Notes under the pieces: generated by a model
Seen by the model: only the letters and a program-made list of their open reading frames with translations
What the model was told of the DNA's origin: nothing
The model's database searches: none
NCBI GenBank assembly: GCA_018673485.1
Contig: JABHCP010000012.1
Coordinates: 30,393 to 94,392 of the forward strand
DNA: 64,000 bases
Source of the DNA: Candidatus Uhrbacteria bacterium
GTDB taxonomy: Bacteria > Patescibacteriota > Patescibacteriia > UBA9934
Direction: 5' to 3'
Part shown: positions 1 to 64,000 of the stretch, one piece after another
Numbering within the stretch: position 1 is the first letter of the stretch
How the letters are laid out: each line of letters begins with the position of its first letter
Program-made: the position numbers and the translations under genes

Positions 1-465
1 AAGGGTGATGAGAATTTGAGTTATACAATCGTGGGTGATGGAATGATGAAGCCTGCGATTCTTAATTTTATCAAAGAACATAGCTTGGAAGATCGAGTCG
101 AGCTTTTATCAGCTGTACCTGATCGCAAGTTGCCGGACCTGTATTCAAAGTCAGATATTTTTGTAATGCCAACTACTAAGTCAGAAGGGGACAGGGAGGG
201 ATTTGGAATAGTGTACATTGAGGCTCAGCTTTTTGGTATTCCAGTTATCGCAACCAGTCATCCTGGAGTTGATGAGGCGATAAGAGATAGGGAGACGGGA
301 TATCTTATTGATGGCTCACAAGATGAGCTTAAGATGGCGATTGAAAATCTGAAGAATTCTGAAGTTCGAAAGAGGATGGGTGCGGCTGGATCAGAATTTA
401 TTAAGTCTAGCTTTATGCGAGAAAAACAATTCAAGAAATTTTATAAGATTTTAGATTGTGAATAA
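1..465 (+). CDS. Glycosyltransferase family 1 (GT4-like), C-terminal portion; 5' end lies outside the window
   Basis: EGFGIVYIEAQLFGIPVIATSHPG motif typical of the GT1 C-terminal Rossmann domain; the reading frame is open to the window start. Confidence 0.75.
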   Translation, partial: KGDENLSYTIVGDGMMKPAILNFIKEHSLEDRVELLSAVPDRKLPDLYSKSDIFVMPTTKSEGDREGFGIVYIEAQLFGIPVIATSHPGVDEAIRDRETGYLIDGSQDELKMAIENLKNSEVRKRMGAAGSEFIKSSFMREKQFKKFYKILDCE

Positions 466-1177
466 GCCACTCATTTCAGTCGTAATCCCAACGTACCAGC
501 ATGCAAGTACTCTGACGGAGTGTTTGGATTCGGTTTTAGCGCAAACCTATAAAAATATTGAGATTATTGTCGTTGACGACGGGTCAACTGATAATACGCA
601 GGAAGTACTGGCAAAGTTTAAAGATCGAGTTTCGATAATTAAACAGGAGAATCAGGGGTCAAACCTAGCGCGAAATCGAGGATGGAAAGAAGCAAAGGGT
701 GAGTATTTAATTTTTTGTGACGCTGACGTGATTATGGACTCAAGGATGTTGGAGAAGCTTCACGGTGCATTGCAGTCAAACGTAAATGCTAGCTTTGCAT
801 ATTCTTCATTTAAGTTTGGGTGGAAATCATTTAAAGGTGTTGAGTTTGATTCTGAGTTTTTAAAGAAGCGAAATTTTATTCACACATCAGCTTTAGTGCG
901 GGCAAAGGACTTTCCGGGATTTGATCCAGAGATTAAACGTCTGCAAGATTGGGATGTATGGCTTACGATGTCGCAGCGTGGATTGAGTGGTGTGTTAGTT
1001 GATGAGGTTTTATTTTCTGTGCAGATTAGTGGCGAGTCAAGAATTGGCTCATCGTGGTTGCCGTCGTTTCTATATAAAATTCCATGGCCTATTTTGGGGT
1101 GGACACCAAGGAGGATTAGAAAGTATGAAGATGCTCAAAGAATTATTTGCAAAAAACACATGATATGCGAGAAATAG
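458..1177 (+). CDS. Glycosyltransferase family 2 (GT-A fold)
   Basis: N-terminal ISVVIPTYQ...IIVVDDGSTDNT signature; GTG start overlapping the upstream stop by 8 nt. Confidence 0.75.
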   Translation: MNKPLISVVIPTYQHASTLTECLDSVLAQTYKNIEIIVVDDGSTDNTQEVLAKFKDRVSIIKQENQGSNLARNRGWKEAKGEYLIFCDADVIMDSRMLEKLHGALQSNVNASFAYSSFKFGWKSFKGVEFDSEFLKKRNFIHTSALVRAKDFPGFDPEIKRLQDWDVWLTMSQRGLSGVLVDEVLFSVQISGESRIGSSWLPSFLYKIPWPILGWTPRRIRKYEDAQRIICKKHMICEK

Positions 1178-2022
1178 ATGTATCAATTGTTGTAGTGACT
1201 TATAAAGAGAATTTGGATGTTCTCAAGGCTTGTTTTGATTCTGTTAAAAAGTCAGAAGGGGTAAGCTACGAATTGATAGCGGTCGACAACGGGCAAAGCG
1301 ATGCGACGCGTGGACTTTTGCAATCATATGAACATGCCACATACCTGCGCAACAAAGGGAACTTAGGATTCGCTGCTGCAGTGAATAGAGGTATGTCGAT
1401 TGCGCGTGGTAGATATGTTTTGCTTTTGAATCCCGATGCGCGATTCAAGCCAGACGTTTTAATTAAGATGTTGGAAAGACTCGATAAAGATACAGGTGTT
1501 GGAGTAGGAAGTTGCGTGATTAAATATCCAGACGGAACGTTGCAAGAGAGTATTCGCAGGTTTCCAAAATTTTTGGATCAGCTTTTAGTGATGCTCAAGG
1601 TTCCACATTTTGTGAAAAAGTGCCGCCCCATTGATAAATACATGATGCGTGATAAGGATCCGTATGAAACTCAAGATGTCGACTCAATTATGGGTGCTTT
1701 CATGTTTATTCGGCGTGAGGTTATTAACCAAATTGGATATCTTGATGAACGCTTTTTTATTTGGTTTGAAGAGGTCGATTATTGCAAAATGGTGCACGAC
1801 AAAGGTTGGAAGATCAGGCATTATGCTGATCTAGAGATCGAGCATCACAAGGGGCACATGTTCGATAAGCTCGCCACGATTCAAAAGCAAAAGTGGATTC
1901 GCCAGAGCATGCGAAAGTATATCAGGAAGCACGAAGGATGGTTCGCGTGGTTCGTGCTTTGGACTCTGGCACCTGTATTTATCAGCCTTGGATACCTGGC
2001 CGCGTTTATTAAGAGAAAATAA
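1147..2022 (+). CDS. Glycosyltransferase family 2
   Basis: VSIVVVTYKEN...ELIAVDNGQSD GT2 N-terminal motif; start could instead be 1165. Confidence 0.7.
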   Translation: MQKTHDMREIDVSIVVVTYKENLDVLKACFDSVKKSEGVSYELIAVDNGQSDATRGLLQSYEHATYLRNKGNLGFAAAVNRGMSIARGRYVLLLNPDARFKPDVLIKMLERLDKDTGVGVGSCVIKYPDGTLQESIRRFPKFLDQLLVMLKVPHFVKKCRPIDKYMMRDKDPYETQDVDSIMGAFMFIRREVINQIGYLDERFFIWFEEVDYCKMVHDKGWKIRHYADLEIEHHKGHMFDKLATIQKQKWIRQSMRKYIRKHEGWFAWFVLWTLAPVFISLGYLAAFIKRK

Positions 2023-2059
2023 TTTTTCACATTTGTCCCGATCGGGACAAATGTGAAAA

Positions 2060-3682
2060 ATGAATAATATGAATATTAAAAAACAATTCGTAGGTGACGC
2101 AATGTGGATTGCATTGAGTTTAATGGGCATCATGCACGCACTTGCATTTTTTGTGCGTGATACTGGATTCGAGTTGCCGATATTTATTATATTCGGCATT
2201 TTTGTTTTGATAGTTTCCTGGCGATCGCAGTTGAATGGATTACTGATCGCGTTTGCTGAGATCTTTGTAGGTGGTCACGGACATTTGTTAGACATCGAGG
2301 TCCTCGGATTTTCATTATCGATTCGAATGTTAATCTTCGCGATCGTGATGACTGTGTGGTTGATTAAATACGCTCGGATCCCCCTACTTTTCAAGGAGGG
2401 GCCAGGGGTGGTTATTTCTCGTATGATTTTTGTCCGTGATTTACCTTGGCTGGTGCTGATCGTGGCTGTAGCTGTCGGAACACTGATCGGTTTTCTACAA
2501 AATGATCCATCTGCGGCATTCGACGATATGAATGGATATGTGGTGATCGGATATTTATTACCCATACTGACTATCAAGTGGGGTCAAGAAAACAAGAGAA
2601 AGTTACTCCAAGTTTTATTTGCGTCGGTTGTATGGATTATGGGATTCACGGTTGCACTCGCATATGCATTTACTCACATCGACGGTGACAACCTGCACAA
2701 TCTTTACACATTCGTTCGCGATTCAAGATTGGCCGAGGTCACGTTGCAGGTTATTGGATCGGACGTTCCATTTTTGAATCGATTTGAGGGTGATTATTGG
2801 TATCGAATTTTCATGCCAACGCAGACCATTGTCATGTTCGGAATGTTGTTGATGTATGCCTCGGCAATGTATCTCTGGCGAAAAAGCAAAAGCCCGTGGT
2901 TCATGTGGGTTATGTTTGGACTTTCAATTTTGACCATCATATTAAGTTTGTCGCGTAGTTTTATTTTGGGTGCAGTCGCTGGCGGTTTGATTATATTTAT
3001 AACAGCTTGGATGTTTGGAAAGGGGAAGTGGTCGATTGTTGTCAGGACTCTTGGTTCTGTTGTGGTTTCGATCTTCGCGGTCTTGTCGATCATTGCGATT
3101 GTGCAAGTTCCAATACCGCAAAGACCCGACTTGAGTGATGCTGCGTTTTTTGAAACGTCATCAGACACAGGGCGATCCGAGGCGGTAGTAAGTCGCTGGA
3201 ATCTCCTTGATCCGATGATGGATGAGATAATTGAAAGCCCGATTATTGGATCGGGGTTTGGTAAAGAGGTAACGTATACATCAGAAGATCCTAGGATAAT
3301 ATCTGAGCTTGGAAATCAGGGATATACAACTTATAGATTCGAATGGGGATGGCATGATATTTGGCTTAAAATGGGTCTATTAGGGCTTGCGGGCTTCATT
3401 TGGTACATTGTGTCGATTGTGCGTGTTGGGTGGTTTACAATGCAGTCCAAGGGCCACAAATGGCTAGTTATTGGATTGGTCGCCGGGATTGTTGGGCTTT
3501 TCGTAACGCACACGTTCTCACCATATCTAAATCACCCAATCGGACTAAGTCTGATGCTATTTATCATTCCGTTTATTGATTGGGATGGGTTCGCAAAGAA
3601 GCGTAAGGAGGCGTATATAGAGGTTAGAAAAAAGAAACTGATGAAACGACCAGCGACAGTAGTTGCATCAAATATTAAATAA
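2060..3682 (+). CDS. Polytopic integral membrane protein, possibly O-antigen ligase/polymerase-like
   Basis: 540 aa with more than 10 hydrophobic helices, immediately downstream of the glycosyltransferase cluster; assignment is by context only. Confidence 0.4.
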   Translation: MNNMNIKKQFVGDAMWIALSLMGIMHALAFFVRDTGFELPIFIIFGIFVLIVSWRSQLNGLLIAFAEIFVGGHGHLLDIEVLGFSLSIRMLIFAIVMTVWLIKYARIPLLFKEGPGVVISRMIFVRDLPWLVLIVAVAVGTLIGFLQNDPSAAFDDMNGYVVIGYLLPILTIKWGQENKRKLLQVLFASVVWIMGFTVALAYAFTHIDGDNLHNLYTFVRDSRLAEVTLQVIGSDVPFLNRFEGDYWYRIFMPTQTIVMFGMLLMYASAMYLWRKSKSPWFMWVMFGLSILTIILSLSRSFILGAVAGGLIIFITAWMFGKGKWSIVVRTLGSVVVSIFAVLSIIAIVQVPIPQRPDLSDAAFFETSSDTGRSEAVVSRWNLLDPMMDEIIESPIIGSGFGKEVTYTSEDPRIISELGNQGYTTYRFEWGWHDIWLKMGLLGLAGFIWYIVSIVRVGWFTMQSKGHKWLVIGLVAGIVGLFVTHTFSPYLNHPIGLSLMLFIIPFIDWDGFAKKRKEAYIEVRKKKLMKRPATVVASNIK

Positions 3683-3685
3683 ATA

Positions 3686-3714
3686 AAAAGCCAGCTGTTA
3701 ATGCTGGTTTTTGC
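3686..3714 (+). terminator. Rho-independent terminator hairpin (aaaaagccagc-tgttaa-tgctggttttt)
   Basis: GC stem followed by a T-run directly after the stop at 3682. Confidence 0.5.
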
Positions 3715-3768
3715 AAAAAGAAACACCCCAACTAGGTGGGGCGTAACGAATGATGTGTGGGCCGCTAG

Positions 3769-3865
3769 TGGCCACGACTGCTACCGATTCAACGAATTGA
3801 TATCAGCGCTAGTTCACATCGGTCCAAATTTCAGTCTAGGTGACAGGCAGGCCGCTAGTGGCCAC
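3769..3865. repeat. Two direct copies of the 16-mer GGCCGCTAGTGGCCAC (3769-3784 and 3850-3865) at the boundary of a high-GC locus
   Basis: Exact 16-bp direct repeat read from the sequence; a CCCCA-N-TGGGG hairpin lies at 3723-3745. Confidence 0.5.
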
Positions 3866-4457
3866 AGTTCCCATCTGAACCCCGATGTTGTTGGGGTCCA
3901 CAGCGGTAGTTTCCGCTGCTTTCTTGGATTTCTTCAGTCGGATCCGGTTGGACCGACGTGACTTCAAATCCGTAGTGGCTTACCTCTACCAACCTCTTGC
4001 CGCGCCGTTTTTGCCATACGTGCCAGCGGTGAAAGTGGTGCAGGTCTTCTGGATTGTTCATCCAGATGGTGAAGTACCGAATTACCTCTTCGAGGATTTG
4101 TTCCTCATCGAGCTTTTTCGGACTCCAGAACACTAGCAGTAGTTCTCTGCCGGGCGTTCCATTGATCTCGAATGGTCCGAGATCCAGGGTCTCGAGAATT
4201 CCATTCTTCTCTGCTTGGGCGAGGACTGATATTCTCCCATCAGGTCCGCATGTGTAGAGGTAGACCCAACGCTCACTCCTCTTCGAGGACGACACGTGCA
4301 AGGTGAGATCATCTCCCATGACGAGTTGTTCATCGAAATGGAAAGTCAGCCGTTGCTCACCTCGAGTGATTGTACCGGAGACACCAGCAGCGTTTGCTGG
4401 TCTCAAGGGCAGGGCCAGGGTGAGTAGGGCGACGAGCAGGGCGAGGGTGCGCTTCAT
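3855..4457 (-). CDS. Hypothetical secreted protein encoded in a high-GC locus
   Basis: Start at MKRTLALLVALLTLALPLRPANAAG (signal peptide); GC about 58% against a roughly 38% background; hairpin (gggacaatcctgtcc) and AAAGGA precede the ATG. Confidence 0.55.
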   Translation of the reverse strand: MKRTLALLVALLTLALPLRPANAAGVSGTITRGEQRLTFHFDEQLVMGDDLTLHVSSSKRSERWVYLYTCGPDGRISVLAQAEKNGILETLDLGPFEINGTPGRELLLVFWSPKKLDEEQILEEVIRYFTIWMNNPEDLHHFHRWHVWQKRRGKRLVEVSHYGFEVTSVQPDPTEEIQESSGNYRCGPQQHRGSDGNCGH

Positions 4458-4607
4458 GGGGTCCTTTCTTGCTCTGTTGGACAGGATTGTCCCGACTGCA
4501 TTCCAAATAATTGAATTATTTTGCATTTGAAACACAGGCGGGCAGTCGAAGGCGAATCCTTCGACCACGGAGTGGTCCGTTGGGACCTGATAGAGAAGAC
4601 GGCTACA

Positions 4608-5120
4608 TCAGGGGTTGATCTTGTAGACTAGTCCCCAGAAGCCGTTGGTGCGCACCATACCATTGAGGTGATGCGTCAGTCCGATGTGGCTCGGGTTTGC
4701 GACGTGACAGGTGTTGCTCCTGTACGTCTTGTTTCCTTCGTTGCGCAGGGCGGAGACGTTTGATGTCCCTCGCGCCCAGACCACGTGATCCCAGGTCAGG
4801 TCGTAGGTCTCAGGGACTTCGAACATCGGCTGGGCGGTGTAGAACGGGTACCTTTCCAGCCGTTCACCCTTGACGAGCATCGCTCCACGGATGACGTCTC
4901 GGAAGTTGACCGTTTCGTACACTTCTTCGCTGCCAACGAAGAAGGTGGCCTCTGGGTTTTCTGCGTCGAAGCTCAGCACCATGAAGATGCTGTTGGGAGC
5001 CTCGACTTCTTCCTGCGTGCAGGCCAAGGGGCCGCCGGCGTAGGCCGGGTTGGGGTTGGACACCGCGAATGCGGCCATGATGGCCAAGATCGCGAGGACG
5101 ACAGCGTTGGTGCGCTTCAT
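4608..5120 (-). CDS. Hypothetical secreted protein encoded in a high-GC locus
   Basis: MKRTNAVVLAILAIMAAFAVSNPNPAYAGG signal peptide; leader is CCCGCAAAG, hairpin (gacgga cccct ccgtc), GAAGGCG, ATG. Confidence 0.6.
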   Translation of the reverse strand: MKRTNAVVLAILAIMAAFAVSNPNPAYAGGPLACTQEEVEAPNSIFMVLSFDAENPEATFFVGSEEVYETVNFRDVIRGAMLVKGERLERYPFYTAQPMFEVPETYDLTWDHVVWARGTSNVSALRNEGNKTYRSNTCHVANPSHIGLTHHLNGMVRTNGFWGLVYKINP

Positions 5121-5213
5121 CGTAACGCCTTCCGACGGAGGGGTCCGTCTTTGCGGGAATTAATCATCCCACCTGTATTTCAAAATAAATTGTTAAAGAA
5201 AGAGAACGAAAAA

Positions 5214-5241
5214 GAATAGCATAAAAATGCAATTCTGTCAA
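5214..5241 (-). promoter_or_regulatory. Sigma70-like promoter TTGACA-17bp-TATTCT on the minus strand, reading into the high-GC locus
   Basis: Reverse complement of 5213-5241 is ttgacagaattgcatttttatgctattct. Confidence 0.4.
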
Positions 5242-5257
5242 TAGTAATGCGCTAGTT

Positions 5258-6196
5258 TTAGCCTAATATAGTGTTGTTGAGATCCTTATGACCCTGAATG
5301 AACGCTGTAGCTGACATCTTTGAACTATTTTGTGGTTGAAGTTCAAGCACTTCAATTACCTTTGTTTTAGTCCCAATGAATAATCGGTTTTCTTCGATTT
5401 GTGCAAGTCCTGGTGCTAAGCTCTTGTCTGAGATTTGCAGGTCATGAATCTTGATAGTTGTTTTGGTCTCATTGCGCTTCCAGATTGTGAAAACCCCTGG
5501 CCATTCGATTAAAGCTCGGAATTGTGCGTAGATGGCGTCAGCTGGTTGGTTCCAGTTGATCTTGCCATCAGCCTTAGTTAGCATTTTGCAAAATGTTGCT
5601 TGTTCGTGATCTTGTTCTTGCGGCTTAACTTTATCGGCTACATATTTCTTTATCGTATCGATAAGTAGCGGCGCTCCTGTCTTTGCAGCTTTTGCACGCA
5701 GGCTTGTTGATGTTTCATCGTTGCCGATTTTCATTTTTTGTTGCGACAGAATAGGTCCATGGTCCATCTTGTCATCAACTAGCATGATCGAGACCGCTGT
5801 CTCGGATTCTTCGTTTAGTATTGTAGATTGAATTGGTGATGGTCCACGATATTTTGGAAGTAGGGAAGGGTGAACATTTACTGTGCCAAGTTTTGGAATA
5901 TCTAAAACTTCTTGTGGAATGATTTTCCCGTAAGCGATAATTACAAATAGATCAGCTTCGAGCTTCTTGAGTTCTTCAGCGATATTGGATGTTCGAAGAT
6001 TGTCAGGTTGAAAAACTGCAATGTCATTCTCTTGAGAGAAAATTTTTGTCTCAGGTGCTGTCAAAATCTTTTTTCGCCCAACAGGTTTGTCTGGTTGGCA
6101 AACTACTCCTTTAATCGAAAATACCTCATCAGCATGTAATGTAGCGAGGAATTCTTTTGCAAATTCAGGCGTTCCAAAAAAGACTGTTTTGATCAT
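5258..6196 (-). CDS. fmt: Methionyl-tRNA formyltransferase
   Basis: MIKTVFFGTPEFA...VVCQPDKPVGRKK N-terminal formyltransferase motifs; 312 aa. Confidence 0.85.
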   Translation of the reverse strand: MIKTVFFGTPEFAKEFLATLHADEVFSIKGVVCQPDKPVGRKKILTAPETKIFSQENDIAVFQPDNLRTSNIAEELKKLEADLFVIIAYGKIIPQEVLDIPKLGTVNVHPSLLPKYRGPSPIQSTILNEESETAVSIMLVDDKMDHGPILSQQKMKIGNDETSTSLRAKAAKTGAPLLIDTIKKYVADKVKPQEQDHEQATFCKMLTKADGKINWNQPADAIYAQFRALIEWPGVFTIWKRNETKTTIKIHDLQISDKSLAPGLAQIEENRLFIGTKTKVIEVLELQPQNSSKMSATAFIQGHKDLNNTILG

Positions 6197-6272
6197 ATTA
6201 ATTTCGATATTAGCAGATTTTTTGATAAGATTCAATGGTTAAGATCGATATTAAACATTTATATAAAGGTGT

Positions 6273-6809
6273 ATGGAGATCATTGTCTGCACAGAGAACA
6301 GGGCAAAAGTTCAAGCTATAACGGAAGTTTTTAGCAACTTGCACCCTGAGGCGAATATTATCAGTAAAAGCTTTTCGTCAGATATTTCCGATCAACCAAT
6401 GAGTGAAGAGGAAGGGCTCGACGGTGCTATAAATCGTGCGAATAATGCCAGACGGGAATATTTAGAAGCACATTATTGCATTGGCATGGAAGGGTTTGTT
6501 GATGTTAATAAATTCGGTATGTTCCTCGCTGGCGCTGTGGCGATTATTGATCAGCAGGGTATAATTGGCTTAGGGACGAGCGCTAAAGTTCTGTTGCCTA
6601 AGTTTATTGCAAAAGAAATTGAGGCTGGTGTCGAGTTGGGCCCACTTGTAAAAGACTTAATGGATGATGTAAAAGGTGAAATTCGTCATAGTGCAGGTAC
6701 GACAGGTGTTTTAACAAAGGGTCTTTATAATCGTGTTGATGAATTTAAGGATGCAACAAAGTGCGCATTGGCAAGATTTCAGTCACCTAAACTTTTTGAG
6801 ATTCAATAA
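6273..6809 (+). CDS. yjjX: Inosine/xanthosine triphosphatase (YjjX family, non-canonical purine NTP phosphatase)
   Basis: 178 aa; MEIIVCTEN...KVQAITEVF and EEGLDGAINRANNARREY resemble the YjjX pattern. Confidence 0.6.
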   Translation: MEIIVCTENRAKVQAITEVFSNLHPEANIISKSFSSDISDQPMSEEEGLDGAINRANNARREYLEAHYCIGMEGFVDVNKFGMFLAGAVAIIDQQGIIGLGTSAKVLLPKFIAKEIEAGVELGPLVKDLMDDVKGEIRHSAGTTGVLTKGLYNRVDEFKDATKCALARFQSPKLFEIQ

Positions 6810-7020
6810 TTCTGAAATTATTGTTTTGATCCTTGCTGAGGTTAGCGCTAACTTATATCAGGGTATGTAAGTATTTGACTTACTCAATATATCTGCTAGA
6901 CTTATTTTAGATAGATAAATATGTTTATAAATATAGCAAATAGTCAGGGATGGCGATGGAATTGCAAAGAAACTGCATGACCATTGTTTTGTTTGTAAAT
7001 TTTTAATAAAAAAATTAAAA

Positions 7021-7053
7021 CTCCACCTGGTCAGCAGGTGGAGTTTTTGTTTT
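7021..7053. terminator. Hairpin terminator ctccacctg-gtcagc-aggtggag followed by a T-run, flanked by an A-run (likely bidirectional)
   Basis: 9-bp perfect stem followed by TTTTTGTTTT. Confidence 0.5.
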
Positions 7054-7156
7054 GACGCTTGTTTCTTGTGACGTAATAATCGCCAGCACAAAACTTCTAT
7101 CATATTTGTAAATGAGGTGCGCTGGACTCATTTATAAAAACAAAAGGAGACTCGTC

Positions 7157-7369
7157 ATGAGTAATTCTTGTACCCATAAGTGGGAATATGTTGGAAGAAT
7201 ACCTGGATATTGGTGTTCTCGTGATCTGTATTGCTGCATTCATTGTGGCCATACCTGCAGAGGATCAGAATTCGATGCATTTGGATATGCATGCGGCACT
7301 GCAGGAAAACCTGAAGCTGGTGAGGGTGGCAATGAAGCTGCAACCTCTGATAAAGAGAGCAGAGATTAG
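7157..7369 (+). CDS. Small Cys-rich hypothetical protein (about 70 aa)
   Basis: AAAGGAGACTCGTC-ATG ribosome-binding site; MSNSCTHKWEY...CCIHCGHTCRG cysteine cluster; start could be 7112 instead. Confidence 0.4.
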   Translation: MSNSCTHKWEYVGRIPGYWCSRDLYCCIHCGHTCRGSEFDAFGYACGTAGKPEAGEGGNEAATSDKESRD

Positions 7370-7401
7370 ATATACGTCTTTACGTTAGGCGTATCTCAAA
7401 A

Positions 7402-7438
7402 CCCCGTGTCAATTGAATTGACACGGGGCTATTTTTTT
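7402..7438. terminator. Bidirectional rho-independent terminator (ccccgtgtcaattgaattgacacgggg then T-run)
   Basis: 11-bp perfect stem between convergent genes, with A/T runs on both sides. Confidence 0.65.
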
Positions 7439-7448
7439 CAAAATTGAA

Positions 7449-7934
7449 TTATTCTATCGGCATTATTTTCTGCGCACGGTCAGTGAATAGGATTCCGTCG
7501 AGGTGATCGATTTCGTGTTGGAAGATGATTGCGTCGAATGTGTCGGTTTCGATAGTCATATCTTCTCCGTTTCGATCGAGTGCTTTTAGTGTGATCGCCC
7601 TAGGTCTTTGCACGATTCCAGTCAAAGTTGGGACAGAGAGGCAACCTTCTTCATTCTTTACTTTTCTAAGTGATCGCTTGGTAATCTCGGGATTTGCAAA
7701 AATCTCGGGGACCCCATCTCTTGTTACAGCAATTATTCGCCAGTGCTTACCTATTTGAGGTGCAGCTAGACCGATACCACATTCTACCTGCATGGTTTCA
7801 ATCATGGTATCGCAAAATTCCTGAATCTCTTTGGATTGCAGTTGTTCTTTTGTGATTTCTTTTGATCGTTCCTTTAGAAACGGATCAGGAGTTGTTATAA
7901 CTGGAAGTATCATAGTGATTGGTAGGAAGTTCAA
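7449..7934 (-). CDS. def: Peptide deformylase
   Basis: GIGLAAPQIG, EGCLSVP and QHEIDHLDG metal-binding motifs. Confidence 0.85.
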   Translation of the reverse strand: MNFLPITMILPVITTPDPFLKERSKEITKEQLQSKEIQEFCDTMIETMQVECGIGLAAPQIGKHWRIIAVTRDGVPEIFANPEITKRSLRKVKNEEGCLSVPTLTGIVQRPRAITLKALDRNGEDMTIETDTFDAIIFQHEIDHLDGILFTDRAQKIMPIE

Positions 7935-7942
7935 AGTGGCTT

Positions 7943-8034
7943 AGAAGATCTCTCGTGGGACTCGAGATGGGGGCGGAGGTATGGTCGAGATGGTGATTGA
8001 CATTATCCATTTCGATGCATCAGAGAAATCTTCT
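7943..8034. repeat. Palindromic dispersed repeat family R2 (AGAAGATCTCTC...CGAGATGG...TTCCATTTCGA...GAGAAATCTTCT), copy 1
   Basis: Shares termini and core with the copies at 26388, 26903 and 58079. Confidence 0.6.
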
Positions 8035-9760
8035 AATAATATTTAGAATACTTGCTTAATATTGTAACATTGTCTGGAAGTTCTTTTAATCTTTTCAGGA
8101 TTTCTTTTCTTTGTTTATTGTCTGTTGTTAGTAGAAATGAGCCTTCTTGTTCAATACATTCATCGCGAATGTCACTTGGAACTAAGTCCAATTTCCCTGA
8201 CATGATGAATTGATCAGCGTATGGAGGAAGTTTATATTGTTCTCTTAGTTCATTTTCTTGTTCAAGAAACGATTCCGAATCCAGCATCGGTTTGATAACT
8301 TTCGGCATCCAGGTTTGAATGATGCATTGCGCTTTATGGTGATGTGCCATGTGCATAATTCGATGCAATCGATACGCAGTTGTGATGGAAGATTCGTAAT
8401 TGTCACCTAGTGATTTCTCCGCCATCAGTTCAACTATTAACTCGAATCTATTTTCCGGAAATGGTTTGTAGATACTTTGAAAGTAGTGCTCGGTGACGAT
8501 TGAAACATCGGCGTTCGAATCAGTTGAGTGCTCTTTGTCAATTACTTGAATTTTCGCATTCGTAAATTTCTTTTGCAGATTGTCAGCGATTTTTTTGTTG
8601 CCAATCCCTCGTGTGCTTAGTGTTTTTTTGTTGCATGCCGGGCATGCCTTTGGTATCCACATTTCCGTTGCGCAAACCGGGCATACGAGATCATCCAAAC
8701 GGACATGAGGTTTTGAGCCGCAACTACCGCACATTGGAATGTGGTGACAGGATCGACACTGTAGATGCTTGGCAACACCCTTGCAGTTGTAGGAAATTAG
8801 CACTTTTTTGCCATTTTGTAAAGCATTAGATATGGCATCGAGTGAAGTTTCAGAAATCAGAGGGATGCCAGTTTTTTCCCTTGAGTCAGCTAGGTTGATG
8901 ATTTGAGCCTCGGCTCTCGGAGTTATGTGTATCGGATCATTTGCTTGTTCTAGTCTTGAAAGCGACCCCACGGTAATGATTTGTGCTTTGTGTTGGTCGG
9001 CGAGCAACTCTGCGGCAAGTCGGGCATTGTAACGAGGGTTACGGCTGTAGCTGACATGATCGTCACTTTGCGGGTCGAATACTATGACCGTATCGATTTT
9101 TTTAGCAGGGATGAGTGAACTTTGTTTTGTACCGATTAGAATCTTTAGGTCTCCGCTTTGCCAATTTTCCATTATCCATCTGCGCCTTGCTATTGAAGTA
9201 TGACCGTGTAGCTTTGCGTGAGGTTTAGATAAAAATTGTGAAATAGTTTCAGCGTCATATTCTCGCGGGCATAAAACAAGAACCTGATTCTTGGCTTTTT
9301 TTACAGCCAAGCTCATTGCCACTATTGAACCCTCAAAGCTTGTCTCGATCGAGCCGCGATTGTCGTTAAGGGATGTTCCAATTATCTTTGCAGTTTCTTT
9401 ATCCATCGATCCTGACTTTGAACCTGACCCGTGTTGTGGCGTTGATTTGGAATGCGTGAGGCCTTGCAAGGCACTTGTAAGTACCGTACTAGGGGACTGC
9501 AGTATTTGCTCTGCGATGAGCTCGAGTCGCTTGATGTCACCTGACGTCATGAACTTTGTGTATCGAATGGATTCGATTGTTTGCAATCGCTTAAACTCAG
9601 ATGTATCGGTAATCCCACGAACAATGCCCGCCACCGATCGACCTTTGAGGGGCATATAGACAAGATCGCCGATTTGCACGTTGAGCTCTTCTGAAATTTT
9701 GTAATCAAAAAACGCAAATCTCCTTGGCAATCGCCTTAATGGAATGATTTGCGCGTACAT
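8033..9760 (-). CDS. priA: Primosomal protein N' (PriA-like) with apparently degenerate helicase ATP-binding motifs
   Basis: N-terminal 3'-DNA-binding-like domain (MYAQIIPLRRLPRRFAFFDYKI...GRSVAGIV) and a C-terminal Cys4 zinc module (CRSC...CGSC...CPVC...CPAC); the expected Walker A GxGKT reads FEGSIVAMS and Walker B reads DPQSDDH. Confidence 0.65.
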   Translation of the reverse strand: MYAQIIPLRRLPRRFAFFDYKISEELNVQIGDLVYMPLKGRSVAGIVRGITDTSEFKRLQTIESIRYTKFMTSGDIKRLELIAEQILQSPSTVLTSALQGLTHSKSTPQHGSGSKSGSMDKETAKIIGTSLNDNRGSIETSFEGSIVAMSLAVKKAKNQVLVLCPREYDAETISQFLSKPHAKLHGHTSIARRRWIMENWQSGDLKILIGTKQSSLIPAKKIDTVIVFDPQSDDHVSYSRNPRYNARLAAELLADQHKAQIITVGSLSRLEQANDPIHITPRAEAQIINLADSREKTGIPLISETSLDAISNALQNGKKVLISYNCKGVAKHLQCRSCHHIPMCGSCGSKPHVRLDDLVCPVCATEMWIPKACPACNKKTLSTRGIGNKKIADNLQKKFTNAKIQVIDKEHSTDSNADVSIVTEHYFQSIYKPFPENRFELIVELMAEKSLGDNYESSITTAYRLHRIMHMAHHHKAQCIIQTWMPKVIKPMLDSESFLEQENELREQYKLPPYADQFIMSGKLDLVPSDIRDECIEQEGSFLLTTDNKQRKEILKRLKELPDNVTILSKYSKYY

Positions 9761-9795
9761 ATATTAATAAAAAGTTAAAGGCAGAAAGTTTAAAG

Positions 9796-10587
9796 TTATT
9801 TCAAAACGAAGTTGGCGACCATGAATCCAACACCAAACGGTGCTTCATAACTTAAAATACTTGGTTTGACTGATACTCGTTCTAAAAGTCCAAAAAGAAT
9901 CAATAGTTGTTGGTAGGCGGTTTGTTGCGCATTTTCTACAAGATCACTGTCTATACTGATCAATGCGGCTGTATTTTTCTGCGATACTAATTCCTTTATT
10001 TTTTCGTCAAATAACAGCCCATCTTTGTGAAATCCAGCTGGGGATTTACTCTCGAGCGCATGTGACAGGTCACCTGATGCGATCACTGCAATGCGTTTGT
10101 CTGCATTGAATACGATGTCCTTAAGCGCTTGTCCAAACTGAAAGTGAGCTTTGGCGTCCAAACTTGAATATGTGATGGGAATGAGTTTAACGTCCGGTAG
10201 CTTTTCGGTGAGCAATCCAATCGCGACAGCCGACCCGTGGTCGAGTGCTTCGTCTGTGGTGAGCGTTACAGGCTGATCTTGATTGCGGAGATTTCGTTGT
10301 AGCCGGTCGATTGTTTCTATATCGGGGTGGAGTTTGCGATCAAACCCTAGGTCTCCAAACGCAGACATGTCAAAGGTATACGGATTGCTGATATTAATTG
10401 AAAACGCATCCTGATAAGTTGTTGGGTGCTCACTCAAAAGCAAGATAACGTCAGGATGTGACGCATATAGTTCTTCGGCTAGCTCTTCCATCGCATCGAG
10501 TGTTTTTTGAAGTTTCACACCTTTTTCCTTGTGGATCGAGGGAAGGAGTAGGGGGGAACTTGGAGTAAGTGCTGCAAATACTAACAT
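9796..10587 (-). CDS. MEMO1 / AmmeMemoRadiSam system protein B-like (class III extradiol dioxygenase fold)
   Basis: IASGDLSHALESKSPAGFHKDG and surrounding pattern resemble the MEMO1 family; family-level assignment only. Confidence 0.5.
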   Translation of the reverse strand: MLVFAALTPSSPLLLPSIHKEKGVKLQKTLDAMEELAEELYASHPDVILLLSEHPTTYQDAFSINISNPYTFDMSAFGDLGFDRKLHPDIETIDRLQRNLRNQDQPVTLTTDEALDHGSAVAIGLLTEKLPDVKLIPITYSSLDAKAHFQFGQALKDIVFNADKRIAVIASGDLSHALESKSPAGFHKDGLLFDEKIKELVSQKNTAALISIDSDLVENAQQTAYQQLLILFGLLERVSVKPSILSYEAPFGVGFMVANFVLK

Positions 10588-10597
10588 AGTAGAAGAT

Positions 10598-11941
10598 TTA
10601 TTCGATTGCGTCACCGAGTCGGTGCAATGCGAGCGTTTCGTCTGATACGTCAATTATGTCGTTCCATTGCCAACCAAATGAGTTAAATATGCTTTCTGAT
10701 CCAATCGGTAGTCTCTCACCCTCGGCAATAACGTATACGGTTGGATCGGTTGTTGTCTTAATAAGATATCCGTCAGGGATTAGTAGGTGAGCGGCCTCAG
10801 CGTATTGCTCGACCTCCACTGGTTCGATAATTCTAGATGATAATCCAAAGCGAGCGAGCGCTATATCTTGAGTTAAAACTGCGTGTCGAAGCCCACCTTG
10901 GAGATAGTAATATGCATCATTTGTAGAGAGCTGAACTAGTTCACCGGTAACGCTTGCGGTGGACGCTGTGATTGTTGCACCTTGCTCGTAAAGCTCCACG
11001 TCGTCACTGTCTATTTCATTTAATTCATCATCTTTAAATCCAAGTGTGTAAAATGAATCAACAGAATCAAACGGCCTTAGTGAATCATCAACTAGTAAAT
11101 AGATGTTCTCATCGTCATCATGGAGAAGGGAATAGTTCGGGAAATCAATTGCCCGCCCGTCGGAATAATTATCAAGTGTTTCAGGATTAACCTCTATGAT
11201 TAGATCGGAGTTAAAGCGTGATAATAGGGCGGACCAACTATTAATCGGTCGCTTGAATCCATATTCAATGTAGTAAACTCCGCTTTCGCCTGCAGCCTGC
11301 AATAGCGAGCCGGTGGGGTAGTTAGTGCTAAACCATCTGTCCCAAATCGTGACAAAGTTTTCATTTCCATGCAGGTGCGGCGTGTAGGCATAGAGTGCTG
11401 CCGTCGCTGCATTGATTGGTGTAACGGTGGTGTCATCGATCTCTACATCAACACCTGGACCGTACACACCTTGGGTGGTTCCGTAATTATCTATGTCTTC
11501 TAAGTATCCTTCCGAGAGTTGCATTGCAGCCGAGTTGACTTGTTTTCCAAATCCTTTCCAGCGCTGTATTGCCTCGTCCTGCTTGGAGCAGTCATCGCAA
11601 ACCGCATAACCCATAGCCCAGTCCAACTGACTATCAGACGGGTCATCATCCTCAACTAGTGATTGTTCTTTTTGCAACATCACCAAAAGTACTTTTGGAC
11701 TGATGCCTCTAGTCTGTGCAGTTTCCCAAATTATATTGGTTGCATAGGTATCGTCACCTTCCCAGTCTTCAGTTAAATAATCACCAAGAAACCCTCTGTT
11801 TAAGTAATGCTGAATTTGATTGAAGTCCAGAGCAAAAGGATCAGTAAAGTCCCAGTCAGAAATCAGGTAATTTGGGTCAAAAGCAAATACCTGAGCAGGG
11901 AACAGTAAAGACAGGAATATAAACATGACAAGCTTTCTCAT
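10598..11941 (-). CDS. Hypothetical secreted protein
   Basis: MRKLVMFIFLSLLFPAQVFA signal peptide; acidic, Tyr/Asp-rich mature part. Confidence 0.5.
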   Translation of the reverse strand: MRKLVMFIFLSLLFPAQVFAFDPNYLISDWDFTDPFALDFNQIQHYLNRGFLGDYLTEDWEGDDTYATNIIWETAQTRGISPKVLLVMLQKEQSLVEDDDPSDSQLDWAMGYAVCDDCSKQDEAIQRWKGFGKQVNSAAMQLSEGYLEDIDNYGTTQGVYGPGVDVEIDDTTVTPINAATAALYAYTPHLHGNENFVTIWDRWFSTNYPTGSLLQAAGESGVYYIEYGFKRPINSWSALLSRFNSDLIIEVNPETLDNYSDGRAIDFPNYSLLHDDDENIYLLVDDSLRPFDSVDSFYTLGFKDDELNEIDSDDVELYEQGATITASTASVTGELVQLSTNDAYYYLQGGLRHAVLTQDIALARFGLSSRIIEPVEVEQYAEAAHLLIPDGYLIKTTTDPTVYVIAEGERLPIGSESIFNSFGWQWNDIIDVSDETLALHRLGDAIE

Positions 11942-12090
11942 AGTGGAGTTATTATAGCAGTTATCAGGGCTCAATGCACAGCGCTCAGTGTATGATTTTG
12001 GTGCCTATTAGTGCTCTAAAACTGTGAACTGAGTACTGTAAACTGTGTACTTTTATTGCCTAAAATTAGCCCCAAATCCACGGTTAGCTA

Positions 12091-12119
12091 TTGACAAACT
12101 TGTCATTTTGTGCTATAGT
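12091..12119 (+). promoter_or_regulatory. Sigma70-like promoter TTGACA-17bp-TATAGT reading into a high-GC locus
   Basis: ttgacaaacttgtcattttgtgctatagt; exact consensus -35 with a 17-bp spacer. Confidence 0.45.
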
Positions 12120-12363
12120 ACTTCTTGTAAGATCAAGCAATTGATCCCTTGCAAACAACTTGAGAGAGCCCTAACTTCTGGGTAAAAGAAGTATCCATCA
12201 ACATCGCTATTGTGGCGTGTTGGTAGAAAGCCGGTTATCTCTCTTAATTAAGAAAGGTAGCCGGTTTTCTTTATAGGTGAGGTAGTCAGACCTGAATAGA
12301 CAATGTCTAAGTAGATCTGACCACCTCGACCACCACCACAAGCCCACCCGGGCTGGAGCCACC

Positions 12364-12444
12364 ATGAACACCATCCTCTCCCTGATCGCCGCCTTCACTT
12401 GCACCGCCGGCCCCGTCGCGCTGATCGCCAGCGTGATGATGTAG
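12364..12444 (+). CDS. Putative 26-aa hydrophobic peptide (MNTILSLIAAFTCTAGPVALIASVMM)
   Basis: Hairpin (agcccacccgggct), GGAGCCACC, ATG; followed by the hairpin cacctgattcgtcaggtg; resembles the signal peptide of the lipoprotein at 12681. Confidence 0.3.
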   Translation: MNTILSLIAAFTCTAGPVALIASVMM

Positions 12445-12680
12445 TCCTCGTGCTACATCGGCCATCTTCTCACCTGATTCGTCAGGTGAGCTACCCCCAA
12501 CCTTTGATCAAGTATCGAAGTTTGAGAGTAGCTCATAGCACTCCTCGAGCATAGGAAAGAGCGCACCTTACATATCTCTCACTCCACTTTTTCCTTTGCT
12601 CAAGGAGCGTATGCGAGTCGAATTTCTCGACCAACACGCAAGAATGACCCCCATCGCCTTCGGGCGAGAGTGAGAACATC

Positions 12681-13196
12681 ATGAACATGACCAACATCCT
12701 GCGCGTCGCCCTGTACTCCCTGATCGCCGCCCTGAGCCTGACCACCACCGGTTGCTTCGACCTGTCGAACGCTGGTGTGGACTGCTACTGGGACAGTGAG
12801 TCCGGCGCCCCCATCTGCGATGTGGGTGTGGGTACCGGCTACGGCAGTGGCAGCGGCAGCTACGAAGACACCGTCTGGGTGATGTGGGAGTCCTCCAAGC
12901 CAGAGCGTTTGACGGACTTCACCATGACGTGCACGTTCGATGACCGTGAGAACGAGAAGTTCTCCATCATCGCTGACGTCTATATCACCGACAGTTACTA
13001 CGTGGATGCCTATTTTCCGGGCGTGCCCAGCCACTTCGATGCAGTGTGCAGTGGTATGGCATACTTCAACGGAGTGGAGATCCCGTTGTTCTCCGGTGAG
13101 GTCCCGACCGGCGACGTCCTAGTCGTTCAGTGGGAAGATGAGCAAGTTGACAATTTCTGGGCTCGTAACAACGAGCTGGATATTGACTACAACTAG
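12681..13196 (+). CDS. Hypothetical lipoprotein encoded in a high-GC locus
   Basis: MNMTNILRVALYSLIAALSLTTTGC lipobox-like signal; hairpin (cgccttcgggcg) about 20 nt upstream of the ATG; GC about 58%. Confidence 0.55.
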   Translation: MNMTNILRVALYSLIAALSLTTTGCFDLSNAGVDCYWDSESGAPICDVGVGTGYGSGSGSYEDTVWVMWESSKPERLTDFTMTCTFDDRENEKFSIIADVYITDSYYVDAYFPGVPSHFDAVCSGMAYFNGVEIPLFSGEVPTGDVLVVQWEDEQVDNFWARNNELDIDYN

Positions 13197-13263
13197 CCTC
13201 ACCATCCAACCCCTCCTTCTCGACCCCCGCATGCCTAGCATCGCGGGGGTTCGACACGTCTAG

Positions 13264-13300
13264 GAAATGTTTAAGTTGTTGAAAATGTTTAAAGTGTTTA
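13264..13300. repeat. AT-rich dispersed repeat family R4 (GTTTAAGTTGTTGAAAATGTTTAAAGTGTTTAC)
   Basis: Related copies at 17021-17100, 18858-18895 (inverted), 22705-22742 and 43421-43510. Confidence 0.5.
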
Positions 13301-13480
13301 CTTTGAGATAAAAAATTATCCATGATATGAGCGATCGCTCACATCATGGATAATTTGTATGCATAACTATTTTGCAAAACAGGATGGCTGCGCCAGCCGA
13401 AGCCAACATCTGTATAGCTGTGAATCTATCTCCGCAGAACAATCTTTGATATACCACGGTGATAGTAAAACAGCGAAGGC

Positions 13481-13557
13481 TGGTGGACCCTACCGGGCTC
13501 GAACCGGTGACCTCTTGCCTGCCAGGCAAGCGCTCTAGCCAACTGAGCTAAGGGCCC
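13481..13557 (-). tRNA. tRNA-Ala (anticodon GGC), CCA encoded
   Basis: Manual fold: acceptor GGGCCCT/AGGGTCC with a G3:U70 pair; D arm GCTC/GAGC; anticodon loop CUGGCAG; T arm ACCGG-TTCGAGC-CCGGT; discriminator A. Confidence 0.85.
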
Positions 13558-13566
13558 ATGAACACG

Positions 13567-13575
13567 ATTATATCA
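13567..13575 (-). promoter_or_regulatory. Extended -10 element TGATATAAT upstream of tRNA-Ala
   Basis: Minus strand reads TGATATAAT about 11 nt before the tRNA 5' end, preceded by the perfect palindrome CAGGCTTAGCC-N5-GGCTAAGCCTG (13574-13600). Confidence 0.35.
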
Positions 13576-13639
13576 GGCTTAGCCATTTAGGCTAAGCCTG
13601 ATTGACTAGGTCTGTGAATCTCAGTTTTGTATTTATATG

Positions 13640-14260
13640 ATATAGCAAAGAGCCGCCTGGCAGAGATTGCGAGGAGGCTCAAGGGTGCTCACACCGGCCG
13701 AGTAGGTCATGGCGCACGGCGATCGGTTTGGTGACCGATGTGGGCAGGGCGAACGTGTAGAATATGACCCGTACCAGGCCTTTTCGAAGTCCCACTCCCG
13801 GTTGGGTGTGATTTTTCAAGGCACAGGTCATAAGAGGGTGGCTGCGGAGCGGGTCATGGCCCTCGCTCACACACCTCCACGGCACTTGCAGTACGTCGCA
13901 TCGTTCGATTGCTCCCGGCCCGCACTAATGTTATGGGCTTTGGCGTCGATCGCGTCGTTTGGTAGCGTGGCCTGTTGAGGTGCTTAGGCTGGAGCTCACC
14001 GCTCCGCAGCCTGGTTTGAAAGAGGGGGTTCTCACGCGACGCGCTTCCTCCCTAGTGACTGCTCAGCGTGATTGCTGTGGTGGTACGACAGTTGCCGGAT
14101 CGTCGATCACCCGCCCCGAAAGCCCGGGACTTGCATTTGGACTCTTTCTAACCAAGATTGGTGGCCGTGAAAAGCAGCGTCGACCTGGCAGTCGATACAG
14201 TCCGAATTGCTCGAACCACACTGCGGACGGTCTGTCGCCCTCACGGCCATAGAATGAACT
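13640..14260. other. About 620 bp high-GC segment without a convincing ORF: candidate structured non-coding RNA or decayed foreign cassette
   Basis: GC about 60%, yet only short out-of-phase ORFs of 100 aa or less on either strand; RNase P and tmRNA hallmark motifs were looked for and not found. Confidence 0.3.
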
Positions 14261-14305
14261 TGAGATAATTAAAGCATTGCGCCAGTGAATTGTCAAGAAT
14301 AAGCA

Positions 14306-14327
14306 AAAACCCACATTGTGGGTTTTT
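14306..14327. terminator. Bidirectional terminator aaaacccacattgtgggttttt, plus a second hairpin at 14334-14358
   Basis: Perfect stem with A/T runs on both sides, immediately downstream of clpB. Confidence 0.55.
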
Positions 14328-14363
14328 GTTGATGGATTCCTGCTTTCGCAGGAATGACAAGTT

Positions 14364-17003
14364 TTATCGAACAGTGATTTTTACTGCGTCTTGTATGACG
14401 TCGATTGTTACGGTGCTTTCTTCTGGGACTTCGCCTTGCACTATCTTCATGGCTAGTGGGTCCAGGATTTTGTGTTGGATGATTCTCTTGAGCGGACGAG
14501 CGCCGTATTGAGGATCATAGCCTTCCTTTGCTAGATACTTTTTGGCACGCTCAGTAACCTTCACTATAATCTGTTTTTGACTGCTTAGGCGCTGTGCCAC
14601 TAAGTCAACTTGGAGTTGAACAATGTCGGCGATGTGACTTTCTGAAAGTGCGTGGAAGAAGATTATTTCATCCACTCGGTTTAGGAACTCTGGTTTGAAT
14701 TGTTCGCGCATCATTTCCATCACGCGGTCTTTAACTCCGTTGGATTCATTGTGCTCGCGGACAGAGTCATCATCAAAACCAATGTTTCCAGCTTTTTCGG
14801 AATTGAGTATAAACTCAGAGCCGATATTGGATGTCATTATAATGATTGTGTTTTTGAAGTTCACACGTCGACCCTTGGCGTCAGTTAGGTGGCCGTCATC
14901 CAAAACCTGCAAAAGCATGTTGAAAATGTCTGGGTGTGCTTTTTCGATTTCATCAAAGAGAATGACAGAGTAGGGGCGTCGTCTCACTTTTTCTGTAAGT
15001 TGTCCGGCCTCATCGTGGCCGATGTATCCAGGAGGGGATCCGATCATTTTGCTTACACTATGCTTTTCCATATACTCTGACATGTCCACGCGGATGAGTG
15101 CTTCCTCGTCGTCAAACATGAAGTCTGCCAATACCTTTGCCAGCTCTGTTTTACCAACTCCAGTTGGACCCAAGAATATAAATGATCCGATCGGTTGCTT
15201 TTCCTCACTGATTCCAGCGCGTGATCGTCGCAGGGCATTGCTCACCGCAGTAATCGCTTCGTCTTGCCCGATAACTTGAGATTTCAAATCATCTTCCATG
15301 GTGGCAAGTTTTTCCATTTCACCCTGGAGCATCTTGCTCATTGGAATGTGTGTCCAGCGCGAAACGATTGATGCGATTTCTTCTGGCCCGATTTCTTCTT
15401 TTAATAGCCCACGTTCTTCTTGGAAGTTTTTAAGTTCAGTCTGAGCATCCTCCAGGTTTTCTCGTTTTTCAGGAATTACGCTGTAACGGATCTCTGCAAC
15501 TTTTTGCAAATCACCTTTACGCTCTTCAATGTCTGATTCGTTCGTAAGTTTGTCGATTTCATCCTTTAGATTTCTAATCTTCTGGATAATTGCTTTTTCG
15601 TTTTTCCAACGCAGCTCAAGCTCTGAGGATTGCTCTTTTGAGTCACCAATTGATTTTTCGATTTGCTTCAGTCTTTGCTTTGACTGCTTGTCTTTTTCTT
15701 TGAGTAGTGATTGCTTTTCAATCTCCAAGCGCATTTCTTCACGCTTGAGCCGATCAAGCTCCTCAGGCATTGAGTCGATTTGCATTCTAAGTGCTGCCGC
15801 TGACTCATCCATCAAGTCGATCGCCTTGTCTGGCAAGAATCGCTCAGTAATGTAGCGACTTGAAAGCTCAGCTGCTGCAACAAGTGCTGCGTCACTAATC
15901 CGCACTCCGTGGTGAATCTCGTATTTTTCCTTAATACCACGCAGGATCGCAATGGTATCAGGCACAGATGGTTCCTCAACTATCACGGGTTGGAATCTAC
16001 GTTCAAGCGCTGCGTCTTTCTCAATGTACTTTTGATATTCTTTAAGTGTTGTTGCACCAATCACACGCATCTCACCACGAGCAAGAGCAGGCTTTAGCAT
16101 GTTACTCGCATCCATGGGGCTTTCTTCACCTTTACCAGCACCAACTAAGTTATGTAGCTCATCGATGAATAAAATCATCTTACCGTCTGACTGTTCAATT
16201 TCCTTTACCACCGCTTTTAGACGTTCTTCAAACTCACCGCGGAATTTTGTTCCAGCAACGAGTGCTCCTAGGTCAAGTGAGATAATCTCGCGGTTCTTTA
16301 GCATTTCAGGAACATCTTCGGCAACAATTCTCTGGGCTAGTCCTTCAGCTATTGCAGTCTTACCAACTCCAGCTTCTCCAATGAGCACTGGGTTGTTCTT
16401 TTTGCGGCGAACTAATACTTGCATCAGCCGTCGAATTTCTTCGTCTCGTCCAATGACTGGGTCGAGTTTTCCAAGGCGTGCATATTCAGTTAGGTTTATG
16501 CTGTATTTTTCCAGCGCCTGGAACTTTGCTTCCGGATCAGCCGAATCCACCTTTTGATTTCCACGCACATCTTTGAGCGCTTCAAGGGTTGGTTTTACTT
16601 CAATTCCTTGACCAGTTAAGAACTGAGCGACTTGTTTATTTTGCAAGAGCGCTAAAAACAAATGTTCTGTTGAGATAAAATCATCACCAAATTGTTTAGC
16701 TTGGTTTGCGCTGTTTTGCATTGTCTTAGCTAGGGCAGGGGAGAGAAGAACCTGTCCCATTCCACTTTGATTAAAACCAAAGTTTTTTGGAAGAGATTGC
16801 AGTATTTGATCGACCTGCGAAATAAGTCGATTCACGTTGATCTTCATTTTTTGCAAGAGTGACGGAATAATTCCAGCGTCTTGATTTATAAGACTAGCAA
16901 GAAGATGAATCGGGTCAACCGCCTGCTGACCATTTTCATTAGCCAGCATCTGAGCCACCTGAATGGCTTCCTGAGATTTAGAAGTAAAGTTATTGGGTAT
17001 CAT
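14364..17003 (-). CDS. clpB: ATP-dependent chaperone ClpB (AAA+ disaggregase)
   Basis: 879 aa; two AAA+ modules ([18 protein letters not shown] and [15 protein letters not shown]) separated by a coiled-coil M domain. Confidence 0.9.
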
Positions 17004-17020
17004 AATGATTGTTGAAAGTG

Positions 17021-17100
17021 ATGAAGATGTTTGAAATATTTACTTCGAAATAAACACTTTAAACAAGTGAGGCCAGAGGCCAAACGATTGGACATTTTAA
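17021..17100. repeat. Repeat family R4, long copy (about 75% identical to 43426-43510)
   Basis: gtttgaaatatttacttcgaaataaacactttaaacaagtgaggccagaggccaaacgattggacattttaaac aligned by eye to 43430-43510. Confidence 0.55.
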
Positions 17101-17148
17101 ACATTATTAGCACTCCCAAGTATAGAGTGCTAATTCGAATTCGTCAAA

Positions 17149-17343
17149 CTGTGGACAGAGGTTCAACCTCTGTCCACAGGTAGGAGTCGAACTCTCAGAG
17201 GATAAGCTTCCTGTGGATAACAGTTAAACTGCTGTCCACAGCGGATGCGAGAAACCCACCGGCGCGAGGCGGCGGTGGGTAGAAGGCTAGCAGTCCGACT
17301 CTCGGGAGCCGGACTCTCAGATGGGGAACTTCCTGTGGATAAG
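17149..17343. promoter_or_regulatory. Cluster of five DnaA-box-like 9-mers with a 13-bp perfect inverted repeat and a roughly 31-bp direct repeat, in the clpB upstream intergenic region
   Basis: TTATCCACA, the exact consensus, on the minus strand at 17212-17220 and 17335-17343; CTGTCCACA variants at 17150-17158 (minus strand), 17170-17178 and 17232-17240; palindrome ctgtggacagagg-ttcaa-cctctgtccacag at 17149-17179. Confidence 0.45.
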
Positions 17344-17391
17344 TGGCAGAACATTGTGAATAAGGGGGATTTATCGTAGGATATAGTCATT

Positions 17392-17802
17392 ATGACTTTA
17401 AAGAAAGCTTTTTTAATCATTGCGATTGTATTGGTTTTTCATTTTGTTGGTTTGGCCTTTGATGCCTATGGAGTGTTTGAGTGGTACGACATTCCAATGC
17501 ACATTGGTGGTGGATTCGCTATGGCCGCATTAGGGCTGGCGATTTGGATTGAGGGTGTTGAAGATGTAACTTTCAAAGGTTGGTTTCAAAAGCACTTGAA
17601 ATGGTGGCTTGTTCCTGGAATAGTTCTCGGATTCGTTTCATTGATCGGGATACTTTGGGAATTGCATGAGTTCATTCTTGATGAGATTTTTCCACGTGCA
17701 CTGGAGTTGAAGCATCAGCCAGGTTTGGCAGACACCATGATGGATTTTGTAATGGATTTACTTGGCGGTGTTATCGCCTTGATCGTATTTTGGCGACGTT
17801 AG
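17392..17802 (+). CDS. Hypothetical small membrane protein (4 predicted helices)
   Basis: 136 aa, hydrophobic segments throughout. Confidence 0.5.
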   Translation: MTLKKAFLIIAIVLVFHFVGLAFDAYGVFEWYDIPMHIGGGFAMAALGLAIWIEGVEDVTFKGWFQKHLKWWLVPGIVLGFVSLIGILWELHEFILDEIFPRALELKHQPGLADTMMDFVMDLLGGVIALIVFWRR

Positions 17803-17803
17803 T

Positions 17804-18766
17804 ATGAAACATGAACTATTTAAAATTTCGATAGATGATTTAAACGACGCGGAGCTTGAGACTGAGCTTGTTTCTTTTTTATATTCAAATTCAACAAAAC
17901 TCATTGCGACACCAAATGCCGAGATGCTTGTTGATGCAATTCAGGATAATGGCAACCCCCCTGAATCCCCCCTTGCCCATTCGACAGGCTCAGGGCACCC
18001 TGAGGAATCGAAGGGTGGGAAGAGGGGAGGCGCATTTCGTGATGCGCTTTCGAATACAGATCTGAACTTGCCCGACACAGTCTCGATTCGGTTTGCGGTA
18101 TCTGCTTTGACTGATAATAGACTTAAGAATCGACACACGGGCGTTGATACACTGCAGAGCTTGATAGAACTTTGTGCAAGGGAAGGGAAGAGTGTTTTAT
18201 TCTTTGGAGGAAATGTCGAGACTCTAAAGCTTGCAAAAAAGAAAGTTGAAGGTAGTCTTCCGCAGACCCTCCTTCGTGAGGAGATGGGGCCAGTGATTAC
18301 ATCTACTCAGTATCAAGGAAGAGATAGAGACGGTTTTAGTATTTCGATTCTGGATCCTGGCGCTGTTGAGCTAGTTGACGATGGGGTTGTCATCGAAAGC
18401 TCGATGATGAATAGAATCAACAAAATCAAGCCAGACGTCATTGCGATCGCTTTGCCTCATAAAAAGCAGTTGGCATTCATGCGTCAATTTAAGGATGAGT
18501 TTCCAAGCGTAAAGATTATGATCGGTGTAGGGGGTGCGCTTGATATGATCAGTGGCAGATTAAAAAGGGCGCCAAAATGGATGCGTAGGACTGGCTTGGA
18601 ATGGCTGTGGCGTGTGTTGATAGAACCAAGCAGGATTGGTAGGATTCTAAAGGCGAGCGTTGCCTTTCCCGCACTGGTCACGATTGAAACAATCAAGCGC
18701 GGCAGGTTCATTAAGGCAGTTAAGAACACAGCTCCTGAGATCATTCGGCAGTTGAGTGGAAAGTAG
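17804..18766 (+). CDS. tagA: WecB/TagA/CpsF-family glycosyltransferase carrying an in-frame repeat-derived insertion
   Basis: C-terminal GGALDMISGRLKRAPKWMRRTGLEWLWRVLIEPSRIGR family signature; residues GNPPESPLAHSTGSGHPEESKGGKRGG are encoded by repeat R1 at 17951-18030. Confidence 0.75.
   Translation: MKHELFKISIDDLNDAELETELVSFLYSNSTKLIATPNAEMLVDAIQDNGNPPESPLAHSTGSGHPEESKGGKRGGAFRDALSNTDLNLPDTVSIRFAVSALTDNRLKNRHTGVDTLQSLIELCAREGKSVLFFGGNVETLKLAKKKVEGSLPQTLLREEMGPVITSTQYQGRDRDGFSISILDPGAVELVDDGVVIESSMMNRINKIKPDVIAIALPHKKQLAFMRQFKDEFPSVKIMIGVGGALDMISGRLKRAPKWMRRTGLEWLWRVLIEPSRIGRILKASVAFPALVTIETIKRGRFIKAVKNTAPEIIRQLSGK
17951..18030 (+). repeat. RPE-like palindromic repeat R1 (GGCAACCCCCC...CTCAGGGCACCCTGAG...GGGAAG.GGGAGG), intragenic in-frame copy
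   Basis: Near-identical copies at 18772-18851, 36417-36495 (reverse) and 38839-38920 (reverse). Confidence 0.8.
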
Positions 18767-18771
18767 TCAAC

Positions 18772-18851
18772 GGCAACCCCCTGTCGTCCCCCTTTGCCCA
18801 TTCGACAGGCTCAGGGCACCCTGAGTTATATCGAGGGGTGGGAAGGGGGAT
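18772..18851 (+). repeat. Repeat R1, intergenic copy
   Basis: ggcaaccccctgtcgtccccctttgcccattcgacaggctcagggcaccctgag...gggaaggggga. Confidence 0.8.
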
Positions 18852-18857
18852 ATGAGA

Positions 18858-18895
18858 GAAAACATTTTAAATAACTTCAACATCTTAAACATCAT
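18858..18895. repeat. Repeat family R4, inverted copy directly upstream of gltX
   Basis: aacattttaaataacttcaacatcttaaacat is the reverse complement of an R4-like sequence. Confidence 0.4.
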
Positions 18896-20359
18896 ATGAC
18901 TCCAGCACGAACGCGTTTGGCACCTAGTCCGACAGGTTTTATTCACATCGGAACATTGCGTACGGCACTCTTTGATTATTTTTTAGCAAAGCAAACTGGC
19001 GGTCAGTTTGTTTTAAGAATCGAGGACACTGATCAGAGTAGGCTTGTGGAAGGTTCTTTGGAAAATTTACTCGAGACATTCAAGTCAGTCGGAATTGAGC
19101 CTGACGAGGGTCCGGTTTTGCAAGACGACGGATCAACTATCGAGAAAGGTGAATACGGTCCTTATGTTCAGTCAAAGCGATTGGATATTTACAAGCCATA
19201 CGTTGAGAAGCTAATTGAGCAAGGCGACGCGTACCAGTGTTTTTGTACAAAGGAACGACTTGATGAAATGAGAGAAAAGCAGCGAGCTACGAAGCAGACT
19301 CCAAAGTATGACCGAAAGTGTTGCGCACTAACTGCGGAAGAAGTGAAGGCAAAGATTGATGCAGGAGAATCATATGTAGTACGAATGAAGGTGCCAGAAG
19401 GTGAAACTATTTTTGAAGATATTGTTCGAAATTCGGTTAAGTTTCAAAATTTAGATGTAGACGATCAGGTAATTCTGAAGTCTGACGGTTTTCCGACTTA
19501 TCATTTGGCCGTCGTTGTTGACGATGCGCTCATGAAAATCTCGCACATCGTGCGTGGTGAGGAGTGGCTTTCATCAACTCCAAAGCATATTATGCTCTAC
19601 AAGATGTTGGGGTTTGAAATGCCGACTTTTGCTCACGTTCCGTTGCTTTTGAATCCAGACAAGACAAAGCTTTCTAAACGTCAGGGTGACGTTGCGGTTG
19701 AGGATTATCTTAAGAAGGGCTACCTCGTAGAAGCGCTGCTCAACTTTATCGGCACACTCGGATTTAATCCAACTGGAGACCGAGAGATTTATTCTTTCGA
19801 TGAGTTGGTGGAGATGTTTGATTTATCAAAGGTAAAAAAGAGTGGCGCGGTAATGAACATCGAAAAGCTCGACTGGATGAATAATCAGTATTTGAAAAAA
19901 ATGGAGGCCAAAGACCTAATTGAGGTTGCAAAGCCATTTGTGAGTATCGATCTTGAAAATGAAACGGTCGGCCGTGCTTTGATAATTGAACGCGATCGAA
20001 TCAATCGACTAGACGAGTTGCAAGAAAAACTCGAGCCTTATGTAGCTGAGTTTGCATACGACTCTGAACTCTTGATCTGGAAAAAGGCAGACGCAGCTGA
20101 CGCTAAGGCACAACTCGAAGGCGTTAAGAAGTTCGTTGAAACGTTAGAAGACGCAGCCTTTGTGAATGTTGAAGCGCTCGAGAGGGAAGTGCGCGCATAC
20201 ATCGAATCCAACGATCTGCAAAACGGAAACGTACTCTGGCCACTACGCGTAGCACTATCAGGTGCCGCAAAATCAGCCTCACCATTTGAGTTATTGTGGG
20301 TGTTTGGAAAAGAGAAGGGGATTGAGAAGATCGATAAAGCGATTGGGTTGCTCGCATAA
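18896..20359 (+). CDS. gltX: Glutamyl-tRNA synthetase
   Basis: RLAPSPTGFIHIGTLRTALFDY class I HIGH region and KLSKRQ (KMSKS-type) motif. Confidence 0.9.
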   Translation: MTPARTRLAPSPTGFIHIGTLRTALFDYFLAKQTGGQFVLRIEDTDQSRLVEGSLENLLETFKSVGIEPDEGPVLQDDGSTIEKGEYGPYVQSKRLDIYKPYVEKLIEQGDAYQCFCTKERLDEMREKQRATKQTPKYDRKCCALTAEEVKAKIDAGESYVVRMKVPEGETIFEDIVRNSVKFQNLDVDDQVILKSDGFPTYHLAVVVDDALMKISHIVRGEEWLSSTPKHIMLYKMLGFEMPTFAHVPLLLNPDKTKLSKRQGDVAVEDYLKKGYLVEALLNFIGTLGFNPTGDREIYSFDELVEMFDLSKVKKSGAVMNIEKLDWMNNQYLKKMEAKDLIEVAKPFVSIDLENETVGRALIIERDRINRLDELQEKLEPYVAEFAYDSELLIWKKADAADAKAQLEGVKKFVETLEDAAFVNVEALEREVRAYIESNDLQNGNVLWPLRVALSGAAKSASPFELLWVFGKEKGIEKIDKAIGLLA

Positions 20360-20411
20360 CTGACTTGAAAATAAAAAAAAGACAAGGCCGCCTTCACGGG
20401 CGGTCTTTGGG

Positions 20412-20440
20412 TTGACAGGTATTGATTTATACGCTATATT
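20412..20440 (+). promoter_or_regulatory. Sigma70-like promoter TTGACA-17bp-TATATT reading into a small high-GC gene
   Basis: ttgacaggtattgatttatacgctatatt, followed by hairpin (ctggcatgttgccag), then AAAGGAGG. Confidence 0.45.
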
Positions 20441-20482
20441 CCGAGGCTAATTTCCCTGGCATGTTGCCAGAAAGGAGGAAAA

Positions 20483-20737
20483 TTGGCTCAGTATCAAGAG
20501 ATCAGAACCGTGGCTGGAACTACCCTCCGCATTGGTGGGGTCGGCGGCAGTTACCTGTCTTTCGTTGAGACCGTGACAGAAGGGAATCTCAACGGACTCA
20601 TTACCAAGGGCTGGGAGCTCATCAAGGTCATCACACATTGCTCGGTCGAACACGACATGACTGCGGTTGCCTACGTCGTCGGCCGACCCCCCGGCGTTGA
20701 CCCTGACGGGGACAAAGCTCAAGGGGTCGAAGAATAA
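20483..20737 (+). CDS. Hypothetical 84-aa protein in a high-GC cassette (TTG start)
   Basis: AAAGGAGGA 7 nt upstream of the TTG start; GC about 58%; product MAQYQEIRTVAGTTLRIGGVGG... with no family recognised. Confidence 0.5.
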   Translation: MAQYQEIRTVAGTTLRIGGVGGSYLSFVETVTEGNLNGLITKGWELIKVITHCSVEHDMTAVAYVVGRPPGVDPDGDKAQGVEE

Positions 20738-20759
20738 GGGGTACCCCAACCCCGATCAC

Positions 20760-20795
20760 TGGACGCTCGCGCGTAACGCGGCGTCCTTTTTGCTT
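20760..20795 (+). terminator. GC-rich hairpin terminator (ggacgctcgcgcgtaacgcggcgtcc then TTTTT)
   Basis: Stem-loop plus T-run ending the high-GC cassette. Confidence 0.55.
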
Positions 20796-20800
20796 TGATA

Positions 20801-20832
20801 CTACATTCTACTTTCTACATTCTACCTTCTGC
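20801..20832. repeat. Heptad tandem repeat family R3 (CTACNTT)n / (GTAGAAN)n, copy upstream of the M23 peptidase gene
   Basis: ctacattctactttctacattctaccttctgc, followed by GCGATATAAT; inverted partner at 22110-22141. Confidence 0.65.
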
Positions 20833-20873
20833 GATATAATAAACTAAGACTTATTATAAAAAGCTACTTCAAT

Positions 20874-20911
20874 GGCAACCCTCTCCAGCTCCCCCCTGGG
20901 AAGGGGGAGGG
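20874..20911 (+). repeat. Short form of repeat R1 (GGCAACC-N-CTCCCCC-loop-GGGGGAGGG hairpin), which supplies the GGAGG ribosome-binding site of the next gene
   Basis: ggcaaccctctccagctcccccctgggaagggggaggg, then tagaact-ATG. Confidence 0.7.
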
Positions 20912-20918
20912 TAGAACT

Positions 20919-22103
20919 ATGAATTTATATAAACGCATCACATCTGCGATGTTGGTTTTAACTACCGTGCTGAGCTTGTCGGGTGCGGGTTTTGTTTTTG
21001 CGCAGACGGAAGACCTAAACGAGTTGCAAGATCAGATCAGTGTTAGGAAGACGCAGATTGATCAAATTAATGACAAGATCGATGGATATCGTGAAAAGGT
21101 GAATCAGTATGCTTCGGAGGCGGCTAGTTTAGAGACTGACATTGCGATGATCGAGAACCAGGTTGCACTGACTGAGCTTGATATTGAGGCAACGCAGATC
21201 GAGATTGAGGCGCAGGAACTTCAAGTTCAATTGTTGGATCAACAAATCAAGGAACAAGAGGTAGAGATCGCGGTTCAGAAAGAAATTTTGAAGGAAATGG
21301 TATTTGAGTTGAATAAGAATGATGAGGTTGGATTTATTGAGGTGCTGTTTAGCTCGAGTGACTTTAATGAGCTTTTCGCTGAAGTTGAAAATTTGGAAAC
21401 AATAAATGCGGATCTTCAGGATGCATTGGATCAAACCAAGGCTACAAAGGACCGTTTAGAGAATAATAAAGCAGATCAGGAAGATAGGCTGGAAGACCTT
21501 GTGTTACTTGAGGGCGAGCTTGAGTCACAGATGGCTACATACGAGCAACAAGCAAATGCCAAGGATGTTTTACTTGCCTACACAGAAGAGTCAGAGGCGC
21601 AGTATAAGGTTCTGTTAAGCGAGATGCGACAAGAGCAACAGTATATCTCAACACAGATTGCAGCATTGCAGTCTGAGATGGATAGCGCTATAACGTCGAG
21701 TGATGAATATGGAGGCGAGACAATTTTCACTTGGCCAATGGATGGTGTGATAACCGCGACTTTCCATGACCCGACATATCCGTTTCGACATCTGTGGGAG
21801 CACAGTGGGCTTGATATTGCGACGACTGCTGGCACACCGATAGTTGCAGCGGCGCCAGGTTACGTGGCATGGAGCAGATACGGCTCTTCATACGGAAATT
21901 ACGTTATGATCATTCACACTAATGGCTACGCAACACTTTACGCACACATGAGTAGTGCTGCGGTCAGTGCTGATCAGTATGTGAGTAGGGGAGACGTCAT
22001 TGGTTACGAGGGAACAACTGGATTTTCAACTGGACCTCACCTGCACTTTGAGATTCGAGAGAATGGAATCCCAGTCGATCCACAATTGTATTTAGTTAAT
22101 TAA
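20919..22103 (+). CDS. M23 family metallopeptidase with N-terminal coiled coil (EnvC-like)
   Basis: Signal peptide, a long Q/E-rich coiled coil, and C-terminal HSGLDIA...GNYVMIIHTNGYATLYAHM...GPHLHFEI M23 motifs. Confidence 0.8.
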   Translation: MNLYKRITSAMLVLTTVLSLSGAGFVFAQTEDLNELQDQISVRKTQIDQINDKIDGYREKVNQYASEAASLETDIAMIENQVALTELDIEATQIEIEAQELQVQLLDQQIKEQEVEIAVQKEILKEMVFELNKNDEVGFIEVLFSSSDFNELFAEVENLETINADLQDALDQTKATKDRLENNKADQEDRLEDLVLLEGELESQMATYEQQANAKDVLLAYTEESEAQYKVLLSEMRQEQQYISTQIAALQSEMDSAITSSDEYGGETIFTWPMDGVITATFHDPTYPFRHLWEHSGLDIATTAGTPIVAAAPGYVAWSRYGSSYGNYVMIIHTNGYATLYAHMSSAAVSADQYVSRGDVIGYEGTTGFSTGPHLHFEIRENGIPVDPQLYLVN

Positions 22104-22109
22104 TGAAAT

Positions 22110-22141
22110 GCAGAAGGTAGAAAGTAGAAGGTAGAATGTAG
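22110..22141. repeat. R3 heptad repeat, inverted partner of 20801-20832
   Basis: gcagaaggtagaaagtagaaggtagaatgtag is the reverse complement of the upstream copy with 2 mismatches. Confidence 0.65.
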
Positions 22142-22149
22142 ATTTTACG

Positions 22150-22955
22150 CCGTCATCCTGCCTGTCCTTCCTAAACTCCATGTGGAGCGAAGGCGGGAGC
22201 AACATTGTATTGTCGCCATGCGAAGCCTGGCCCGGCTTCGCCGGGAAGGATCTATTGATTGGTGGGGAAGATCGATAGGTGAGAATAGAAGATTTCTCCC
22301 GTGGGTCGAAATGGCAACCTTGAGGTTTAAGTGGGATTTATAGATTAGATATTTGAAAAGGCAAGATAGAGTTATTTCGTTTTACGACACAAGAGAGAGG
22401 GGGAGTGACACCACCGGAGAAGGGGGTGTTTTTGGTCTCATGAGACCCCTATATGATTAGTGTAATTCACACAATGACACGATGAATTTACAATTTCTAA
22501 TAAAATTTTATATAGACAGAAATTTTTTAATTATATTTGTACTATAGTAGATAATCACCATAAATCTGCTAAAGTTAGTTACCTTTTTAAACTATACCTG
22601 TACCCTGCATCACGTGAAATATACGGTGGTGTCGTATAAGATATATTGTGCGACACATAGTATTTAACAAAATGCGCTAGCGCCTTTATGCCCTGTTGTG
22701 TGAAGTTTAAGTTGTTGAAGATGTTTGAAATGTTTATATCGAAAGGGTGGTTTCCCCTGTGTCATCCTGAGTGGAGCGAAGGATCTACTCATTGAACTCA
22801 ACTCGACTCGAGTGGATTCTTCGCAAAGCCTCAGAATAACAATTATTTGAGTTCGATCGAAGTGGGTTAATATGCAATTATTTACTCCAACAAAAAAGCG
22901 TCGCATTCTAATTTTACGACACTCCCCTTTCTCCTTCGATACGCTCAGGATCTTC
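22150..22955. repeat. About 800 bp repeat-rich non-coding region: GTCATCCTG...GTGGAGCGAAGG direct repeats (22151-22200 and 22762-22790), an R4 copy (22705-22742), and a candidate MITE bounded by an inverted G-rich terminal repeat (22380-22408 and 22905-22930)
   Basis: GAGAGGGGGAGTGAC at 22392 against the reverse complement of cactcccctttctcc at 22913; direct TTTTACGACAC at 22377 and 22907; AT-rich interior with no ORF longer than 80 aa. Confidence 0.45.
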
Positions 22956-22957
22956 GG

Positions 22958-23839
22958 CTACTTTACGTAAACTCGATTACCAAATCTCAAATCGATATAT
23001 TCAAGTTCATGTACTGTCTCACCATACTCGTCGATTATGAGCTGTAAGTTATCAAATTGTTCTTGTGAGTCCCCTACCCCGTTGATATAGATGTCAACAC
23101 CAAGGGTCGATCTAACTGTAAGCCAGACTTCATCCTTGTGATCAATGATATAAGAAATAGGTGTGATAGATGTTTGGCGCAGCATCAGATCGAATTCCTC
23201 GATGGTTGATAGTAGTATCGGAGTTACGATTTGCGTTTCTAGCTCGATAGCATGGTTCTCAAGGTCCCAGATTGTGAAAACAGTAGACTGTAAGCTTTGA
23301 GATGGTGCAACCTGAGTGTTGATTTGTTGCTCAACTTCAGCGTGCTCTAGCTCGGATAACTCACGGATTGCAATTCCATCAGAGTCTAGGAAGAACATTC
23401 TATTGTTCGTGACCCATACAGCGCGCGTGATGCGCTCAGAGGCTTGTATGCTGAGCGTTCTACCACTACGCGATACATCTATCATCTTGAGCTGGAAGTC
23501 ATCTTTGAGAGCCTCTTGGAGCTTTTCGGTACGCACAAACCATATGTGTTTACCGGGCAGTACACCTAGGACTGGATTGCTGACAAACTGCCAAGTTGAT
23601 TGCTCTATAGCATCGGGATAAATAGTAACCAAGCCTTCAATCTCAATCGTTTTGATCTGCAGCCAAGGAATCACCATTAGCCCCCAAGTGATGAGAATTA
23701 AAATAAATATCGCCACCGGAGCAATCAAATACTTTTTCCACGAAGACTTATTTTTTTTATGCGCAAACAGCGGATTCTCATATTGAGATCTTTTGTATCT
23801 GGTAGCCTGATGAGATTTAAGAAAGTTACGCTTTTTCAT
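22958..23839 (-). CDS. ftsQ: Cell-division protein FtsQ/DivIB-like (single transmembrane helix, POTRA-like domain)
   Basis: Basic N-terminal tail, one helix (LIAPVAIFILILITWGLMVI), periplasmic beta-rich domain; topology-based call. Confidence 0.45.
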   Translation of the reverse strand: MKKRNFLKSHQATRYKRSQYENPLFAHKKNKSSWKKYLIAPVAIFILILITWGLMVIPWLQIKTIEIEGLVTIYPDAIEQSTWQFVSNPVLGVLPGKHIWFVRTEKLQEALKDDFQLKMIDVSRSGRTLSIQASERITRAVWVTNNRMFFLDSDGIAIRELSELEHAEVEQQINTQVAPSQSLQSTVFTIWDLENHAIELETQIVTPILLSTIEEFDLMLRQTSITPISYIIDHKDEVWLTVRSTLGVDIYINGVGDSQEQFDNLQLIIDEYGETVHELEYIDLRFGNRVYVK

Positions 23840-23846
23840 AGTTCGG

Positions 23847-23954
23847 TCCCCCTCCTTCCCAAGGAGGGGTTAGGGGTGGTTGCCGTTTGATCTAATTCGA
23901 TCGAATTCAGTTCACCGGCAACCCCCTCCAGCTCCCCCTTGGGAAGTGGGAGGG
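23847..23954. repeat. Inverted pair of short R1 elements (23847-23884 reverse, 23917-23954 forward) flanking a 32-bp spacer that contains the AATTCGATCGAATT palindrome
   Basis: Read on the minus strand, the left copy supplies GGAGGGGG 8 nt upstream of the ftsQ-like ATG. Confidence 0.7.
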
Positions 23955-23955
23955 T

Positions 23956-25104
23956 TTAGATGATAATTCTTGGTAACAGCGGGTTGATACGCGTTGTTAC
24001 TTCGTAGTTGATTGTGTTTGACCAGCGGGCATGGTCTTCGGCTGTGATTTCGTGCATGCCATCGCGGCCGATTAATGTGACTGTGTCACCTGGTTTTACT
24101 TGTGGTAGCACAGAAATGTCCACAATGAACATATTCATGCAGATGTTGCCCAAGATTCGACATTTTTGTCCTTTAACGATCACATGCGCTTTATCGGAGA
24201 GTGATCTGACTAATCCGTCGTAGTATCCAACTGGTAATACCGCAATACGCATCGGCCGGTCGCTGATAAATGTTTGATCATATCCAACCGGTGTTCCACT
24301 TGCAATGTCTTTAACTTGAGCGACACGTGTTTTCCAGGTAATTATCGATCTTAGTTTGAAAGATGGCTGCTTGTTTGATTTTTGAGTTTTAATTCCGTCT
24401 GACGGCCACATGCCATATTGAGACAGTCCAACACGCACCATTGAGTGGTGAGTTTCAGGATAGATAAGAGTTGAGGCTGAGCACGAGATGTGTGTAAGGC
24501 TCGGCTTGAGTCCGAATGTTTTGCAGACTTCGATCAGCTCGTTGAATTTTTGGTTTTGCTCTAGTGTTATGTGTGGCTTTGTTACTTCCTCTGAGGATGA
24601 AAAGTGAGATGCCAGACTAACTAACTCGACACTTCCCTTTTGTTTTTCGATTGATGCCAACAAGTGCTTGAAGTCGCGTTCCAAAACTCCTTGCCGTTGC
24701 GTTCCGGTTTCGATCTTTACATTTACATACGCTTGTCGCTGTTGCTTTAAAGCTTCGGCGCCGAGCAATCCCACAGTTCGTTCGTCATAAACTGTTTGTA
24801 CGCAACCAAGCGCTACAACGTCCGTAATGCGATCCTCGACTGTATATCCAAGTATGAAGATTGTTGCATCAGGCGCAAGCGCGCGAAGTTCTTGAGCTTC
24901 ATCGATTGAATCAACTGCAAAGTGCTCTACATTGTTTTGTAGGGCAATCTTTGTGATTTGCTCAAGACCGTGGCCGTAGGCATTGGCTTTTACAACAGAG
25001 CAAAAGGCCACTTCAGGATCTAGAAGTGACCGAATTGCTTGAATGTTATTTTTATATGACTCTGCGTTTATCTCAACCCAGGTTTTTGCTCGCATTGAGC
25101 TCAT
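23956..25104 (-). CDS. alr: Alanine racemase
   Basis: AFCSVVKANAYGHGLEQI PLP-binding lysine motif; 382 aa. Confidence 0.85.
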   Translation of the reverse strand: MSSMRAKTWVEINAESYKNNIQAIRSLLDPEVAFCSVVKANAYGHGLEQITKIALQNNVEHFAVDSIDEAQELRALAPDATIFILGYTVEDRITDVVALGCVQTVYDERTVGLLGAEALKQQRQAYVNVKIETGTQRQGVLERDFKHLLASIEKQKGSVELVSLASHFSSSEEVTKPHITLEQNQKFNELIEVCKTFGLKPSLTHISCSASTLIYPETHHSMVRVGLSQYGMWPSDGIKTQKSNKQPSFKLRSIITWKTRVAQVKDIASGTPVGYDQTFISDRPMRIAVLPVGYYDGLVRSLSDKAHVIVKGQKCRILGNICMNMFIVDISVLPQVKPGDTVTLIGRDGMHEITAEDHARWSNTINYEVTTRINPLLPRIII

Positions 25105-25105
25105 A

Positions 25106-26377
25106 CTATTTTAGGGTTGTGAGTCGTTCTTTGCCGCCCATGTATCCGCGCAACGCTTCTGGAATGATTACAGACCCATCTTCTTGCTGGAAGTTCTCCA
25201 AGATAGAAATCATTGTTCGTCCAATTGCAAATGCTGTTCCGTTTAATGTATGAACGAACTGCGGCTTCCCTTCTTCATCTTTGAATCTTGTGTTTAGTCG
25301 TCTTGCTTGGAAATCAGTACATGTTGAGCATGAATGAGTCTCTCTGTATTTTTCCTGTGAAGGAAGCCAAGCTTCAATATCGTATTTGCGTGCCGCTGGA
25401 AGCCCAAGATCACCAGTTACCATCTTTAGCACTTGATATGGAACGCCGAGCCCGTTCATAAGCTTTTCTTCAATCTCCAAGATCATGTTGTGTTCAGCGT
25501 CTGAGTCCTCTGGCTTGCAGAAGCTAAACATCTCAATTTTATCAAATTGATGAACACGTAGAATTCCTTTTGTATCTTTTCCGTACGTTCCAGCTTCGCG
25601 ACGGTAGCAAGGTGAGAAACCAGCGTAACGCATTGCTCCTTTGCCTAGGTCGAGAATTTCGTCCATGTGCATTGGTCCAACAGATTGCTCTGAAGTTCCG
25701 ATGAGGTACATGTTATCTTTTGGTAGGTAGTAGATTTCATCGTGTCCGCCGTGCTCTAAATATCCCATGGCTCGCATTGATCGTGCGTTTACCATGTGTG
25801 GCGTTGTGACTGGAGTGAAGCCGTATTTCATCACCGTATCGAGTGCGTACTGGATTAGTGCGAACTCAAGCATCACACCATCACCTTTAAGATAAGAGAA
25901 TCTTGCCCCGGATACTTTCGCAGCGCGCTCAGTGTCGATGATTCCAAGCGCTTGACCGATTTCCATGTGATCCTTGGGAGTAAAGCTAAACTCTGGAATT
26001 TCACCAACAGTTCTAAGTACTTCGTTTTCACTTTCGTTTGATGCTACTTTAACGTCGCTCAGTGCTGGGTTTGGAATTTTGTGTAGAAGGTCGTCAAGCT
26101 CTTGCTCTAATGGTTGAAGTTCAGCCTTGAGTTCATCTCCTTTTCTGTCCACTTGTTTCATCTCAGTCAGTATCGCTTCTTTTTCAGCTTCATCTGCTTG
26201 TGGGATTCTTTTTGAAGCCTCATTTTTTTGAGTGGCAATTTGTTGAATGTCTTGTTGCAAAGCTCGAACTAGTTTGTCTAGCTCCAAGACTCGCGTAAAG
26301 TCTATCTCAACGTTCTTGGCTTTTGCTGCCTCGCGAATTATGCTTGTATTTTCACGTAGTTTTTTTAAGTCGATCAT
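25106..26377 (-). CDS. serS: Seryl-tRNA synthetase
   Basis: N-terminal coiled coil MIDLKKLREN...; class II motifs (RREAGTYGKDTKGILRVHQF, GSGLAIGRT-like); start could be 26410. Confidence 0.9.
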   Translation of the reverse strand: MIDLKKLRENTSIIREAAKAKNVEIDFTRVLELDKLVRALQQDIQQIATQKNEASKRIPQADEAEKEAILTEMKQVDRKGDELKAELQPLEQELDDLLHKIPNPALSDVKVASNESENEVLRTVGEIPEFSFTPKDHMEIGQALGIIDTERAAKVSGARFSYLKGDGVMLEFALIQYALDTVMKYGFTPVTTPHMVNARSMRAMGYLEHGGHDEIYYLPKDNMYLIGTSEQSVGPMHMDEILDLGKGAMRYAGFSPCYRREAGTYGKDTKGILRVHQFDKIEMFSFCKPEDSDAEHNMILEIEEKLMNGLGVPYQVLKMVTGDLGLPAARKYDIEAWLPSQEKYRETHSCSTCTDFQARRLNTRFKDEEGKPQFVHTLNGTAFAIGRTMISILENFQQEDGSVIIPEALRGYMGGKERLTTLK

Positions 26378-26387
26378 ATTTATTTCG

Positions 26388-26476
26388 AGAAGATCTCTCC
26401 CCTTCGACAAGCTCAGGATCTGTGACTGGGCGTCGAGATGGTGAAAATTCCATTTCGAACGAAGTGAGAAATCTGC
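26388..26476. repeat. Repeat family R2, copy 2 (upstream of serS)
   Basis: agaagatctctcc...gggcgtcgagatggtgaaaattccatttcgaac...gagaaatctgct. Confidence 0.6.
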
Positions 26477-26479
26477 TAG

Positions 26480-26884
26480 TTATTTTCTTAACAGTGATGA
26501 TTTGTATGTGTCTGGTTTAAAAGGCCTGAGTTGGATTACTGGAATATCACCGTTGTATTTATCCAGCCATACCGTGATTGCTTTTTCTAGTTCATCTTGG
26601 TCATAGCCAATTGCAATGATGTCTGGTTGGACGATGCTTATTGCTCTAAATGCTCCGATGTCCAAATCACCTGGGATGATTTGAGATATTTGAGACTGCT
26701 TTTTAAGAGCTTCCTTTCTTTGCTCGAACGGTTCAATCGGATCTTTACCCTTGAGCTCACGGACAACCTTGTCTTGAGTTAGGCAGACAACTATGTTGTC
26801 ACCGAGCTCTTTCACTTGATCAAAGAAGTCGTCGTGTCCTGGGTGAAGTCCATCAAATGTACCAAAGACAAGTACGGTTTTCAT
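26480..26884 (-). CDS. Cytidylyltransferase-like nucleotidyltransferase, RibL-like FAD synthetase candidate
   Basis: MKTVLVFGTFDGLHPGHDDFF (HxGH nucleotidyltransferase motif) and overall pattern resembling the archaeal-type FMN adenylyltransferase RibL. Confidence 0.55.
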   Translation of the reverse strand: MKTVLVFGTFDGLHPGHDDFFDQVKELGDNIVVCLTQDKVVRELKGKDPIEPFEQRKEALKKQSQISQIIPGDLDIGAFRAISIVQPDIIAIGYDQDELEKAITVWLDKYNGDIPVIQLRPFKPDTYKSSLLRK

Positions 26885-26902
26885 ATTTATCGCTTTTAAG
26901 TT

Positions 26903-26966
26903 AGAAGATCTCTCCTGGGCGTCGAGATGGAATTTATTTCCATTTCGACCCATGGGAGAAATCTTC
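26903..26966. repeat. Repeat family R2, copy 3 (short form)
   Basis: agaagatctctcctgggcgtcgagatggaatttatttccatttcgacccatgggagaaatcttct. Confidence 0.6.
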
Positions 26967-26984
26967 TAACGTCGAAGATTTGAT

Positions 26985-28505
26985 TTATCCCTGTTTATCC
27001 TCAGGCTGCGTAGAAGGTGCGCTCGACTCGGACGAGTCTGACGAATCGTGTCTTGGTTTTAGCGCTGGGAACAATATTACATCCTTGATAGTTTTCGATG
27101 CTGTTAGAAGCATAACCAGTCTATCGATCCCAATTCCATATCCGGCCGTCGGTGGCATTCCGTGTTTTAGAGCGGTCAGATAGTCATCATCGATTCGTTG
27201 AGCTTCCTCACTTCCCTGCTCTCGCAAAGTTTCTTGTTCACGGAAGCGATCTTCTTGCTCGAGTGGGTCGTTTAACTCGTTAAATGCGTTACACATTTCC
27301 ATTCCAAGCACTACTAGTTGCGCACTGGCACTATAATGTGGGTTGTTCTCCCGACGCTTTGCAAGTGGCTTCATAGCCGCTGGGTAGTCTGTTACAAAAG
27401 TTGGTTGAATCACTTTAGGTCGGGCGCCATGCTTGTACAGAGCGTCAACAAGTTCTCCATAGCCATAAACTCCTTCGGTCTTAACACCAGTCTCGTCCAT
27501 TACATTGCGTAGTCCAGATTCATCAGTGTAAGCGTCAAGGTCGATTTGAGTGTGCTCAATAATTACCTCGCGGAATGTTTTACGCGGAATGTTTTTAAAT
27601 GACAGTACTGTATCGTCAATCACGACTTCATCCTTTCCATCTGTGATTGCGTGCAGTGCAGCGAGCACTAGACCTTCAAGATGATCGATGAGCTCTTCGA
27701 TTGTGGCATATGCCCAGTAAGCTTCGATTTGAGTGAATTCAGGATTGTGTTGTGGGCTGATGCCTTCGTTGCGGAAGCAGCGTGCAAATTCATAAACCTT
27801 TTCCATTCCACCAACAACTAATCGCTTAAGATAAAGCTCTGGCGCGATTCTTAAGTACAAGTCTGTATGAAGTGTATTGTGATGAGTTGTGAATGGTTTT
27901 GCGTTTGCTCCTCCTGGAATTGGCTGAAGTATTGGGGTCTCGACTTCCATGAATCCATTGCCTTCCAAGAATTCTCGCATTGCACGAACCATTTTTGCGC
28001 GAGAGAGCGCAAGTTTCATTGAATCCTCGTTTGCAATTAGGTCCAAGTATCGCTGACGGTATCGAGTTTCTAAATCAGTGAGTCCATGAAATTTTTCCGG
28101 AAGTGGTAGCAGACTTTTAGTAAGTATGCGAATGGTTTCAGCTTTGAGTGATTCCTCTCCCTTCTTAGTTGTAAACACAGCTCCAAAAAATTCAAAGAAG
28201 TCTCCGACGTCTGATGTTTCAAAAAAGTTATTATAATCATTTTCACCCAAGGTCTGCTTGTGAAGAACAACCTGCATTTTTCCTGAGCTGTCTTGCAGTA
28301 CTACAAATGCAATTCCGCCGTGTTTTCGAATAGCACGAATTCGACCACAGACTGTGATCTTTTCCTGTGACGATTCTAACTCTTCAAAGTTTTCAAAAAA
28401 ATCTTTGGCAGTGTGCGATCGGTGAGCACGAGCAGGATATGGATTTGTCCCACCATCTTGCAATGCTTTAAGTCGATCACGTCGAATTTGTTCTTCTTCA
28501 ATCAT
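26985..28505 (-). CDS. lysS: Lysyl-tRNA synthetase, class II
   Basis: OB-fold N-terminal domain (GGIAFVVLQDSSGKMQVVL) and class II core (FRNEG, GGANAKPF, GIGIDRLVM). Confidence 0.9.
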   Translation of the reverse strand: MIEEEQIRRDRLKALQDGGTNPYPARAHRSHTAKDFFENFEELESSQEKITVCGRIRAIRKHGGIAFVVLQDSSGKMQVVLHKQTLGENDYNNFFETSDVGDFFEFFGAVFTTKKGEESLKAETIRILTKSLLPLPEKFHGLTDLETRYRQRYLDLIANEDSMKLALSRAKMVRAMREFLEGNGFMEVETPILQPIPGGANAKPFTTHHNTLHTDLYLRIAPELYLKRLVVGGMEKVYEFARCFRNEGISPQHNPEFTQIEAYWAYATIEELIDHLEGLVLAALHAITDGKDEVVIDDTVLSFKNIPRKTFREVIIEHTQIDLDAYTDESGLRNVMDETGVKTEGVYGYGELVDALYKHGARPKVIQPTFVTDYPAAMKPLAKRRENNPHYSASAQLVVLGMEMCNAFNELNDPLEQEDRFREQETLREQGSEEAQRIDDDYLTALKHGMPPTAGYGIGIDRLVMLLTASKTIKDVILFPALKPRHDSSDSSESSAPSTQPEDKQG

Positions 28506-28510
28506 AGAAA

Positions 28511-28548
28511 TAGGTAGTAGTAAGTACGAAGTAGCTAGTAGAAAATAG
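28511..28548. repeat. R3 heptad repeat directly upstream of the lysS start codon
   Basis: taggtagtagtaagtacgaagtagctagtagaaaatag; the minus strand reads CTAC...CTTACTACTACCTATTTCT-ATG. Confidence 0.6.
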
Positions 28549-28645
28549 CCTTTTTACAGACGTATTCTACTCTGTGCGCTTTACCGTGTCAAAATTTTCT
28601 AAATAGGTCCTATGGGTCCAATAGGACTTATACGACCCATTCTAA

Positions 28646-28682
28646 AAGCCGGTCGATCGACCGGCTTTTCTGTTTTTTTACA
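28646..28682. terminator. Bidirectional terminator built on the agccggtcgatcgaccggct palindrome flanked by A/T runs
   Basis: 10-bp perfect palindromic stem, then TTTTCTGTTTTTTT. Confidence 0.6.
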
Positions 28683-28713
28683 CTGCGAACTGAGTACTGC
28701 GTACTGCGCACTG

Positions 28714-29175
28714 TTATTCTATCGAAATTACTTTGTACTCTGCTTCACCGGCTGGGGTTTGGAGTTTTGCTGACTCTCCGACGCTAAGGCCGAGGAATGC
28801 GTTTCCTAGTGGTGATTCGTTGCTAATTTTTCCGGCCATTGGGTCTGACTCAGATGCGCCAACGATTTCGAAATCTTTTTTATTTCCGTTAATTTCAGCT
28901 CCAAAACGTACTCCAAGGCTGATGCTAGATTCGCCTGACTTCGAGTCAACTATTACGGCATTGCGAATCATGTCCTCGATTTCGATGATCCGGGACTCGT
29001 TTTGTCCTTGGCGATCCTTTGCATCGTGATACTCAAAATTCTCAGAGAGATCTCCAAGTTCCTTAGCTGATCCGATTTGCTCGGATAATTCCTTACGGTT
29101 TACGGTCTTTCGCGTACGAAGCTCTTCTTTGATTGATTCAAGAGCATCTTGCGATAAATACTGTGGTCCTGACAT
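28714..29175 (-). CDS. greA: Transcription elongation factor GreA
   Basis: LSQDALESIKEELRTRK...LGDLSENFEYHDAKDRQ coiled-coil finger, then an FKBP-like C-terminal domain. Confidence 0.85.
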   Translation of the reverse strand: MSGPQYLSQDALESIKEELRTRKTVNRKELSEQIGSAKELGDLSENFEYHDAKDRQGQNESRIIEIEDMIRNAVIVDSKSGESSISLGVRFGAEINGNKKDFEIVGASESDPMAGKISNESPLGNAFLGLSVGESAKLQTPAGEAEYKVISIE

Positions 29176-29184
29176 ATTAAGATA

Positions 29185-29210
29185 TGAAACACCGCCCTTT
29201 GGGCGGTTTA
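29185..29210. terminator. Hairpin terminator aaacaccgccc-tttg-ggcggtttatt
   Basis: Perfect stem followed by a T-rich tract. Confidence 0.5.
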
Positions 29211-29270
29211 TTGATTACTGTAATGCTAATAGTAGCCCAATTTTGCAAATATGTCAATGTGGCTGTGGAT

Positions 29271-30068
29271 TTAAATCCATCCCATATTTTTATACCGTTC
29301 TTCTTGTTTATCTGGGTCCCATGATATCCAACCATCGATTATCTTTTTTGTGTGTGACTTTTTGATGAGAGGTATGGCCATTGTGCCAAATTCAGTAATA
29401 GCGCAATGTTCAACCTCTTCAGGCAGAAGGCCGTTTGGTGACATGAAGAATGTAAAAAGATATTCTCCAATAAGGAAATAATAGATAGTACCATCTCTTC
29501 TTGATTTATGCTTTTGTGGTTGCATTATGACATCATCGAGGTGTTTATATCCATTTAATTTATATATTACGCATGGAAAATCGTCACTTTTCAGTTCAAT
29601 CTCACCATTTAAATATCCCCTGAATTTTTTTTCGTGCAGTCCGAGTTCTATGTCTTTGTATTCATTTTTTATGGATATATTCATTTTCCATAAAATGGAA
29701 ATCAAAAAACTTTTGAATTTATTGTAATCAACTTTTATATTTCTAATGTTTTCGAACTTGAAATTTTCATATTGATTCATAAGTTCATAGTTGCCGGTCA
29801 AATCTTCTTTAGCTGGGTATAGCAATTTTTTTGCATAAGCTTCGAATTTTCCTATCCGACCCTCACATGTATCGCAGAGAATATGATTATCAAAAATACC
29901 AGTTTGTACTGTGCGTAGTCTATTTCTGGTTCTTGCGTTGAAGTGTAGCATTTTGTAATTTTCATCCAGCGCATGAATTTTATACAAAAAATTTGGAATG
30001 ATATGCGATTTATATACAAGCATCTTGGTCACAAGACAAAGTTTGCATTCCCCCATTTTCATCTTCAT
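29271..30068 (-). CDS. Hypothetical AT-rich protein with two CxxC pairs, translationally coupled to pbp2
   Basis: 265 aa, CKLC...CDTC; the start overlaps the pbp2 stop by 4 nt; GC visibly lower than its neighbours. Confidence 0.5.
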   Translation of the reverse strand: MKMKMGECKLCLVTKMLVYKSHIIPNFLYKIHALDENYKMLHFNARTRNRLRTVQTGIFDNHILCDTCEGRIGKFEAYAKKLLYPAKEDLTGNYELMNQYENFKFENIRNIKVDYNKFKSFLISILWKMNISIKNEYKDIELGLHEKKFRGYLNGEIELKSDDFPCVIYKLNGYKHLDDVIMQPQKHKSRRDGTIYYFLIGEYLFTFFMSPNGLLPEEVEHCAITEFGTMAIPLIKKSHTKKIIDGWISWDPDKQEERYKNMGWI

Positions 30069-31975
30069 AAGCTTTCATTAGAAAACCAGTAATTCAAAAT
30101 ATCGAGCGTAATTGGAACGGCGATGTAGTAGTCCCCTCCTCCTTCTTCGATTAGTACTGTTATTACAATCTCGGCGTTATCATATGGGGCGAAGCCGGTG
30201 AACCAGGAGTGCGGGACGCCAGCTGTGGACCATTGGGCGGTTCCGGTTTTTCCAGCGACTGTAACTGGTGCGGATTGCAGTGCAGTGGCACTTCCGTCTG
30301 TTACAGTTTGGCGCATTGCGTCTTGGATGATTGTTGCGGTGCTTTCGTCGATAATTACTTTTGATTCAACTTCAAGTTCCGAATTTATATGTGGAGTTAC
30401 TAGCGATCCGCCATTTGCAAAAACTGCGGTTGATTGAGCAATCTGCAGTGGAGTTGTGAGTAAGTCACCCTGCCCTATTGCTACGTGGTAGGTGTCTCCG
30501 ATGTACCATTGCTCGCCCTTCACCTCCTCTTTCCATTCCATACTAGGTAAAAATCCATCAGCCTCGCCAGGCAAGTCGATCCCTGTTGTATCACCAAACC
30601 CAAACAACGAAGCGTATTGCATCATTCTGTCGAGCCCAAGTCCTTCAAAGGTCTCGCTTCCACCACCGATGTAGTAGAAAAATGTGTTAACAGAGTCGGC
30701 TATCGCGTGATAGACGTTTGTAAGACCGTGCCCTCCTGCGCGCCAATCTGGGAAAAACCAAATACTTACCCATATACCACCGGTTGACGTGAATGTTGTG
30801 TATGGTGTGATGACTTCTTCGATGAGAGCGGCGGCGGCAAATACTGGTTTAATGGTTGACCCTGACGGGAATTCTCCCGAAGTAGCACGCGGGTACAGTG
30901 GCTGGTCTTCATCATTTACGAGTTCGATATAGCTTTCTTCATCTATCCCCGAGGCGAATAGATTTGCGTCATATGCGGGCCACGAGACAAGCGAGAGTAT
31001 TGATCCGTCTTGCGCATCCATCACGATCACAGAACCGCGTGAGGCTCCGGTGCCCTCCATCCTCGCCGTTAAGGTGTCTTCAATATAGCTCTGCAGATTT
31101 GCGTCGAGCGTGGTGTAAAGATTGGTGCCGTTTTCAGGTTCGACTTTTGATATGATTCTTTCGATATTTCCTCGAGCATCAACTTCAAGCAGTTCTTCGC
31201 CGTAGGATCCTCGTAATTGTTTTTCATATTCCTTTTCAAGCCCTTGTTTTCCAATGTGATCGAATTGTCTGTAGCCAGTTCCTTTTACAAGATCGTATTC
31301 TTGTTCACTGATACCAGATGTGTAACCTAGAATGTGAGAGAGCGTTGGAATCTCATCGGTTATGTATTGCCGCAGTGCGTTTGTCTCGACAGAAAGCCAT
31401 GGGTATTGCGATTCATATGACATGCAAAACAGCGCTTGATCGTACGATATATATTCAGCCAATAGAATGTCGGTATCAGGATCTTCGTCGTATTGAGTGG
31501 TAATTTCGTTAACATCAATCTTTAGATGGTTTGCGATGGTGTAAATATCATCATGATATTCAGTATCAAAAAGCGTATATGACGGTACGATGATGTTGAA
31601 TGTAGGTATATTTTCAGCAAGAACAATTCCATTGCGGTCATATATCACACCGCGTTGTGCAGGTAGTGTTTTGTGTAGAATTCTGTTCTCCTCAGCCAGC
31701 ATTCTGTACTCTTCCCCATTCACGATTTGTAAATACGCAGTCTTTACGACAAAGATTGAAAACACTAAGCACACCATTAATATAGCGCTTGTGAATCTAG
31801 CCTTGGGGACTATCGAGCCCATGAATGATCGATTCGGATCGCTATTTGATGTTGATCTATTTGAAAAAGCTTCTTCAAAGAAAACATTGTCATCGTACTC
31901 TCCACCCAAATTCAAATCCCCACCATCAAATGATGGGAATGGATTGTGTTTTGGTTGATTTGATTGAGGGCTCAT
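30065..31975 (-). CDS. mrdA: Penicillin-binding protein 2 (elongasome transpeptidase)
   Basis: SGSTIKP (SxxK), SxN and KTGTAQ motifs; lies downstream of mreBCD. Confidence 0.8.
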   Translation of the reverse strand: MSPQSNQPKHNPFPSFDGGDLNLGGEYDDNVFFEEAFSNRSTSNSDPNRSFMGSIVPKARFTSAILMVCLVFSIFVVKTAYLQIVNGEEYRMLAEENRILHKTLPAQRGVIYDRNGIVLAENIPTFNIIVPSYTLFDTEYHDDIYTIANHLKIDVNEITTQYDEDPDTDILLAEYISYDQALFCMSYESQYPWLSVETNALRQYITDEIPTLSHILGYTSGISEQEYDLVKGTGYRQFDHIGKQGLEKEYEKQLRGSYGEELLEVDARGNIERIISKVEPENGTNLYTTLDANLQSYIEDTLTARMEGTGASRGSVIVMDAQDGSILSLVSWPAYDANLFASGIDEESYIELVNDEDQPLYPRATSGEFPSGSTIKPVFAAAALIEEVITPYTTFTSTGGIWVSIWFFPDWRAGGHGLTNVYHAIADSVNTFFYYIGGGSETFEGLGLDRMMQYASLFGFGDTTGIDLPGEADGFLPSMEWKEEVKGEQWYIGDTYHVAIGQGDLLTTPLQIAQSTAVFANGGSLVTPHINSELEVESKVIIDESTATIIQDAMRQTVTDGSATALQSAPVTVAGKTGTAQWSTAGVPHSWFTGFAPYDNAEIVITVLIEEGGGDYYIAVPITLDILNYWFSNESL

Positions 31976-32466
31976 GTTTTGCGCGGAATTTTAAATAGTG
32001 AGCCAACAGGCCTAAATCTTTGGATAAGTATAAAGCCAATAATGAGCAAGATCGTCATTTCAAAAATTATATAGCCTAATGATTTGAGATATGGGTGGCC
32101 TGAGAATATATCTATTCCAAGGATTCCGCTCGTAAATGTAAAGGTTGATATGAGGATTATCCCAAGCCCGATAAGCGCGTATACTGACCTTCTTGTAAAT
32201 ACTCGCATCGTTAAAGCAGTACCAACGATGACAACGAGAATGTATGGAATGATATTCATCGATTCCGCTCCAAGCATTGAGAGTAGCATTGGGGACAGAA
32301 GCAACCACATTATTCCAAATGTTATTGGGAGCATGTGGAGCATTAGTACGCCAATGGAAAGCGTTAATGGAAAAAGAAAGATTGGATATCCAAACGTGTT
32401 AATGATGCTGAGCTCTACCACTGTCGAGACGATGAGAAGGATTGTAAATACAATGCTATTCCTCAT
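31972..32466 (-). CDS. mreD: Rod shape-determining protein MreD
   Basis: 164 aa, 5 hydrophobic helices, position between mreC and pbp2. Confidence 0.6.
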   Translation of the reverse strand: MRNSIVFTILLIVSTVVELSIINTFGYPIFLFPLTLSIGVLMLHMLPITFGIMWLLLSPMLLSMLGAESMNIIPYILVVIVGTALTMRVFTRRSVYALIGLGIILISTFTFTSGILGIDIFSGHPYLKSLGYIIFEMTILLIIGFILIQRFRPVGSLFKIPRKT

Positions 32467-33286
32467 ATATCCGTACGCTGGTTGTGTCGATGATCAGAAC
32501 GTTTGAGTAGCTTGTAGACTGGTATATTGGCTCGATCATTGCCTGCTGGAACGATGCGGTTTCTTCTTTAATGATCTCGTAGATCGTACCAATCACAAGG
32601 CCGTCAGGAATTCTTTCATGTAAGTTTGAGGTTATGATCGCGTCGCCGATGTTTAGCTCTCTATCTTGAGGGATGTATTCCATTGAAAGTAAGAATCCAC
32701 TTTCACCTACGAGCAACCCACTGGTGTCAGATTGTCCTAAAATACTGACTGGGATTCTGGTGCTGTTGTCTTCGAGTAGTCTTATTGTTGAAGTGTATTC
32801 AGACACTGAGTCAACTACTCCTATCAAGTGCCCATCACCGACCACTGCTGGTAGACCAGTTTTTATTCCGTCGTGTGACCCTTGGTCGATCAGTAACGTA
32901 TATGATTGTGAAGGTGAGCGGGACAGGATTCTGGCGGCGATTGTTTTGTAGTCGACTGATTGGGAGTACCCGATGAGCTTCTCGAGGTCATAAACTCTCT
33001 TTTCGAGTTCATCAAGATATGATGACTCAACTAAGTATTCAGAACTGAGATTTTTATAGGTCTCGAGCTGGCTTTTTAGGGATTCAGAAGATGAGAATGT
33101 TTGAACAATATAAGTGTTCAACCCTGAACTAATTTTGTAAAACTGTGCTTGTGTGTTGTGCAAGATTGTTGATGCTGGTGTCCATTTCGCAATTCCAATA
33201 AAAACTAAAATGGCTACAAAAATAATTGCAGCCGTTTTAAATGGGTGCAGAATTGCAGACCCAGATTTTCGTTTTATTATTGACAT
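32456..33286 (-). CDS. mreC: Rod shape-determining protein MreC
   Basis: N-terminal helix, coiled coil, then beta domains with the GLPAVVGDGHLIGVVDSV pattern. Confidence 0.75.
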   Translation of the reverse strand: MSIIKRKSGSAILHPFKTAAIIFVAILVFIGIAKWTPASTILHNTQAQFYKISSGLNTYIVQTFSSSESLKSQLETYKNLSSEYLVESSYLDELEKRVYDLEKLIGYSQSVDYKTIAARILSRSPSQSYTLLIDQGSHDGIKTGLPAVVGDGHLIGVVDSVSEYTSTIRLLEDNSTRIPVSILGQSDTSGLLVGESGFLLSMEYIPQDRELNIGDAIITSNLHERIPDGLVIGTIYEIIKEETASFQQAMIEPIYQSTSYSNVLIIDTTSVRIYEE

Positions 33287-33289
33287 GTG

Positions 33290-34342
33290 TTATGCGTATG
33301 GTTCATCTGACGTTGATGGTAGAGCGATTTCTCCAAGCAACTTTTGATCTTCAAGCAACGATCCAGTTCCTCGAGCTACGGTAGTTAACGGGTCCTCAGC
33401 AATGTGCACAGGCACCTCGGTTTCCTTAGCAATAATTTGATCAAGTCCGGTGAGCAATGCCCCACCACCACAGAGTGTGATGCCGCGTTCGTAAATGTCG
33501 GCAACAAGCTCAGGGGGAGTCGACTCAAGTGTTGTTTTAATATTTTCAATTATGACCTTGATGGACTTTTGCAGAGCCTCTCTAATCTGACCATCGTTTA
33601 CAATTACTTCTTTTGGAAGACCAGTCATAAGGTCTCGTCCACGCATTTCGATGTCCATTGGTTCCATTCGCGAGACCGCACTTCCAATGCGACACTTCGC
33701 CTGCTCGGAAACCTTATCACCTACTAAAAGGTTGAATACGTCCCGTGTATATTGGGTTATATTCTTTGTCATCTCCTCACCCGCAACCGTTAGTGACTTC
33801 CAAGTTACAATTCCGTTTAGTGATATGACGGCAATCTCAGTTGTACCTCCACCAATATCTACAACCATATTCCCTACCGATTCCGAGATTGGCAACCGTG
33901 CTCCGATTGCAGCGGCCATAGGTTCCTCGATGAGTATTACTTCACGAGCTCCGGCATTGATTACCGCATCCTCTACAGCCTTGCGCTCGACCTCTGTGAT
34001 CTCCAGTGGCACTCCGATAATTATTCGTGGTCGAGGGACAAGAGTAAATGTTTCATCGTGAATTTTATCGATGAAGTACTTGAGCATTTTCTCTGTTACT
34101 TCAAAGTCAGATACCACACCTTTGGTAAGTGGTTTTGATGTACGAATGTGTGGAGGAGTTTTCCCAAGCATGTCTTTAGCGGAATGGCCGACAGCAACTA
34201 TCTGGTTTGTTCGATCATTGATGGCAACGATCGATGGCTCATTAATAACAACACCCTTTCCTTTAACAAAAAGAAGGGTATTTTCTGTTCCCAAATCAAT
34301 ACCAATATCCTCCGAAAATCGACCAAAAAATTTGTTCAACAT
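33290..34342 (-). CDS. mreB: Rod shape-determining actin homologue MreB
   Basis: IGIDLGTENTLLFVKGKGVVINEPSIVAI phosphate-1 motif; 350 aa. Confidence 0.9.
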   Translation of the reverse strand: MLNKFFGRFSEDIGIDLGTENTLLFVKGKGVVINEPSIVAINDRTNQIVAVGHSAKDMLGKTPPHIRTSKPLTKGVVSDFEVTEKMLKYFIDKIHDETFTLVPRPRIIIGVPLEITEVERKAVEDAVINAGAREVILIEEPMAAAIGARLPISESVGNMVVDIGGGTTEIAVISLNGIVTWKSLTVAGEEMTKNITQYTRDVFNLLVGDKVSEQAKCRIGSAVSRMEPMDIEMRGRDLMTGLPKEVIVNDGQIREALQKSIKVIIENIKTTLESTPPELVADIYERGITLCGGGALLTGLDQIIAKETEVPVHIAEDPLTTVARGTGSLLEDQKLLGEIALPSTSDEPYA

Positions 34343-34407
34343 AAGGGCTTACTGAGTCTTTATCTTACTCGATGCCTCATAGTCCTTCAAGGGATCCTGT
34401 GGAATTA

Positions 34408-34815
34408 TTATTCCCCGTGTCTGTGCGCGCTACCCTCAATGGATAGAAAGATGAATTCTAGAATAGAAATCGCTAATATAAATATCAAAAGTGTCACAGT
34501 TGTTAGGTATCCAAGTGCTAGGAGTATGAGCGCCCCTTCAACCAATATTGAAAGAAAAACACCCTGCCTTAGCGAAACCTTGATCACAGACTCAACAGTT
34601 GAGTGCTTTTTTCGCTTCATTCGCACCAAAGTCGCAAGGGATGCAAATATTCCGATCAAAGCCACGAATAGTGTGATGTAGAAAGCTAAGAAGCCAAAAA
34701 GTCCGGCGGTGACTGGATTTATACTAATTAGCACAATTAACCATGCGCATACCGCAATCGCAGTTCCTGAGCAAAGAAATAGTAGATATTGTTTTACTGA
34801 CATAAAATGGTTCAC
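34408..34815 (-). CDS. Hypothetical small membrane protein
   Basis: 135 aa, 3-4 hydrophobic helices. Confidence 0.45.
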   Translation of the reverse strand: MNHFMSVKQYLLFLCSGTAIAVCAWLIVLISINPVTAGLFGFLAFYITLFVALIGIFASLATLVRMKRKKHSTVESVIKVSLRQGVFLSILVEGALILLALGYLTTVTLLIFILAISILEFIFLSIEGSAHRHGE

Positions 34816-34821
34816 TTATTT

Positions 34822-35364
34822 TCACGACCCCATCGTTTCAATTATTGAATTATAATCAATTTTATCGAAGTCACTGGTCTCGATTTTAATTACAGAACCT
34901 GGTAGTTCTAGTGGAGAGAATGATGCCTCACCCGAATAGTCGTTTGATTTTAAGCTTTGTTTGGCTTTTTCAAGATACTGTTCATCACCATGACCAGAGT
35001 GGCGTTCACCTGATTCCAAGCGTTGGATGAATCGTTCGGCCAGAACTTTTGGTTCAGCGTGAAGATATATTTGGATCAGATCGGCTCTGTTATGCTGAGA
35101 TATCTTAATCAAACGTTGAACTTGCTGATCATCGATAAAGTCACTCTCGACGATGCAAGATTGGTCTTCATTTAAAGCTTCCTTAAGATTCTCAAATAGG
35201 TCATCGTAACTTTCTTGAATAAGTGAACCTCTTTCATCCTGATCAAATCGTTTTTCCTTATAGTGATCCAAAGAAAAAATCTGCCAATCTAATAGCTCTG
35301 ATAATTTCTTAGCCACGCCAGTTTTTCCAGTGCACCAGGCCCCGGATATCACAATTATTTTCAT
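34822..35364 (-). CDS. P-loop NTPase, kinase-like
   Basis: Walker A motif ISGAWCTGKTGVA at the N-terminus; 180 aa. Confidence 0.5.
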   Translation of the reverse strand: MKIIVISGAWCTGKTGVAKKLSELLDWQIFSLDHYKEKRFDQDERGSLIQESYDDLFENLKEALNEDQSCIVESDFIDDQQVQRLIKISQHNRADLIQIYLHAEPKVLAERFIQRLESGERHSGHGDEQYLEKAKQSLKSNDYSGEASFSPLELPGSVIKIETSDFDKIDYNSIIETMGS

Positions 35365-35435
35365 ACACCTTTATCATATAAGTGTACCTTGAACAAAATT
35401 CCTATTATAGATTCTATATTCAATATTCAATTCCA

Positions 35436-35834
35436 TTATACCAACGTATCGGCAGAATGATCGAGTGCGTGTGGATCAATCCGAACGTATACCTTTTCAA
35501 TTATTGCGTCAGGTATGCTTTCCTCGATCAATTTTTGAAGTTCTAACCGCATTGAATTGGCTAAGTGCGCCGCGGCTGAGTGTCTGCAAACTATATTCAA
35601 AGTCCTGTGAACACACGAAAGTACTCTGAGGTCTTTACGAAATTTAGCCTCGATTATTTGATCTAAAATAAGGTTTCCTTCGCGAACAACCATAGCAGCC
35701 TTAACTTGTGACCCAATCCCATGTCTTTTCAAAGTAGCAGAAACAAGCGTTCCCATCGGAATCGCATGCTTACGAAACGCCCGATTAGCACGCTGCGGCC
35801 GCCGATACTTATATGTGGATTTGTCCCAGGTCAT
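35436..35834 (-). CDS. DUF721 (DciA-like) family protein
   Basis: C-terminal pattern VLSCVHRTLNIVCRHSAAAHLANSMRLELQKLIEE...KVYVRI resembles DUF721/DciA. Confidence 0.4.
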   Translation of the reverse strand: MTWDKSTYKYRRPQRANRAFRKHAIPMGTLVSATLKRHGIGSQVKAAMVVREGNLILDQIIEAKFRKDLRVLSCVHRTLNIVCRHSAAAHLANSMRLELQKLIEESIPDAIIEKVYVRIDPHALDHSADTLV

Positions 35835-35852
35835 AATTAGATATGGATTGAA

Positions 35853-38828
35853 TTAAAACGAGCTGTCTTCGCAGATGTCTTTGAAGTCGCAGTATTGGCA
35901 GTGGAATCCGGGGGTTGGGCTGAAGTCACTGGCTTGCATCTTCTCTACTGCTTTAATTACTTCATCGATTAGTTTTTGCTTTTCTTTATCTGTTGGTTCA
36001 AAACTCACTGAAGAGTTGTCTTCCAGATAGTGGTAGGTTGCTTTCGTGATCTTGAGTGGTGGATCGAAACACCGTTCACACGCTAGCGCATAAAGCACGA
36101 GTTGCTTGCGTTCAGGCCAGCTGAGCTTATCCTTTGGTTTTCCAGTTTTATAGTCTACGATCTCATATCCATCATCTAGCTTATCGATCCGATCGATTCT
36201 TCCCTTGGTGGAGATGTCACCAATTTTGAGGGTGAAGTCCTTTTCGATGAATGCGATCTTTGGTTTTGTTTCGGTAAGAATATGGTAGTACTCAGACATC
36301 GTGTCCTTACCCTTTTGATGATACTCAACACGTGTCTCAGCGTCAGGATACCACTCATCAATCCAAGCGCTTTCATAAAGCTCAAGTAATCGACTCTCTG
36401 GCGGAATCTCATCTAATCCTCCCTCCTTCCCACCCTTCGATTCCTCAGGGTGCCCTGAGCTTGTCGAATGGGCAAGGGGGGATAGAGGGGGGTTGCCTTC
36501 CACATACTCACGGGCGAATTGTTCGAGTGCGTTGTGCATTGTCTTACCAAAACTCATTTGATAGCGACCAAACACAGGTACGCGCAAGATGTGGGCATAT
36601 TTGTATTGTAATGGACAGCTTGAGAATGCAGCAATCTGCGTGAAGCTGATGTTGCTCGGTAGCTGATGGTCTACTGTAGCTTTCTCATCGATTGGATCGG
36701 CCTGAGGCTCAAGCGATTTGTTTTGACCAGAATCTTGCGCTTCAATCTCAAGTTCTTTAACAAACCGTGATGGTTTGCGTTTGCGGGTACCACCATAGTC
36801 GTCAGCTGAGAAAAGATAGAGATGTTCTTTGGCTCGAGTCATGGCAACATAGAGCAGTCGTCGTTCTTCCTCGATATGTTCATCACGATCTGCGTCGATT
36901 TGAGTGTTGATGAGTCCCTCTGGAATTCCGATTGGACTACTGCGACGTTGTGTTGGGAATCGTTGCTCAACCATGTTTACTAAAAAGACGAATCGAAATT
37001 CTAATCCCTTTGATGCGTGAATAGTCATTATCTGAACCACGTCAGGGCCAGCGGTTGGATCCCCTGAGAGCGCACCGGATTCGCCACTTGATCGCTCATG
37101 TTCGAATTCTTCTAAAAAGTGATGAAGAGTTTTGTCGTCATTTGAATATTCAAAGCGCTTAACGCGTTCAAAGAACTTTTGCAAAAGTCCGTTCTCTTCA
37201 ATTTGTTGTGGTTCTGGCAGTTGCTGTGCCGTGGCGATGATCCCAGTTTGTTTTACGATCTCTACAAATAATTCACTACTTGGTTTTCGTTTTGATAGAG
37301 CCCGCAGTTCTGTCAGCGCTTCGATTATCTCGGTGATTCTTTCGCGACTTGCATCAGATATATCATCGGTTTGCTCTAAAACTTCAAAAAGCGAGAGGCC
37401 CTTCTTTTTACTGTGCATTGAAAGCTTGGCAATGTCGATTTCTGAAATTCCAAGCTCTGGATGGCTTAGAATTCTGTAAATCGAAGGACTGTCATACGGG
37501 AGGTCAATTACGCGCATCCAAGCCAAGCAATCAAGTATTACCGGCTTTGTGTATAGCCCTGAGAGGGCCAGGAAGCGGTATGGCATGCGAATCTGGTCCA
37601 TGATCTCTACAAATGGCTCAGCATGCGAATTTGCGCGAACTAGAATGGCAAAGTCACTCCAATTGCACTCGTGTTCTTTTTGCAGATCAACAATTCTTGA
37701 GATTACTCCATGAAGCTCACTTTGCAGATCATCGGCATGGATATGGTCGACTTTCCCCTCTATTCCAAGGTTTGGCAACAGCTCCTTATTGATTTGCTCG
37801 CGATGTTCAAGTCTGTGTGGATTATTGTTCTGGATTACGTTATACGCGTGGTGCAATACTTTTTCTGAGCTTCTGTAGTTTTGATTGAGAACAATCTGCT
37901 TTGCGTCTGAAAAGTCTTTTGAGAAATTCAAGATATTGGAAAGTGATGCTCCGCGGAATTTGTAAATTGATTGATCGTCGTCCCCCACTACCGTGATATT
38001 GAAAGGTTCTTTAAGCAAGAGTTTGATGAGTTCGTATTGTGCAGAGTTAGTATCCTGAAATTCATCAACAAGCACGAACTTAAATTGTTCCTGATACTGC
38101 CTAGCAATCCGAGGACGCGATCGAAGAAGCTCAATCGTATAACTAACAAGATCTGCAAAATCAAGCGCACTATTTTCAAGCAAGATTTGTTGGTAGGTGT
38201 GATACGCATTAGCGAGCTCATTGATACGCGCATTTTCCTGCTCTTGTTCTTCCGGACTAATCTCATCTCCCTCCTTCCCAAGGGGGGATTCAGGGGGGTT
38301 GCCGTCATTCAAATCAAGATCCTCAGCAAATTTCAAATACTGCTCTGGCGTGATCATCTCATCTTTAATTCGTGAGAAGTGCTGCAAGAGCGCGCGGATA
38401 AACTTAGTTGGATTTGATTTTGGTTTGTAGTAATCAAGTTCAAAACGATCAAAGTTTTTCCTGATCAATAAGTAGGTATCAATCTCATCGAGAAGCGTAA
38501 ATTCATGCGGCACGCCAATATCAAGCGCATGCTGGCGCAAAATCCGCTCACAAAATGCATGAAAGGTTGAGATCCACATGTCCACGTAGCCGATTGGGAG
38601 TAATTGATCGACTCGCTCTTCCATCTCCGTTGCCGCTTTCTCTGTAAAAGTGAGTGCCAAAATCTCCTCAGGCTTCGCCTTCCCCTGCTCAATCAACCAG
38701 GCAATCCGCTGCGTTATAGCAGTAGTCTTCCCAGTCCCCGCCCCCGCAATAATCATAAGCGGCCCCCGATCATGCGTAACAGCCTCCAACTGCGCCTCAT
38801 TTAGATTTTCGAGTAGGTTTTGATTCAT
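35853..38828 (-). CDS. UvrD/PcrA-family helicase fused to a C-terminal PD-(D/E)XK Cas4/AddB-like nuclease with a 4-Cys cluster; carries two in-frame repeat-derived insertions
   Basis: Walker A IIAGAGTGKTTAI; C-terminal CPLQYKY...DRIDKLDDGYEIVDYKTGK...CQYCDFKDIC; encoded peptides GNPPLSPLAHSTSSGHPEESKGGKEGG and GNPPESPLGKEGDE come from repeat R1. Confidence 0.8.
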   Translation of the reverse strand: MNQNLLENLNEAQLEAVTHDRGPLMIIAGAGTGKTTAITQRIAWLIEQGKAKPEEILALTFTEKAATEMEERVDQLLPIGYVDMWISTFHAFCERILRQHALDIGVPHEFTLLDEIDTYLLIRKNFDRFELDYYKPKSNPTKFIRALLQHFSRIKDEMITPEQYLKFAEDLDLNDGNPPESPLGKEGDEISPEEQEQENARINELANAYHTYQQILLENSALDFADLVSYTIELLRSRPRIARQYQEQFKFVLVDEFQDTNSAQYELIKLLLKEPFNITVVGDDDQSIYKFRGASLSNILNFSKDFSDAKQIVLNQNYRSSEKVLHHAYNVIQNNNPHRLEHREQINKELLPNLGIEGKVDHIHADDLQSELHGVISRIVDLQKEHECNWSDFAILVRANSHAEPFVEIMDQIRMPYRFLALSGLYTKPVILDCLAWMRVIDLPYDSPSIYRILSHPELGISEIDIAKLSMHSKKKGLSLFEVLEQTDDISDASRERITEIIEALTELRALSKRKPSSELFVEIVKQTGIIATAQQLPEPQQIEENGLLQKFFERVKRFEYSNDDKTLHHFLEEFEHERSSGESGALSGDPTAGPDVVQIMTIHASKGLEFRFVFLVNMVEQRFPTQRRSSPIGIPEGLINTQIDADRDEHIEEERRLLYVAMTRAKEHLYLFSADDYGGTRKRKPSRFVKELEIEAQDSGQNKSLEPQADPIDEKATVDHQLPSNISFTQIAAFSSCPLQYKYAHILRVPVFGRYQMSFGKTMHNALEQFAREYVEGNPPLSPLAHSTSSGHPEESKGGKEGGLDEIPPESRLLELYESAWIDEWYPDAETRVEYHQKGKDTMSEYYHILTETKPKIAFIEKDFTLKIGDISTKGRIDRIDKLDDGYEIVDYKTGKPKDKLSWPERKQLVLYALACERCFDPPLKITKATYHYLEDNSSVSFEPTDKEKQKLIDEVIKAVEKMQASDFSPTPGFHCQYCDFKDICEDSSF
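36417..36495 (-). repeat. Repeat R1, in-frame intragenic copy (reverse orientation on the window plus strand)
   Basis: Its reverse complement is nearly identical to 17951-18030. Confidence 0.8.
38268..38304 (-). repeat. Short form of R1 (termini only), in-frame intragenic copy
   Basis: Reverse complement is ggcaacccccctgaatccccccttgggaaggaggg. Confidence 0.7.
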
Positions 38829-38838
38829 ATGCTTATAT

Positions 38839-38920
38839 CCTCCCCCTTCCCACCCATCGATATAACTCAGGGTGCCCTGAGCGGAGTCGAATGGGCAAGG
38901 GGGAGTTAGAGGGGGTTGCC
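38839..38920 (-). repeat. Repeat R1, intergenic copy that supplies the GGAGG ribosome-binding site of the helicase gene
   Basis: Minus strand reads ...gggaagggggaggatataagcat-ATG. Confidence 0.8.
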
Positions 38921-38962
38921 TTTAATCTCATTCGATCGAATTATTGGTCTCATTTTACCATA

Positions 38963-38991
38963 ATTGACAAAAGGCCTTTTTAATGATAGAT
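38963..38991 (+). promoter_or_regulatory. Sigma70-like promoter TTGACA-17bp-TAGATT for high-GC cassette A
   Basis: ttgacaaaaggcctttttaatgatagatt. Confidence 0.45.
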
Positions 38992-39057
38992 TTAATCGTC
39001 TTCCAGATACCAACTCGCCCGCAAGGGCATGGGCTTAAAGCCCGAAGGAGGCGTAAG

Positions 39058-39729
39058 ATGCCTCAGTGTACCCCCGAAGGTGCGATCGATCTCGTGGACT
39101 TTATTGGCCACACTCACAAGATGCTCGGTCTCATCGACCCAGTCGGGTTGCCCGAGACCGCCTCGCGTATCGATGACGTTGCACATATCCTGGCTGAGAA
39201 CGGCTGGGAGAATGTGACAGAGATGTTCGAGCGTGCTGTCTTGGATCCAAGTGTGCGTCCGATCGCGCATAATATCGAGATGATGAATACGCACATCGGC
39301 CACAATGGCTACAGTGGCACCTACATGCGGTTGACCAGCGGTGATGGCCGATTCCGTGTGGTGATCGCTCCAAGTGACGTATGTGGTATCGAGACCGGAC
39401 AATGGTGGCTCGCTACTGTGACCATGTACGATGTGTCGGGTCCCTCCAGGTCGGCTGCCGCGTACGCTCACTGTTTCGGCGCCCACTACTGGTACGGCCC
39501 TACACCGCATCAGGTCCGTTGCGAAGCCAATCCTGGTTGCATGGCGATGAAGCTTGAGATCTCGCCGTGGCATACCGATGTGGTCATAGGTAGTGAGGGG
39601 CTCTTCGACCGATTGCGCTCCGACAACTATGGCCGCGAGATTCGCATCATGGCCCGCTGTCTCGGCCGCAACCACTTCGCTCGCAACGGGCCGAATTTCG
39701 ACTTCCTCAGGAATATCGAGTTCGAGTAG
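39058..39729 (+). CDS. Hypothetical protein, high-GC cassette paralogue A (224 aa)
   Basis: Leader is CCCGCAAGG, hairpin (gggcttaaagccc), GAAGGAGGCG, ATG; paralogous to 39930-40577 (shared YMRLTSGDGRFRV / YLRIDSADGRIRV and PHQVRCEANPG / PHQVHCEPNPG). Confidence 0.55.
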   Translation: MPQCTPEGAIDLVDFIGHTHKMLGLIDPVGLPETASRIDDVAHILAENGWENVTEMFERAVLDPSVRPIAHNIEMMNTHIGHNGYSGTYMRLTSGDGRFRVVIAPSDVCGIETGQWWLATVTMYDVSGPSRSAAAYAHCFGAHYWYGPTPHQVRCEANPGCMAMKLEISPWHTDVVIGSEGLFDRLRSDNYGREIRIMARCLGRNHFARNGPNFDFLRNIEFE

Positions 39730-39824
39730 TGATCGCGACTCGCCCCCCCCCGTACGTCTCGAACCCCCACCTCGTGGGGGTTCTTCGTTTTCAGCAAAAA
39801 CATTGCTAATTCTGGCCAAAAGCC

Positions 39825-39853
39825 TTGACAAAAGGGCTTTTTTCTGCTATTGT
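39825..39853 (+). promoter_or_regulatory. Sigma70-like promoter TTGACA-17bp-TATTGT for cassette B (a duplicated copy of the cassette A promoter context)
   Basis: ttgacaaaagggcttttttctgctattgt. Confidence 0.45.
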
Positions 39854-39929
39854 TAGCAGTTCAAAAAGAACACCTGTGTGTGAAACTTCGCCCGTAAGGG
39901 TATGGGCCTAAAGCCCAAAGGAGGCTGTA

Positions 39930-40577
39930 ATGCCTCAGACCGAAGAAAGTCAGGAGTGCATGGGCGTGAGCGAGTTCGTCAACGCTGTTCACATCATGCT
40001 CGCTCTCCCCAAGCTCGATCTGCCTGAGGACGCCAAGAGCGTCGGTGAGATCCAGGAGGTCCTGCTGGAGAACGGCTGGATGGATATCGCGAAACGCCTC
40101 CGACTCACCGTACGTAAGCACGGTGAGTCGGAGCCCGACTACCGGGGTCCGTACCTGCGTATCGACAGCGCCGATGGGCGTATCCGCGTCACGATCAGTG
40201 ACCGGTGCCCTCGCCCGGAAACCAATGACTGGCAGAGGTGGTACGGTGATGTGATGCTGTTCGATATCTCCGACAGCCACCCGTGGCGCCATGATGACCA
40301 GATCCGCAAGTTCGGTTGTCACATGTGGCAGGACGGCCAGCACCCTCACCAGGTCCACTGCGAGCCCAACCCGGGCCAGCGGATCATGTACCTGAGCTTC
40401 TGGCCCAGTAACGTCGTGGCCGTGCCCGACCATGATGTGCAGGATCACTTCAAGTGGGCCCGCTTCCGCAGTCAGTGGGGGCTCTACATGGACCGAATTG
40501 TGAACGTTGTGGGTGAGTACTTCAACGAAGGTGACTCCTACACCGAGGCGTTCCTGAAGTGCACCTCGGTCGAGTAG
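39930..40577 (+). CDS. Hypothetical protein, high-GC cassette paralogue B (215 aa)
   Basis: Leader is CCCGTAAGG, hairpin (gggcctaaagccc), AAAGGAGGC, ATG; followed by hairpin gaacccccacctcgtgggggttc, the same hairpin found after paralogue A. Confidence 0.55.
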   Translation: MPQTEESQECMGVSEFVNAVHIMLALPKLDLPEDAKSVGEIQEVLLENGWMDIAKRLRLTVRKHGESEPDYRGPYLRIDSADGRIRVTISDRCPRPETNDWQRWYGDVMLFDISDSHPWRHDDQIRKFGCHMWQDGQHPHQVHCEPNPGQRIMYLSFWPSNVVAVPDHDVQDHFKWARFRSQWGLYMDRIVNVVGEYFNEGDSYTEAFLKCTSVE

Positions 40578-40636
40578 CTTGCCTCTGACCGATCTTATCT
40601 TGAACCCCCACCTCGTGGGGGTTCTGTGCATCCAAA

Positions 40637-40669
40637 AGAAAACAACCGCCTTGCGACGGTTGTTTTTTG
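40637..40669. terminator. Bidirectional terminator aaaacaaccgcc-ttgcga-cggttgtttttt
   Basis: Stem with A/T runs on both sides, between convergent genes. Confidence 0.6.
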
Positions 40670-40685
40670 TATCAATTAGTGAGCG

Positions 40686-42797
40686 TTACTCGCTTAGTTG
40701 GAATCTGGTTTTCATCATTGCTTTGTCAACGAAATCAGATGTTGCCATATTGTTTCCAATTGAGAATCTGGCAAAGGTTGAAGCGTCTAGGTCGATCACA
40801 TAATCTGCCCAACTAAGTCCGTAGACATTATTGGCTGTGTCCTCGTCTGGTACCCATCGTAAAACATTTCCTTCATCAATTGCGTATACCTTTGGATCTG
40901 ACTGAATTTTCACTAAGACTGATCCTGGCTGTGGAAGCATTGGGTCACCCATTTCGAGCGTAGAGAGTGTTGCATCAGTTACCCAGCTTACCTCGTCAAA
41001 TGAATCAGCGTAGGAGAAAAATGCATTCGTGTCCCAGAAAGGTCGTCGTTTTCCGTCTTCATCAACAAAGTAGATTGAGTTGAATGAGCTTGATCGGATG
41101 AATTGACCTTTAGTGATAGTTGAGATATCTTCCTCTTCCCCTGTGACTGGGGAGAACCCTTTATCACCCGTGTATTCTGCAAAGTTTGGCCCCGATGCCG
41201 AATCTTCACTTGTTGATTCTTCCGCACCGTCAGGAGAAAATACTCCCTCAAGACAATTGTCCGTTTCATCACTTTCGGTAACGGTTTCATTTGCATCAAC
41301 GCAAACCTTGATTGTAGAAGTCTCTGTGAGTCGCTGTGGTGTGATTACGAATTCGCCACCCGCGATTGTAGCTCCAGCAGTTGGTAATGTAGCTGTAGAG
41401 TAGTGCCATTCGCGTATGCCATTTATCCAAAAAGTGATATCAAATTCAGATACATTTGCACTTCCCGTGTTTGTAACCGTTGCTTTAATAAGGTCTGTAT
41501 AAGGATTGTTTCCTGGATCATCGCCAATTTCCAAGCTACTCAAGGTGAGGTTCGTGTCAGATTCTGAGCCTGTCGTTGTTTCTTCAGCTTCTGTTGCAGT
41601 TCCCTCTGTGTATTTATAAAGCCCCATGTAGCCAATTTCACCTTCTCGACATACCGCGTAAAGCTCGTCATCTGCAAATATAATAGAATAATACATTGAG
41701 CTTGGCTCTGTGAATTCTGAAGATCCTACAGTGTTCCAGTCTGATCCGTCATACATTTCGACCGTTGAGCTATATTCTGAACCCGTTCCTGTGTCTCCGT
41801 AGATTAAGAAAAGCTCATTGTCAGAATTTCTTGCAAATTGCGTGCCTGTATTTCCAGAGGTGTAGTGATTTTCAATGGAACCATTTCCAAGAGTTTCCCA
41901 TGTATCTGTTGATCTTGTGTACCGATATAGTTCCATTCCATACGCGTAAAGATCAAATCCATCCTGATTTGCCGACATGTAATAGTCGTTGAGCGTTGAC
42001 TCAAATGGCCCATAAAGTAGTGAGCTCCATCCGCTTTCACCTAGAACATATGCGCTGGTGTTGTATTCCACCGTGCAGCTGCCAGTTGTGCACTCCCCGT
42101 CTCCTGCGATATTCATGATTAGATATATTTCACCATTATCATCGATATCAAACTGCATCTCTCCAATGCTTGAGTAATACGGCCAAAGTGCATATTCCCA
42201 GCCGTCATTTTCGTTTCCATCAACATCTGTTGAGGTGTTGCCTGTATAGGCATGAATCATCGTGGACGGAGTGTCTGAGGTATGTCCTCCGTTTGCATCG
42301 TCAATATAGACAAGATAAACCGTATCATCTGGCGCTATCGCGAATTGTAGGTTTACGGGGTATTCGTCTTCTATTGCAACACCATAGCTTCCAAGGTTTC
42401 CAACATCGTCCCAAGAGCTCCCATTGTATTTTTGAACATAGACTCCCCCCTCGTGATAATAGCTAATATAAAGCTCATCACTTGAATTTACAGCGAGTTT
42501 AATATCATCATATCCGCCATCTAGATCAATATTTTGCAGTGACGTGACAGCGCCGTCTTCATATTTCTCAATACTAATCCACATATCATGAACTACATAG
42601 TCCGCAATCGATGTACCGGTTCGGTCATACTCGATAAAGGATGTGTAGATGACCCCTTCGCTGTCGGTCACGATAGATGAGTGGGTCGATGGATTGCTAG
42701 ACAGTGTTTCCATTTTTTGCCAATCTGATGTGGCATTAGCCATCCCCGGCCCTAGCACGAGGGTTAGGAGCGAAAGAAAGAATATTTTTTTCATCAT
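40686..42797 (-). CDS. Large hypothetical secreted protein (703 aa)
   Basis: MMKKIFFLSLLTLVLGPGMANA signal peptide; Asp/Tyr/Gly-rich repetitive beta-type composition. Confidence 0.55.
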   Translation of the reverse strand: MMKKIFFLSLLTLVLGPGMANATSDWQKMETLSSNPSTHSSIVTDSEGVIYTSFIEYDRTGTSIADYVVHDMWISIEKYEDGAVTSLQNIDLDGGYDDIKLAVNSSDELYISYYHEGGVYVQKYNGSSWDDVGNLGSYGVAIEDEYPVNLQFAIAPDDTVYLVYIDDANGGHTSDTPSTMIHAYTGNTSTDVDGNENDGWEYALWPYYSSIGEMQFDIDDNGEIYLIMNIAGDGECTTGSCTVEYNTSAYVLGESGWSSLLYGPFESTLNDYYMSANQDGFDLYAYGMELYRYTRSTDTWETLGNGSIENHYTSGNTGTQFARNSDNELFLIYGDTGTGSEYSSTVEMYDGSDWNTVGSSEFTEPSSMYYSIIFADDELYAVCREGEIGYMGLYKYTEGTATEAEETTTGSESDTNLTLSSLEIGDDPGNNPYTDLIKATVTNTGSANVSEFDITFWINGIREWHYSTATLPTAGATIAGGEFVITPQRLTETSTIKVCVDANETVTESDETDNCLEGVFSPDGAEESTSEDSASGPNFAEYTGDKGFSPVTGEEEDISTITKGQFIRSSSFNSIYFVDEDGKRRPFWDTNAFFSYADSFDEVSWVTDATLSTLEMGDPMLPQPGSVLVKIQSDPKVYAIDEGNVLRWVPDEDTANNVYGLSWADYVIDLDASTFARFSIGNNMATSDFVDKAMMKTRFQLSE

Positions 42798-43007
42798 ACT
42801 GTTTATTTAATTATAATAATTATTTGTTTTTTTAGAAGATCTCAGATGATCTGAGGCCTTTGCGTACAACCATCATACCAGCAATGATATTTTTTAAATA
42901 TATAGTTTTCCACAGATCATTCTAATAAAAAAAACAACCGCTGATTAATCCAGTAGATCCCTCGACGTTGCTCGGGATGACGGATTAGTTGGCGGTTGTT
43001 TTTTTGT

Positions 43008-43415
43008 TTATTCGATTTCTGCGATTGTTACTATGTTGTTCTCGTCAATCTCTGCGAGAGCCATTACAACTTTCAATCCATTGTACTTACCTTCCAAAAT
43101 TACTTTTGACTTCTCCATCTGTTCGATCTGGAACGCGTGCTCAGCCTCTATTCCAGCAAATGCTGAATGTCCGCCGTATCCTCCGCAATCCATGTGATGC
43201 ATGATAATCAGTGTATCGATTAAGTGCAGTCGTTTTGAAATGTCGATCTGTGTTGCGACGAATCCCTCGGGATCTTCTATGAGATCTTTGGTAGCTCCGG
43301 CAACAGAGATGATATCGCAATTGTTAACGATTCCATTATTTTCTAAATACTCTTCGATGGCTGACTCTAGACGAAAGTCCATGCAACGGACGAGAGCGTG
43401 TGTACATTGGCTCAT
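43008..43415 (-). CDS. Minimal beta-class carbonic anhydrase-like protein (tentative)
   Basis: CxDxR (RCMDFR) and HxxCG (HHMDCGG) zinc-ligand motifs in the expected order, but only 135 aa. Confidence 0.35.
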   Translation of the reverse strand: MSQCTHALVRCMDFRLESAIEEYLENNGIVNNCDIISVAGATKDLIEDPEGFVATQIDISKRLHLIDTLIIMHHMDCGGYGGHSAFAGIEAEHAFQIEQMEKSKVILEGKYNGLKVVMALAEIDENNIVTIAEIE

Positions 43416-43420
43416 ATGAT

Positions 43421-43510
43421 TGTTTAATTTGTTTAAATGTTTAAAGTGTTTACTTCGAAGTAAACAATTTCAACAAGTGAGGGCAGCGCCCGAACGATTA
43501 GACACTTTAA
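43421..43510. repeat. Repeat family R4, long copy
   Basis: gtttaaatgtttaaagtgtttacttcgaagtaaacaatttcaacaagtgagggcagcgcccgaacgattagacactttaaacc. Confidence 0.55.
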
Positions 43511-43944
43511 ACCTTCCTTCCTACATCGCGATACTTTCCTTTGGAAGCAACTTTGTGTCGCGCCATTTCACGTTCCAGGTGAACGAGTGCGTCGGCGTAG
43601 GCGACGTCACTTTGATCGCGCGCTTCTTCTAGTCGTTTTTGAGCAAGATCTCTTGCTTTCTCGATCTCCTCAATCGCTAGCTCGTCAGAACGCTCAGCAG
43701 TATCTGCTAGAATTATCACTTCGTTGTTAGGTCGAACCTCTATCAATCCGGTCGAAACCGCGAGCAATGATTGGTCTTTACCGTCTTTGAGCCGCATCTC
43801 ACCAGCACGTAGGAGTGAGACTAGTGGAATGTGGTTTGATAGAATTGTGATTTCTCCATTTTCTGTCATTACAGAAATCGAATCAACCGAGTCCTCAAAA
43901 ACGACACGCTCTGGAGTTACAATTTTTAGGTTTATTTTTATCAT
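43507..43944 (-). CDS. atpC: F-type ATP synthase subunit epsilon
   Basis: MIKINLKIVTPERVVFEDSVDSISVMTENGEITILSNHIPL... epsilon fold; last gene of the atp operon. Confidence 0.8.
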   Translation of the reverse strand: MIKINLKIVTPERVVFEDSVDSISVMTENGEITILSNHIPLVSLLRAGEMRLKDGKDQSLLAVSTGLIEVRPNNEVIILADTAERSDELAIEEIEKARDLAQKRLEEARDQSDVAYADALVHLEREMARHKVASKGKYRDVGRKV

Positions 43945-44088
43945 AGTGATTGCTTTGGAATGTATACGCTCAACACACACACCATCTCGAAGGCCGGAGG
44001 CCGAGAGATCCCGTTGTTTGAGCGATGTCCACAGTTATACTGCGGGATCCTTCGGTAGGACCTCAGGATGACGGCTGATGGAACAAAA

Positions 44089-45477
<1,389 letters not shown>

Positions 45478-46377
45478 TTATTCAATTGCCGCTTTACCAC
45501 TTGAGATCTCAGCGATTTCCTGAGTGATTGAAGCTTGGCGGATACGGTTGTAAGTGAAGGTTAGTTCTTTGAGCATGTCCTCTGCACTGTCGGTTGCGTT
45601 TCTCATTGCCATCATTCGTGCGGAGTGCTCGGAAGCTGCGGACTCGAGAAGTGCCTGGTAGAGCATCGTTTCAATGAGCCTTGGCAACATTCGCTCGAGC
45701 ACTCTGCTTGGACTTGGTTCAAATATGTATTCATTGGCGAGTTCGAGCTTTTCCGGTTCTTCTTTTTTATCTACCTTACCGAGCTCGTCGTCAGGTTTTC
45801 CTAGTGGCAGTAGTTCAAATACTCTAGGTTTTTGTGTCAGGCTTGATACGAAGTCCGTATAGCCAACGATCACTCGTTTGTATTCCTTTTTGTAGTACGC
45901 TTCCATTATCATGTTTCCGATCGGCAGGATGTCAGAAAATGTTGGTTTATTTGATAGATCTTCAAATCGGGCAATGACTTCTATATTGTTTCGTGAAAGC
46001 GCGTCGCCACCACGCCGCCCTACTGCAATTGCCTCGACTGTTGTACCATCGTCGATCTTTTTGATCTCTGACAATGCCTCTTTCACCATGTTGGCGTTGA
46101 ATCCACCGGCCAATCCGCGATCAGCAGTAAAGAGTATGAATAGCGTCTTGTTGGCGTCCGCGTTTTCCTCAAGCAGAGGATGCGACACATTCTCAGTTGC
46201 GCGACCAATCATGTTTATTGTGTCCCAAGAATTCTGAGAAAATGGACGTGTACCAATAACTGCCTGCGTTGCTCGACGCATTTTGCTCGCAGCAACAAGC
46301 TCCATTGCCTTTGTGATTTTCATCGTGTTAGCAATGGATTTGATTCGTCGCTTTACTGTTTTGGTAGAAGCAGCCAC
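45478..46377 (-). CDS. atpG: F-type ATP synthase subunit gamma
   Basis: 299 aa; MAASTKTVKRRIKSIANTMKITKAMELVAASKMRRA N-terminal helix. Confidence 0.85.
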   Translation of the reverse strand: MAASTKTVKRRIKSIANTMKITKAMELVAASKMRRATQAVIGTRPFSQNSWDTINMIGRATENVSHPLLEENADANKTLFILFTADRGLAGGFNANMVKEALSEIKKIDDGTTVEAIAVGRRGGDALSRNNIEVIARFEDLSNKPTFSDILPIGNMIMEAYYKKEYKRVIVGYTDFVSSLTQKPRVFELLPLGKPDDELGKVDKKEEPEKLELANEYIFEPSPSRVLERMLPRLIETMLYQALLESAASEHSARMMAMRNATDSAEDMLKELTFTYNRIRQASITQEIAEISSGKAAIE

Positions 46378-46380
46378 AGA

Positions 46381-47922
46381 TTAATCTTTATCTTCTTCTG
46401 ATTTATCTTTGATTTGCTCCGGAGCGAATCCCTTTACAAAATCATCAGCAAGTTTTTTGATTTGTGTTTTTGTGTCGTCTGAGATTTCCTTGTCGTCAGT
46501 AACTTTCTTTAGAATTGCAGACCCTGCAGTTTCAAGATAGTTTAGGAATTTGTCTTCAAACTCTAGAATTTTATCTACCTCAATGACATCAAGATAACCT
46601 TCGTTTAGAAGTGTGATCAAGATTGATTGTGCAGCAAATGAAATCGGTCGGTATTGACCTTGCTTCATAAGTTCCATTGATCGCTTTCCACGCTCAAGTT
46701 GTGCCTTTGTTGCTTCATCAAGATCGGTTGCAAACTGTGCGAAAGCTTCCAACTCACGGAACTGTGCTAGGTCAACCTTTAGAGTCTTAGCAACTGATTT
46801 CATCGCTTTTGTTTGCGCTGATGATCCTACACGTGAAACTGAAAGTCCAACGTTAAGTGCTGGTCGCTGTCCTTTGTAGAAGAGATCGCTCTCCAAAAAG
46901 ATCTGACCGTCGGTAATTGAAATAACGTTTGTAGGAATGTACGCCGAAACGTCACCACCTTGAGTTTCAATAATTGGAAGTGCAGTGATTGATCCGCCAC
47001 CTTGCTCTTCACTCAGTCGAGCTGATCGCTCCAACAGGCGTGAGTGCAAGTAGAAAACATCTCCAGGATAAGCTTCTCGTCCTGGTGGTCGACGCAGAAG
47101 TAGTGAAATCTCTCGATACGCCCATGCGTGCTTGGAAAGGTCATCATAAATCACAAGTATGTCCTCTCCCTTGTCCATGAAATACTCAGCAATTGCACAT
47201 CCGGCATATGGCGCGATATATGAAAGTGATGCTGGGTCGGACGCTCCGGCGAGCACGATAGTTGTGTATTCCATCGCTCCCTCTTTTTCCAGTCGAGCTG
47301 TGATGTTTGCAATTTTTGATTCTTTCTGACCAATTGCTACATAGATACATTTAACACCTTCACCTTTTTGGTTGATGATTGTGTCAATTGCGATTGCAGT
47401 TTTTCCAGTTTGTCGGTCTCCAATGATCAACTCACGCTGACCACGTCCAATCGGGATCAATGAATCAATAGCTTTCAATCCAGTATGCAAAGGAACTGAT
47501 ACGGATTGACGTGAGATAACTCCAGGTGCAATTTTTTCGATTGGCTGGTAGTTGTCTGATGTAATTTCACCCTTACCGTCCAATGCTTTACCAAGTGGGT
47601 TTACTACTCGACCAACTACTTGTTCATTAACTGGAATTGAAAGAATTCGTCCAGTTGATTTTACTGTGTCGCCTTCATTGATGTTTTGTGCATTTCCCAA
47701 AACAATAGCTCCGATGCTTTCTTCCTCAATGTTAAGTGCTACTCCCATAACGCCACCTTTGAACTCCAAGAGCTCCATAGATTTTGCTTCAGAAAGTCCA
47801 CTTAGCCGAACTACACCGTCGGCAACAGACAAAACTGTTCCAACTGATTCAACTTGTGCTTGTGATTTGAATTGCTCAACGGTCTTGCGCAATTCGTCAA
47901 TTATTTGTTGTTTTTGTGCCAT
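46381..47922 (-). CDS. atpA: F-type ATP synthase subunit alpha
   Basis: [19 protein letters not shown]-loop; 513 aa. Confidence 0.95.
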
Positions 47923-47927
47923 ACACC

Positions 47928-48311
47928 TTATTTACTTAAAGTCATTTTTAGTTTTTGAAGCGTGCCCGCTATCGATCCGTCTATACGCTTATCATCGATT
48001 CTTATTACTGATCCACCGATTAATCGCTCATCAACTCGCCGTACGATGTCTGCTCCTTTGGCGAGCTTCTCGATCTCTTCGTTTGCCAATTCTGTTAATG
48101 GGTGAGCAGATACCACTGTGATCTTTGATACTCCGTATTTTTCCTTCCATGCTTTGTGGATGTGCATTTCTATTTCGCGCCAACTTCCCAGTAGTTTGTT
48201 CTCTGCCAGGAATGCTACGAATTCTTTCATTACATCCGGAACTGCTTCGTACTCTAGGTCTTCGAGTTGGTCTACTAAAACACGTGCTATGGTTTTTGCA
48301 TTAGTATCCAT
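47928..48311 (-). CDS. atpH: F-type ATP synthase subunit delta (OSCP), short form
   Basis: 127 aa, operon position between atpF and atpA. Confidence 0.6.
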
Positions 48312-48314
48312 AGA

Positions 48315-48950
48315 CTAGGTTAGTTTTCGTACAACCTCTTCTGCTATTGATTTAGACTTTGTTTCATCAATTTGATCTTGCAAAATTCTAGTTGCTGATT
48401 TTACCGCAATGTCAATTATGTCTTTTCGCACTTCTTTAATCATCGCAGTTCTTTCTTCAGTTAGTTGATCCTTACCTTTAGCAATCACTCGTTCGACTTC
48501 GCGTTTTGCAGCGCCGATGATTTCTTCTTGGCGCGCTTTACCTGAGTCATGTGCTTTCTCAATGATCTCTTGAGCTTGTTTTTGCGCATTGATGATCATT
48601 TCCTCTTTTTCGTTTTCGATCTCAGTAACTCGCTTTTCGATGTCGTCAGCTTGCTTCATGCTCTTTTCGATTTTTTCTGAGCGTTCATCGAGCATTTTTA
48701 CAATCGGCTTGTAAACAAACTTCCACAAAACAATCAACACGATTAAGAAGTTGATAAGTTGCGCTGCAAAGATTTGTCCGTTTAATCCAAACTGACCAGC
48801 AACGGCCGCGATTGGATTATCACTTTCAGTTTCGTGACCTACAGATTCTTGGAGTTCACCAACTTCTGCTTGATCCTCACATTCATGACCTTGGCATTCT
48901 TCAATACCTTCATCGTGAACCTCGTTAGTATTTGTTTCTTCTTGACTCAT
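48315..48950 (-). CDS. atpF: F-type ATP synthase subunit b with an acidic His/Glu/Cys-rich N-terminal extension
   Basis: Single transmembrane helix then a long charged helix; operon position. Confidence 0.65.
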   Translation of the reverse strand: MSQEETNTNEVHDEGIEECQGHECEDQAEVGELQESVGHETESDNPIAAVAGQFGLNGQIFAAQLINFLIVLIVLWKFVYKPIVKMLDERSEKIEKSMKQADDIEKRVTEIENEKEEMIINAQKQAQEIIEKAHDSGKARQEEIIGAAKREVERVIAKGKDQLTEERTAMIKEVRKDIIDIAVKSATRILQDQIDETKSKSIAEEVVRKLT

Positions 48951-49071
48951 AGTTTTTATAATAGTCTCAATTCCACCGAGCTAAATTATTTGCTTTAGCG
49001 AAGCTCGATGGTCAAAGATCATTAATAGAGTTTTTCCAGTTCGACACAATTATGCGCCGACTGGGAAAGTT

Positions 49072-49314
<243 letters not shown>

Positions 49315-49376
49315 TTAGTAACAGATCTCTAATGAGATTTGATCCATTTAGAATAATCTAAACAGATCGAATCACA

Positions 49377-50267
49377 CTAGGCGTGTGCCTCAACTTTTTC
49401 TTCTTCATGTTCTTCATCGTGACCATGGCTCATCGTTGCTACTACTAGGAATGCAAGAGTTAACATCGCAAACACTGTTGCCTGAATTACTCCTACAAGG
49501 AGCTCCAAGAACATGAATGGAATTGGAAGAACGTATGAGAATAGTCCGAGCATTACTGTCATCAATACTTCACCGGCAAAAATGTTTCCAAACAATCGTA
49601 GTGAGAGTGAGAGAGTTTTTGCAAATTCCCCAATAATCTCGATTAATCCGATGAAGAACTCAACACATGCAATGACTACAGCCATTGGACCATGTTTAAA
49701 AGCCTTGAAGATTCCTTTGAAGTTTAGGAACTTACTAAAGTGATTGAAAACTCCAAGTGAGCGCATTCCTGCAAAGTGAGTTGTCAAAATTGCGATCATT
49801 GCAATACCAAGGGTCAAGTTAAGGTCACTTGTTGCTGGGCGCAATAGTGGAATCAACTCAAAGTGGCCGTGTAAATATCCGTAAACTCCAATTGATCCAG
49901 TTCCTGGGAGTTGTCCAAGCCAGTTAGAGAAAAGTATAAAGAAGAAGATTGTTGCAACCAGTGGTAGGAACGCTCGGGCTTTCTTTTTATCTTCTGTAAC
50001 TTTTTCAATTTCGTTTAATGCGAACTCGATCAGTGTCTCAACTAGGTTGTAAAGTCCTTTTGGAATAATGCTAATTTTTTTTGTCACTAAGACTGCTACC
50101 AAAACAAAAAACGCGACTGCTATATACGCGTTTAACATGGAATTGGTGATTGTAAAGTTTCCGATCTCAAAAATAGGTTCTGCAGCAAGTGGAATGCTCG
50201 CGTACGCAAGTTTATTTACTATCCCCTTTTTCGTATAGCTCTCCATAGTACTTTGCCTTTTTGGCAA
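49377..50267 (-). CDS. atpB: F-type ATP synthase subunit a
   Basis: LSLRLFGNIFAGE motif carrying the conserved Arg. Confidence 0.8.
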   Translation of the reverse strand: MPKRQSTMESYTKKGIVNKLAYASIPLAAEPIFEIGNFTITNSMLNAYIAVAFFVLVAVLVTKKISIIPKGLYNLVETLIEFALNEIEKVTEDKKKARAFLPLVATIFFFILFSNWLGQLPGTGSIGVYGYLHGHFELIPLLRPATSDLNLTLGIAMIAILTTHFAGMRSLGVFNHFSKFLNFKGIFKAFKHGPMAVVIACVEFFIGLIEIIGEFAKTLSLSLRLFGNIFAGEVLMTVMLGLFSYVLPIPFMFLELLVGVIQATVFAMLTLAFLVVATMSHGHDEEHEEEKVEAHA

Positions 50268-50481
50268 TGATTACAACTGTAATTGTGAGTGCTGCTATCA
50301 GCAGTCCGCCTAATATCCATGGCTCTGTTCCAAATTTTTCATCAAGTCTTTTACCGGCCATCACGGCAAGCAGTGCAGGAACTGCAATTGTTACCCCGAA
50401 GTCGGCGGCAACGCGAAATGCGAGCACGTAATAGTAGCGATCTGACGCTTGATTTGATTGCTTTTTTGGCAAATCTACCAT
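50212..50481 (-). CDS. AtpI/AtpZ-like small membrane protein heading the atp operon
   Basis: 89 aa, 2 transmembrane helices, position immediately upstream of atpB. Confidence 0.4.
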   Translation of the reverse strand: MVDLPKKQSNQASDRYYYVLAFRVAADFGVTIAVPALLAVMAGKRLDEKFGTEPWILGGLLIAALTITVVIIAKKAKYYGELYEKGDSK

Positions 50482-50570
50482 GTGAAAAATTCGGCCATAG
50501 TATAGCTCGGGAATTCAAATGGGTCAAGCGGTCAATTTTTTGGCTTTTTACTTCACCAATCTAAAAGAAT

Positions 50571-50590
50571 AAACCCCTTTTCAGGGGTTT
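50571..50590. terminator. Bidirectional hairpin aaacccctt-ttca-ggggttt
   Basis: Perfect stem between divergent transcription units. Confidence 0.5.
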
Positions 50591-50610
50591 ATTCTCGCAC
50601 TCCGCTTAAT

Positions 50611-51699
50611 ATGCGGTTGCCGTTTAAAATCGGCTGCTTTGAACTCTTTCGAGCTCTAGCTATGCTTTCCATGTCACTGCAAAAATGCAGTCGCTGTTTA
50701 ATATCAGCTGCTCTTTCGAGCTCTGGATATTGTTACCATAGCATAGGTGCAGGAAAATGCAAGCACTGCAGTATGGGCCGGGAAGGTTTTTATAATAGCG
50801 GATATTCAAGTAGTATGAATCATATGCACTGCCCATCATGTCAAAAAAAGGATTTCATATGTTTTTTAAAGAAGATAAGAAAGGCAAAGATTTTTGTTTG
50901 CAAAAATTGTGATCTACATTTTTCAAAATCCGCAAAGCTATCGAGCAGAAAATGGTATGAGAAGTCCTTAAAAGATAAAACCGCAATGACTTTGCCAGAG
51001 GTCTGGCTTAAATGGCAGAAGAAAATTTATGCACAATTTTTGAGGCGCTCAGGCGAGGGGTTGAGCTTGCTTGATGTGGGTTGTGGAGATGGTAAGTTTT
51101 TAAAGCAGGCTCAAGATCGCGGATATCACGTGACTGGAATTGACTTGAACAGTATCCTGGTCAATCAAGCAAGAAAAGAGAAAAAGATTGAATATCATGC
51201 AATGGATTTTAAACAGTTCAGGAAGGAGTTCTCCAAGCAGCGCTTTAATGTCATCACTTTTTTTCAGGTGCTTGAGCATATGAAGAATCCGAATAGTTTC
51301 ATCAATATGGTGCGAGGTGCACTTAATCCTGGCGGATATATCGCATTCAGTGTGCCAAATAGAGATCGTTTTCGTTTTGCTACAAGCGTAGTTCCTCAAT
51401 GGGATTCACCTCCTCATCACAGAACCTGGTGGAATAAGGTGGCTATAAAACATCTGCTCAAGCGTAAAGGATTTCGCATTTTACAGTTAAAAGAATACAA
51501 AAAACAAGTTAAAATCCCTGTGAGAAGAGGTTGGAGTAAACAGGATGCCACGATTGTTCATCAGCTCTCATATTATTCGAAGTTTAAATACTATATTTTG
51601 AAAAATACTGCATTAAAGCTGTCTCGAAAGAAATTCATCAACATGCGTGCGAATGTTAAGGGGCCTTACTTGTATGTTTATGCGCGCTTGGAGAAATGA
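50611..51699 (+). CDS. Class I SAM-dependent methyltransferase with Cys-rich (zinc-ribbon-like) N-terminal region
   Basis: LLDVGCGDGKFLKQAQDRGYHVTGIDLN SAM-binding motif I; N-terminal CxxC...CxxC pairs; start uncertain, and direct nucleotide repeats lie in the first about 150 nt. Confidence 0.6.
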   Translation: MRLPFKIGCFELFRALAMLSMSLQKCSRCLISAALSSSGYCYHSIGAGKCKHCSMGREGFYNSGYSSSMNHMHCPSCQKKDFICFLKKIRKAKIFVCKNCDLHFSKSAKLSSRKWYEKSLKDKTAMTLPEVWLKWQKKIYAQFLRRSGEGLSLLDVGCGDGKFLKQAQDRGYHVTGIDLNSILVNQARKEKKIEYHAMDFKQFRKEFSKQRFNVITFFQVLEHMKNPNSFINMVRGALNPGGYIAFSVPNRDRFRFATSVVPQWDSPPHHRTWWNKVAIKHLLKRKGFRILQLKEYKKQVKIPVRRGWSKQDATIVHQLSYYSKFKYYILKNTALKLSRKKFINMRANVKGPYLYVYARLEK

Positions 51700-51783
51700 T
51701 GATTAATGACGTGAGAATGAGCTGAAAAGCAAAGATCACCAATCTGGAGACTGGTGATCAAGACGACAGCGGGAGCTGTAAGG

Positions 51784-51857
51784 TGGCGCCGATGGCAGGA
51801 ATTGAACCTGCGACCCCCTGCTCGACGGCAGGTGCTCTATCACTGAGCTACATCGGC
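51784..51857 (-). tRNA. tRNA-Asp(GUC)-like gene with an apparent 6-nt anticodon loop
   Basis: Acceptor GCCGATG/CATCGGC, D arm GCTC/GAGC, T arm GCAGG-TTCAATT-CCTGC, discriminator G, CCA encoded; anticodon stem CCTGC/GCAGG encloses CGTCGA. Confidence 0.55.
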
Positions 51858-51871
51858 TAAGGAGTGAGAAA

Positions 51872-51984
51872 TGGCTCTGGGGGCTGGATTTGAACCAACG
51901 ACTTCCTGCGTGATGGTAGGTGAACTAACCAGTTGTTCTACCGGCTTGGCAAACAGGCGAGCTAACCAACTGCTCTACCCCAGA
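51872..51984 (-). tRNA. 113-nt tRNA-like gene: canonical acceptor, D and T arms, with about 36 extra nt in the anticodon region (candidate tRNA-Gly(GCC) carrying an insertion or intron, or a disrupted tRNA)
   Basis: 5' TCTGGGG-TA-GAGC-AGTTGGTTA-GCTC-G-CCTGT-TTGCCA[36 nt]C-GCAGG-AAGTC-GTTGG-TTCAAAT-CCAGC-CCCCAGA-G-CCA; removing 51911-51946 gives a 77-nt cloverleaf with loop UUGCCAC. Confidence 0.45.
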
Positions 51985-52080
51985 TCACGAATATGATAAT
52001 ATATAACGCAAAAGTACATGTCAAGAAAACAGCACTTACGTGCTGTTTTTTTAGTGTAGTTCCAATAGGTCTTATAAGAC

Positions 52081-52929
52081 CTACATATCTAATTGGAAAA
52101 ACTCAATTGCGTTTTTTGTGGTTTGTTCTGCGACTTCTTTGTAACTCATTCCTTTTATGTCTGCGAGAACGTGAGCGATGTGTTTTACAAAAGATGGCTC
52201 GTTTCTTTTTCCGCGATTTGGCGCCGGTGATAGGTACGGAGCATCTGTTTCGATCATTATTGATTCCATTGGTAGTTCCTTGGCAATGCGTTGAATCTCA
52301 TCGGAAAACGTTAGAATTCCAGTAAACGAGATCATGAATCCAAGTTCGATGTATCTTCTTGCATCTTCAAGCGATCCTGTAAAGCAGTGCACTACACCAC
52401 GGCGTGGGAGTTTCCCCTCATCTACCGCTCGTTTAAGAACTTCATATTGCAAATCGTGAGCGTCCCGACAATGCACAACTATCGGCTTATTAAACTCAGT
52501 TGCAAAATCAATTTGTAAGTTTGTTGCTGCTGTTTGATCTTCGATGACTTTACTTTCCTCAACGTTTCGTGGCTTGTGATAAAAGTCCAAACCAAACTCC
52601 CCCACCGCAACGACCTTAGGATGTGAAACCAATTCTCGATAATACTCAGGATCAAATTCCTCAGTTCGAGTTTTTATCTTCCCAGGATCAAATTCGTTAT
52701 CATCATTAAACTCCTGTTTATGTAAATGAGACGGATGCAATCCCACAGTAGCCCAAACACCATCATACTTTTCCGCCACCTCAATCGCCTTCTTACTCGT
52801 ACTTGACTGCGTCCCAACCGTAATCATCCCAATCCCCTCATCAAGCGATCGTTTTATCACCTCATCCATGTCACCCTTGTACGCCGCGAAATGGACGTGG
52901 GTGTGCGTGTCGATTAGTTGAGGATACAT
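52081..52929 (-). CDS. tatD: TatD-family metal-dependent hydrolase (DNase)
   Basis: MYPQLIDTHTHVHF N-terminal metal-binding motif; 282 aa TIM-barrel hydrolase pattern. Confidence 0.8.
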   Translation of the reverse strand: MYPQLIDTHTHVHFAAYKGDMDEVIKRSLDEGIGMITVGTQSSTSKKAIEVAEKYDGVWATVGLHPSHLHKQEFNDDNEFDPGKIKTRTEEFDPEYYRELVSHPKVVAVGEFGLDFYHKPRNVEESKVIEDQTAATNLQIDFATEFNKPIVVHCRDAHDLQYEVLKRAVDEGKLPRRGVVHCFTGSLEDARRYIELGFMISFTGILTFSDEIQRIAKELPMESIMIETDAPYLSPAPNRGKRNEPSFVKHIAHVLADIKGMSYKEVAEQTTKNAIEFFQLDM

Positions 52930-52996
52930 AATATTGATAAAACCCCCATGTTGCTATGGCATAGGGGTCTCATTGTAATTAACGTATAAATATGGA

Positions 52997-53338
52997 CTAA
53001 TAAGGCAATTTTATTCCCCATTCTTTTGCCTCTTCTCTTGGGTCAGGAGAGACTGGGCATTCTTGGTCTGATTCCGCAGCCTCCATAGCCTGCTCCAATC
53101 TCTCCATGGAGCCATGTGCGCCACTGATTCCATTAATTGGATCATTTTGATATGCGCACCAGTGATAGCGCAGGGCATCCAAATTGCCAGAATTTTGAAG
53201 TACTTTTCCTGGTTCGGTTTCAACTGTAAACAATCCGTCTTCAAGAGTGGGTGCAAAAGTTCCAAATTTTGTTTCTTCAATTGGAAGTTTCTCATTTGTA
53301 TTTTCTGGATTTGTAGGTGTCTCTGACATATAATTCAT
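52997..53338 (-). CDS. Hypothetical protein
   Basis: Start placed at MNYMSETP to avoid overlap with the upstream gene; no family recognised. Confidence 0.35.
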   Translation of the reverse strand: MNYMSETPTNPENTNEKLPIEETKFGTFAPTLEDGLFTVETEPGKVLQNSGNLDALRYHWCAYQNDPINGISGAHGSMERLEQAMEAAESDQECPVSPDPREEAKEWGIKLPY

Positions 53339-53430
53339 TTTTTTAATTATTATACTTAAATTATTATATAATACCGTCCAACTATAAGTCAATATAATAC
53401 AATGTTTGTAACGTTGAAGTGAGTGTGAGC

Positions 53431-53919
53431 TTAGATAAACAGCCCAACGATCCACATTATCCAACCTCCTGTCCAAGACAGCCATTCTACGACTTGGGAG
53501 TCCAGGATTGCGGATTTAAGCCAGCCGTCAGTTAGTTGGTTTGTTGCGTAGTAGATGACGCCTGATAGGACCACAAAGGCTTCGAGAACGCCTAAAATAC
53601 CACCTAGGAGCTTGTTGATTCCTGCAACGAATGGAATTATGGTTAAAAGTTTGTAGGCGCGATCTAGGAGTTCAAATAGCCAAGCAATGAGTTGGCTTGC
53701 GACTGCCAATATTAGAACAAAAGCTATTACTTGGACGACTTGATAGTCACTTATCGGCCAGAGCGTATCAAGCCATTGTATTGCAAATATTGCTAGGAAC
53801 ATTCCACCCAAAAGTCCGACAAGACTTCCAAGTGTTCTAATGAAGCCATGGTAAAGCCCAGCGATTATAAAAAGTCCAGCAATCGCGATGAGTACTAAGT
53901 CAGCGAGTGTGAAGGTCAT
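53431..53919 (-). CDS. CvpA-family membrane protein
   Basis: 162 aa, 4 transmembrane helices, MTFTLADLVLIAIAGLFIIAGLYHGFIRTL N-terminal pattern typical of CvpA. Confidence 0.55.
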   Translation of the reverse strand: MTFTLADLVLIAIAGLFIIAGLYHGFIRTLGSLVGLLGGMFLAIFAIQWLDTLWPISDYQVVQVIAFVLILAVASQLIAWLFELLDRAYKLLTIIPFVAGINKLLGGILGVLEAFVVLSGVIYYATNQLTDGWLKSAILDSQVVEWLSWTGGWIMWIVGLFI

Positions 53920-53927
53920 AGGAGATA

Positions 53928-53965
53928 TAGGTAGTAGTAAGTAGAAAGTAGAGAGTAGAATGTAG
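53928..53965. repeat. R3 heptad repeat directly upstream of the cvpA-like start codon
   Basis: taggtagtagtaagtagaaagtagagagtagaatgtag. Confidence 0.6.
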
Positions 53966-53969
53966 TGGT

Positions 53970-54017
53970 GAGTTCGATCGAATCCCCCTCCTTTTTAAGG
54001 AGGGGTTAGGGGTGGTT
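53970..54017. repeat. Short R1-like hairpin element (ccccctcctttttaaggaggggttaggggtggtt) with TTCGATCGAA flank
   Basis: Variant of 23847-23884. Confidence 0.55.
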
Positions 54018-54041
54018 ATGTAATAGTTCCCAATTTTCGAT

Positions 54042-55472
54042 CTAATTGTCTCTTCGTGGAAATAGCGGATCGCCGGTTAGTATTTTGTCACCATCGTAGC
54101 GTTTGATGATCTCATCAGCTGCTTCGGGGATTATCGGCTTAAGAGATTGTCCAATGAATCGGATGTTTTCGGCTAGTTCGCTCAGTACTTCTTTTGCTGC
54201 AGCTTCATCTTCTTTGACGAGCTTAAATGGAGCTTTGATTTCGATTAGTTCGTTTGATTCTGAAACGATCTCAAAAACAAGATCGATATATTTTTTGAAA
54301 TCATAGTCTTTCATCGAAATTTCTAATTGAGTTTTTAACTCGCCCCAGTTCTTTTCGATCTTGTCTAGTTTCCCGTCAAAATACTTGTCAGACATAGCCG
54401 CAACTCGGCTAACAAGATTTCCAAGTTGGTTTGCAAGTTCTGCGTAGCGTTCTTCCATTCTTGGCATTGCAAAGTCGCCATCGTCGTGTGAAGGAATCTC
54501 ACGAAGTAAGTAATATCGCACAGCGTCAGTTCCGAACTCTTTTACGAGCTCAAATGGGTCAACGACGTTGCCTAAACTCTTACTCATCTTTTTTCCGTCG
54601 GAAGTGATGAACCCATGAATGAAAACTTGTGTTGATGGTTTCAATCCGGCTGACATTAGCATTGCCTGCCACATTGCAGTTTGCTGTCGCAGATTGTCCT
54701 TTCCTGCCACTTGTACTCCTGGCCAGAACTTAAAGTCACCAGACTCATCTGGCCAACCTAGAGTTGAGACGTAGTTCACAAGTGCATCAAACCATACATA
54801 CATTACGTGGTCCTCGTCTCCGGGAACTGAAACACCCCAAGGCATTTTTTCCTTCATTCGTGAAATGCTGAAGTCGCGAAGACCAGCGTCGACGAAATTC
54901 TTTATCTCGTTAAAGCGATATTCTGGCACAACAAAGTCTGGTTGCGCCGCATAAAGCTCTTGCAATGGTTTTTGATATTTTGAAAATGCAAAGAAGTAGT
55001 TTTCTTCATCGCGTAATTCAAGCTCCATGTTTGGATGGACTGGACACTTGCCTTCCTCGAGCTCTGAGTCTTGTTTTTCAAGCTCACAACCAATACAGTA
55101 TTTTGTTTGGTACCGATCTTTGTAAATGTCTCCACTTGATAGACATCGGTTCCAGAATTCTTGCGCTGCTTTTTTGTGATCAGCATTGCTGGTGCGAATG
55201 AAGTTTGTGTAAGTAAGATTCAATGCATCTTTGAGATTATCAAATCGTGCCGCATATTCATCAACGTAAGCTTGTGTGTCCTTTCCTTCTGTTGCTGCTT
55301 TTTCGAAAATCTTCTGCCCGTGCTCATCAGTCCCAGTATTAAATAGCACCTCGTGCCCACTAAGCGCATGAAAACGAGCAAGCGTATCTGCTTGAATAAT
55401 CTCGAGTGCGAATCCGATATGAGGGTCGGAGTTTACGTATGGGAGTGTCGTTGTGATGTAGTATTTTGGCAT
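54042..55472 (-). CDS. metG: Methionyl-tRNA synthetase
   Basis: YITTTLPYVNSDPHIGFALE (HIGH-region variant) and KMSKSLGNVV; start taken at MPKYY. Confidence 0.9.
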   Translation of the reverse strand: MPKYYITTTLPYVNSDPHIGFALEIIQADTLARFHALSGHEVLFNTGTDEHGQKIFEKAATEGKDTQAYVDEYAARFDNLKDALNLTYTNFIRTSNADHKKAAQEFWNRCLSSGDIYKDRYQTKYCIGCELEKQDSELEEGKCPVHPNMELELRDEENYFFAFSKYQKPLQELYAAQPDFVVPEYRFNEIKNFVDAGLRDFSISRMKEKMPWGVSVPGDEDHVMYVWFDALVNYVSTLGWPDESGDFKFWPGVQVAGKDNLRQQTAMWQAMLMSAGLKPSTQVFIHGFITSDGKKMSKSLGNVVDPFELVKEFGTDAVRYYLLREIPSHDDGDFAMPRMEERYAELANQLGNLVSRVAAMSDKYFDGKLDKIEKNWGELKTQLEISMKDYDFKKYIDLVFEIVSESNELIEIKAPFKLVKEDEAAAKEVLSELAENIRFIGQSLKPIIPEAADEIIKRYDGDKILTGDPLFPRRDN

Positions 55473-55478
55473 ATCGCA

Positions 55479-55510
55479 GGTAGTAGTAAGTAGGGAGTAG
55501 ATAGTAGATG
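55479..55510. repeat. R3 heptad repeat directly upstream of the metG start codon
   Basis: ggtagtagtaagtagggagtagatagtagatg; the minus strand reads ...CTTACTACTACCTGCGAT-ATG. Confidence 0.6.
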
Positions 55511-55522
55511 AGGCCTTCGATA

Positions 55523-56188
55523 TCATCGCGGAGCGATAACTATCACGAATTCGCCCTTAGTTGATGTTTGGTTTAGTTGCTCGATAACTTCTGGTGCAGT
55601 CCCACGGTAAATATGCTCGTGCATTTTTGTTAGTTCCCTGCCAACAATAAGCGTTCTGTCTTGTGGAAGTTGCTCGAGTGTTTTAATGATTCTGTGTTTT
55701 GATTCGTAGAGTGCGACAGTTTGCTTGATAGTTTCGATGTTTTCAAAATATGTCTTTCTTCCTTTTTTGTTTGGTGGGAATCCCAAAAATGTAAACTTAT
55801 CAGTTGGAAATCCGCACACGCTCAGTGCAGCAGCGATCGCTGAAGCTCCTGGGATCGGTACTACCGTGACATCTGCTTTGATCGCGACTTCAACCAATTT
55901 GCCTCCCGGGTCAGAGATTCCTGGAGTTCCAGCGTCAGTTACGAGTGCTACTGATGCTCCGTCAACTAGTTTGCTTACGATGTGACCAGCCTTTTCGTCA
56001 GTTGAGTGCTGATGATAGGAAATCGTTGGTGTATCGATTGAATAGTTTGAAAGTAGTTTTTTTGTTACTCGCGTGTCTTCGCAGGCGATAAGGTCAACGG
56101 TTTTAAGAGTCTCAAGCGCGCGCTCAGTTATATCACTGAGGTTTCCGATGGGTGTTCCAACAACGTATAGTGTTCCTTTACTCTGCAT
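55523..56188 (-). CDS. rsmI: 16S rRNA (cytidine1402-2'-O)-methyltransferase RsmI
   Basis: LYVVGTPIGNLSDITERALETLKTVDLIACEDTR tetrapyrrole-methylase-fold signature of RsmI. Confidence 0.8.
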   Translation of the reverse strand: MQSKGTLYVVGTPIGNLSDITERALETLKTVDLIACEDTRVTKKLLSNYSIDTPTISYHQHSTDEKAGHIVSKLVDGASVALVTDAGTPGISDPGGKLVEVAIKADVTVVPIPGASAIAAALSVCGFPTDKFTFLGFPPNKKGRKTYFENIETIKQTVALYESKHRIIKTLEQLPQDRTLIVGRELTKMHEHIYRGTAPEVIEQLNQTSTKGEFVIVIAPR

Positions 56189-57347
56189 CTTCTGGGGTTG
56201 TTTCCTCGGGTTCGATGTCTGAAGTATCTATAACTTCAACAAAAGCTACCGCTGAGTCAGTGTACTGCGCGTACCAGCACATCCAAAAACTTGGTTTTGT
56301 TTGTACGCGACTTAGTTGAGTGCCAGCGAGTTCGCCATCAATTGCGCGACCACTAACGTCCCATAATGATCCAGTTTGATCGTCGGTCATTGTTTTAGCA
56401 GTCCAGTCGTATGTGAATGTAAGTGTCTGATCGTTAACGTCTGCAAGATATGCAAGAGTTGTGCCGAGCGCTTCGTAGTAGAATCCCACGATGTTGATTC
56501 CACCAACAACCTCGTTGGCAACCATCTTTCCAAGCATTATTTGATCTGCAAATGCAATTGCATCGCCATTAATTTCCAAACCTTCAACTGCCCATTTTGT
56601 GCCAAGCATGTTGGTGGTTTGAGATACTGGGTAGTAAATGATTGTTGCATTGTCGTAATTCTGGTAAGGGTGCATGCCGTAGTCACGTACAAAACCAGTG
56701 TCACTAGAAAGCGCATAGCCATCTGGGTATTGCTCGCTCCAAATATCCCAGCTCATTACTTGGAATGGATATTCAGTTAGTTGTTCTCCGACATGTTTTC
56801 CAGAGATTGCGGTTCCGCGAAGTTGCAACCACAGTGATCCGTCTTTCGACTCGAGAAGTTGGTTGTTGTTGTAAATTTTCCCTGAGTTTGCTAGTTCAAG
56901 ATCTTTTCCGTCGAGCTCTGCCTCGTAAACTGCTGAGCTTTTGCAAAGTGCGCAATGAGTGATCGCTAAGTCAACACCATTGAATGAGTCATTCACCACT
57001 TCGTGCCAGTTTAAAATTTGATATGAGTAAAACCTATGCTCACCGTTGATCTCAATATCAATTCCCAGTACGTCGTCAGCTAGGTACGAGTCAGCTGTGT
57101 AAACGTCATCGAACTTTGGATCGGTTAGCGCTGGAAGCTCGGCAGAGTCATAAATGTCTGTTGGTGGAACTAGATATTTTTCACCGTCGTATGAGATGAC
57201 CTCGGGTAGTAGTCCATTATCAAGCTCAGCAGTTTCTAAATAGCTTTCGACACTCGCCATCCTCCAGGCACGAATGCCAAAAAGTGCAGCTAGGGCTACC
57301 ACGAAGATAATTACTGAAATGATGATCTGTTGATGTTGCTTTTTCAT
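56178..57347 (-). CDS. Hypothetical membrane-anchored exported protein
   Basis: N-terminal transmembrane helix (IIISVIIFVVALAALFGI), 389 aa, acidic. Confidence 0.45.
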   Translation of the reverse strand: MKKQHQQIIISVIIFVVALAALFGIRAWRMASVESYLETAELDNGLLPEVISYDGEKYLVPPTDIYDSAELPALTDPKFDDVYTADSYLADDVLGIDIEINGEHRFYSYQILNWHEVVNDSFNGVDLAITHCALCKSSAVYEAELDGKDLELANSGKIYNNNQLLESKDGSLWLQLRGTAISGKHVGEQLTEYPFQVMSWDIWSEQYPDGYALSSDTGFVRDYGMHPYQNYDNATIIYYPVSQTTNMLGTKWAVEGLEINGDAIAFADQIMLGKMVANEVVGGINIVGFYYEALGTTLAYLADVNDQTLTFTYDWTAKTMTDDQTGSLWDVSGRAIDGELAGTQLSRVQTKPSFWMCWYAQYTDSAVAFVEVIDTSDIEPEETTPEDAE

Positions 57348-57452
57348 ATTGTTGATAAGTCAATTTTTTGCCATTTTTACTTACTTTTAATGATTTGGCA
57401 AGTTAATCCGTCCTTAGTATACTACAGTCTTAACATAATCGTGAATACAAAT

Positions 57453-58076
57453 ATGAGCAGAATTAAAGATTATAATCCGCAGAGTTTGCCCTTTTCTGGT
57501 GAGCTTGAAGGGATGAGTGAGAAAACCATTCAGATACACCATGACAAGCTATATGTTGGCTACGTGAATAAGATGAATGAGATTGATGAAAAGCTGGCAG
57601 AAATAGCACATGGCGAACGTGAGGTACTAGGAAATCAGACATACTCTGAACTGCGAGCCTTGCGTCGCGGTGAGACATTTGCAACTAATGGCACGTATCT
57701 TCATGAGTATTACTTTAATGTGCTCGGCGGTGATGGATCGATTCCAGAGAATGAGCTTATGAGTGCGATCATTGAAAAGTGGGATTCTTTTGAAAATTTC
57801 AAAAAGTATTTTTCAGAAAGCGCGATGGCTGTGCGTGGCTGGCTGGTACTTTCTTGGGATGTGCAGCTTGGACGTCTTAAAGTTTACGGATGCGATACTC
57901 ACGATGAAGGTGGAGTTTGGGGATGCTTGCCAATTTTTGCACTTGATGTTTTTGAGCACGCATACTTCATTGACCATGGATCTGACAGAAAGGCTTACAT
58001 CGAAGCATTTTGGAAAAACATGGATTGGAATAAAGCCAATGAGATATTTGTGAAGTGGAATGGTATAAAAAGATAA
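57453..58076 (+). CDS. sod: Fe/Mn superoxide dismutase
   Basis: IQIHHDKLYVGYVNKMN (metal-binding His region) and DVFEHAYFIDHG (D-x-W-E-H-A-Y-Y equivalent); start at MSRIKDY. Confidence 0.75.
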   Translation: MSRIKDYNPQSLPFSGELEGMSEKTIQIHHDKLYVGYVNKMNEIDEKLAEIAHGEREVLGNQTYSELRALRRGETFATNGTYLHEYYFNVLGGDGSIPENELMSAIIEKWDSFENFKKYFSESAMAVRGWLVLSWDVQLGRLKVYGCDTHDEGGVWGCLPIFALDVFEHAYFIDHGSDRKAYIEAFWKNMDWNKANEIFVKWNGIKR

Positions 58077-58078
58077 TA

Positions 58079-58150
58079 AGAAGATCTCTCGTCGCCTACT
58101 CCTCGAGATGGGAATTAATTTTCCATTTCGAACAGAGTGAGAAATCTTCT
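58079..58150. repeat. Repeat family R2, copy 4
   Basis: agaagatctctcgtcgcctactcctcgagatgggaattaattttccatttcgaacagagtgagaaatcttct. Confidence 0.6.
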
Positions 58151-58240
58151 TGAATACTAAATCAACTCGCCACGTCGGTCGCAGCTAGTGTGATTTGACG
58201 TGGCGGAAGTACAACGGATAATTAATTAAAGAAAATATAT

Positions 58241-58765
58241 ATGATTCAATTAGAATCCAATGCGCCAGAATTTAGTGGTGTCATGTCCTATCATCAAGGT
58301 GAGTTTAAAAAGATCAGCCTAGCTGATTATAAAGGAAAATGGGTGGCGCTATTCTTTTACCCACGTGATTTTACTTTTGTGTGCCCTACTGAGTTGAAGG
58401 GGTTTGCTAAGCATGCGCAAGAGTTTGCAGATTTGGATTGTGAGATTATTGCAGTCTCAACTGACTCTGAGTGGTCGCATAAAGCATGGTTTGAAAAAGA
58501 TTTGCCAGACGTCAAGTATCCAGCGTTGGCAGATGTTACACATCAGATATCAAAAGACTATCAAGTCTATAACGAAGCTGAAGGTTTAGCTGAGCGTGGA
58601 TTGTTCTTGATTAGCCCTGAGGGGATAGTTAAATACATCGTTATTTCAGCTGGAAATGTCGGACGATCGTCTGCAGAAACTCTTCGAGTTCTAAAAGCCC
58701 TCCAGACTGGAGACCTGTGTCCGATGGAATGGGAAACTGGTCAGGAAACTCTCGGTAAGGCTTAA
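58241..58765 (+). CDS. Peroxiredoxin (AhpC/TSA family, typical 2-Cys)
   Basis: FFYPRDFTFVCPTEL peroxidatic Cys motif and C-terminal resolving Cys (GDLCP). Confidence 0.85.
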   Translation: MIQLESNAPEFSGVMSYHQGEFKKISLADYKGKWVALFFYPRDFTFVCPTELKGFAKHAQEFADLDCEIIAVSTDSEWSHKAWFEKDLPDVKYPALADVTHQISKDYQVYNEAEGLAERGLFLISPEGIVKYIVISAGNVGRSSAETLRVLKALQTGDLCPMEWETGQETLGKA

Positions 58766-58766
58766 T

Positions 58767-59129
58767 ATGGTAATCCGAGGGGAAAGAATAGTTGAGACTC
58801 AGGAGGATAGGGATATAAAGATATATGGCAAGCATATAGAGTTAGCGATTGATTTTGCGTTGCATAAAATAAACGACGAGCGTTATCAAGTGCAACAAGC
58901 AGTTTACTCTGCCATGCAAGCACGTAAGATTCCAGAGCGCGCTGTGTTTAATAGATTGAGAAAGATTGTGGAAAAACGTGTGAAGGAGGAGCTAAGAGAT
59001 ATGAAGATTTCTCAAGAACTTGCGAACACTGTCGCTGAGATCGAGAACGATGAAATGATGACCGACGCTGCTCGACTTGAAACAGAGAATACATCAGAGC
59101 GAGATAGAATTGACGCCGAGGCAGCTTAA
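58767..59129 (+). CDS. Hypothetical protein
   Basis: 120 aa, charged helical composition, starts 2 nt after the peroxiredoxin stop. Confidence 0.4.
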   Translation: MVIRGERIVETQEDRDIKIYGKHIELAIDFALHKINDERYQVQQAVYSAMQARKIPERAVFNRLRKIVEKRVKEELRDMKISQELANTVAEIENDEMMTDAARLETENTSERDRIDAEAA

Positions 59130-59134
59130 TATGA

Positions 59135-59159
59135 AAACCGAGTCGCAAGGCTCGGTTTT
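59135..59159 (+). terminator. Terminator aaaaccgag-tcgcaagg-ctcggtttt
   Basis: Perfect 9-bp stem followed by a T-run. Confidence 0.6.
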
Positions 59160-59216
59160 CAGTTTGTTGAGTATTGTGATAAAACAAGTAGGAACCGTGG
59201 AGCAAGGAGTTTTCCC

Positions 59217-59537
59217 ATGGCGCATATTTTCTCTCGATTGAGTCTGCGATATGATGAGTGTGGAAATTGGATCCCACTTGTAATTCGAGGCGTTGTGGTC
59301 GCGAGCGACAAGGAGGTGAATTTGCGCTGGGATGGAGGTGCTCGTTTGAATGTGCTACCACCTCGGTGTGTACAGCATCGTGGTAAGTCAGTTCGTTGTT
59401 TTCGTCAGAATCAATTCGTCGTCATGGTGGATGATGAGTCTGATGAAGAGCTTGATCACTTCAACCATCCTTTGCAGAGGGACAAGCCCACTGCATCATT
59501 GAAGCGCAAACGCCGCAAAAAACGTTCCAGCCGCTAA
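59217..59537 (+). CDS. Hypothetical protein with basic C-terminal tail
   Basis: 106 aa ending KRKRRKKRSSR. Confidence 0.35.
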   Translation: MAHIFSRLSLRYDECGNWIPLVIRGVVVASDKEVNLRWDGGARLNVLPPRCVQHRGKSVRCFRQNQFVVMVDDESDEELDHFNHPLQRDKPTASLKRKRRKKRSSR

Positions 59538-59561
59538 CCACCCTCTTACCACCCGAAACGA

Positions 59562-59597
59562 GAAACACCACCTCGTCCGGGTGGTGTTTCGTTTTTT
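59562..59597. terminator. Terminator gaaacaccacc-tcgtccg-ggtggtgtttc followed by TTTTTT
   Basis: 11-bp stem followed by a T-run. Confidence 0.6.
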
Positions 59598-60471
59598 AGT
59601 ATGCGTTAACAGTTATTGGCTTCATTGGCTTTGGTTCTTCTTCTTTGAGTATGACATAGTCTTCCATTCCTGGAGGAATGACTAGGCCCTCATATGACTC
59701 AAGGCCAGTCAGCATAATTCGAGCTCCATATGATTTTGTGGGAAGTTCCAAGCCCTTTGCGCTTTTTAGACCACTCAAATCAATTAGTCCTGAAATGTCA
59801 TTATTTAGTTTTAAGCCTTCTGGTGATGTAAGGCCGCTAAGATACAGCCCGTCCAATCTGCTTGGTAGTATTAGGCCCACAGCTGTTGTTAAAGAGCTCA
59901 TATCAAGTAAGCCTAGAACTTCCTCTGGCAACTTCAGACCTTCTGCGGATGTAATACCACTGATTTCAACATCACCGTTAACTACTTTGGGAAATGTTGC
60001 TGATTCTAGATCTTTTATGTCTATTTTTAAGTCACCGTGGTGAAATTCTATATTACCACTCATTGCAGTTTCTTGATCGGTGCTAATTTTGCCTTGTTCT
60101 ATACCAAGCGCAGTTGATAGATCAGTTTTAACATCTCTTTCGAGTCCTTTCTTGATTTGAAATCCTGCATGTACCATTGGTCTTACAACGTCATAGTATG
60201 TGTCCTCAGTTACAAGCCCTAAGGGTCTCAAGTCCTGAGGTAAATAAATCATTTTTAATTCTTCCGGATTGAGGTCCTCGCCTTGATCTATTTTTGCCTG
60301 TATTGCATCAAAATCTTCGATCCTTTTTTCTACATATTTACTGATGTATTCAGTGTCCTCCTCGATTGTATTTTCAGGTACTTCTGAGTTATTTGTTTTA
60401 TTTTCGAGCTTAGCGAGCTTTGATTCATCAAGGTCAACTGGTGGTCGACCCAACTCTGGTGAAATTGGCAT
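59596..60471 (-). CDS. Hypothetical protein with tandem roughly 11-residue LSGL(T/K)S.EGL.L repeats
   Basis: Internal periodic repeats visible in the translation (LSGLTSPEGLKLN, LSGLKSAKGLELP, LTGLESYEGLVIP). Confidence 0.45.
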   Translation of the reverse strand: MPISPELGRPPVDLDESKLAKLENKTNNSEVPENTIEEDTEYISKYVEKRIEDFDAIQAKIDQGEDLNPEELKMIYLPQDLRPLGLVTEDTYYDVVRPMVHAGFQIKKGLERDVKTDLSTALGIEQGKISTDQETAMSGNIEFHHGDLKIDIKDLESATFPKVVNGDVEISGITSAEGLKLPEEVLGLLDMSSLTTAVGLILPSRLDGLYLSGLTSPEGLKLNNDISGLIDLSGLKSAKGLELPTKSYGARIMLTGLESYEGLVIPPGMEDYVILKEEEPKPMKPITVNAY

Positions 60472-60484
60472 AGAATATTTTATA

Positions 60485-60715
60485 TTAAATATTTAATAAT
60501 TCTTTAAGCTTTGGTTTATCAAATCCGATCACTATATCTTCCCCGATTGCTGTTACAGGCACTCCCATTTGGCCTGATTTGTGAATCATCTCTTGGGCTT
60601 GTTCGTGACTAGCTGATACGTCTATTTCTTCGAACTCAACATTGTGTTTGTTCAAGAATTCTTTCACCAGTTTGCAGTACGGGCAAGTTGGAGTTGAGTA
60701 GACGGTGATTTTCAT
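60485..60715 (-). CDS. Glutaredoxin-like protein (thioredoxin fold, CPYC active site)
   Basis: MKITVYSTPTCPYCKLVKEFL; 76 aa. Confidence 0.7.
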   Translation of the reverse strand: MKITVYSTPTCPYCKLVKEFLNKHNVEFEEIDVSASHEQAQEMIHKSGQMGVPVTAIGEDIVIGFDKPKLKELLNI

Positions 60716-60723
60716 AGTGAATG

Positions 60724-60755
60724 AATTATATCGCAGAAGGTAGAATGTAGAAAGT
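60724..60755. repeat. R3 heptad repeat upstream of the glutaredoxin-like gene
   Basis: gcagaaggtagaatgtagaaagtagaatgtag; the minus strand reads CTACATTCTACTTTCTACATTCTACCTTCTGCGATATAAT..ATG, identical in register to the 20801 copy. Confidence 0.65.
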
Positions 60756-60798
60756 AGAATGTAGCTCGATTTCGTTCAAAACTGCCTACCGCCCCCCC

Positions 60799-62349
60799 CT
60801 ACAACGTTTCAATCCAACCGAGAAGTGTGCGTACTCCGAATCCTGTTCCGCCTTTACCTAGGTATGACGCCATTGGTTTTTCCGCAAATGCAGGTCCGGC
60901 AATGTCGATGTGCGCCCACTTTTGATCTTCATTTATAAATTCTTTTAGAAACAGTCCTGCTGTCAATGTTCCGCCATAACGTGAGCTTGAAATATTTCGC
61001 AAGTCAGCAATGTCAGATTCGATCAATTTCGCATACTTTCCATAAAGTGGCATTTCCCACATTTGCTCATCTGATTTTTCTGCGGCCGCCATTAGTGATT
61101 TTGATAAATCTGAGTCATTACCCATTACTGCACTAATTTCCTCGCCGAGTGCCACAACGCATGCGCCTGTCAAAGTCGCAAGATCGACAACATAGTCTGG
61201 TTTTTGTTTTTGTGCGTAAACAAGCGCGTCAGCCAGTGTCAGTCTTCCCTCTGCGTCAGTGTTCAAAATCTCGATAGTTTTATCGTTTGCGGCTCGAACG
61301 ATATCTCCTGGCCGAATAGCCTTTCCAGAAGGCATATTCTCTGTTGCGGCAATGATTCCGTGAACTTCGATATTTGGATTTGTCCTAGCGAGTGCTGCAA
61401 ACAATCCAAGCACTGCGGCCGATCCTGCCATATCGCATTTCATTGTTTCCATGTACTGCGCTGGTTTAATGGATAGTCCGCCTGAGTCAAATGTTACGCC
61501 CTTACCAACAACGGCAACTATTTTCTTTGCTTTTTCTGGCTTGTAGGTTAAGTGGATGAGTCTTGGTTCGGAATCTGCTCCCTGGGCAACAGCAAGATAT
61601 GCATTCATTTTTTTCTTCTCGATCTGCTCGCGGTTGTAAACTCGAACTTTGATGTTGGGTGACATCTTAGCGATCTTCTCTGCGGTTTGTGCTAGCCGTG
61701 TTGGTTTCATGTCCTGCGCTGGAGTGTTTACCAAGTCACGTGCCACTGTCACGCCATCAATGAGCATTTCAGCTTTCTCAATTCCCTTCTGTGCTTTATT
61801 CGCATCACGTCCATCCTCGGCGATCAAATAGATTTCTTCAAGAATGTTTTTTTGCTTTGGTTTTTTGTAAGTATCGAATTGATATGAGGCAAGCAGTAGG
61901 GCTTCGGCTATCTTCTGACCGGTGATTTTAGCATCGAACTTAACATCGTCTTCACCAAAGAGCTCGATGGCAACACTTGTCACTGGAAGTCCTTGTAGAA
62001 ATCCGTAAATAGATCCTGATACCTCACGAAGTGATGCACTGAGATTTGTTTGTTTGCCCAGCCCAACAATTAGTAAGTCCGAAAAGTTAAGCATTTGACC
62101 AGCCTTACCTTCGAATTCTTTTTTCTTAGCGTTTACTTTTAATTTACCGCCAGTTTCCTCACCAAGTCGCAGAATAAAATCATTTTCCCAATTCTCACCC
62201 TCGTAAATTCCAACAATGCGGATATCCACATCCTGAGTTAATATATCTCCTTTTTTTGCTGTGATGTTCACAAAGTCTTGTTTATATAAAGGTTTTACCG
62301 ATTTTTGTACGTTTTGTCCAGGAAAAAGATTGGTTCTTAATTTTGACAA
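60799..62349 (-). CDS. pepA: Leucyl aminopeptidase (M17 family)
   Basis: NTDAEGRLTLADAL signature plus upstream VGKGVTFDSGG motif. Confidence 0.9.
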   Translation of the reverse strand: MSKLRTNLFPGQNVQKSVKPLYKQDFVNITAKKGDILTQDVDIRIVGIYEGENWENDFILRLGEETGGKLKVNAKKKEFEGKAGQMLNFSDLLIVGLGKQTNLSASLREVSGSIYGFLQGLPVTSVAIELFGEDDVKFDAKITGQKIAEALLLASYQFDTYKKPKQKNILEEIYLIAEDGRDANKAQKGIEKAEMLIDGVTVARDLVNTPAQDMKPTRLAQTAEKIAKMSPNIKVRVYNREQIEKKKMNAYLAVAQGADSEPRLIHLTYKPEKAKKIVAVVGKGVTFDSGGLSIKPAQYMETMKCDMAGSAAVLGLFAALARTNPNIEVHGIIAATENMPSGKAIRPGDIVRAANDKTIEILNTDAEGRLTLADALVYAQKQKPDYVVDLATLTGACVVALGEEISAVMGNDSDLSKSLMAAAEKSDEQMWEMPLYGKYAKLIESDIADLRNISSSRYGGTLTAGLFLKEFINEDQKWAHIDIAGPAFAEKPMASYLGKGGTGFGVRTLLGWIETL

Positions 62350-62409
62350 GTGTATAAGATCTTGACTATATTGCTATATTTAGCTATTATTCTCGCGAAC
62401 TAAAAGATA

Positions 62410-62541
62410 TGCCACATTGTACACAAATGAAGCGCAAGAAGGCACGGGCGATTGAAGCCGATAAACGTGTTGTAGCTGCAAGAAAGCGACGAAGAGCTAA
62501 GGCGATTCGTTTGTCAAAGGCAGAAGACGCTGCAAAATAAA
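62410..62541 (+). CDS. Putative 43-aa highly basic peptide (MPHCTQMKRKKARAIEADKRVVAARKRRRAKAIRLSKAEDAAK)
   Basis: Not in the supplied ORF track because it is under 60 aa; followed by the same terminator sequence as the next gene. Confidence 0.3.
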
Positions 62542-62544
62542 AAT

Positions 62545-62576
62545 ACCCTTTCGATTCGTTCGAGAGGGTGTTTTTT
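62545..62576 (+). terminator. Terminator accctttcgattcgttcgagagggtg then TTTTTT (copy 1 of 2)
   Basis: Near-identical to 63344-63375. Confidence 0.6.
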
Positions 62577-62650
62577 ATCCCCAATGTTGTTGTTTGAGTT
62601 ACCGTTCTCATATAAAATAAAAATATAAAAAAATATTTAAATATTTCAAT

Positions 62651-63322
62651 ATGGGCGAACAAATACAGAAAAATCCTGAAGAGACTGTAGATCCAGCGGA
62701 AAGTGGTGAGATTAACTCGTCAGAGAAATCCGATGGTGAGCAGGAAGCCGATAGCCTGAAAAATGAATTGAAGGGTCTTTTGGGCGATGAAGATAGTAGC
62801 TTTGGGAAGCGAAGAGCTCGGGTTGATGCCATGGATAGATTAAAAGGTGAAGTCGGTGTAGAGGGTATGTTCCAGGAGATTATTTCTGCAAACGAAGAAG
62901 GTATGTTGGAGGATTCATTGATGTACGATCTTATTGGAAGGTATGTAAGAGAACATCTTCTCGGTACCGCAAAGATTCAGGCAAGAGGTAAGTTTTTCAG
63001 GCGTCAATATGAAAAATCACCATTGATTAAAGATGCGCCATTACGGGAAATGATTCAAGCAGTTCTTGATGAACTATTGTCAATAACTTCCTTTGACAAA
63101 GATATTCAAAATATTGCATTACAAGAGTTTGTTAATGAATATGATTCCCGGGTTATTGAGGAGGAGCGTAATGTGGAGGATGGTCAATGGAGGGCAAATG
63201 AAGCCAACTCAGAAGAAGATCGTCAAATGTGGCTTCGTAGAAAGAAGCATAGTGAGGCAGAAGTTATCAAGCGGCAAGCTAATAGAGATGAAGTTGAGGA
63301 AATGATCGCAGCGCTTAAATAA
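62651..63322 (+). CDS. Hypothetical acidic protein
   Basis: 223 aa, Glu/Asp-rich, no recognised motif. Confidence 0.45.
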   Translation: MGEQIQKNPEETVDPAESGEINSSEKSDGEQEADSLKNELKGLLGDEDSSFGKRRARVDAMDRLKGEVGVEGMFQEIISANEEGMLEDSLMYDLIGRYVREHLLGTAKIQARGKFFRRQYEKSPLIKDAPLREMIQAVLDELLSITSFDKDIQNIALQEFVNEYDSRVIEEERNVEDGQWRANEANSEEDRQMWLRRKKHSEAEVIKRQANRDEVEEMIAALK

Positions 63323-63343
63323 ATTTCACGTAAAATAAAAGTA

Positions 63344-63375
63344 CCCTTTCGATTCGTTCGAGAGGGTGTTTTTTT
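63344..63375 (+). terminator. Terminator accctttcgattcgttcgagagggtg then TTTTTTT (copy 2 of 2)
   Basis: Duplicate of the 62545 terminator. Confidence 0.6.
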
Positions 63376-63389
63376 ATACATAGATTGGA

Positions 63390-63418
63390 TTGACATATTG
63401 TACTGAGGTTGCTAATCT
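63390..63418 (+). promoter_or_regulatory. Sigma70-like promoter TTGACA-17bp-TAATCT upstream of a high-GC H+-PPase gene
   Basis: ttgacatattgtactgaggttgctaatct. Confidence 0.45.
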
Positions 63419-63504
63419 TTCCGCGCCTTTCGCAGAAATGAAGCGGAGGGGGAATGAACCCATGAATGTCTAACCTTCCTGGTAGACAAGAGGAGAAGTA
63501 CGTT

Positions 63505-64000
63505 ATGCAGAACTTTGCATACCTTGTGCCCGCAGCGGGTATCTTGGCGTTGATCTACGCCTTCATCAAGACCCAGTGGATCAACAGGCAAGATCCGGGT
63601 GACGCGAAGATGCAGGAGATCGGTCTGGCTATCCGTGAAGGAGCCATGGCCTTCCTGGCCACTGAGTACAAGGTCCTCGCGATCTTCGTCGCGGTGGTCG
63701 CGGTCCTCCTGGGCGTCGTCAACTTCATGCAGATCGGTCCGTCGGCATCGTTCGTTTCGTTGTCCTTTGTCGTCGGTGCAGGCTGCTCTGGCTTGGCTGG
63801 CTTCATCGGGATGCGAGTGGCTACTGCCGCCAACGTTCGTACCACGGCTGCAGCTCGCACCAGCCTTCCCGACGCTCTCCAGGTCGCCTTCTCCGGCGGC
63901 GCTGTCATGGGCATGTCCGTGGTCGGTTTGGCACTGCTCGGGCTCGGTGGTCTCTACCTGCTCTACATCGCCATGTTCGGTGGTGGTCCCGAGGCCGATC
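63505..64000 (+). CDS. hppA: Membrane-bound proton-translocating pyrophosphatase (H+-PPase), 5' part; continues beyond the window
   Basis: AGGAGAAG ribosome-binding site; translation [67 protein letters not shown]... matches the HppA N-terminus; GC about 62%; reading frame open to the window end; the minus-strand ORF 63555-63914 is its antisense artefact. Confidence 0.75.

Follow-up and report, generated by a model that had tools for sequence, protein, structure and literature searches.

Unit C, a two-gene transcription unit on the minus strand of a Candidatus Uhrbacteria (CPR/Patescibacteria) chromosome, is probably an islet that is self-contained, was gained by horizontal transfer, and carries orphan genes for proteins predicted to be secreted; we hold this interpretation with moderate confidence. 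The unit spans 5241-3713 of the window, i.e., the whole stretch of 64,000 nucleotides that was analyzed, and comprises a promoter, a leader, two open reading frames (C1 and C2) and an intrinsic terminator. Its composition sets it apart from the flanking genes, and its terminator ties it to two other units of high G+C content in the same window.

Organization of unit C

Unit C occupies the intergenic gap between the 3' end of fmt and a convergent Wzy_C (O-antigen-ligase-like) gene; its neighbors are fmt, an NTPase, def, priA and Wzy_C. The sigma-70-type promoter, TTGACA-17-TATTCT (5213..5241, minus strand), has an extended -10 element (TGC) and begins 17 nt past the fmt stop codon. This near-consensus promoter, which the first-pass annotation had already placed upstream of the unit and which is indeed present at 5241-5213, would start a single bicistronic mRNA. 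The 5' UTR is about 85 nt long (5121..5206, minus strand). Its first half is AT-rich (30% GC) and is followed by the hairpin GACGGACCCCUCCGUC (5149-5134, minus strand), which lies directly before the ribosome-binding site of C1, GGAAGG (5133-5128, minus strand); the leader sequence before the C1 ATG is as originally quoted, hairpin included. This stable hairpin would probably protect or insulate the 5' end of the mRNA. The fold of the 5' UTR has a z-score of only -1.4. A scan of the whole window with Rfam 15 at gathering thresholds returned tRNAs only, and no riboswitch or leader family; an E-value scan of 3600-5300 gave matches at chance level only. In a possible upstream ORF of 16 codons (5167-5117), the TGA stop codon and the C1 ATG overlap.

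C1 and C2 are separated by a highly structured intergenic spacer of 150 nt (4458..4607, minus strand), which contains four hairpins and has a minimum free energy of -54.2 kcal/mol (z = -5.3; none of 200 shuffles was equally stable). One of its elements, ACGGACCACTCCGT (4580-4567, minus strand), is a near-copy of the leader hairpin, and a patch at 4490-4542 is less GC-rich (40% GC). A promoter and terminator scan of the spacer called no canonical site. Because neither a canonical terminator nor a canonical promoter is called there, we read C1 and C2 as one transcript, that is, as genes that would be co-transcribed.

The 3' end of the unit contains the repeats that had earlier been taken to bound the locus. 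The 16-mer GTGGCCACTAGCGGCC occurs in exactly two copies, one overlapping the C2 stop codon (3850..3865, minus strand) and one 90 bp downstream, in the 3' UTR (3760..3775, minus strand), with 74 nt of 46% GC between them. The two direct copies are therefore real, but both are at the 3' end; the pair is a local duplication or an insertion scar and no locus boundary. Of the CCCCA...TGGGG hairpins proposed as additional bounds, only that at 3744-3723, which belongs to the terminator, marks a boundary; that at about 3899-3875 lies inside the C2 coding sequence. The intrinsic terminator (3713..3744, minus strand) has an 8-bp stem, ACGCCCCA/TGGGGTGT, and a loop, CCTAGT, followed by TTTCTTTTT; this G+C-rich hairpin with its U-tract would end transcription. 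A second hairpin from the terminator scan, CCAGC-N7-GCTGG (3691..3707), is flanked by A and T runs and probably serves the Wzy_C gene (2060-3682, plus strand) as its native bidirectional terminator. Unit C sits just inside it, and this neighbor's terminator would act as backup.

C1 and C2 are orphan proteins with predicted Sec signal peptides

Gene C1 (4608..5120, minus strand; locus tag HN358_00770) encodes an orphan of 170 amino acids, and gene C2 (3855..4457, minus strand) one of 200. On direct reading, the N-terminus of C1, MKRTNAVVLAILAIMAAFAVSNPNPAYA followed by GG, is a Sec signal peptide comprising residues 1-28 (5120-5037, minus strand), with cleavage between AYA and GG; the mature protein would have 142 amino acids, including two cysteines. 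The N-terminus of C2, MKRTLALLVALLTLALPLRPANA followed by AG, likewise reads as a Sec signal peptide, of residues 1-23 (4457-4389, minus strand), with cleavage between ANA and AG. The open frame of C2 extends to a GTG at 4568; the signal peptide is opened by the ATG at 4457, which is preceded by the ribosome-binding site AAAGGA.

Signal peptides of the Sec/signal peptidase I type have a positive n-region, an h-region of 10-15 residues, and small residues at -3 and -1. C1 and C2 fit this pattern, each with a charged n-region, a hydrophobic h-region, an AxA motif and no lipobox cysteine. Their maximal Kyte-Doolittle scores over 12 residues are 3.07 and 2.96, respectively, compared with 0.9-1.7 in the non-exported cassette proteins. 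The signal peptides attributed to both minus-strand genes in the first-pass annotation thus show the classic features in sequence and in hydropathy, and we predict that both proteins, with signal peptides of the signal-peptidase-I type, leave the cytoplasm through the Sec pathway and reach the cell surface or the medium. We speculate that the likeliest role of these lineage-restricted orphans is in the envelope or in the interaction with a partner cell, a role that would be expected of an episymbiont's secreted proteins when these are small and evolve fast.

For C1, a search of 5.8 × 10⁹ clusters and a full HMMER scan of 1.84 × 10⁹ representatives retrieved the self-match only; no match was found in Pfam, PHROGs, NCBIfam, PADLOC or the PDB, and the AlphaFold2 model has a pLDDT of 31. 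For C2, too, the self-match was the only one among the 5.8 × 10⁹ clusters. A low-confidence model predicts a mature protein with a beta-rich N-terminal half followed by helices. In this beta-rich half C2 bears a weak resemblance to DUF4384, a secreted or lipoprotein-associated beta domain: there is a weak alignment of residues 47-79 to the first part of the Pfam profile (13.3 bits, E = 0.094, positions 4-34 of 81). We rejected membership of this family, as the score is far under the gathering cutoff of 27 bits and has no structural corroboration.

Unit C belongs to a class of high-GC genes

The GC content of unit C is 54%, compared with 40-43% in the flanking genes. The GC3 values of C1 and C2 are 0.80 and 0.60, respectively, against 0.31-0.46 in native genes, and both ORFs show strong, consistent codon-phase periodicity. 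Unit C is self-contained and, as had been claimed, compositionally foreign. It is not alone in this respect. Seven high-GC genes of the window (C1, C2, A, B, D, F and G) correlate with one another in codon usage (r = 0.16-0.75), whereas their correlation with nine native genes is negative or nil (r up to 0.07). That is, the seven form one non-native codon-usage class. At least six high-GC3 units, each with its own consensus promoter, cover about 8.6% of the window.

The members of this class differ in cargo. Export signals are found in three of the seven genes (C1, C2 and the lipoprotein D) and in none of A, B and F, so that the earlier description of the class as export-targeted cargo does not hold as a general rule. 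Gene G (GC3 0.81) encodes a membrane H+-pyrophosphatase, whose best retrieved relatives are non-CPR and at most 65% identical. Contigs L114 and L116 at first seemed to show the site of the pyrophosphatase unit empty, but their DNA is identical and only the gene calling differs. C1, C2, A, B, D and F have no significant match in Pfam, NCBIfam or PADLOC. For C1 and C2, homology to high-GC phyla such as Actinobacteria was not detectable, as neither protein has a detectable homologue anywhere. Since neither C1 nor C2 has a donor or a homologue, it is composition that points to their foreign origin.

Unit C and the other high-GC units probably stem from one source, as yet unsampled, which would have had a GC content of about 60%. 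C1 and C2 may be two separate acquisitions and not one operon, given their GC3 values of 0.80 and 0.60 and the less GC-rich patch between them. If the unit had recently been transferred en bloc from a GC-rich donor, neither the AT-richness of the unconstrained UTR parts nor a promoter matching the recipient's consensus would be predicted.

Unit C shares its terminator, but not its leader, with units A and B

Units A and B are arranged in tandem on the plus strand, at 39-40 kb. Unit A (38964..39792) has the promoter TTGACA-17-TAGATT and encodes a 223-aa orphan with no signal peptide (ORF 39058-39729), for which the search of 5.8 × 10⁹ clusters retrieved the self-match only. Its leader folds into the hairpins GCCC-GCAA-GGGC and GGGCU-UAA-AGCCC, adjoining AAGGAGG, and the palindrome GAACCCCCACCTCGTGGGGGTTC lies at its 3' end (39761-39783, plus strand). 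Unit B (39825..40624) encodes a paralogue of the A protein with 34% amino-acid identity and saturated synonymous sites; its -35/spacer block and leader are about 90% conserved relative to A. B carries a 23-nt palindrome identical to that of A (40602-40624, plus strand), and keeps it although a separate canonical terminator comes after. Both genes retain a GC3 of 0.69-0.80 despite the synonymous saturation, which fits divergence in the donor and would be paradoxical had they been duplicated in this genome.

The first-pass annotation had described the C1 leader as the same motif as the leaders of these two cassettes. Local alignment of the C leader with those of A and B against dinucleotide shuffles gave p = 0.27 and p = 0.98, respectively, and an alignment anchored at the ATG, with the ribosome-binding site fixed, gave p of about 0.5; the leaders are no more alike than expected by chance. 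When a covariance model built on the leaders of A and B was searched through the entire window without filters, it recovered A (71.8 bits) and B (69.7 bits) with E of about 10⁻¹⁹, but reported nothing at E ≤ 10 at the leader of unit C (5121-5170, minus strand). Nor is the promoter a shared signature, contrary to the same annotation. Perfect TTGACA-N17-TAnnnT sites number nine in the window, where 0.67 are expected, and six of them drive high-GC units; a perfect consensus promoter also drives the native units at 52024, 29257 and 28592, tRNA and greA-like units among them. The sequence common to C and the 39-40 kb cassettes is thus a generic sigma-70 consensus that native genes carry too.

The terminators gave a different result. 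The sequence CCCCACCTNGTKGGGG occurs in the window only at 3726-3741 (minus strand), 39765-39780 (plus strand) and 40606-40621 (plus strand), where 0.04 occurrences are expected; all three sites are 3' ends of units, on the coding strand and with a T-rich tail. Over 37 nt the terminators of C and A are 81% identical (score 38, against a null of 14.4 ± 2.1; p < 0.0005), and the comparison of C with B gave p = 0.004. D and F have no match to this module, and G is marginal (p = 0.0135). The palindrome, of 22-23 nt, is GAACCCCCAC-CTC-GTGGGGGTTC in A and B and ACGCCCCA-CCTAGT-TGGGGTGT in C. On these alignments, the 3' hairpins of cassettes A and B have their homologue in the terminator of C. The homologous terminator module and the common codon-usage class make a shared source plausible; of the shared origin or mobilization proposed at first, the former is retained, and no mobilization device was found.

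Alternative explanations for the high-GC units

An alternative is that unit C is one of a type of mobile cassette, with a common promoter, leader, ribosome-binding site and flanking repeats, a shared means of mobilization, and export cargo. The 3' palindromic module common to A, B and C argues for such an element, as do the ends of the tandem A and B in an identical 23-nt palindrome, formally like an array of 3' recombination sites, and the six of nine perfect consensus promoters that drive high-GC units. Almost every other component fails. The leader similarity is that of chance, the promoter is generic, the 16-mers do not flank unit C, the palindrome is at no 5' boundary, the module is absent from D and F, and export signals are confined to three of the seven cargo genes. 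The genes called in the window and in about 14 kb of additional flank include no integrase, transposase or RAYT-like (REP-associated transposase) gene. No repeats, inverted or direct, consistently bracket the high-GC units, and no att-like repeats or target-site duplications were seen. Phage and plasmid records, searched with blastn and tblastn, gave no match; IMG/VR viral contigs gave nothing for the proteins or for the leader and terminator patterns; and the leader pattern had no match in 185,579 species genomes, a set that is without the source genome itself. We therefore consider this explanation unlikely. One inverted-repeat pair (15 of 17 positions) encloses C1, is at about chance level by estimate, and has no counterpart at the other units. 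Integration at tRNA genes was also rejected. Unit C has no adjoining tRNA gene, and its sole direct repeat is within the 3' UTR; unit D adjoins tRNA-Ala, but no tRNA-derived repeat was found there.

Two classes of known elements resemble the 3' palindrome. Integron gene cassettes consist of an ORF and a 3' palindromic attC site and form tandem arrays. The tandem A and B, each ending in the same 3' element, an imperfect or perfect palindrome of which that in C is a diverged copy, recall this arrangement. In contrast to attC, however, the element is far shorter and has no RYYYAAC/GTTRRRY cores (GTT is followed by CTT or CTG). We rejected the integron reading on account of the missing core sites, the absence of intI and attI from the window and its sampled flanks, and the promoters that the units carry themselves. 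REP/REPIN-type extragenic palindromes double as 3' hairpins, are present in many copies between the genes of a genome, and are accompanied by a RAYT transposase. The likeness here is a short G+C-rich palindrome repeated 3' of unrelated genes and conserved beyond what terminator function alone needs. In the 64 kb of the window and about 14 kb of flank there are three copies, all in high-GC units, and no RAYT-like gene was seen.

The units could instead be remnants of the kind of phage morons, i.e., promoter-gene-terminator modules left by a decayed virus or plasmid of the lineage. Phage morons are autonomous modules of this structure, of deviant composition, inserted between phage genes. Unit C is like them in its own strong promoter and terminator, its deviant composition, and an orphan cargo not needed by the neighbors, and mobile gene pools typically hold small orphan secreted proteins. 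Unlike morons, it sits in a cellular chromosome among housekeeping genes, and no phage genes or phage-family matches were found. A PHROGs scan of C1, C2, A, B and D gave no match for any of the five, phage records and IMG/VR contigs held no relatives, and no phage structural or integration genes are found near any high-GC unit. The units are dispersed singly among housekeeping genes, and the class includes a cellular-type H+-pyrophosphatase, G. On balance, such an ancestry seems improbable.

In another reading, the high-GC units are autonomous expression cassettes of an undescribed kind, each with a consensus promoter, a structured leader adjoining the ribosome-binding site, orphan cargo and a conserved palindrome at its 3' end, in which the palindrome GAACCCCCACCTCGTGGGGGTTC and its variants would be a recombination, uptake or protein-binding site, such that cassettes are captured or exchanged via the palindrome in CPR genomes without conventional mobile-element genes. 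A function beyond termination would fit the 100% conservation of the palindrome between A and B despite the synonymous saturation of their coding sequences, its retention in B before a separate canonical terminator, and the presence of a diverged copy behind the unrelated cargo of C. Were the palindrome a site of capture or exchange, its importance would be much greater; the present evidence does not support that, and we regard the reading as quite doubtful.

Still less probable is that the genes are native and long resident, with a high GC3 that is upheld in situ, whether through selection for the structure or stability of the mRNA or through biased conversion, and with the conserved leader and terminator as the regulatory signature of these genes. 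This would account for the tandem A and B, which are synonymously saturated and still have a GC3 of 0.69-0.80, and for their -35/spacer block, leader and terminator, which are 90-100% identical; the unconstrained parts of the UTRs are AT-rich as in the host, the promoters fit the host consensus, and even the conserved H+-pyrophosphatase yielded no donor. But no known mechanism holds GC3 at about 0.8 in a few genes of a genome in which it is 0.32-0.46 elsewhere, ATP synthase subunits included, the absence of homologues from other CPR genomes is against old vertical inheritance, and, among the relatives retrieved for the pyrophosphatase, the best come from outside CPR.

Lastly, the view that unit C is an artefact, with chimeric or contaminant DNA and ORFs that are chance open frames in GC-rich sequence, is effectively refuted: long spurious ORFs do arise on several frames of GC-rich DNA (e.g., 4785-5219, plus strand), but six metagenome contigs, obtained with different assemblers and from different samples, agree with the window at 99.9-100% identity, one of them (L002, 100% identity) crosses both junctions of unit C, codon-phase GC is strong and frame-consistent (GC1/GC2/GC3 of 0.56/0.43/0.80 in C1), and all signals are correctly placed, from the promoter and the ribosome-binding site through the signal peptides to the terminator. 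Since the junctions are reproduced in independent assemblies, unit C is not chimeric. A search for fmt in metagenomes retrieved only the same strain (100%) or relatives at most 44% identical, which are too distant for an empty site or synteny to be read from them.

Horizontal transfer in Patescibacteria

The interpretation of unit C as an acquired islet is consistent with the horizontal transfer already reported for Patescibacteria, in whose genomes up to 13% of the length is horizontally transferred (PMC12455944). As in those islands, short blocks of deviant composition lie here among housekeeping genes, no mobility genes are needed, and the load of about 8.6% is within the reported range. 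In contrast to them, the cargo here is all orphan, which leaves no donor-recipient pair to name; every block is, in addition, one fully equipped transcription unit, and three of them share a terminator module.

CPR bacteria, whose genomes are tiny, live in dependence on other cells, and gained genes and displayed or secreted proteins are central to how they attach to and exploit their partners. To this list unit C adds two orphan proteins that are predicted to be exported. Recognizing such units, which have foreign composition and promoters of their own and make up about 8.6% of the segment, helps annotation and the choice of candidates for expression studies.

Organization of the two-gene unit

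The minus-strand segment 5241-3713 constitutes a complete transcription unit (unit C) with two genes, C1 and C2. Its promoter, TTGACA-17-TATTCT with an extended -10 TG (5241-5213), lies 16 nt past the stop codon of fmt (5258-6235). The leader of ~85 nt has 30% GC in its first half; its second half includes the hairpin GACGGACCCCUCCGUC (5149-5134), immediately 5' of GGAAGG and the ATG at 5120. C1 (4608-5120, 170 aa) and C2 (3855-4457, 200 aa) are separated by a 150-nt spacer whose folding is well above that of shuffles (z = -5.3), and the 130-nt 3' UTR terminates in an 8-bp G+C-rich hairpin and U-tract (3744-3713). Just past this terminator, a second hairpin (3691-3707) probably serves the convergent Wzy_C gene (2060-3682). 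Two further features are near chance level: a 15/17 inverted repeat around C1 (5184-5168 and 4542-4526), exactly at the AT/GC composition boundaries, and a possible 16-codon upstream ORF (5167-5117) whose TGA overlaps the C1 start (ATGA).

In the first-pass annotation, direct 16-mers bounded this locus. The exact repeat exists, yet the 3' UTR holds both copies (3760-3775 and 3850-3865), 90 bp apart with a 74-nt spacer of 46% GC between them; they mark a local duplication or scar rather than the limits of an element.

Six contigs from different assemblies and samples match the window at 99.9-100% identity, and the metagenome contig L002, 100% identical, covers both junctions of unit C; the unit is not an assembly artefact. 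The NCBI contig record is JABGPN010000006.1 (assembly GCA_018644925.1). The rest of the window is a normal-looking CPR chromosome, with fmt, def, priA, clpB, gltX, mreB-region genes, ATP synthase and PBP2.

Based on their strong codon-phase GC (GC1/GC2/GC3 of 0.56/0.43/0.80 for C1 and 0.61/0.41/0.60 for C2), both genes are taken as coding. As read from sequence, the N-termini follow the signal-peptidase-I pattern, i.e., MKRT, a hydrophobic core, and AYA|G or ANA|A, with hydropathy maxima of ~3.0. NCBI lists HN358_00770 (C1) and HN358_00925 as proteins of a Candidatus Uhrbacteria bacterium. Nothing except self-matches was found for C1, C2 or gene A of the 39-40 kb cassettes among 5.8e9 clusters, and for C1 a complete HMMER search against 1.84e9 representatives likewise returned C1 alone. 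The resemblance of C2 to DUF4384 is sub-threshold.

A class of high-GC genes

GC3 is 0.31-0.46 in native genes, versus 0.60-0.81 in seven genes of the window: C1, C2, A (39058-39729), B (39930-40577), D (12681-13196, a lipoprotein), F (20483-20737) and G (63505 onwards, the start of an H+-pyrophosphatase). Relative synonymous codon usage correlates among these seven (r 0.16-0.75) and among nine native genes, whereas between the two sets the correlation is negative or absent (r up to 0.07). Together with one GC-rich non-coding stretch, the high-GC units account for ~8.6% of the window, inside the range that PMC12455944 reports for horizontal transfer in Patescibacteria (at most 13% of genome length). 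Contrary to the proposal, the class is not specific for exported cargo: export signals are confined to C1, C2 and D, being absent from A, B and F; G is a polytopic membrane enzyme.

Relationship to the 39-40 kb cassettes

Promoter and leader had been read as signs of kinship between unit C and these cassettes; neither holds. The motif TTGACA-N17-TAnnnT occurs at 9 sites in the window, against 0.67 expected. Six drive high-GC units; because the other three belong to native units (one at the tRNA pair, 52024, and two around 28.6-29.3 kb), the motif is a general strong-promoter consensus. The unit C spacer matches that of B at 12/17 positions and a native promoter about as well (10/17). That is, the promoter shows the autonomy of each unit, not relatedness between units. 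The A and B leaders are obviously homologous (~90% identity, two hairpins abutting AAGGAGG). Against dinucleotide shuffles, local alignment of the C1 leader to them gives p=0.27 and p=0.98, and alignment anchored at the ATG while the ribosome-binding site is held in place gives p ~0.5. With filters off across the whole window, a covariance model built from the A and B leaders matched A and B only. The C1 leader thus stands apart from these two, the outcome that the first-pass annotation had itself named as refuting its reading. The CCCGCAA heptamer common to the leaders is the chance expectation for such lengths, and what is left, a stable hairpin immediately preceding the ribosome-binding site that F and D also have, is a loose likeness of design.

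The real link is the terminator, as judged from sequence comparison. CCCCACCTNGTKGGGG is found behind C, A and B only, against 0.04 expected in the window, and similarity between C and A continues into the tail, spanning 37 nt (81% identity, score 38 versus a null of 14.4+-2.1, p<0.0005). The D and F terminators are unrelated; G is marginal (p=0.0135).

A and B are paralogous tandem units (38964-40624) with a 23-nt 3' palindrome conserved at 90-100%. Their proteins share 34% identity and synonymous sites are saturated (31/64 codons identical versus 29 expected). Nevertheless, the -35/spacer block TTGACAAAAGGSCTTTTT, which includes the palindrome AAAGGCCTTT, the leader, the first three codons and a 28-nt block at the 3' palindrome are 90-100% identical, amid unalignable sequence. 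These elements are thus under strong constraint, and their conservation despite saturation suggests that an operator-like site is present and that the leader RNA is functional. Most simply, the pair diverged before arrival here and entered as one block.

Origin of the high-GC units

Three observations do not agree with a simple recent en-bloc transfer: UTR parts free of constraint are AT-rich, the promoters look like those of the host, and B retains its palindrome even though its U-tract is poor and another, canonical terminator lies downstream. The same observations keep alive, at low probability, a role of the palindrome beyond termination. Unit C is best classified as a self-contained operon, gained by horizontal transfer, that encodes two orphan predicted secreted proteins in a CPR genome. 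Of the earlier proposal of foreign cargo with a common origin or mobilisation, the foreign composition stands and a common source of the high-GC units is probable; the mobilisation mechanism does not stand. No integrase or transposase is among the genes of the window, and searches of phage, plasmid and viral collections gave no match. A close relative of this genome did not turn up, its fmt relatives being <=44% identical, so an empty site is not demonstrable.

Because C1, C2 and A lack homologues, the proposed test for actinobacterial origin has no prospect of success, and naming a donor is impossible. The sole class member with homologues is G, which among the best 80 loci is <=65% identical to sequences from Myxococcota, Rhodothermia, Gemmatimonadota and Bacteroidota, with no CPR genome among those loci; the source thus appears to be unsampled. 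Complete G (63390-64000; contig L113 10855-13060) encodes a 709-aa membrane H+-pyrophosphatase with 63.5% GC, GC3 0.81 and its own consensus promoter; it is probably an energy-coupling gene that this CPR genome gained by horizontal transfer.

Additional features of the window

A 43-nt direct repeat (97.7% identical; 62534-62576 and 63332-63374) surrounds an orphan gene (62651-63322); its second copy forms the terminator immediately ahead of the pyrophosphatase promoter.

In the segment 12091-12275, the unit D promoter is followed by a ~150-nt AT-rich leader, which precedes the GC-rich genes. The leader, which matches nothing in Rfam and closes with a terminator-like hairpin (12225-12270), may be an attenuator, riboswitch-like leader or small RNA. 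Upstream of lipoprotein D, a 26-codon hydrophobic mini-ORF, MNTILSLIAAFTCTAG... (12364-12444), resembles a partly duplicated 5' end of the D gene, because the exact 16-mer CTCCCTGATCGCCGCC is common to it and the D signal-peptide coding region.

Between the clpB terminator and tRNA-Ala, ~650 nt of 58% GC (13575-14262, minus strand) show no convincing coding phase and no Rfam match, fold above shuffles (z = -3.9, 20 shuffles) and are preceded by TTGACA-17-TTTAAT (~14296-14268, minus strand); this stretch represents an unknown structured RNA or else a high-GC cassette that has decayed.

The G/C-rich palindromic repeat CCCTCCCC...GGGAAGGGGGAGG (7 matches, 0.66 expected) resembles a MITE-like element. 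Five sites lie just upstream of native genes (20898-20910, 23848-23860, 23941-23953, 38839-38851, 38894-38906), and it seemingly forms an in-frame insert, peptide GNPPESPLAHSTGSGHPEESKGGK, in ORFs 17804-18766 and 35853-38828, a WecG-family glycosyltransferase and a UvrD-like helicase.

Two adjacent tRNA genes (51784-51984) are unusual: for one (51784-51857) ARAGORN assigns no anticodon, and the other (51875-51984), missed by ARAGORN, is called at 110 nt by Rfam, which suggests a possible intron. Finally, a 265-aa minus-strand ORF (29271-30068) with unusually low GC (33%, GC3 0.32) and no Pfam match may be an AT-rich foreign gene, a compositional outlier opposite to the high-GC units.

Follow-up and report, generated by a model that had tools for sequence, protein, structure and literature searches.

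The locus that opens with the promoter at position 12091 of the window (the whole stretch of DNA analysed here, 64,000 nt) is, judged from its sequence and from that of its relatives, a surface-lipoprotein operon native to an uncultured Uhrbacteria (CPR) bacterium, with structured RNA leaders that are conserved. Taken as a whole, it is best explained, with a probability of about 70%, as a vertically inherited native unit in which a leader gates the lipoprotein and a micro-ORF is optional, and which is no island. A sigma-70 promoter close to the consensus would drive a structured leader of about 150 nt (A); a variable slot, a second, highly conserved structured element (B) immediately before the ribosome-binding site (RBS), the lipoprotein gene and a GC-rich hairpin are predicted to follow in this order. 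Sequence comparison shows the succession of promoter, leader A, variable slot and lipoprotein gene to be conserved in relatives. To our knowledge, CPR bacteria are uncultured, and their gene regulation and the building of their surfaces are almost wholly uncharted; two leader RNAs that are undescribed and under strong constraint, and that precede a clade-specific, rapidly diverging surface lipoprotein, thus offer a concrete handle on CPR regulation.

The lipoprotein gene (12681–13196, plus strand, 171 aa), called from the letters alone in the first-pass annotation, is real by its ORF, its homologues and its lipobox, the cysteine of which is invariant. At its end the signal peptide carries the lipobox TTGC (...IAALSLTTTG-C25; Cys25 codon at 12753–12755); G24-C25 is found in 7/7 family sequences, the relatives having LTGC or LSGC. 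Read by eye against PROSITE PS51257, whose rule we take to be an uncharged h-region, the pattern [LVI/ST][ASTG][GAS]-C and a Cys at position 15–35, the segment shows all three. In the n-region an Arg stands at position 8, which becomes position 6 should translation start at Met3, as the alignments of the relatives suggest. AlphaFold predicts a low-confidence Cys/Gly-rich linker followed by a beta-sandwich of about 110 aa (mean pLDDT 73; block means 81–89 over residues 61–170). Searches with this fold in PDB and BFVD gave no significant match, and the protein matches no family in Pfam or NCBIfam. The homologues found are CPR/Uhrbacteria sequences or unnamed metagenome proteins; searches of 5.8 billion proteins and of 1.84 billion representatives yielded none from beyond the clade. 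The protein resembles bacterial lipoproteins, the substrates of Lgt and LspA, in its N-terminal hydrophobic signal peptide with [T/L]-x-G-C at the end, its invariant Cys, its flexible linker and its globular domain, but differs in that position −3 is Thr, not Leu, in the window protein and that the mature domain belongs to a family not yet described, which has about ten members, all of them from CPR. It is also fast-evolving, with 52–54% identity where ClpB has 92–93% and the secreted neighbour 87%, and is likely a host- or phage-facing component of the surface. A search of the literature for Uhrbacteria lipoproteins and for CPR codon bias returned nothing relevant to either.

The lipoprotein of the window is an annotated protein of a Candidatus Uhrbacteria genome, and its gene has the same neighbourhood in six further assembled genomes of Uhrbacteria or close relatives. 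In all six (L001, L002, L009, L010, L011 and L012) the orthologue adjoins a divergent gene for a secreted protein of about 450 aa, which has no match in Pfam or NCBIfam, and in four of them (L001, L002, L009 and L011) ClpB is the downstream neighbour. Precomputed Pfam assignments of the syntenic neighbours name PriA, LigB, ClpB and similar genes, and no integrase. An integron-like cassette array was considered and dropped for want of an integrase, the divergent neighbour being the secreted protein and not an IntI, and of attC boxes (by eye, no RYYYAAC/GTTRRRY). Fourfold-degenerate sites of the neighbouring genes are 39–43% identical, which is near saturation.

The promoter (12091–12119, plus strand) is of the sigma-70 type and agrees with the consensus at 11/12 positions; TTGACA at 12091–12096 is separated by 17 nt from TATAGT at 12114–12119, and a TG precedes the latter, making it an extended −10 (TGnTATAGT). 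It had been proposed before and is borne out by its conservation at the same place in seven of seven loci (the window and the six genomes named above); on the plus strand of 11500–14500 it is the sole promoter-like site. Transcription would start near 12126. The accompanying claim that this promoter points into GC-rich DNA needs amendment, since a structured leader of low GC content, about 150 nt long, lies in between. The 5′-untranslated region (565 nt) folds, over its entire length, with a z of −10.7. At the other end the operon appears to be closed by a GC-rich hairpin, CCCCCGC...GCGGGGG, with a weak U-tail (13220–13254, plus strand), a motif also present 3′ of the lipoprotein gene in L001, L002, L009, L010 and L012.

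The variable slot (12276–12491, plus strand, about 215 bp) was delimited by alignment. It is absent from L001 and L002, whereas a contig from an independent metagenome assembly (L005) matches it throughout, with 0 mismatches. In the window it comprises, in order, a hairpin H1 (about 12276–12331) with the internal motif CCUGAAUAGA, a small hairpin, a GGAG (12355–12358), a 26-codon ORF and a closing hairpin (12470–12489). H1 and the 3′ boundary of the slot have homologous counterparts in the flanks of the slot of L009, which holds two other ORFs; for H1 the alignment score is 17 against 7.3±1.2 in shuffled sequences, none of 3000 reaching it. The number of ORFs in the slot is zero in L001, L002 and L010, one in the window (26 aa), in L012 (94 aa) and in L011 (163 aa), and two in L009 (54 and 88 aa). 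The slot ORFs of the relatives are unrelated to that of the window, and none of them matches a Pfam or NCBIfam family.

The ORF in the slot of the window (12364–12444, plus strand) encodes MNTILSLIAAFTCTAGPVALIASVMM, 26 uncharged hydrophobic residues with a GRAVY of 1.70, and its ATG lies 5 nt downstream of the GGAG. G or C occupies 26 of its 27 third codon positions (GC3 0.96), whereas GC1 is 0.44 and GC2 0.48 (binomial p about 2e-4 over the three frames). The ORF, the hairpin before it and the GGAG had been recognised correctly at first sight; the supposed terminator hairpin behind it, at 12470–12489, lacks a U-run and does not resemble a terminator. The lack of a translation signal was to have counted against the peptide, and a putative Shine-Dalgarno sequence and a composition of the coding type are both present. 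No family match, Pfam included, and no homologue was found for the ORF, which occurs in a single lineage, that is, in the window and the identical L005. By comparison of the loci it is a lineage-specific extra in the variable slot, and it is a candidate small membrane peptide or what remains of one. It would be co-transcribed with the lipoprotein gene; the odds that it is also translated, as a small membrane peptide serving as an optional accessory of the operon, we put at roughly even.

An alternative to such a role, to which we give somewhat less than an even chance, is that of a non-functional remnant: the 26-codon ORF would be the stump of a longer slot gene, like those of L009, L011 or L012, or of a partial duplication of the 5′ part of the lipoprotein gene, and would persist in the 5′-untranslated region without yielding a functional peptide. 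The restriction to one lineage is what a remnant would show, and past the TAG the reading frame keeps a GC3 of 0.73 for 11 codons, as would be expected of a stop codon that arose lately in a fragment under decay. The flanks shared with the larger two-ORF slot of L009 point in the same direction, and L002, which retains only a trace of about 14 nt, shows how readily the content of the slot is lost. Against a remnant, however, stand the intact ATG, the well-spaced GGAG and 26 uninterrupted codons with the GC3 given above, as well as a wholly uncharged sequence of transmembrane length, which is typical of genuine small membrane proteins; homology to the 54-aa slot ORF of L009 was rejected, as the similarity is not significant (p=0.15). 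Descent from the lipoprotein gene had been suggested by the first-pass annotation, in which the peptide figured as a diverged copy of the signal peptide. At the protein level this does not hold: the Smith-Waterman score of the two is 26, a value equalled by 12% of shuffles (p=0.12), and unrelated signal peptides score 23–33. At the DNA level the small ORF and the signal-peptide region share one identical run of 16 nt, which is marginal in codon shuffles (p about 0.02) and speaks for a duplication to that extent.

Leader A (12126–12274, plus strand) was derived from RNAalifold, folds of the individual sequences and counts of covariation. It begins with a 5′ hairpin and a conserved GAGAGAG tract (12162–12168), continues with an H-type pseudoknot and a hairpin P2 (about 12197–12224) and ends in an intrinsic terminator, a hairpin at 12226–12269 with CUCUCUU in its 5′ arm, followed by UUUUCUUUAU. 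In the pseudoknot, stem S1 is formed by GCCC (12168–12171) and GGGU (12180–12183), and S2 by ACUUCU (12174–12179) and AGAAGU (12187–12192). With pairs assigned by hand, it can pair in 6/6 sequences, S2 in four different paired versions. Both sides have changed in 19 of 38 pairs, a value reached in none of 500 shuffles, and 79% of the cells of the alignment are paired versus 42–54% in slid controls; these counts come from six distinct sequences only, in an alignment that was fitted to the proposed structure. The terminator hairpin and UUUUCUUU are found in all loci; a simple terminator scan misses the terminator because its stem carries an internal mismatch. Scanned over 11900–14450, none of the 4227 families of Rfam 15 matched leader A, whether hits were cut at the gathering threshold or accepted up to E<=5. 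In the locus and in the neighbouring high-GC noncoding stretch Rfam found tRNAs only, with the gathering threshold as well as with permissive E-values.

On the favoured reading, expression of the lipoprotein would depend on regulated read-through of the terminator of A, in the manner of attenuation or of a riboswitch-like switch, which would perhaps make use of the conserved complementarity between GAGAGAG and CUCUC. Pairing of the tract with the CUCUC in the 5′ arm of the terminator is possible in the upper part of that arm only, and because this would open just the top of the hairpin, the switch model is incomplete. As in the preQ1-I, SAM-II and fluoride types, a compact pseudoknot and a helper hairpin stand directly before a terminator in a 5′-untranslated region, and A has two more traits in common with riboswitch and attenuator leaders: its helices covary, and part of the terminator is complementary to a conserved tract that is single-stranded. 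It differs from them in that none of the Rfam families matches, that it is confined to a single locus per genome within one CPR clade, and that a complete antiterminator cannot be drawn.

Alternatively, A could be a stand-alone small RNA gene of about 150 nt that extends from the promoter to the terminator, with the lipoprotein gene served by an unrecognised promoter in the slot or in B, a possibility that we regard as rather unlikely. It would explain why a strong promoter is followed by a compact structure with a strong terminator hairpin and U-run right behind it, and why A is fixed in position while the DNA 3′ of it varies; L010, L011 and L012 are without B, yet have A or an A-like leader. 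However, between the terminator of A and the start codon there is, on the plus strand of the window, L002 and L009, no sigma-70-type site with at least 9/12 matches, and A occurs in one copy per locus, always upstream of the lipoprotein gene and nowhere else in the window, as is typical of cis-acting leaders.

Element B (12493–12650, plus strand) was recognised by its conservation. Over 142 nt it is 92% identical in L002 and 87% in L009, whereas the fourfold-degenerate sites of the neighbours have diverged almost to saturation, as given above; in L010, L011 and L012 it is absent. It can be folded into hairpins at about 12502–12520, at about 12523–12535 (UGAG..CUCA), at 12538–12611 (a long one of about 22 bp) and at 12616–12632, and the near-invariant loop of the long hairpin holds UCUCUCACUCCAC (12575–12587). 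The Rfam scan of 11900–14450 returned no match to B. By its CU-rich loop B may modulate the initiation of translation: the loop is complementary to the purine-rich RBS tract at 12666–12675, and because this complementarity is marginal versus shuffled sequences (p 0.03–0.08 per locus) we keep the pairing as a hypothesis.

A more specific role of the 26-aa ORF, as a type I toxin or as a regulatory leader peptide (for example, one whose translation masks a C-rich region on which Rho could load), appears improbable. The ORF is like the Ibs and ShoB type I toxins and like KdpF in its uncharged hydrophobic residues of transmembrane length, in its own Shine-Dalgarno sequence and in its predicted co-transcription with a membrane-associated product; the RNA upstream of it is heavily structured, and the sense strand of 12275–12500 is rich in C and poor in G, with a GC skew of about −0.25. 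It differs from these peptides in the lack of a signal for an antisense RNA, in its occurrence in one lineage and in being a prediction. The ORF and its surroundings are free of promoter-like sites in antisense, the sole such site on the minus strand of 11500–14500 being at 11757, far away, nor does any family match, Pfam included, point to a toxin. Close relatives, moreover, do without the ORF while retaining the remainder of the control region, so that it cannot be an essential part of the regulation.

The first-pass annotation had described the locus as the third high-GC cassette of the window. The jump in composition, the absence of which was to have spoken against this description, is real once GC is computed: in windows of 150 nt the content rises from 0.38–0.40 to 0.60–0.62 (12275–12499), dips to 0.46–0.50 over 12425–12649 and is 0.53–0.66 over the lipoprotein gene. 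The excess resides in third codon positions only, GC3 being 0.96 in the small ORF and 0.78 in the lipoprotein gene against a background of about 0.40, while GC1 and GC2 are ordinary. Every orthologue of the lipoprotein gene has a GC3 of 0.76–0.90 in genomes with backgrounds of 0.20–0.52, and all ORFs of the operon have 0.76–0.96, with the single exception of the slot ORF of L011 (0.60). The GC-richness of the locus is thus a third-codon-position bias kept in all orthologues. As it has been retained while synonymous sites of the neighbours approached saturation, a recent transfer does not explain it, and a reading of the cassette as foreign DNA fails on this bias and on the lack of homologues outside the clade. 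The other high-GC ORFs of the window have no Pfam or NCBIfam match, and a donor search with the protein of another high-GC cassette (4608–5120) found no homologue besides itself.

It is possible, and we put it forward tentatively, that a small set of Uhrbacteria genes (in the operon, the lipoprotein gene and the micro-ORFs that change from lineage to lineage; elsewhere in the window, probably, the other "high-GC cassettes") are actively held at a GC3 of about 0.8–0.96 in AT-rich genomes (background 0.2–0.5) beyond the saturation of neutral sites, be it by selection on mRNA or decoding or by GC-biased gene conversion where fast-evolving surface proteins sit at a recombination hot spot, and that expression is gated by two undescribed leader RNAs, a pseudoknot-terminator and a CU-rich loop able to mask the RBS. 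A gene-specific bias of this kind, across genomes of differing composition, provides a natural test of codon or mRNA selection versus biased gene conversion.

A tRNA-Ala(GGC) gene, identified by ARAGORN and Rfam, lies outside the operon on the minus strand (13557→13481). Its 3′ end does face the locus, as had been pointed out; the integration that this geometry seemed to imply is contradicted by what surrounds it. Between the promoter and the tRNA gene, where an integrase was sought, there are only the small ORF and the lipoprotein gene, neither with a family match. A direct repeat of the tRNA 3′ end, expected at the far boundary, was searched for with the tRNA ±6 nt, and no match of at least 13 nt occurs anywhere in the window; two 12-mers, at 45407 and 62978 (32–49 kb off), compare with about 0.6 expected by chance. 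The comparison of the tRNA-Ala locus that had been proposed along with it turned out likewise: the lipoprotein unit is at the same place in L002, L009, L011 and L012, for which the fetched DNA contains no tRNA. The tRNA of L001 is 2.7 kb from the lipoprotein gene, and four extra genes lie between the two, so that this side of the tRNA is variable. A phage origin was rejected, the cores of leaders A and B both being absent from the viral contigs of IMG/VR.

That an acquired high-GC cassette, made up of the lipoprotein gene and a duplicated fragment of its signal peptide, was integrated beside the tRNA-Ala 3′ end is therefore very improbable and largely refuted, for the jump in composition, the facing tRNA, the 16-nt run and the extra genes of L001, which favour it, are outweighed by synteny in six other genomes, by the missing tRNA repeat, integrase and outside homologues, by the ancient third-position bias, by leader cores that viral contigs do not carry and by a protein-level likeness to the signal peptide that is at chance. 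The likeness to tRNA-targeted islands is that of a segment of atypical composition beside a tRNA 3′ end; the native operon differs from them in having no integrase and no tRNA-derived direct repeat, in being syntenic in relatives without the tRNA, and in a composition that is atypical by codon position and anciently so. A high-GC island beside a tRNA can, with due caution, be a false sign of horizontal transfer. The tRNA-Ala gene is followed by a terminator of its own, a 20-bp hairpin on the minus strand (13356→13313) found by the terminator scan, and with these two features a convergent unit of the minus strand reaches its 3′ end; it has its own promoter and, upstream, a structured RNA (14261→13630).

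The locus is probably a native lipoprotein operon under the control of RNA leaders, with a variable slot for micro-ORFs and two undescribed conserved RNA elements. A promoter, TTGACA (12091) separated by 17 nt from TATAGT (12119) with TG before the −10 (score 11/12), is the sole plus-strand promoter-like site that a scan found within 11500–14500, and it is kept in all seven loci. It is followed by leader A (12126–12274, +), the slot (12276–12491, +) with a small ORF of 26 codons (12364–12444, +), leader B (12493–12650, +), and the lipoprotein ORF of 171 codons (12681–13196, +). The small ORF is preceded by a long hairpin (H1) and by GGAG 5 nt upstream of its ATG; on the opposite strand, tRNA-Ala(GGC) (13481–13557, −) faces the locus with its 3′ end. 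What the first-pass annotation observed here is largely real, and it placed the promoter, both ORFs, the GGAG with its upstream hairpin, and the tRNA-Ala orientation accurately; the hairpin behind the small ORF (12470–12489), which it took for a terminator, lacks a U-run and does not resemble one.

The lipoprotein is identical to a protein annotated as hypothetical in a Candidatus Uhrbacteria genome and belongs to a tiny family, seven proteins among 5.8 billion; a search of 1.84 billion representatives gave nine matches at E≤1e-3, including one spurious repeat protein, and in neither set was a homologue found outside the clade. The locus was recovered in six further genomes (L001, L002, L009, L010, L011, L012), and a metagenome contig (L005) matches it with 0 mismatches in 2441 nt. 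In all six genomes the lipoprotein gene adjoins a divergently transcribed gene for a secreted protein of ~450 aa; the wider neighbourhood includes LigB and PriA on the one side and, in L001, L002, L009 and L011, ClpB on the other. The contig of L009 (CAYVLY010000001.1, 709 kb) carries the name “uncultured Gammaproteobacteria bacterium”. Its locus, however, shares synteny with the window, with identities of 93% for ClpB and 87% for the secreted neighbour, and judged by these sequences the label is probably wrong. Within the family the Gly-Cys of the lipobox is invariant, relatives having the canonical LTGC or LSGC. AlphaFold, given the seven-sequence alignment, predicted the protein with a mean pLDDT of 73: the Cys/Gly-rich linker is predicted to be disordered, the all-beta domain is confident (10-residue block means of 81–89 across residues 61–170; final residue 77), and Foldseek against PDB and BFVD returned no significant relative, only generic Ig/FnIII-like sandwiches. 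The lipoprotein is only 52–54% identical between genomes with identities of 92–93% in ClpB and 87% in the secreted neighbour. This places it among the genes that evolve fastest in this neighbourhood, a pace to be expected of an exposed surface component.

Leader A, a stretch of ~150 nt downstream of the promoter with a conserved GAGAGAG tract, comprises an H-type pseudoknot (GCCC-N2-S2-GGGU-N3-S2′), a hairpin whose stem covaries, and a long terminator hairpin, always with CUCUC in its 5′ arm, followed by UUUUCUUU. The S2 helix of the pseudoknot occurs as ACUUCU/AGAAGU, GCUUCU/AGAAGC, GUCC/GGAC and GCCC/GGGC and is paired in every case. Among six distinct sequences, in an alignment that was itself fitted to the model, 19 of 38 pairs are changed on both sides, 79% of the cells are paired vs 42–54% with the partners slid, and none of 500 shuffles reached the observed covariation. 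Each locus has a single copy by this model, and the rest of the 64-kb window has none. Element B occurs in the window and in L001, L002 and L009; it has small hairpins and a longer one of ~22 bp, whose loop (...UCUCUCACUCCAC...) is near-invariant. Where neutral sites are ~40% identical, leader A is 91% identical to its counterpart in L002, and element B 92% (L002) and 87% (L009). Neither element matched Rfam, and neither core was present on the viral contigs searched. In all four loci the CU-rich loop of element B is complementary to a purine-rich tract upstream of the lipoprotein start codon, with which it may pair, a hypothesis marginal against shuffles (p 0.03–0.08 each). The 5′ UTR of 565 nt, folded as a whole, has −211.6 kcal/mol (z = −10.7). 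As neither the window nor L002 nor L009 has another promoter-like site from the terminator of A to the start codon, read-through of this terminator would be the most economical route by which the lipoprotein gene is expressed. In L010 (5277–5605) a repetitive insert of ~330 nt, rich in ACGAAC/GAUGAAC units and with two long near-duplicate blocks, separates the promoter from the core of leader A. L011, a distant relative, has a module of ~45 nt (CGCGAGGTTATGAGAGTGGAATGATTCTCATAGCGGCGTGA) ahead of each of the operon's two ORFs (4940–4985 and 5620–5665); the core of this module, UGAGAG...CUCAUAGC, is similar to the beginning of the window's element B.

L001 and L002 lack the slot between the leaders; L002 retains only ~14 nt there. 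L009 has two other GC3-rich ORFs in this place (54 and 88 aa), L012 one of 94 aa, L011 one of 163 aa with a GC3 of only 0.60, and L010 none. The hairpins before and behind the small ORF share homology with the outer flanks of the segment in L009 (H1 scores 17 vs 7.3±1.2, with 0 of 3000 shuffles as high); similarity of the small ORF to the L009 ORFs is not significant (p=0.15). A frame like that of the small ORF (GC3 0.96, 26 of 27 codons) arises by chance in DNA of equal composition with a frequency of ~2e-4, and a coding signature is therefore present, or was recently, in that frame; GC3 remains high over 11 in-frame codons past its TAG, which hints that the gene may have been shortened recently. 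The 26-aa peptide is wholly uncharged, of transmembrane length, and has a GRAVY of 1.70; a translated accessory membrane peptide and a decaying remnant are roughly equally likely. The proposal that it mimics the lipoprotein signal sequence is not supported: at protein level the score of 26 is reached by 12% of shuffles, other signal peptides score 23–33, and the likeness in DNA is a single 16-nt run, CTCCCTGATCGCCGCC (codon-shuffle p~0.02), which easily arises from common codon bias and hydrophobic composition.

The composition shift noted at first holds, GC in 150-nt windows changing from 0.38–0.40 to 0.60–0.62 across the small-ORF segment, then to 0.46–0.50 and to 0.53–0.66 across the lipoprotein gene; its reading as foreign DNA is not supported. 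The GC-richness is a codon-position effect: GC3 is 0.96 in the small ORF and 0.78 in the lipoprotein gene against a per-ORF background of ~0.40, while GC1 and GC2 are ordinary. Lipoprotein orthologues have a GC3 of 0.76–0.90, flanking genes from 0.20–0.30 (L001) up to 0.52 (L012); at 4-fold sites the lipoprotein genes have C at 0.48–0.66 and A at 0.02–0.07, the background A and T at ~0.35–0.45 each. In ClpB and the secreted neighbour (window vs L002, L009 and L001), 4-fold sites where the residue is conserved are 34–43% identical, where 29–30% is expected at saturation, so that the lineages are old enough for a foreign composition to have decayed; the bias nonetheless persists, and recent transfer was rejected as its source. 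Candidate causes of this bias, which is maintained over evolution, are selection on the mRNA or on how it is decoded and, alternatively, GC-biased gene conversion if the surface-protein locus recombines. The RNA motifs are new and the compositional behaviour is curious, in a phylum that is poorly understood; both are known from sequence analysis of few loci.

Further GC3 outliers of the window are 4608–5120 (−), 39059–39729 (+), 39930–40577 (+) and a gene starting near 63505. They fall into units (3855–5250, −; 38960–40640, +; 63505–64000, +) with a GC3 of 0.6–0.8 vs 0.40, each with a TTGACA-type promoter ahead. These include two secreted ORFans, of which the one of 170 aa, a second high-GC3 secreted protein of the window, had no homologue at all when 5.8 billion proteins were searched; a tandem pair of paralogous genes, whose 5′-UTR hairpins are near-identical and which have GAACCCCCAC...GTGGGGGTTC terminators; and a gene that by eye has a membrane pyrophosphatase-like N-terminal sequence. 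An antisense ORF of 144 codons (12600–13034, −) overlaps the lipoprotein gene and is best explained as a by-product of scarce stop codons in GC3-rich DNA; a similar case lies opposite the genes at 38992–39831 and 39861–40631.

Integration of a cassette at tRNA-Ala, as first suggested, is not supported, since synteny holds in relatives whose fetched DNA has no tRNA (L002, L009, L011, L012), the locus has no integrase, and no repeat of the tRNA of at least 13 nt occurs within the 64-kb window. The tRNA gene is the last of a convergent minus-strand unit, and the integration-like geometry is therefore just that of two convergent units. In L001, and only there, four ordinary low-GC3 genes (an MFS transporter fragment, a methyltransferase and two unknowns; 3152–5693) separate the lipoprotein terminator from the 3′ end of tRNA-Ala(GGC), 2.7 kb off; on the side next to the tRNA this relative is therefore variable, although the lipoprotein unit itself is no insert. 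The minus-strand unit starts at a conserved promoter (TTGACA-17-TTTAAT, 14296→14268, −), also found in L002 and L009, and ends with a 20-bp terminator hairpin (13356→13313, −) behind the tRNA. The promoter lies ahead of a conserved, high-GC, apparently noncoding stretch of ~620 nt (13630–14296, −; L002 7770–8350; L001 5835–6330; L009 ~6790–7440), a candidate large structured RNA with nested long-range helices such as GGCUGCGGAGCG/CGCUCCGCAGCC, compensatorily changed in L002. In the window and L001 the tRNA-Ala(GGC) comes after this stretch on the same strand. Rfam, searched at E≤10, gave it no match; by eye, its putative GAAAGAGUCC/GGCGGCUCUUU pairing recalls helix P4 of RNase P. Elsewhere in the window two tRNA-like genes are adjacent on the minus strand (51784–51857 and 51875–51984): one has an irregular anticodon loop in ARAGORN (“tRNA-???, anticodon tc”), and next to it is a tRNA of 110 nt (Rfam), long enough for an intron or insertion.

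Follow-up and report, generated by a model that had tools for sequence, protein, structure and literature searches.

A bacterial oriC is a cluster of DnaA boxes with DnaA-trios and an AT-rich unwinding element, usually beside dnaA, and DnaA also regulates promoters, as in dnaA autoregulation and at nrdAB in E. coli. The non-origin DnaA-box clusters (DBCs) of B. subtilis are intergenic, differ between species and regulate neighbouring genes or initiation (PMC3245932), and sda and ywlC are DnaA-regulated promoters in the same species (PMC3245932). Patescibacteria origins lie at dnaA/dnaN (PMC12102498), and genomes of the Candidate Phyla Radiation (CPR) have normal skew-defined origins (PMC4736985). 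A literature search combining DnaA box and Patescibacteria found no paper.

Here, we describe a dense group of DnaA boxes within a 64-kb stretch of Patescibacteria DNA that was analysed as a whole (the window). The closest precedents are the B. subtilis DBCs (PMC3245932) and E. coli datA (PMC4447404). As at those sites, several boxes of high-affinity type, consensus or near-consensus, lie in a short intergenic stretch outside oriC, a non-origin status that here rests on skew and on the gene content of the flanking 10 kb; the cluster is within reach of the promoters of the genes that it separates or precedes, its position varies among related species and it has no unwinding element. In contrast to DBCs and datA, it consists of a direct repeat and long palindromes, perfect or nearly so, an architecture not described for either; it is younger than the split from relatives with a 90% identical neighbouring protein, and its host belongs to the CPR/Patescibacteria, in which no such site has been described. 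The reading that we find most plausible, and still hold tentatively, is that the insert carrying the boxes is a non-origin DnaA-box cluster of the B. subtilis DBC or E. coli datA kind, flanking both promoters.

Architecture of the insert and its flanking promoters

Positions 17149-17363 form a lineage-specific, GC-rich, non-coding insert of ~215 bp between two back-to-back promoters. The features of the locus are as follows.

14364-17003, minus strand: clpB coding sequence, 879 aa (Pfam Clp_N, AAA, AAA_lid_9, AAA_2, ClpB_D2-small)
17004-17106, minus strand: clpB 5' leader, 69% AT, between CIRCE/promoter and the clpB ATG
17107-17133: CIRCE operator (HrcA site), perfect TTAGCACTC-N9-GAGTGCTAA
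17119-17147, minus strand: clpB sigma-70-type promoter, -35 TTGACG at 17147-17142, 17-nt spacer, -10 TATACT at 17124-17119
17149-17179: P1, perfect 31-bp palindrome (15+1+15) with boxes 1 and 2, both CTGTCCACA(G)
17150-17158, minus strand: box 1, CTGTCCACA, in P1
17170-17178, plus strand: box 2, CTGTCCACA, in P1
17183-17220, plus strand: D1a, direct repeat copy from the repeat search, 38 nt, 82% identical to D1b
17211-17241: P2, 31-bp palindrome with arms 87% complementary, boxes 3 and 4
17212-17220, minus strand: box 3, TTATCCACA, in P2 and at the 3' end of D1a
17232-17240, plus strand: box 4, CTGTCCACA, in P2
17254-17280: GC-rich stem-loop ACCCACCGGCG...CGGTGGGT, then UUUCUC on the minus strand
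17292-17315: fourth stem-loop, AGTCCGACTC / GAGCCGGACT, overlapping the start of D1b
17305-17342, plus strand: D1b, direct repeat copy, 38 nt, its 3' end being box 5
17334-17342, minus strand: box 5, TTATCCACA, at the 3' end of D1b
17355-17363, minus strand: box 6, TTATTCACA, one mismatch, over the DUF2238 -35
17354-17382, plus strand: DUF2238-wecG-gltX promoter, -35 TTGTGA at 17354-17359, -10 TAGGAT at 17377-17382
17392-17802, plus strand: DUF2238 membrane protein (Pfam)
17804-18766, plus strand: WecG/TagA glycosyltransferase, wecG (Pfam)
18896-20359, plus strand: glutamyl-tRNA synthetase, gltX (Pfam)

The first-pass annotation had listed two consensus boxes and three variants within 195 bp, between divergent clpB and membrane-protein genes. 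All five are present, with clpB on the minus strand and DUF2238 on the plus strand, and the list missed a sixth, the one-mismatch TTATTCACA at 17355-17363. The five strong boxes (1-5) share a longer motif, YTRTCCACAG, which by its letters is a DnaA box; the box forms of the cluster are also written TTATCCACAG/CTGTCCACAG. TTATCCACA is the box type of E. coli and B. subtilis, and CTGTCCACA is one base off TTGTCCACA, which we take to be the box type of actinobacterial origins. All five YTRTCCACA nonamers of the window fall inside 17150-17342 (two TTATCCACA, three CTGTCCACA), and the same 195 bp hold five of its nine TRTCCACA octamers. In 300 dinucleotide shuffles of the window the densest 220 bp contained 3 boxes, a count reached once, and the observed cluster has a Poisson P of ~3e-12 per 220-bp stretch, a density statistic that is qualified by the box copies lying in repeats and having arisen by duplication, so that they are not independent events. 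In Patescibacteria loci fetched around clpB, 1.05 Mb in all, the motif is as frequent as composition predicts (0.054 per kb), and no cluster of at least 3 boxes per 220 bp was found. Successive box starts are 20, 42, 20, 102 and 21 bp apart, or 1.9, 4.0, 1.9, 9.7 and 2.0 helical turns.

The repeats are longer than first described. What had been called a 13-bp inverted repeat is the perfect palindrome P1, with 15-bp arms around one central base, and the direct repeat of roughly 31 bp extends over 38 nt at 82% identity; its first copy had also been given with one base wrong, the actual sequence being GAACTCTCAGAGG... and not GACTCTCAGAGG. P1 starts 2 bp from the clpB -35, and P2 is 77% identical to it, with positions 11-12 changed on both arms and the symmetry kept. 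Only one of the seven differences between P1 and P2 falls inside the 18 box positions (P = 0.012), and none of the seven between D1a and D1b falls inside the box (P = 0.094). As RNA, P1 folds at -25.7 and -26.3 kcal/mol on the two strands (z about -5), the stem-loop at 17254-17280 at -21 to -24 kcal/mol and that at 17292-17315 at -18.4 kcal/mol (z = -2.9), and a 256-nt region folds beyond shuffles on both strands (z = -5.5 and -5.9). A terminator scan of 16800-17600 found no intrinsic terminator, the one partial tail being the UUUCUC after the 17254-17280 hairpin on the minus strand. The clear terminators of the host genome are A-run/GC-stem/T-run palindromes, such as the one just past the clpB stop codon, and P1 and P2 do not look like them.

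On the clpB side, the perfect CIRCE is the only match in the window, where 0.02 are expected, and the clpB -10 sits inside its spacer (promoter scan score 10 of 12). As in known CIRCE/HrcA operators, a perfect inverted repeat lies over the -10 and transcription start of a chaperone promoter, and it is kept upstream of clpB across Patescibacteria: of 76 Patescibacteria loci, 52 have a CIRCE with at most 3 mismatches in the 250 bp upstream of clpB, and only three other CIRCE-like sites (55 in total) occur in 983 kb. The classical CIRCE targets are groESL and dnaK; clpB is a less common target, in an arrangement known from Mollicutes. No hrcA was found among the scanned ORFs of the window. ClpB orthologues in Patescibacteria are 55-78% identical, and the best matches come from Uhrbacteria-like Patescibacteria (CPR) MAGs at 72-78%.

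On the other side, only 9 nt separate the -10 of the DUF2238 promoter from the ATG, and the mRNA of this operon should therefore be leaderless. A seven-lineage alignment has the -35 TTG (17354-17356), the -10 GTA..ATA and ATTATGAC invariant. Box 6 lies 14 bp from the conserved -10 and 29 bp from the ATG, and with TTGCGAAAA in relatives versus TTGTGAATA in the window it is two substitutions away from an ordinary -35 region.

Syntenic loci in relatives and the origin of the insert

Syntenic loci of relatives (labelled L below) were reached through DUF2238 protein homologues, and the gene order of clpB diverging from DUF2238-wecG-gltX-M23 is kept in them. Among the sampled relatives that lack an inserted gene, the four closest have spacers of 97-173 bp with zero or one box.

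L098, DUF2238 90% identical: short inter-promoter spacer, no box, no insert
L091/L092, DUF2238 85% identical: spacer of ~173 bp, one perfect TTATCCACAG
L093, DUF2238 81% identical: spacer of ~130 bp, ATATCCACA
L096/L097, DUF2238 74% identical: spacer of ~97 bp, no box

All of them keep CIRCE and both promoters, including GTCAA and the CCAAGTATA spacer of the clpB promoter, and the clpB leader differs in sequence and in length, from 12 bp in L091 to more than 100 bp, with hairpins of a different kind, in L093 and L098. The box cluster is absent at the syntenic spacer in L091-L098. Because it is absent from these closest relatives, any function that the cluster may have is recent and dispensable.

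Other relatives carry a gene exactly where the insert lies. In L095, L099-L102 and L011 it is a small gene on the clpB strand that encodes a membrane protein of 67-198 aa, and in L012 a 633-aa ORF takes its place; Pfam assigned no family to the inserted proteins. A GC-rich hairpin follows the stop codon of each small gene, just before the clpB promoter, and those of L095 (ACCCACCGCAGCGTGGCGG) and L099 (AACCCCGCCGG...CGGCGGTGGTT) resemble the window's stem-loop at 17254-17280, which is probably the terminator of a lost small gene. The inserts of these relatives are 10-15 GC points above their own loci, and that of the window has 57% versus 44%. The minus strand of P2, GTTTAACTGTTATCCACAGGAAGC, resembles the promoter/transcription-start segment GGTTTAATTGTTGTCCACCCAAGC of the small gene in L102, L099 has TGTGGATGGCAATTCAACC, and L095 carries CTGTGGAAAG at the position of box 1. 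Each relative also has its own, unrelated palindromes in the spacer or clpB leader. No relic coding sequence was found when the 198-aa insert protein of L095 was compared with the window spacer by tblastn, and the small ORFs of that spacer look spurious. Ten contigs of the same strain are 100% identical over the spacer and thus offer no covariation or polymorphism.

A variable small-gene cassette probably left remains from which the insert arose by local duplication. The cassette gene would have been lost in the lineage of the window, and a box-bearing remnant would then have been duplicated and made palindromic.

Readings of the insert

A DnaA-titrating or regulatory role is suggested by motif identity, density, box conservation in diverged repeats and analogy. 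Two boxes are perfect TTATCCACA, one is TTATTCACA and three are CTGTCCACA, near TTGTCCACA; their density is extreme relative to the shuffles and unmatched in the 1.05 Mb of Patescibacteria DNA; they have stayed intact as the repeats diverged, their starts are spaced in rough helical phase, and P1 and P2 are unlike the terminators of the host. The same spacer keeps a perfect TTATCCACAG in L091 and ATATCCACA in L093. In phage contigs of IMG/VR the inverted pair CTGTGGAYA-N13-TRTCCACAG, including the flanking G, recurs with 22 hits, 15 of them within 4 to 15 box octamers per 300 bp, and intergenic non-origin clusters are documented in B. subtilis (PMC3245932).

Local duplication, visible in the 38-nt direct repeat and the two 31-bp palindromes, raised YTRTCCACAG to five copies, with a weaker sixth over the right-hand -35. 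If the insert is such a non-origin cluster, DnaA would occupy the two inverted pairs of boxes, at a distance of 20 bp, and the tandem pair, at 21 bp, and the occupied boxes would hold it partly away from oriC. With box 1 next to the clpB -35 and box 6 over the -35 of the other promoter, the output of both flanking promoters may also be tied to DnaA occupancy. Box 1 at 2 bp from one -35 and box 6 over the other are what the locus has in common with DnaA-regulated promoters; it differs from them in that clpB, DUF2238, wecG and gltX are not known DnaA targets and in that the boxes are missing in most relatives with the same promoters. Further points stand against a DnaA-box cluster. It is absent from the closest relatives, and box 6 is merely two substitutions from the -35 region of relatives. 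The palindromes are symmetric throughout, including the 11 nt between boxes, and P1 and P2 differ by paired changes, which argues for hairpin or template-switch biology over selection on the boxes alone. The GC excess and the terminator-like hairpin are common to the relatives' cassettes, so that part of the insert may be relic DNA.

That last point can be carried further. The whole insert could be the relic of a GC-rich cassette (small membrane-protein gene, promoter and terminator) reshaped by slippage or template switching, with incidental boxes whose motif was carried over from the promoter/transcription-start region of the cassette and with hairpins that at most insulate two divergent promoters. 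We regard this main rival as possible, if on the unlikely side. It agrees with the small gene and its post-stop GC-rich hairpin at the exact spot in L095, L099-L102 and L011, with the shared GC excess, with the likeness of the 17254-17280 hairpin to those of L095 and L099 and of P2 to the L102 and L099 segments, with the private palindromes of every relative and with L098, the closest relative, having no insert. However, it leaves unexplained why the boxes are intact amid diverged intervening sequence and why two of them are perfect consensus, when the presumed sources in relatives are poorer (TTGTCCACC, CATCCACAC); neither tblastn nor the small ORFs reveal a coding remnant, and five boxes in 195 bp have no match in 1 Mb of related DNA.

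P1 and P2 may alternatively be 31-bp operators (CTGTGGAYA-N13-TRTCCACAG with a GTTNAAC centre) of a dimeric transcription factor that represses or activates the divergent promoters, their likeness to DnaA boxes being coincidental, which we consider improbable. The dyad symmetry over the full length, the changes at positions 11-12 on both arms, the place of P1 immediately upstream of the clpB -35 and a different palindrome with GTTGAAC/GTTCAAC centres in the L091 spacer all suit an operator. Against it, the half-site matches the DnaA consensus exactly, boxes 5 and 6 form a tandem and not a palindrome, the 64-kb window holds no other copy of the palindrome, Pfam found no adjacent regulator gene, and close relatives lack the site although they have both promoters.

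A structured small RNA or leader formed by the four stem-loops, for example a minus-strand transcript ending at P1 (followed by UUUGA), is very improbable. The excess folding of the 256-nt region and the stability of every hairpin alone would fit, but such folding is a trivial outcome of DNA palindromes. Rfam gave no family for the whole window at the gathering score and only chance miRNA-type hairpin matches for the cluster region at E up to 10; the promoter scan yielded no convincing internal candidate, its best one on the minus strand scoring 9/12 and lying inside the DUF2238 start. With its promoter 9 nt from the ATG, the DUF2238 operon does not have the stretch as its leader, and no homologue is available for covariation, the strain copies being 100% identical and the D1 scan returning the window locus only.

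The insert is also not one of many copies. No further copy was found in the 64-kb window or in related loci; an apparent copy in L046 consists of two 16-nt matches inside a coding region and was put down to chance. A metagenome scan for the D1 unit CTCTCAGA-N6-8-CTTCCTGTGGA returned the window locus and seven hits, attributed to chance, in coding regions of GC-rich contigs with no relation to it, so that the element is neither a dispersed repeat nor copied from some other assembled locus, for instance the host oriC, and blastn ("distant") against phage and plasmid collections gave no match. A dispersed repeat or mobile element (REP, MITE) was rejected for want of further copies in the window, related loci, metagenome contigs and phage/plasmid collections, a T-box leader for gltX on the lack of an Rfam match and the promoter 9 nt from the first ATG, and, by inspection, parS, dif, HAIR, CtsR and LexA boxes on sequences that do not fit and an integron attC on GTTRRRY fitting only the centre of P2.

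The insert is not a replication origin. A displaced or secondary origin, at which DnaA on the boxes would unwind the AT-rich tract at 17004-17140, is scarcely credible, and the displaced origin suggested in the first-pass annotation falls with the same-sign GC3 skew, the identity of the AT tract and the missing cluster in the closest relatives. The number and quality of the boxes (5 YTRTCCACA and one TTATTCACA in 215 bp), their origin-like density and their roughly helical phasing are shared with a bacterial oriC, the adjoining tract has 66-69% AT with a short direct repeat (ACAYTTTAAACA twice), and genes diverge locally from the site. In contrast to an oriC, the site has no skew switch, no linkage to dnaA/dnaN, no free unwinding element, no trio array and no syntenic conservation.

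The GC3 skew with the plus strand as reference is +0.135/+0.319 for minus/plus genes on the left and +0.092/+0.28 on the right, and the proposed GC-skew check, carried out on the window, found neither a sign switch nor a cumulative minimum at 17.2 kb. The uniform sign means that replication crosses the site in one direction, matching the orientation of the ribosomal protein operon: infA-rpsM-rpsK-rpsD-rpoA-rplQ-rplM-rpsI, left of the window on the plus strand, runs towards the site, and this left-to-right direction indicates that the fork passes through and does not start there. The tract at 17020-17140 is indeed AT-richer (66%, against 56% on average in the window, which places it among the 6% most AT-rich segments of 121 bp), but it is not a free adjacent element; it is the clpB leader and a CIRCE overlapping the clpB promoter, and this conserved CIRCE and promoter set the AT tract apart from the boxes. 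Inspection of the sequence found no DnaA-trio array beside any box and no run of at least 3 trios.

The window contains no dnaA or dnaN, as the first-pass annotation had said, and Pfam found neither in its ORFs nor in the 10 kb beyond each end, read from assembly GCA_018644925.1, contig JABGPN010000006.1 (H+-PPase, MscS and pilus genes on the right); dnaA is thus more than 27 kb away from the site leftwards and more than 57 kb rightwards, and the literature puts Patescibacteria origins at dnaA/dnaN (PMC12102498). An approximate B. subtilis DnaA sequence, used as query without a positive control, matched nothing in the fetched loci, a weak negative. The strongest argument is the comparative one, the absence of the cluster at the syntenic position in relatives of 74-90% identity. 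A second origin acquired so recently that it has not yet left a skew signature is barely conceivable.

Meaning for Patescibacteria

Box density alone is no mark of an origin, and origin predictors that score density would mis-call this site. The CIRCE beside the cluster puts clpB in the HrcA regulon across much of Patescibacteria. CPR genomes are tiny and have very few regulators, and control of replication initiation in them is unstudied; if DnaA binds here, the Candidate Phyla Radiation would have in this insert its first candidate for a non-origin DnaA-box cluster, and the relatives with and without the cluster would show how fast such a site can rise by local duplication. A stronger version, which we think rather unlikely, is that local palindromic duplication of one promoter-proximal box, to five or six copies after the lineage had parted from relatives with a 90% identical neighbouring protein, has only lately given birth to a functional DnaA-sequestering and regulatory site in an ultra-small CPR bacterium, a site that would couple the HrcA-controlled clpB and the envelope/gltX operon to DnaA. 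If true, the locus would be a natural example of the origin of a datA/DBC-type site.

Composition, gene orientation and unusual elements in the window

Three GC-rich islands (window 3001-6000, 12001-14000 and 38001-41000) reach 50-55% GC, compared with 44% overall. The island at 12-14.3 kb is bounded by a 458-aa ORF and clpB, and contains a tRNA-Ala and ORFs that are all short or without a Pfam family. Third-codon GC skew marks the + strand as G-rich, and presumed leading, throughout the window. The housekeeping genes of one 27-kb stretch nevertheless lie without exception on the - strand:

Window 22958-50267, - strand: alr, serS, lysS, greA, PBP2, mreBCD, addA-like helicase and ATP synthase operon

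This mismatch reflects either a weak gene-strand bias here or a reversed skew convention. Two unusual tRNAs lie side by side within the window, the first of which scores 50.9 bits with Rfam and receives no ARAGORN call, and the window's longest palindrome is also listed:

Window 51875-51984, - strand: Gly(GCC)-like tRNA in which 38 nt are inserted directly 3' of the anticodon loop
Window 51787-51857, - strand: tRNA with a 6-nt anticodon loop, CGUCGA, labelled 'tRNA-???' by ARAGORN
Window 2022-2061: perfect 40-bp palindrome, ATTTTTCACATTTGTCCCGATCGGGACAAATGTGAAAAAT, lying intergenically, with a glycosyltransferase gene on one side and a Wzy-like gene on the other

DnaA-box arrays on phage contigs

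Very dense DnaA-box arrays occur on IMG/VR phage contigs, with 17 TRTCCACA octamers within 540 bp in L113 (6654-7194) and 13 within 180 bp in L116 (7963-8144). Three further boxes (L109, 4414-4456) lie on a microvirus contig encoding a Phage_F capsid and a Rep protein. Such arrays may be phage origins or sponges for DnaA.

The clpB/DUF2238 spacer and the clpB operator

In relatives, the clpB and DUF2238 promoters are separated by a spacer that is a hot spot of variable insertion, with inserts at these positions:

L095, 3215-3960; L099, 1010-1300; L100, 470-760; L102, 1555-1830; L011, 5330-5945; L012, 3622-5900

Their GC content is 10-15 points higher than that of their own locus, and they encode small membrane proteins of 67-198 aa without a Pfam family, together with a 633-aa ORF in L012; a GC-rich hairpin follows each insert gene. 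The inserts may be horizontally gained cassettes, or may encode toxin-like peptides.

The clpB promoter itself is overlapped by an operator of the heat-shock repressor HrcA:

Window 17107-17133: CIRCE

CIRCE is kept upstream of clpB in 52 of the 76 Patescibacteria loci (clpB upstream regions, L011-L090), and 983 kb of sequence holds 55 CIRCE-like sites, 52 of which are these. Given this conservation and concentration of predicted sites, clpB appears to be among the core HrcA targets in the Patescibacteria phylum.

Follow-up and report, generated by a model that had tools for sequence, protein, structure and literature searches.

Two unrelated genes in a 64-kb stretch of DNA from Candidatus Uhrbacteria, which we take to be a tiny-genome groundwater bacterium, contain nearly the same palindromic segment in the same reading frame, and the question is whether this segment is a repeat that inserted into both genes without breaking them or an old part of both proteins, and, if it is a repeat, how it is built, when it arrived and what it resembles. 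Throughout, the window means this whole stretch of 64,000 nucleotides. The reading that we prefer, to which we assign a probability of about 0.8, is that the segment belongs to a family of hairpin repeats, very small and non-coding, that lie both between genes and, in-frame, within genes, where they are tolerated as loops.

The initial annotation of the window described four copies of a unit of roughly 80 bp, two intergenic and two genic, together with a truncated copy. Direct reading and alignment gave four copies of about 80–82 bp and one copy consisting of the termini only, and the coordinates were borne out (Table 1). Their number is far above chance, since the 18-nt centre GGCTCAGGGCACCCTGAG has four matches with at most one mismatch where 0.04 would be expected, a count of four being reached in none of 100 shuffles, and the left-terminus pattern has four matches against 0.00 expected. 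The two genic copies do share coding orientation and frame and lie within continuous ORFs, reading GNPPESPLAHSTGSGHPEESKGGKRGG in TagA and GNPPLSPLAHSTSSGHPEESKGGKEGG in the helicase. Every long copy folds into a single, long and imperfect hairpin (−40 to −43 kcal/mol, z −1.9 to −3.5). Because the repeat DNA is found at 100% identity in separate JGI metagenome assemblies (contigs L005, L008, and L011), and an identical helicase stands on two ENA contigs (L019 and L020), misassembly can be excluded. The copy described as truncated is at the reported position and adds the reported peptide GNPPESPLGKEGDE to the helicase, but it represents the abundant basic unit of the family rather than a fragment. 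The original count was too low, as five further solo short forms and a decayed double copy in TagA were found; the window holds at least 10 recognizable copies (four long and six short), about one per 6 kb. Six of the 10 are in intergenic DNA, the non-coding share of the window being about one-tenth as estimated from the ORF lists.

Table 1. Host genes and repeat copies in the window, in order of position.
Feature	Position	Strand	Details
Short form, beta subtype, in-frame and reverse in Wzy_C-like membrane protein ORF 2060–3682(+)	2380–2414	-	Peptide PLLFKEGPGVV
TagA/WecG-family glycosyltransferase, 320 aa	17804–18766	+	Pfam PF03808 Glyco_tran_WecG, E 1.6e-37
Long form, in-frame in TagA (aa 50–76)	17951–18031	+	Left arm 17951–17975, 42-bp core 17976–18017, right arm 18018–18031
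Decayed double short form (forward and reverse) in TagA, aa 150–177	18251–18334	+	Alignment to R2
Long form, 44-bp core, intergenic between tagA stop and gltX	18772–18852	+	Alignment
Short form upstream of M23 peptidase gene	20874–20910	+	G-rich arm ends 8 nt before ATG (20919)
Short form, beta subtype, half of inverted doublet	23848–23884	-	8 nt before ATG at 23839
Short form, alpha subtype, other half of inverted doublet	23917–23953	+	32-bp spacer with AATTCGATCGAATT
UvrD-type helicase with C-terminal PD-(D/E)XK nuclease domain, 991 aa	35853–38828	-	Pfam UvrD-helicase, UvrD_C and PDDEXK_1
Long form, 42-bp core, in-frame in helicase nuclease domain (aa 778–804)	36417–36497	-	Alignment
Short form, in-frame in helicase (about aa 176–189)	38267–38303	-	37 bp, termini only
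Long form, 45-bp core, between promoter-like TTGTCA...TGGTAAAAT and helicase ATG	38838–38920	-	Alignment
Short form, beta subtype with diverged 5′ end, in the intergenic DNA downstream of metG	53984–54017	-	Pattern match

The ~80-bp unit is a composite and not a single element, consisting of a short hairpin that encloses a separate core at its centre. Its basic unit, a C-run/G-run hairpin of 37–39 bp, reads GGCAACCCCC-N6-7-CCCCCTTG on the left and GGAAGGGGGAGG on the right and occurs in two subtypes, alpha (GGCAACCCCC-N6-7-CCCCCTTGGGAAGGGGGAGG) and beta (GGCAACCACCCCTAACCCCTCCTTGGGAAGGAGGGGG), in both of which the G-run is complementary to the second C-run (e.g., CUCCCCCUU/AAGGGGGAG). The core is a second hairpin of 42–45 bp, CCCATTCGAC-N-CTCAGGG-CA-CCCTGAG-N-TCGAAGGGTG, which sits exactly at the apex of the first, always between CCCCCTTG and GGAAG and flanked in every copy by TG on both sides; short unit plus core make up the long form. 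Genic copies have cores of 42 bp and arms of 39 bp, lengths that are each divisible by three. Between genes, the two cores measure 44 and 45 bp and have in common a different spacer, TTATATCGA.

Arms and cores are uncoupled in their variation. The arms of L013 and L006 are identical while their cores are 91% alike, and, conversely, the copy at 38838 and L013 have cores that are 98% alike and arms that are 87% alike. The core also stands without arms in Curtissbacteria, in another Patescibacteria genome, and in a 53%-GC MAG labelled Deltaproteobacteria, bounded in each case by TG...GGTG, and none of the five beta-subtype short forms seen contains a core. In L012, L016, and L022 the left arm contains, within its variable spacer, a third small and unrelated hairpin. 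The stems are invariant among eight long copies, so that covariation gives no support for a selected structure, and the Rfam search returned only tRNAs at gathering thresholds and nothing at E ≤ 1 across 17900–18900. Among viral contigs there were no exact matches to the core or the short form, and no sign of a phage vector.

Two syntenic relatives were informative for the history of the individual sites, namely R1 (GCA_964452565.1, contig CAYVLY010000001, the source of L014 and L021; L001 is from contig CAYVLY010000003 of the same assembly) and R2 (JGI Ga0335114_11294617, the source of L016 and L022). R1 has the gene order of the window, ClpB-DUF2238-TagA-GltX-sigma factor, and the proteins of both relatives are between ~65% (TagA, PriA) and 84–85% (helicase) identical to those of the window over aligned columns. 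L001, which carries a full copy of the element, comes from a MAG labelled Gammaproteobacteria; it was considered as a case of cross-phylum spread of the whole element, but it is syntenic with the window and was set aside as a mislabelled relative.

If the genic copies are insertions, they should be recognizable as extra segments in otherwise conserved proteins. TagA of the window is 320 amino acids long, as compared with 263–297 in most of the homologues listed, which are overwhelmingly from Uhrbacteria or Patescibacteria. Its first insert (...DNGNPPESPLAHSTGSGHPEESKGGKRGGAF...) is missing in 18 of the 20 aligned homologues, and the 27-residue segment is present only in P0001, a partial copy of the same protein. 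R2 (P0002) and all the others but one run from ...KDD directly into DFR..., the exception being R1 (P0004), which has a short form, GNPPVSPLGKGGG, at exactly that point. In alignment with the solved TagA structure (PDB 7MPK), residues 4–48 match chain residues 5–49 and residues 77–153 match 51–126, leaving 28 residues (49–76) of the window protein against one. At a second site, residues 150–177 (GSLPQTLLREEMGPVITSTQYQGRDRDG) align to an intact pair of forward and reverse short forms in R2, GNPLQLPLGKEEEFNQGPPTFQGGDRGG, where the peptide is still readable as GNPLQLPLGKEEE...PPTFQGGDRGG (P0002/L016). This insert is common to P0002 and missing in all other aligned homologues, and the window thus has the same insertion as R2 in a decayed state.

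The helicase, which is 100% identical to P0121 (annotated at NCBI as ATP-dependent helicase [Candidatus Uhrbacteria bacterium]), likewise has two inserts, ...VEGNPPLSPLAHSTSSGHPEESKGGKEGGLD... from the long form and ...NDGNPPESPLGKEGDEIS... from the short form. At site A (176–189), the short form is present also in P0122, P0123, P0124, and P0126, and there is no insert in P0125, P0127, and more distant homologues. At site B, the long form of the window corresponds to a short form in P0122 and P0123 (HNPLQLPLKKGGG in R2, GNPPQSSLGKGGG in R1) and to nothing in P0125 and more distant homologues. The Wzy_C-like ORF, with a beta-subtype short form in-frame, is a third candidate host gene in the window.

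Thus, the alignment of orthologues proposed in the initial annotation indicates that the inserts are lineage-restricted, and among the aligned homologues no distant orthologue has the same segment at the same position. It could be argued that the segments did not insert but are old linkers or domains with a function in TagA and the helicase, since related segments are found at the same positions in close relatives. However, unrelated genes and intergenic regions contain the same DNA, the segments are missing from most orthologues and from the solved TagA, they are predicted to be disordered, and the copy at the second TagA site is decaying; such an origin is already contradicted by the present data, and we regard it as highly improbable.

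As to whether the inserts are tolerated as surface loops, the AlphaFold2 model of TagA, built on a 21-sequence alignment (mean pLDDT 84.6, pTM 0.83), falls below a pLDDT of 50 only at 51–73 and 154–174, which are the two inserts, and these are flanked by confident elements, helices 39–48 and 77–83 for the first and helix 138–149 and strand 179–183 for the second. The model of the helicase is weaker (pLDDT 71, pTM 0.45), and in it inserts 176–189 and 780–805 form coil with pLDDT <50 between helices 161–173 and 192–218 and between helices 757–777 and 811–821, respectively. The models therefore agree with the suggested loops in so far as these are low-confidence segments between secondary-structure elements, while their exposure at the surface would be a plausible consequence. 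The residues that are invariant across the TagA alignment and across the helicase family are retained in the window proteins, and therefore both genes look functional.

The genic repeats are probably translated into Gly/Pro/Ser-rich, presumably disordered peptides that the proteins tolerate, and their effect may be neutral; if translated, they would yield insert-spanning peptides, for instance one across a junction that contains AHSTGSGHPEESK, or ...GNPPESPLAHSTGSGHPEESK. One might instead suppose that the mature proteins lack the peptides because the genic copies are taken out beforehand, in the manner of introns or inteins. The elements are strongly structured, which would fit with such removal without supporting it directly, but 39–81 bp is far below the size of group I or group II introns or inteins, no Rfam family was matched, and only in genes is the length constrained to multiples of three and the frame free of stops, as translation predicts. 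Removal is therefore hardly credible as an explanation.

The comparison of orthologous sites also bears on the age of the insertions. Neither relative has a core at any of the four long-form sites of the window, and at each of them a core-less form or a remnant is present in one relative or both. Besides TagA site 1 and helicase site B, this holds for the tagA-gltX spacer, where R2 (L016) has a short form at the orthologous site with a homologous downstream flank, and for the helicase leader, where R2 (L022) retains only a remnant of the left arm and R1 (L021) is empty, the conserved TTGTCA...TGGTAAAAT being followed almost directly by ATG. The long forms of the relatives lie elsewhere (in L001, and at 428–540 and 19934–20048 of L016), so that cores occupy non-overlapping sites in the three genomes while short forms are often common to them. 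Presence and absence vary at TagA site 1, at the 5′ leader of the helicase, and at three sites in PriA: PriA of R2 (L016) is interrupted three times without loss of frame, by one short form in reverse orientation, by a second that points forward and is read in another frame (ATPSTSPLGSGR), and by a long form with triple nesting, and the window and R1 (L014) have none of these inserts.

The core-less forms and remnants at all four sites point to the outer hairpin as the older part and to the core as lineage-specific. Whether or not the core came later, the outer hairpins were already in place in TagA and the helicase before this lineage separated from relatives whose proteins are 65–85% identical. 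The family was initially thought to be recently active; this may hold at most for the core and does not hold for the outer hairpin, given the sites shared with relatives (TagA site 1 in P0004, helicase sites A and B in P0122/P0123). No insertion polymorphism was seen within the population, all metagenome contigs of the strain being identical.

Because core sites do not overlap between genomes, arm and core variants are uncoupled, cores occur without arms and beta forms occur without cores, we favour the reading that the core is a secondary insertion that would have entered existing short forms. The order of events could also be the reverse: the long form (~81 bp) would have been the unit that first moved, and the short forms would have arisen when replication slipped between the flanking TG..TG and the core was lost precisely. 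The TG on both sides of the core offers a microhomology that would favour deletion of a hairpin, the long forms of L016 at sites that are wholly empty in the window suggest that the long form may move as a unit, and the pattern of short and long forms is fitted almost as well by loss as by insertion. Nevertheless, loss would require independent precise deletions in relatives at all four window sites, and the same four observations that favour a later core speak against it: the non-overlapping core sites, where short forms are often shared, the cores standing alone in other genomes, the uncoupled variants, and the five core-free beta copies. Core loss therefore seems doubtful to us, while still deserving serious consideration.

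If the core was indeed added later, it may be a mini-hairpin that is mobile in its own right beyond this lineage and that homes here to the apical loop of another repeat, with protein loops being lengthened stepwise by nested insertion; we put this forward tentatively, at somewhat less than even odds. If true, loops of essential genes in a streamlined CPR genome would grow by 13 codons and then by 14 more, with a third tier of growth in relatives, and with no element-encoded enzyme nearby.

A different possibility is that the repeats are functional RNA or DNA signals, for example 5′-leader hairpins masking a Shine-Dalgarno-like (SD-like) GGAGG or stabilizers of mRNA, and that the genic copies are accidental. 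Three of the six intergenic copies end 7–10 nt before a start codon in sense orientation (20919, 23839, and 38828), the last being the copy at 38838–38920, which is presumably part of the helicase 5′ leader. These three provide the most pronounced SD-like motifs of the window, in which no more than nine of 46 genes have one at all, and two of the start-proximal positions are conserved in L014, where a short form precedes the M23 peptidase gene, as at 20874–20910, and a beta-subtype short form lies at the site orthologous to 23848–23884. On the other hand, the small number of genes with any SD-like motif means that most genes manage without one, and we have therefore downgraded the idea of a needed ribosome-binding site. 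The remaining copies lie after stop codons, in antisense or in genes, the Rfam search and the covariation analysis described above were negative, and no site in the window that resembles an intrinsic terminator coincides with any copy. A regulatory role is possible for some intergenic copies, but as a general explanation of the family a signal function appears unlikely.

Returning to the reading that these are mobile hairpin repeats, we suggest that copies spread in a transposition-like manner to many sites by means of an enzyme that would be supplied in trans and encoded outside the window, since no transposase or other mobilizing gene was found among the ORFs of the 64 kb. This enzyme might be one that recognizes single-stranded DNA or hairpins, as the folding of the repeats, their inverted doublets and the targeting of the core to the apex suggest; the most plausible guess would be one of the IS200/IS605-RAYT or IS110 type. 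The core would have joined pre-existing short forms at a later stage. Selection would then act as a filter, such that the copies surviving in genes are those with a length that is a multiple of three, a stop-free frame and a site in a loop. The arms consist of pairing C-runs and G-runs without a discrete terminal inverted repeat, and neither such a repeat nor a target-site duplication could be defined, the flanks of filled and empty sites being either too diverged or too rich in microhomology.

Palindromic repeats that have colonised housekeeping genes in-frame are known best from Rickettsia. The Rickettsia palindromic elements (RPE) are small palindromic repeats that occur in intergenic DNA and, at unusually high frequency, in-frame in many unrelated housekeeping genes at apparently permissive sites (PMC10969869). 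As RPE do (PMC10969869), the repeats described here occupy both unrelated genes and intergenic DNA and add a family-specific peptide without breaking the ORF. In contrast to RPE, they are hosted by a CPR bacterium rather than by Rickettsia, Rickettsiales or other Alphaproteobacteria, they measure 37–82 bp rather than the approximately 100–150 bp of the ten RPE families, and they combine a composite nested build with several frames and orientations. The comparison with RPE made in the initial annotation is thus apt as an analogy of behaviour, given in-frame copies in several unrelated ORFs as well as between genes, and does not extend to membership; on this comparison, host and length set the element apart as an analogue of RPE outside the RPE family.

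There are also similarities to REP sequences and REPINs as reported in PMC3116915 and PMC3337134: both are G+C-rich imperfect palindromes of high copy number, the short form of 37–39 nt falls into their 20–40 nt class, and inverted doublets with a short spacer, as in REPINs, occur in the window (23848–23953) and in L016 (e.g., 10902–11012). However, the repeats lack the terminal GTAG/CGTC tag of REP sequences (PMC3733652), their termini being GGCAAC... and ...GGGAGG, and direct reading of all aligned copies found CGTC only in the variable spacer of one copy. In addition, they are not restricted to extragenic DNA, and the ORFs of the window include no RAYT gene. Bacterial MITEs that fuse in-frame with host ORFs (intragenic ERIC, pneumococcal BOX, Coxiella QMITE1, and Anabaena MITEs) are similarly small and non-autonomous with stop-free frames, but in them terminal inverted repeats, duplicated targets or a parent IS can be recognized, and nothing of the kind could be defined here. 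For the nesting, the nearest parallel may be the IS110-family element ISPpu9, which is reported to insert into REP sequences, so that one repeat serves as the landing site for another; here, in contrast, the nested unit is a non-coding hairpin of 42–45 bp and no IS, and insertion, as opposed to deletion, is the direction that we propose. Our literature search found no paper linking Patescibacteria with MITE- or REP-type repeats, and none with the core sequence.

The same behaviour in an unrelated CPR lineage suggests that it may be a general outcome when hairpin repeats invade compact, gene-dense genomes, in which permissive protein loops are among the few landing places left. The short, long and empty states of orthologous sites would provide a rare stepwise record of the gain of disordered loops in conserved enzymes, including the same repeat intact in one genome, decaying in another and missing in a third. 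From a practical point of view, such repeats inflate the number of "hypothetical" peptides, confuse the calling of gene starts in CPR genomes, and can mislead analyses of domain boundaries and alignments in them.

Finally, the shared frame of the TagA and helicase copies, striking as it is, does not represent a rule, because relatives have the element in other frames and orientations (L007; PriA of L016). The TagA copy has no stop in four of its six frames, and the genic copies of the window and its relatives cover at least four combinations of frame and orientation (GNPP..., ATP..., reverse ...PLL.KG..GV, and reverse PP..GG.RGG). Further hosts are a membrane protein of 702 aa (L001) and an ORF of 550 aa (L007/L009), the latter with the element in opposite orientation. 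That TagA and the helicase contain the same peptide is therefore a coincidence of modest improbability. As a separate observation in small numbers, forward short forms use the GNPP frame at four of six sites, which might reflect a preference for that frame.

The metagenome-assembled genome GCA_964452565.1 (CAYVLY01; loci L001, L014 and L021) is titled 'uncultured Gammaproteobacteria bacterium', a label that looks wrong, because the assembly shows synteny with the Uhrbacteria window, and the proteins that the two have in common are 65-85% identical.

The window carries other small repeats beside the hairpin repeat studied here (see table). A second palindromic family, of the form TTAGAAGATCTCTC ... 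TCGAGATGG ... TTTCCATTTCGA ... GAGAAATCTTCTA, is located mostly at gene ends, and its copy at 26405 abuts a CCCTTCGACAAGCTCAGG unit similar to the core of the hairpin repeat. Degenerate heptamers (GTAGAAT, GTAGAAA or GTAGAAG, on either strand) form intergenic arrays, several of which adjoin short-form hairpins, and similar arrays lie close to the elements of L022, a locus of a second syntenic relative. Further small G+C-rich hairpin units, of the type ...TTCGAC..GCTCAGG... / ...CCTGAGC..GTCGAAGG..., are clustered in several CPR genomes and in one genome labeled as Deltaproteobacteria; we looked for a description of these units in the searchable literature and found none.

Shine-Dalgarno-like motifs of any kind precede only 9 of the 46 predicted gene starts in the window, and the hairpin repeats provide the three strongest of them. 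In L021, a -10-like TGGTAAAAT lies about 13 nt 5' of the start of the helicase orthologue, a possibly leaderless gene. Two other helicase homologues, P0224 and P0240, are about 1340-1370 amino acids long and contain Pfam intein/Hint domains (PF14890, PF01079); therefore, the same helicase family also hosts inteins in other lineages.

Of two adjacent Rfam tRNA matches, the 110-nt one (anticodon UGC, Ala) was not called by ARAGORN. It has about 38 nt extra directly 3' of the anticodon loop, and the inserted stretch, CCGGTAGAACAACTGGTTAGTTCACCTACC, is similar to the D-arm region of the same tRNA; the extra sequence in this bacterial tRNA gene may represent either a short intron or partial internal duplication. 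Its neighbor was reported by ARAGORN as 'tRNA-???' with an anticodon of two bases, and its anticodon loop, CGUCGAG, appears irregular. Two near-identical terminator-like hairpins (ACCCTTTCGATTCGTTCGAGAGGGTGTTTTTT) lie 3' of convergent or adjacent genes.

Additional repeats, tRNA genes and hairpins (window positions unless a locus is named)
Feature	Position	Strand	Rfam score (bits)
Second palindromic family	7941-8035, 26388-26458, 26901-26968, 58079-58150; also 22286, 42832, 59003		
Heptamer arrays	20787-20832, 22110-22142, 53929-53965, 60733-60764; also 28512, 55478		
TTCGAC..GCTCAGG-type hairpin clusters	22738-22790; L002 5560-5740 and L003 5230-5410 (other genomes)		
tRNA, 110 nt	51875-51984	-	50.9
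Neighboring tRNA	51784-51857	-	62
Terminator-like hairpins	62545-62575, 63343-63373
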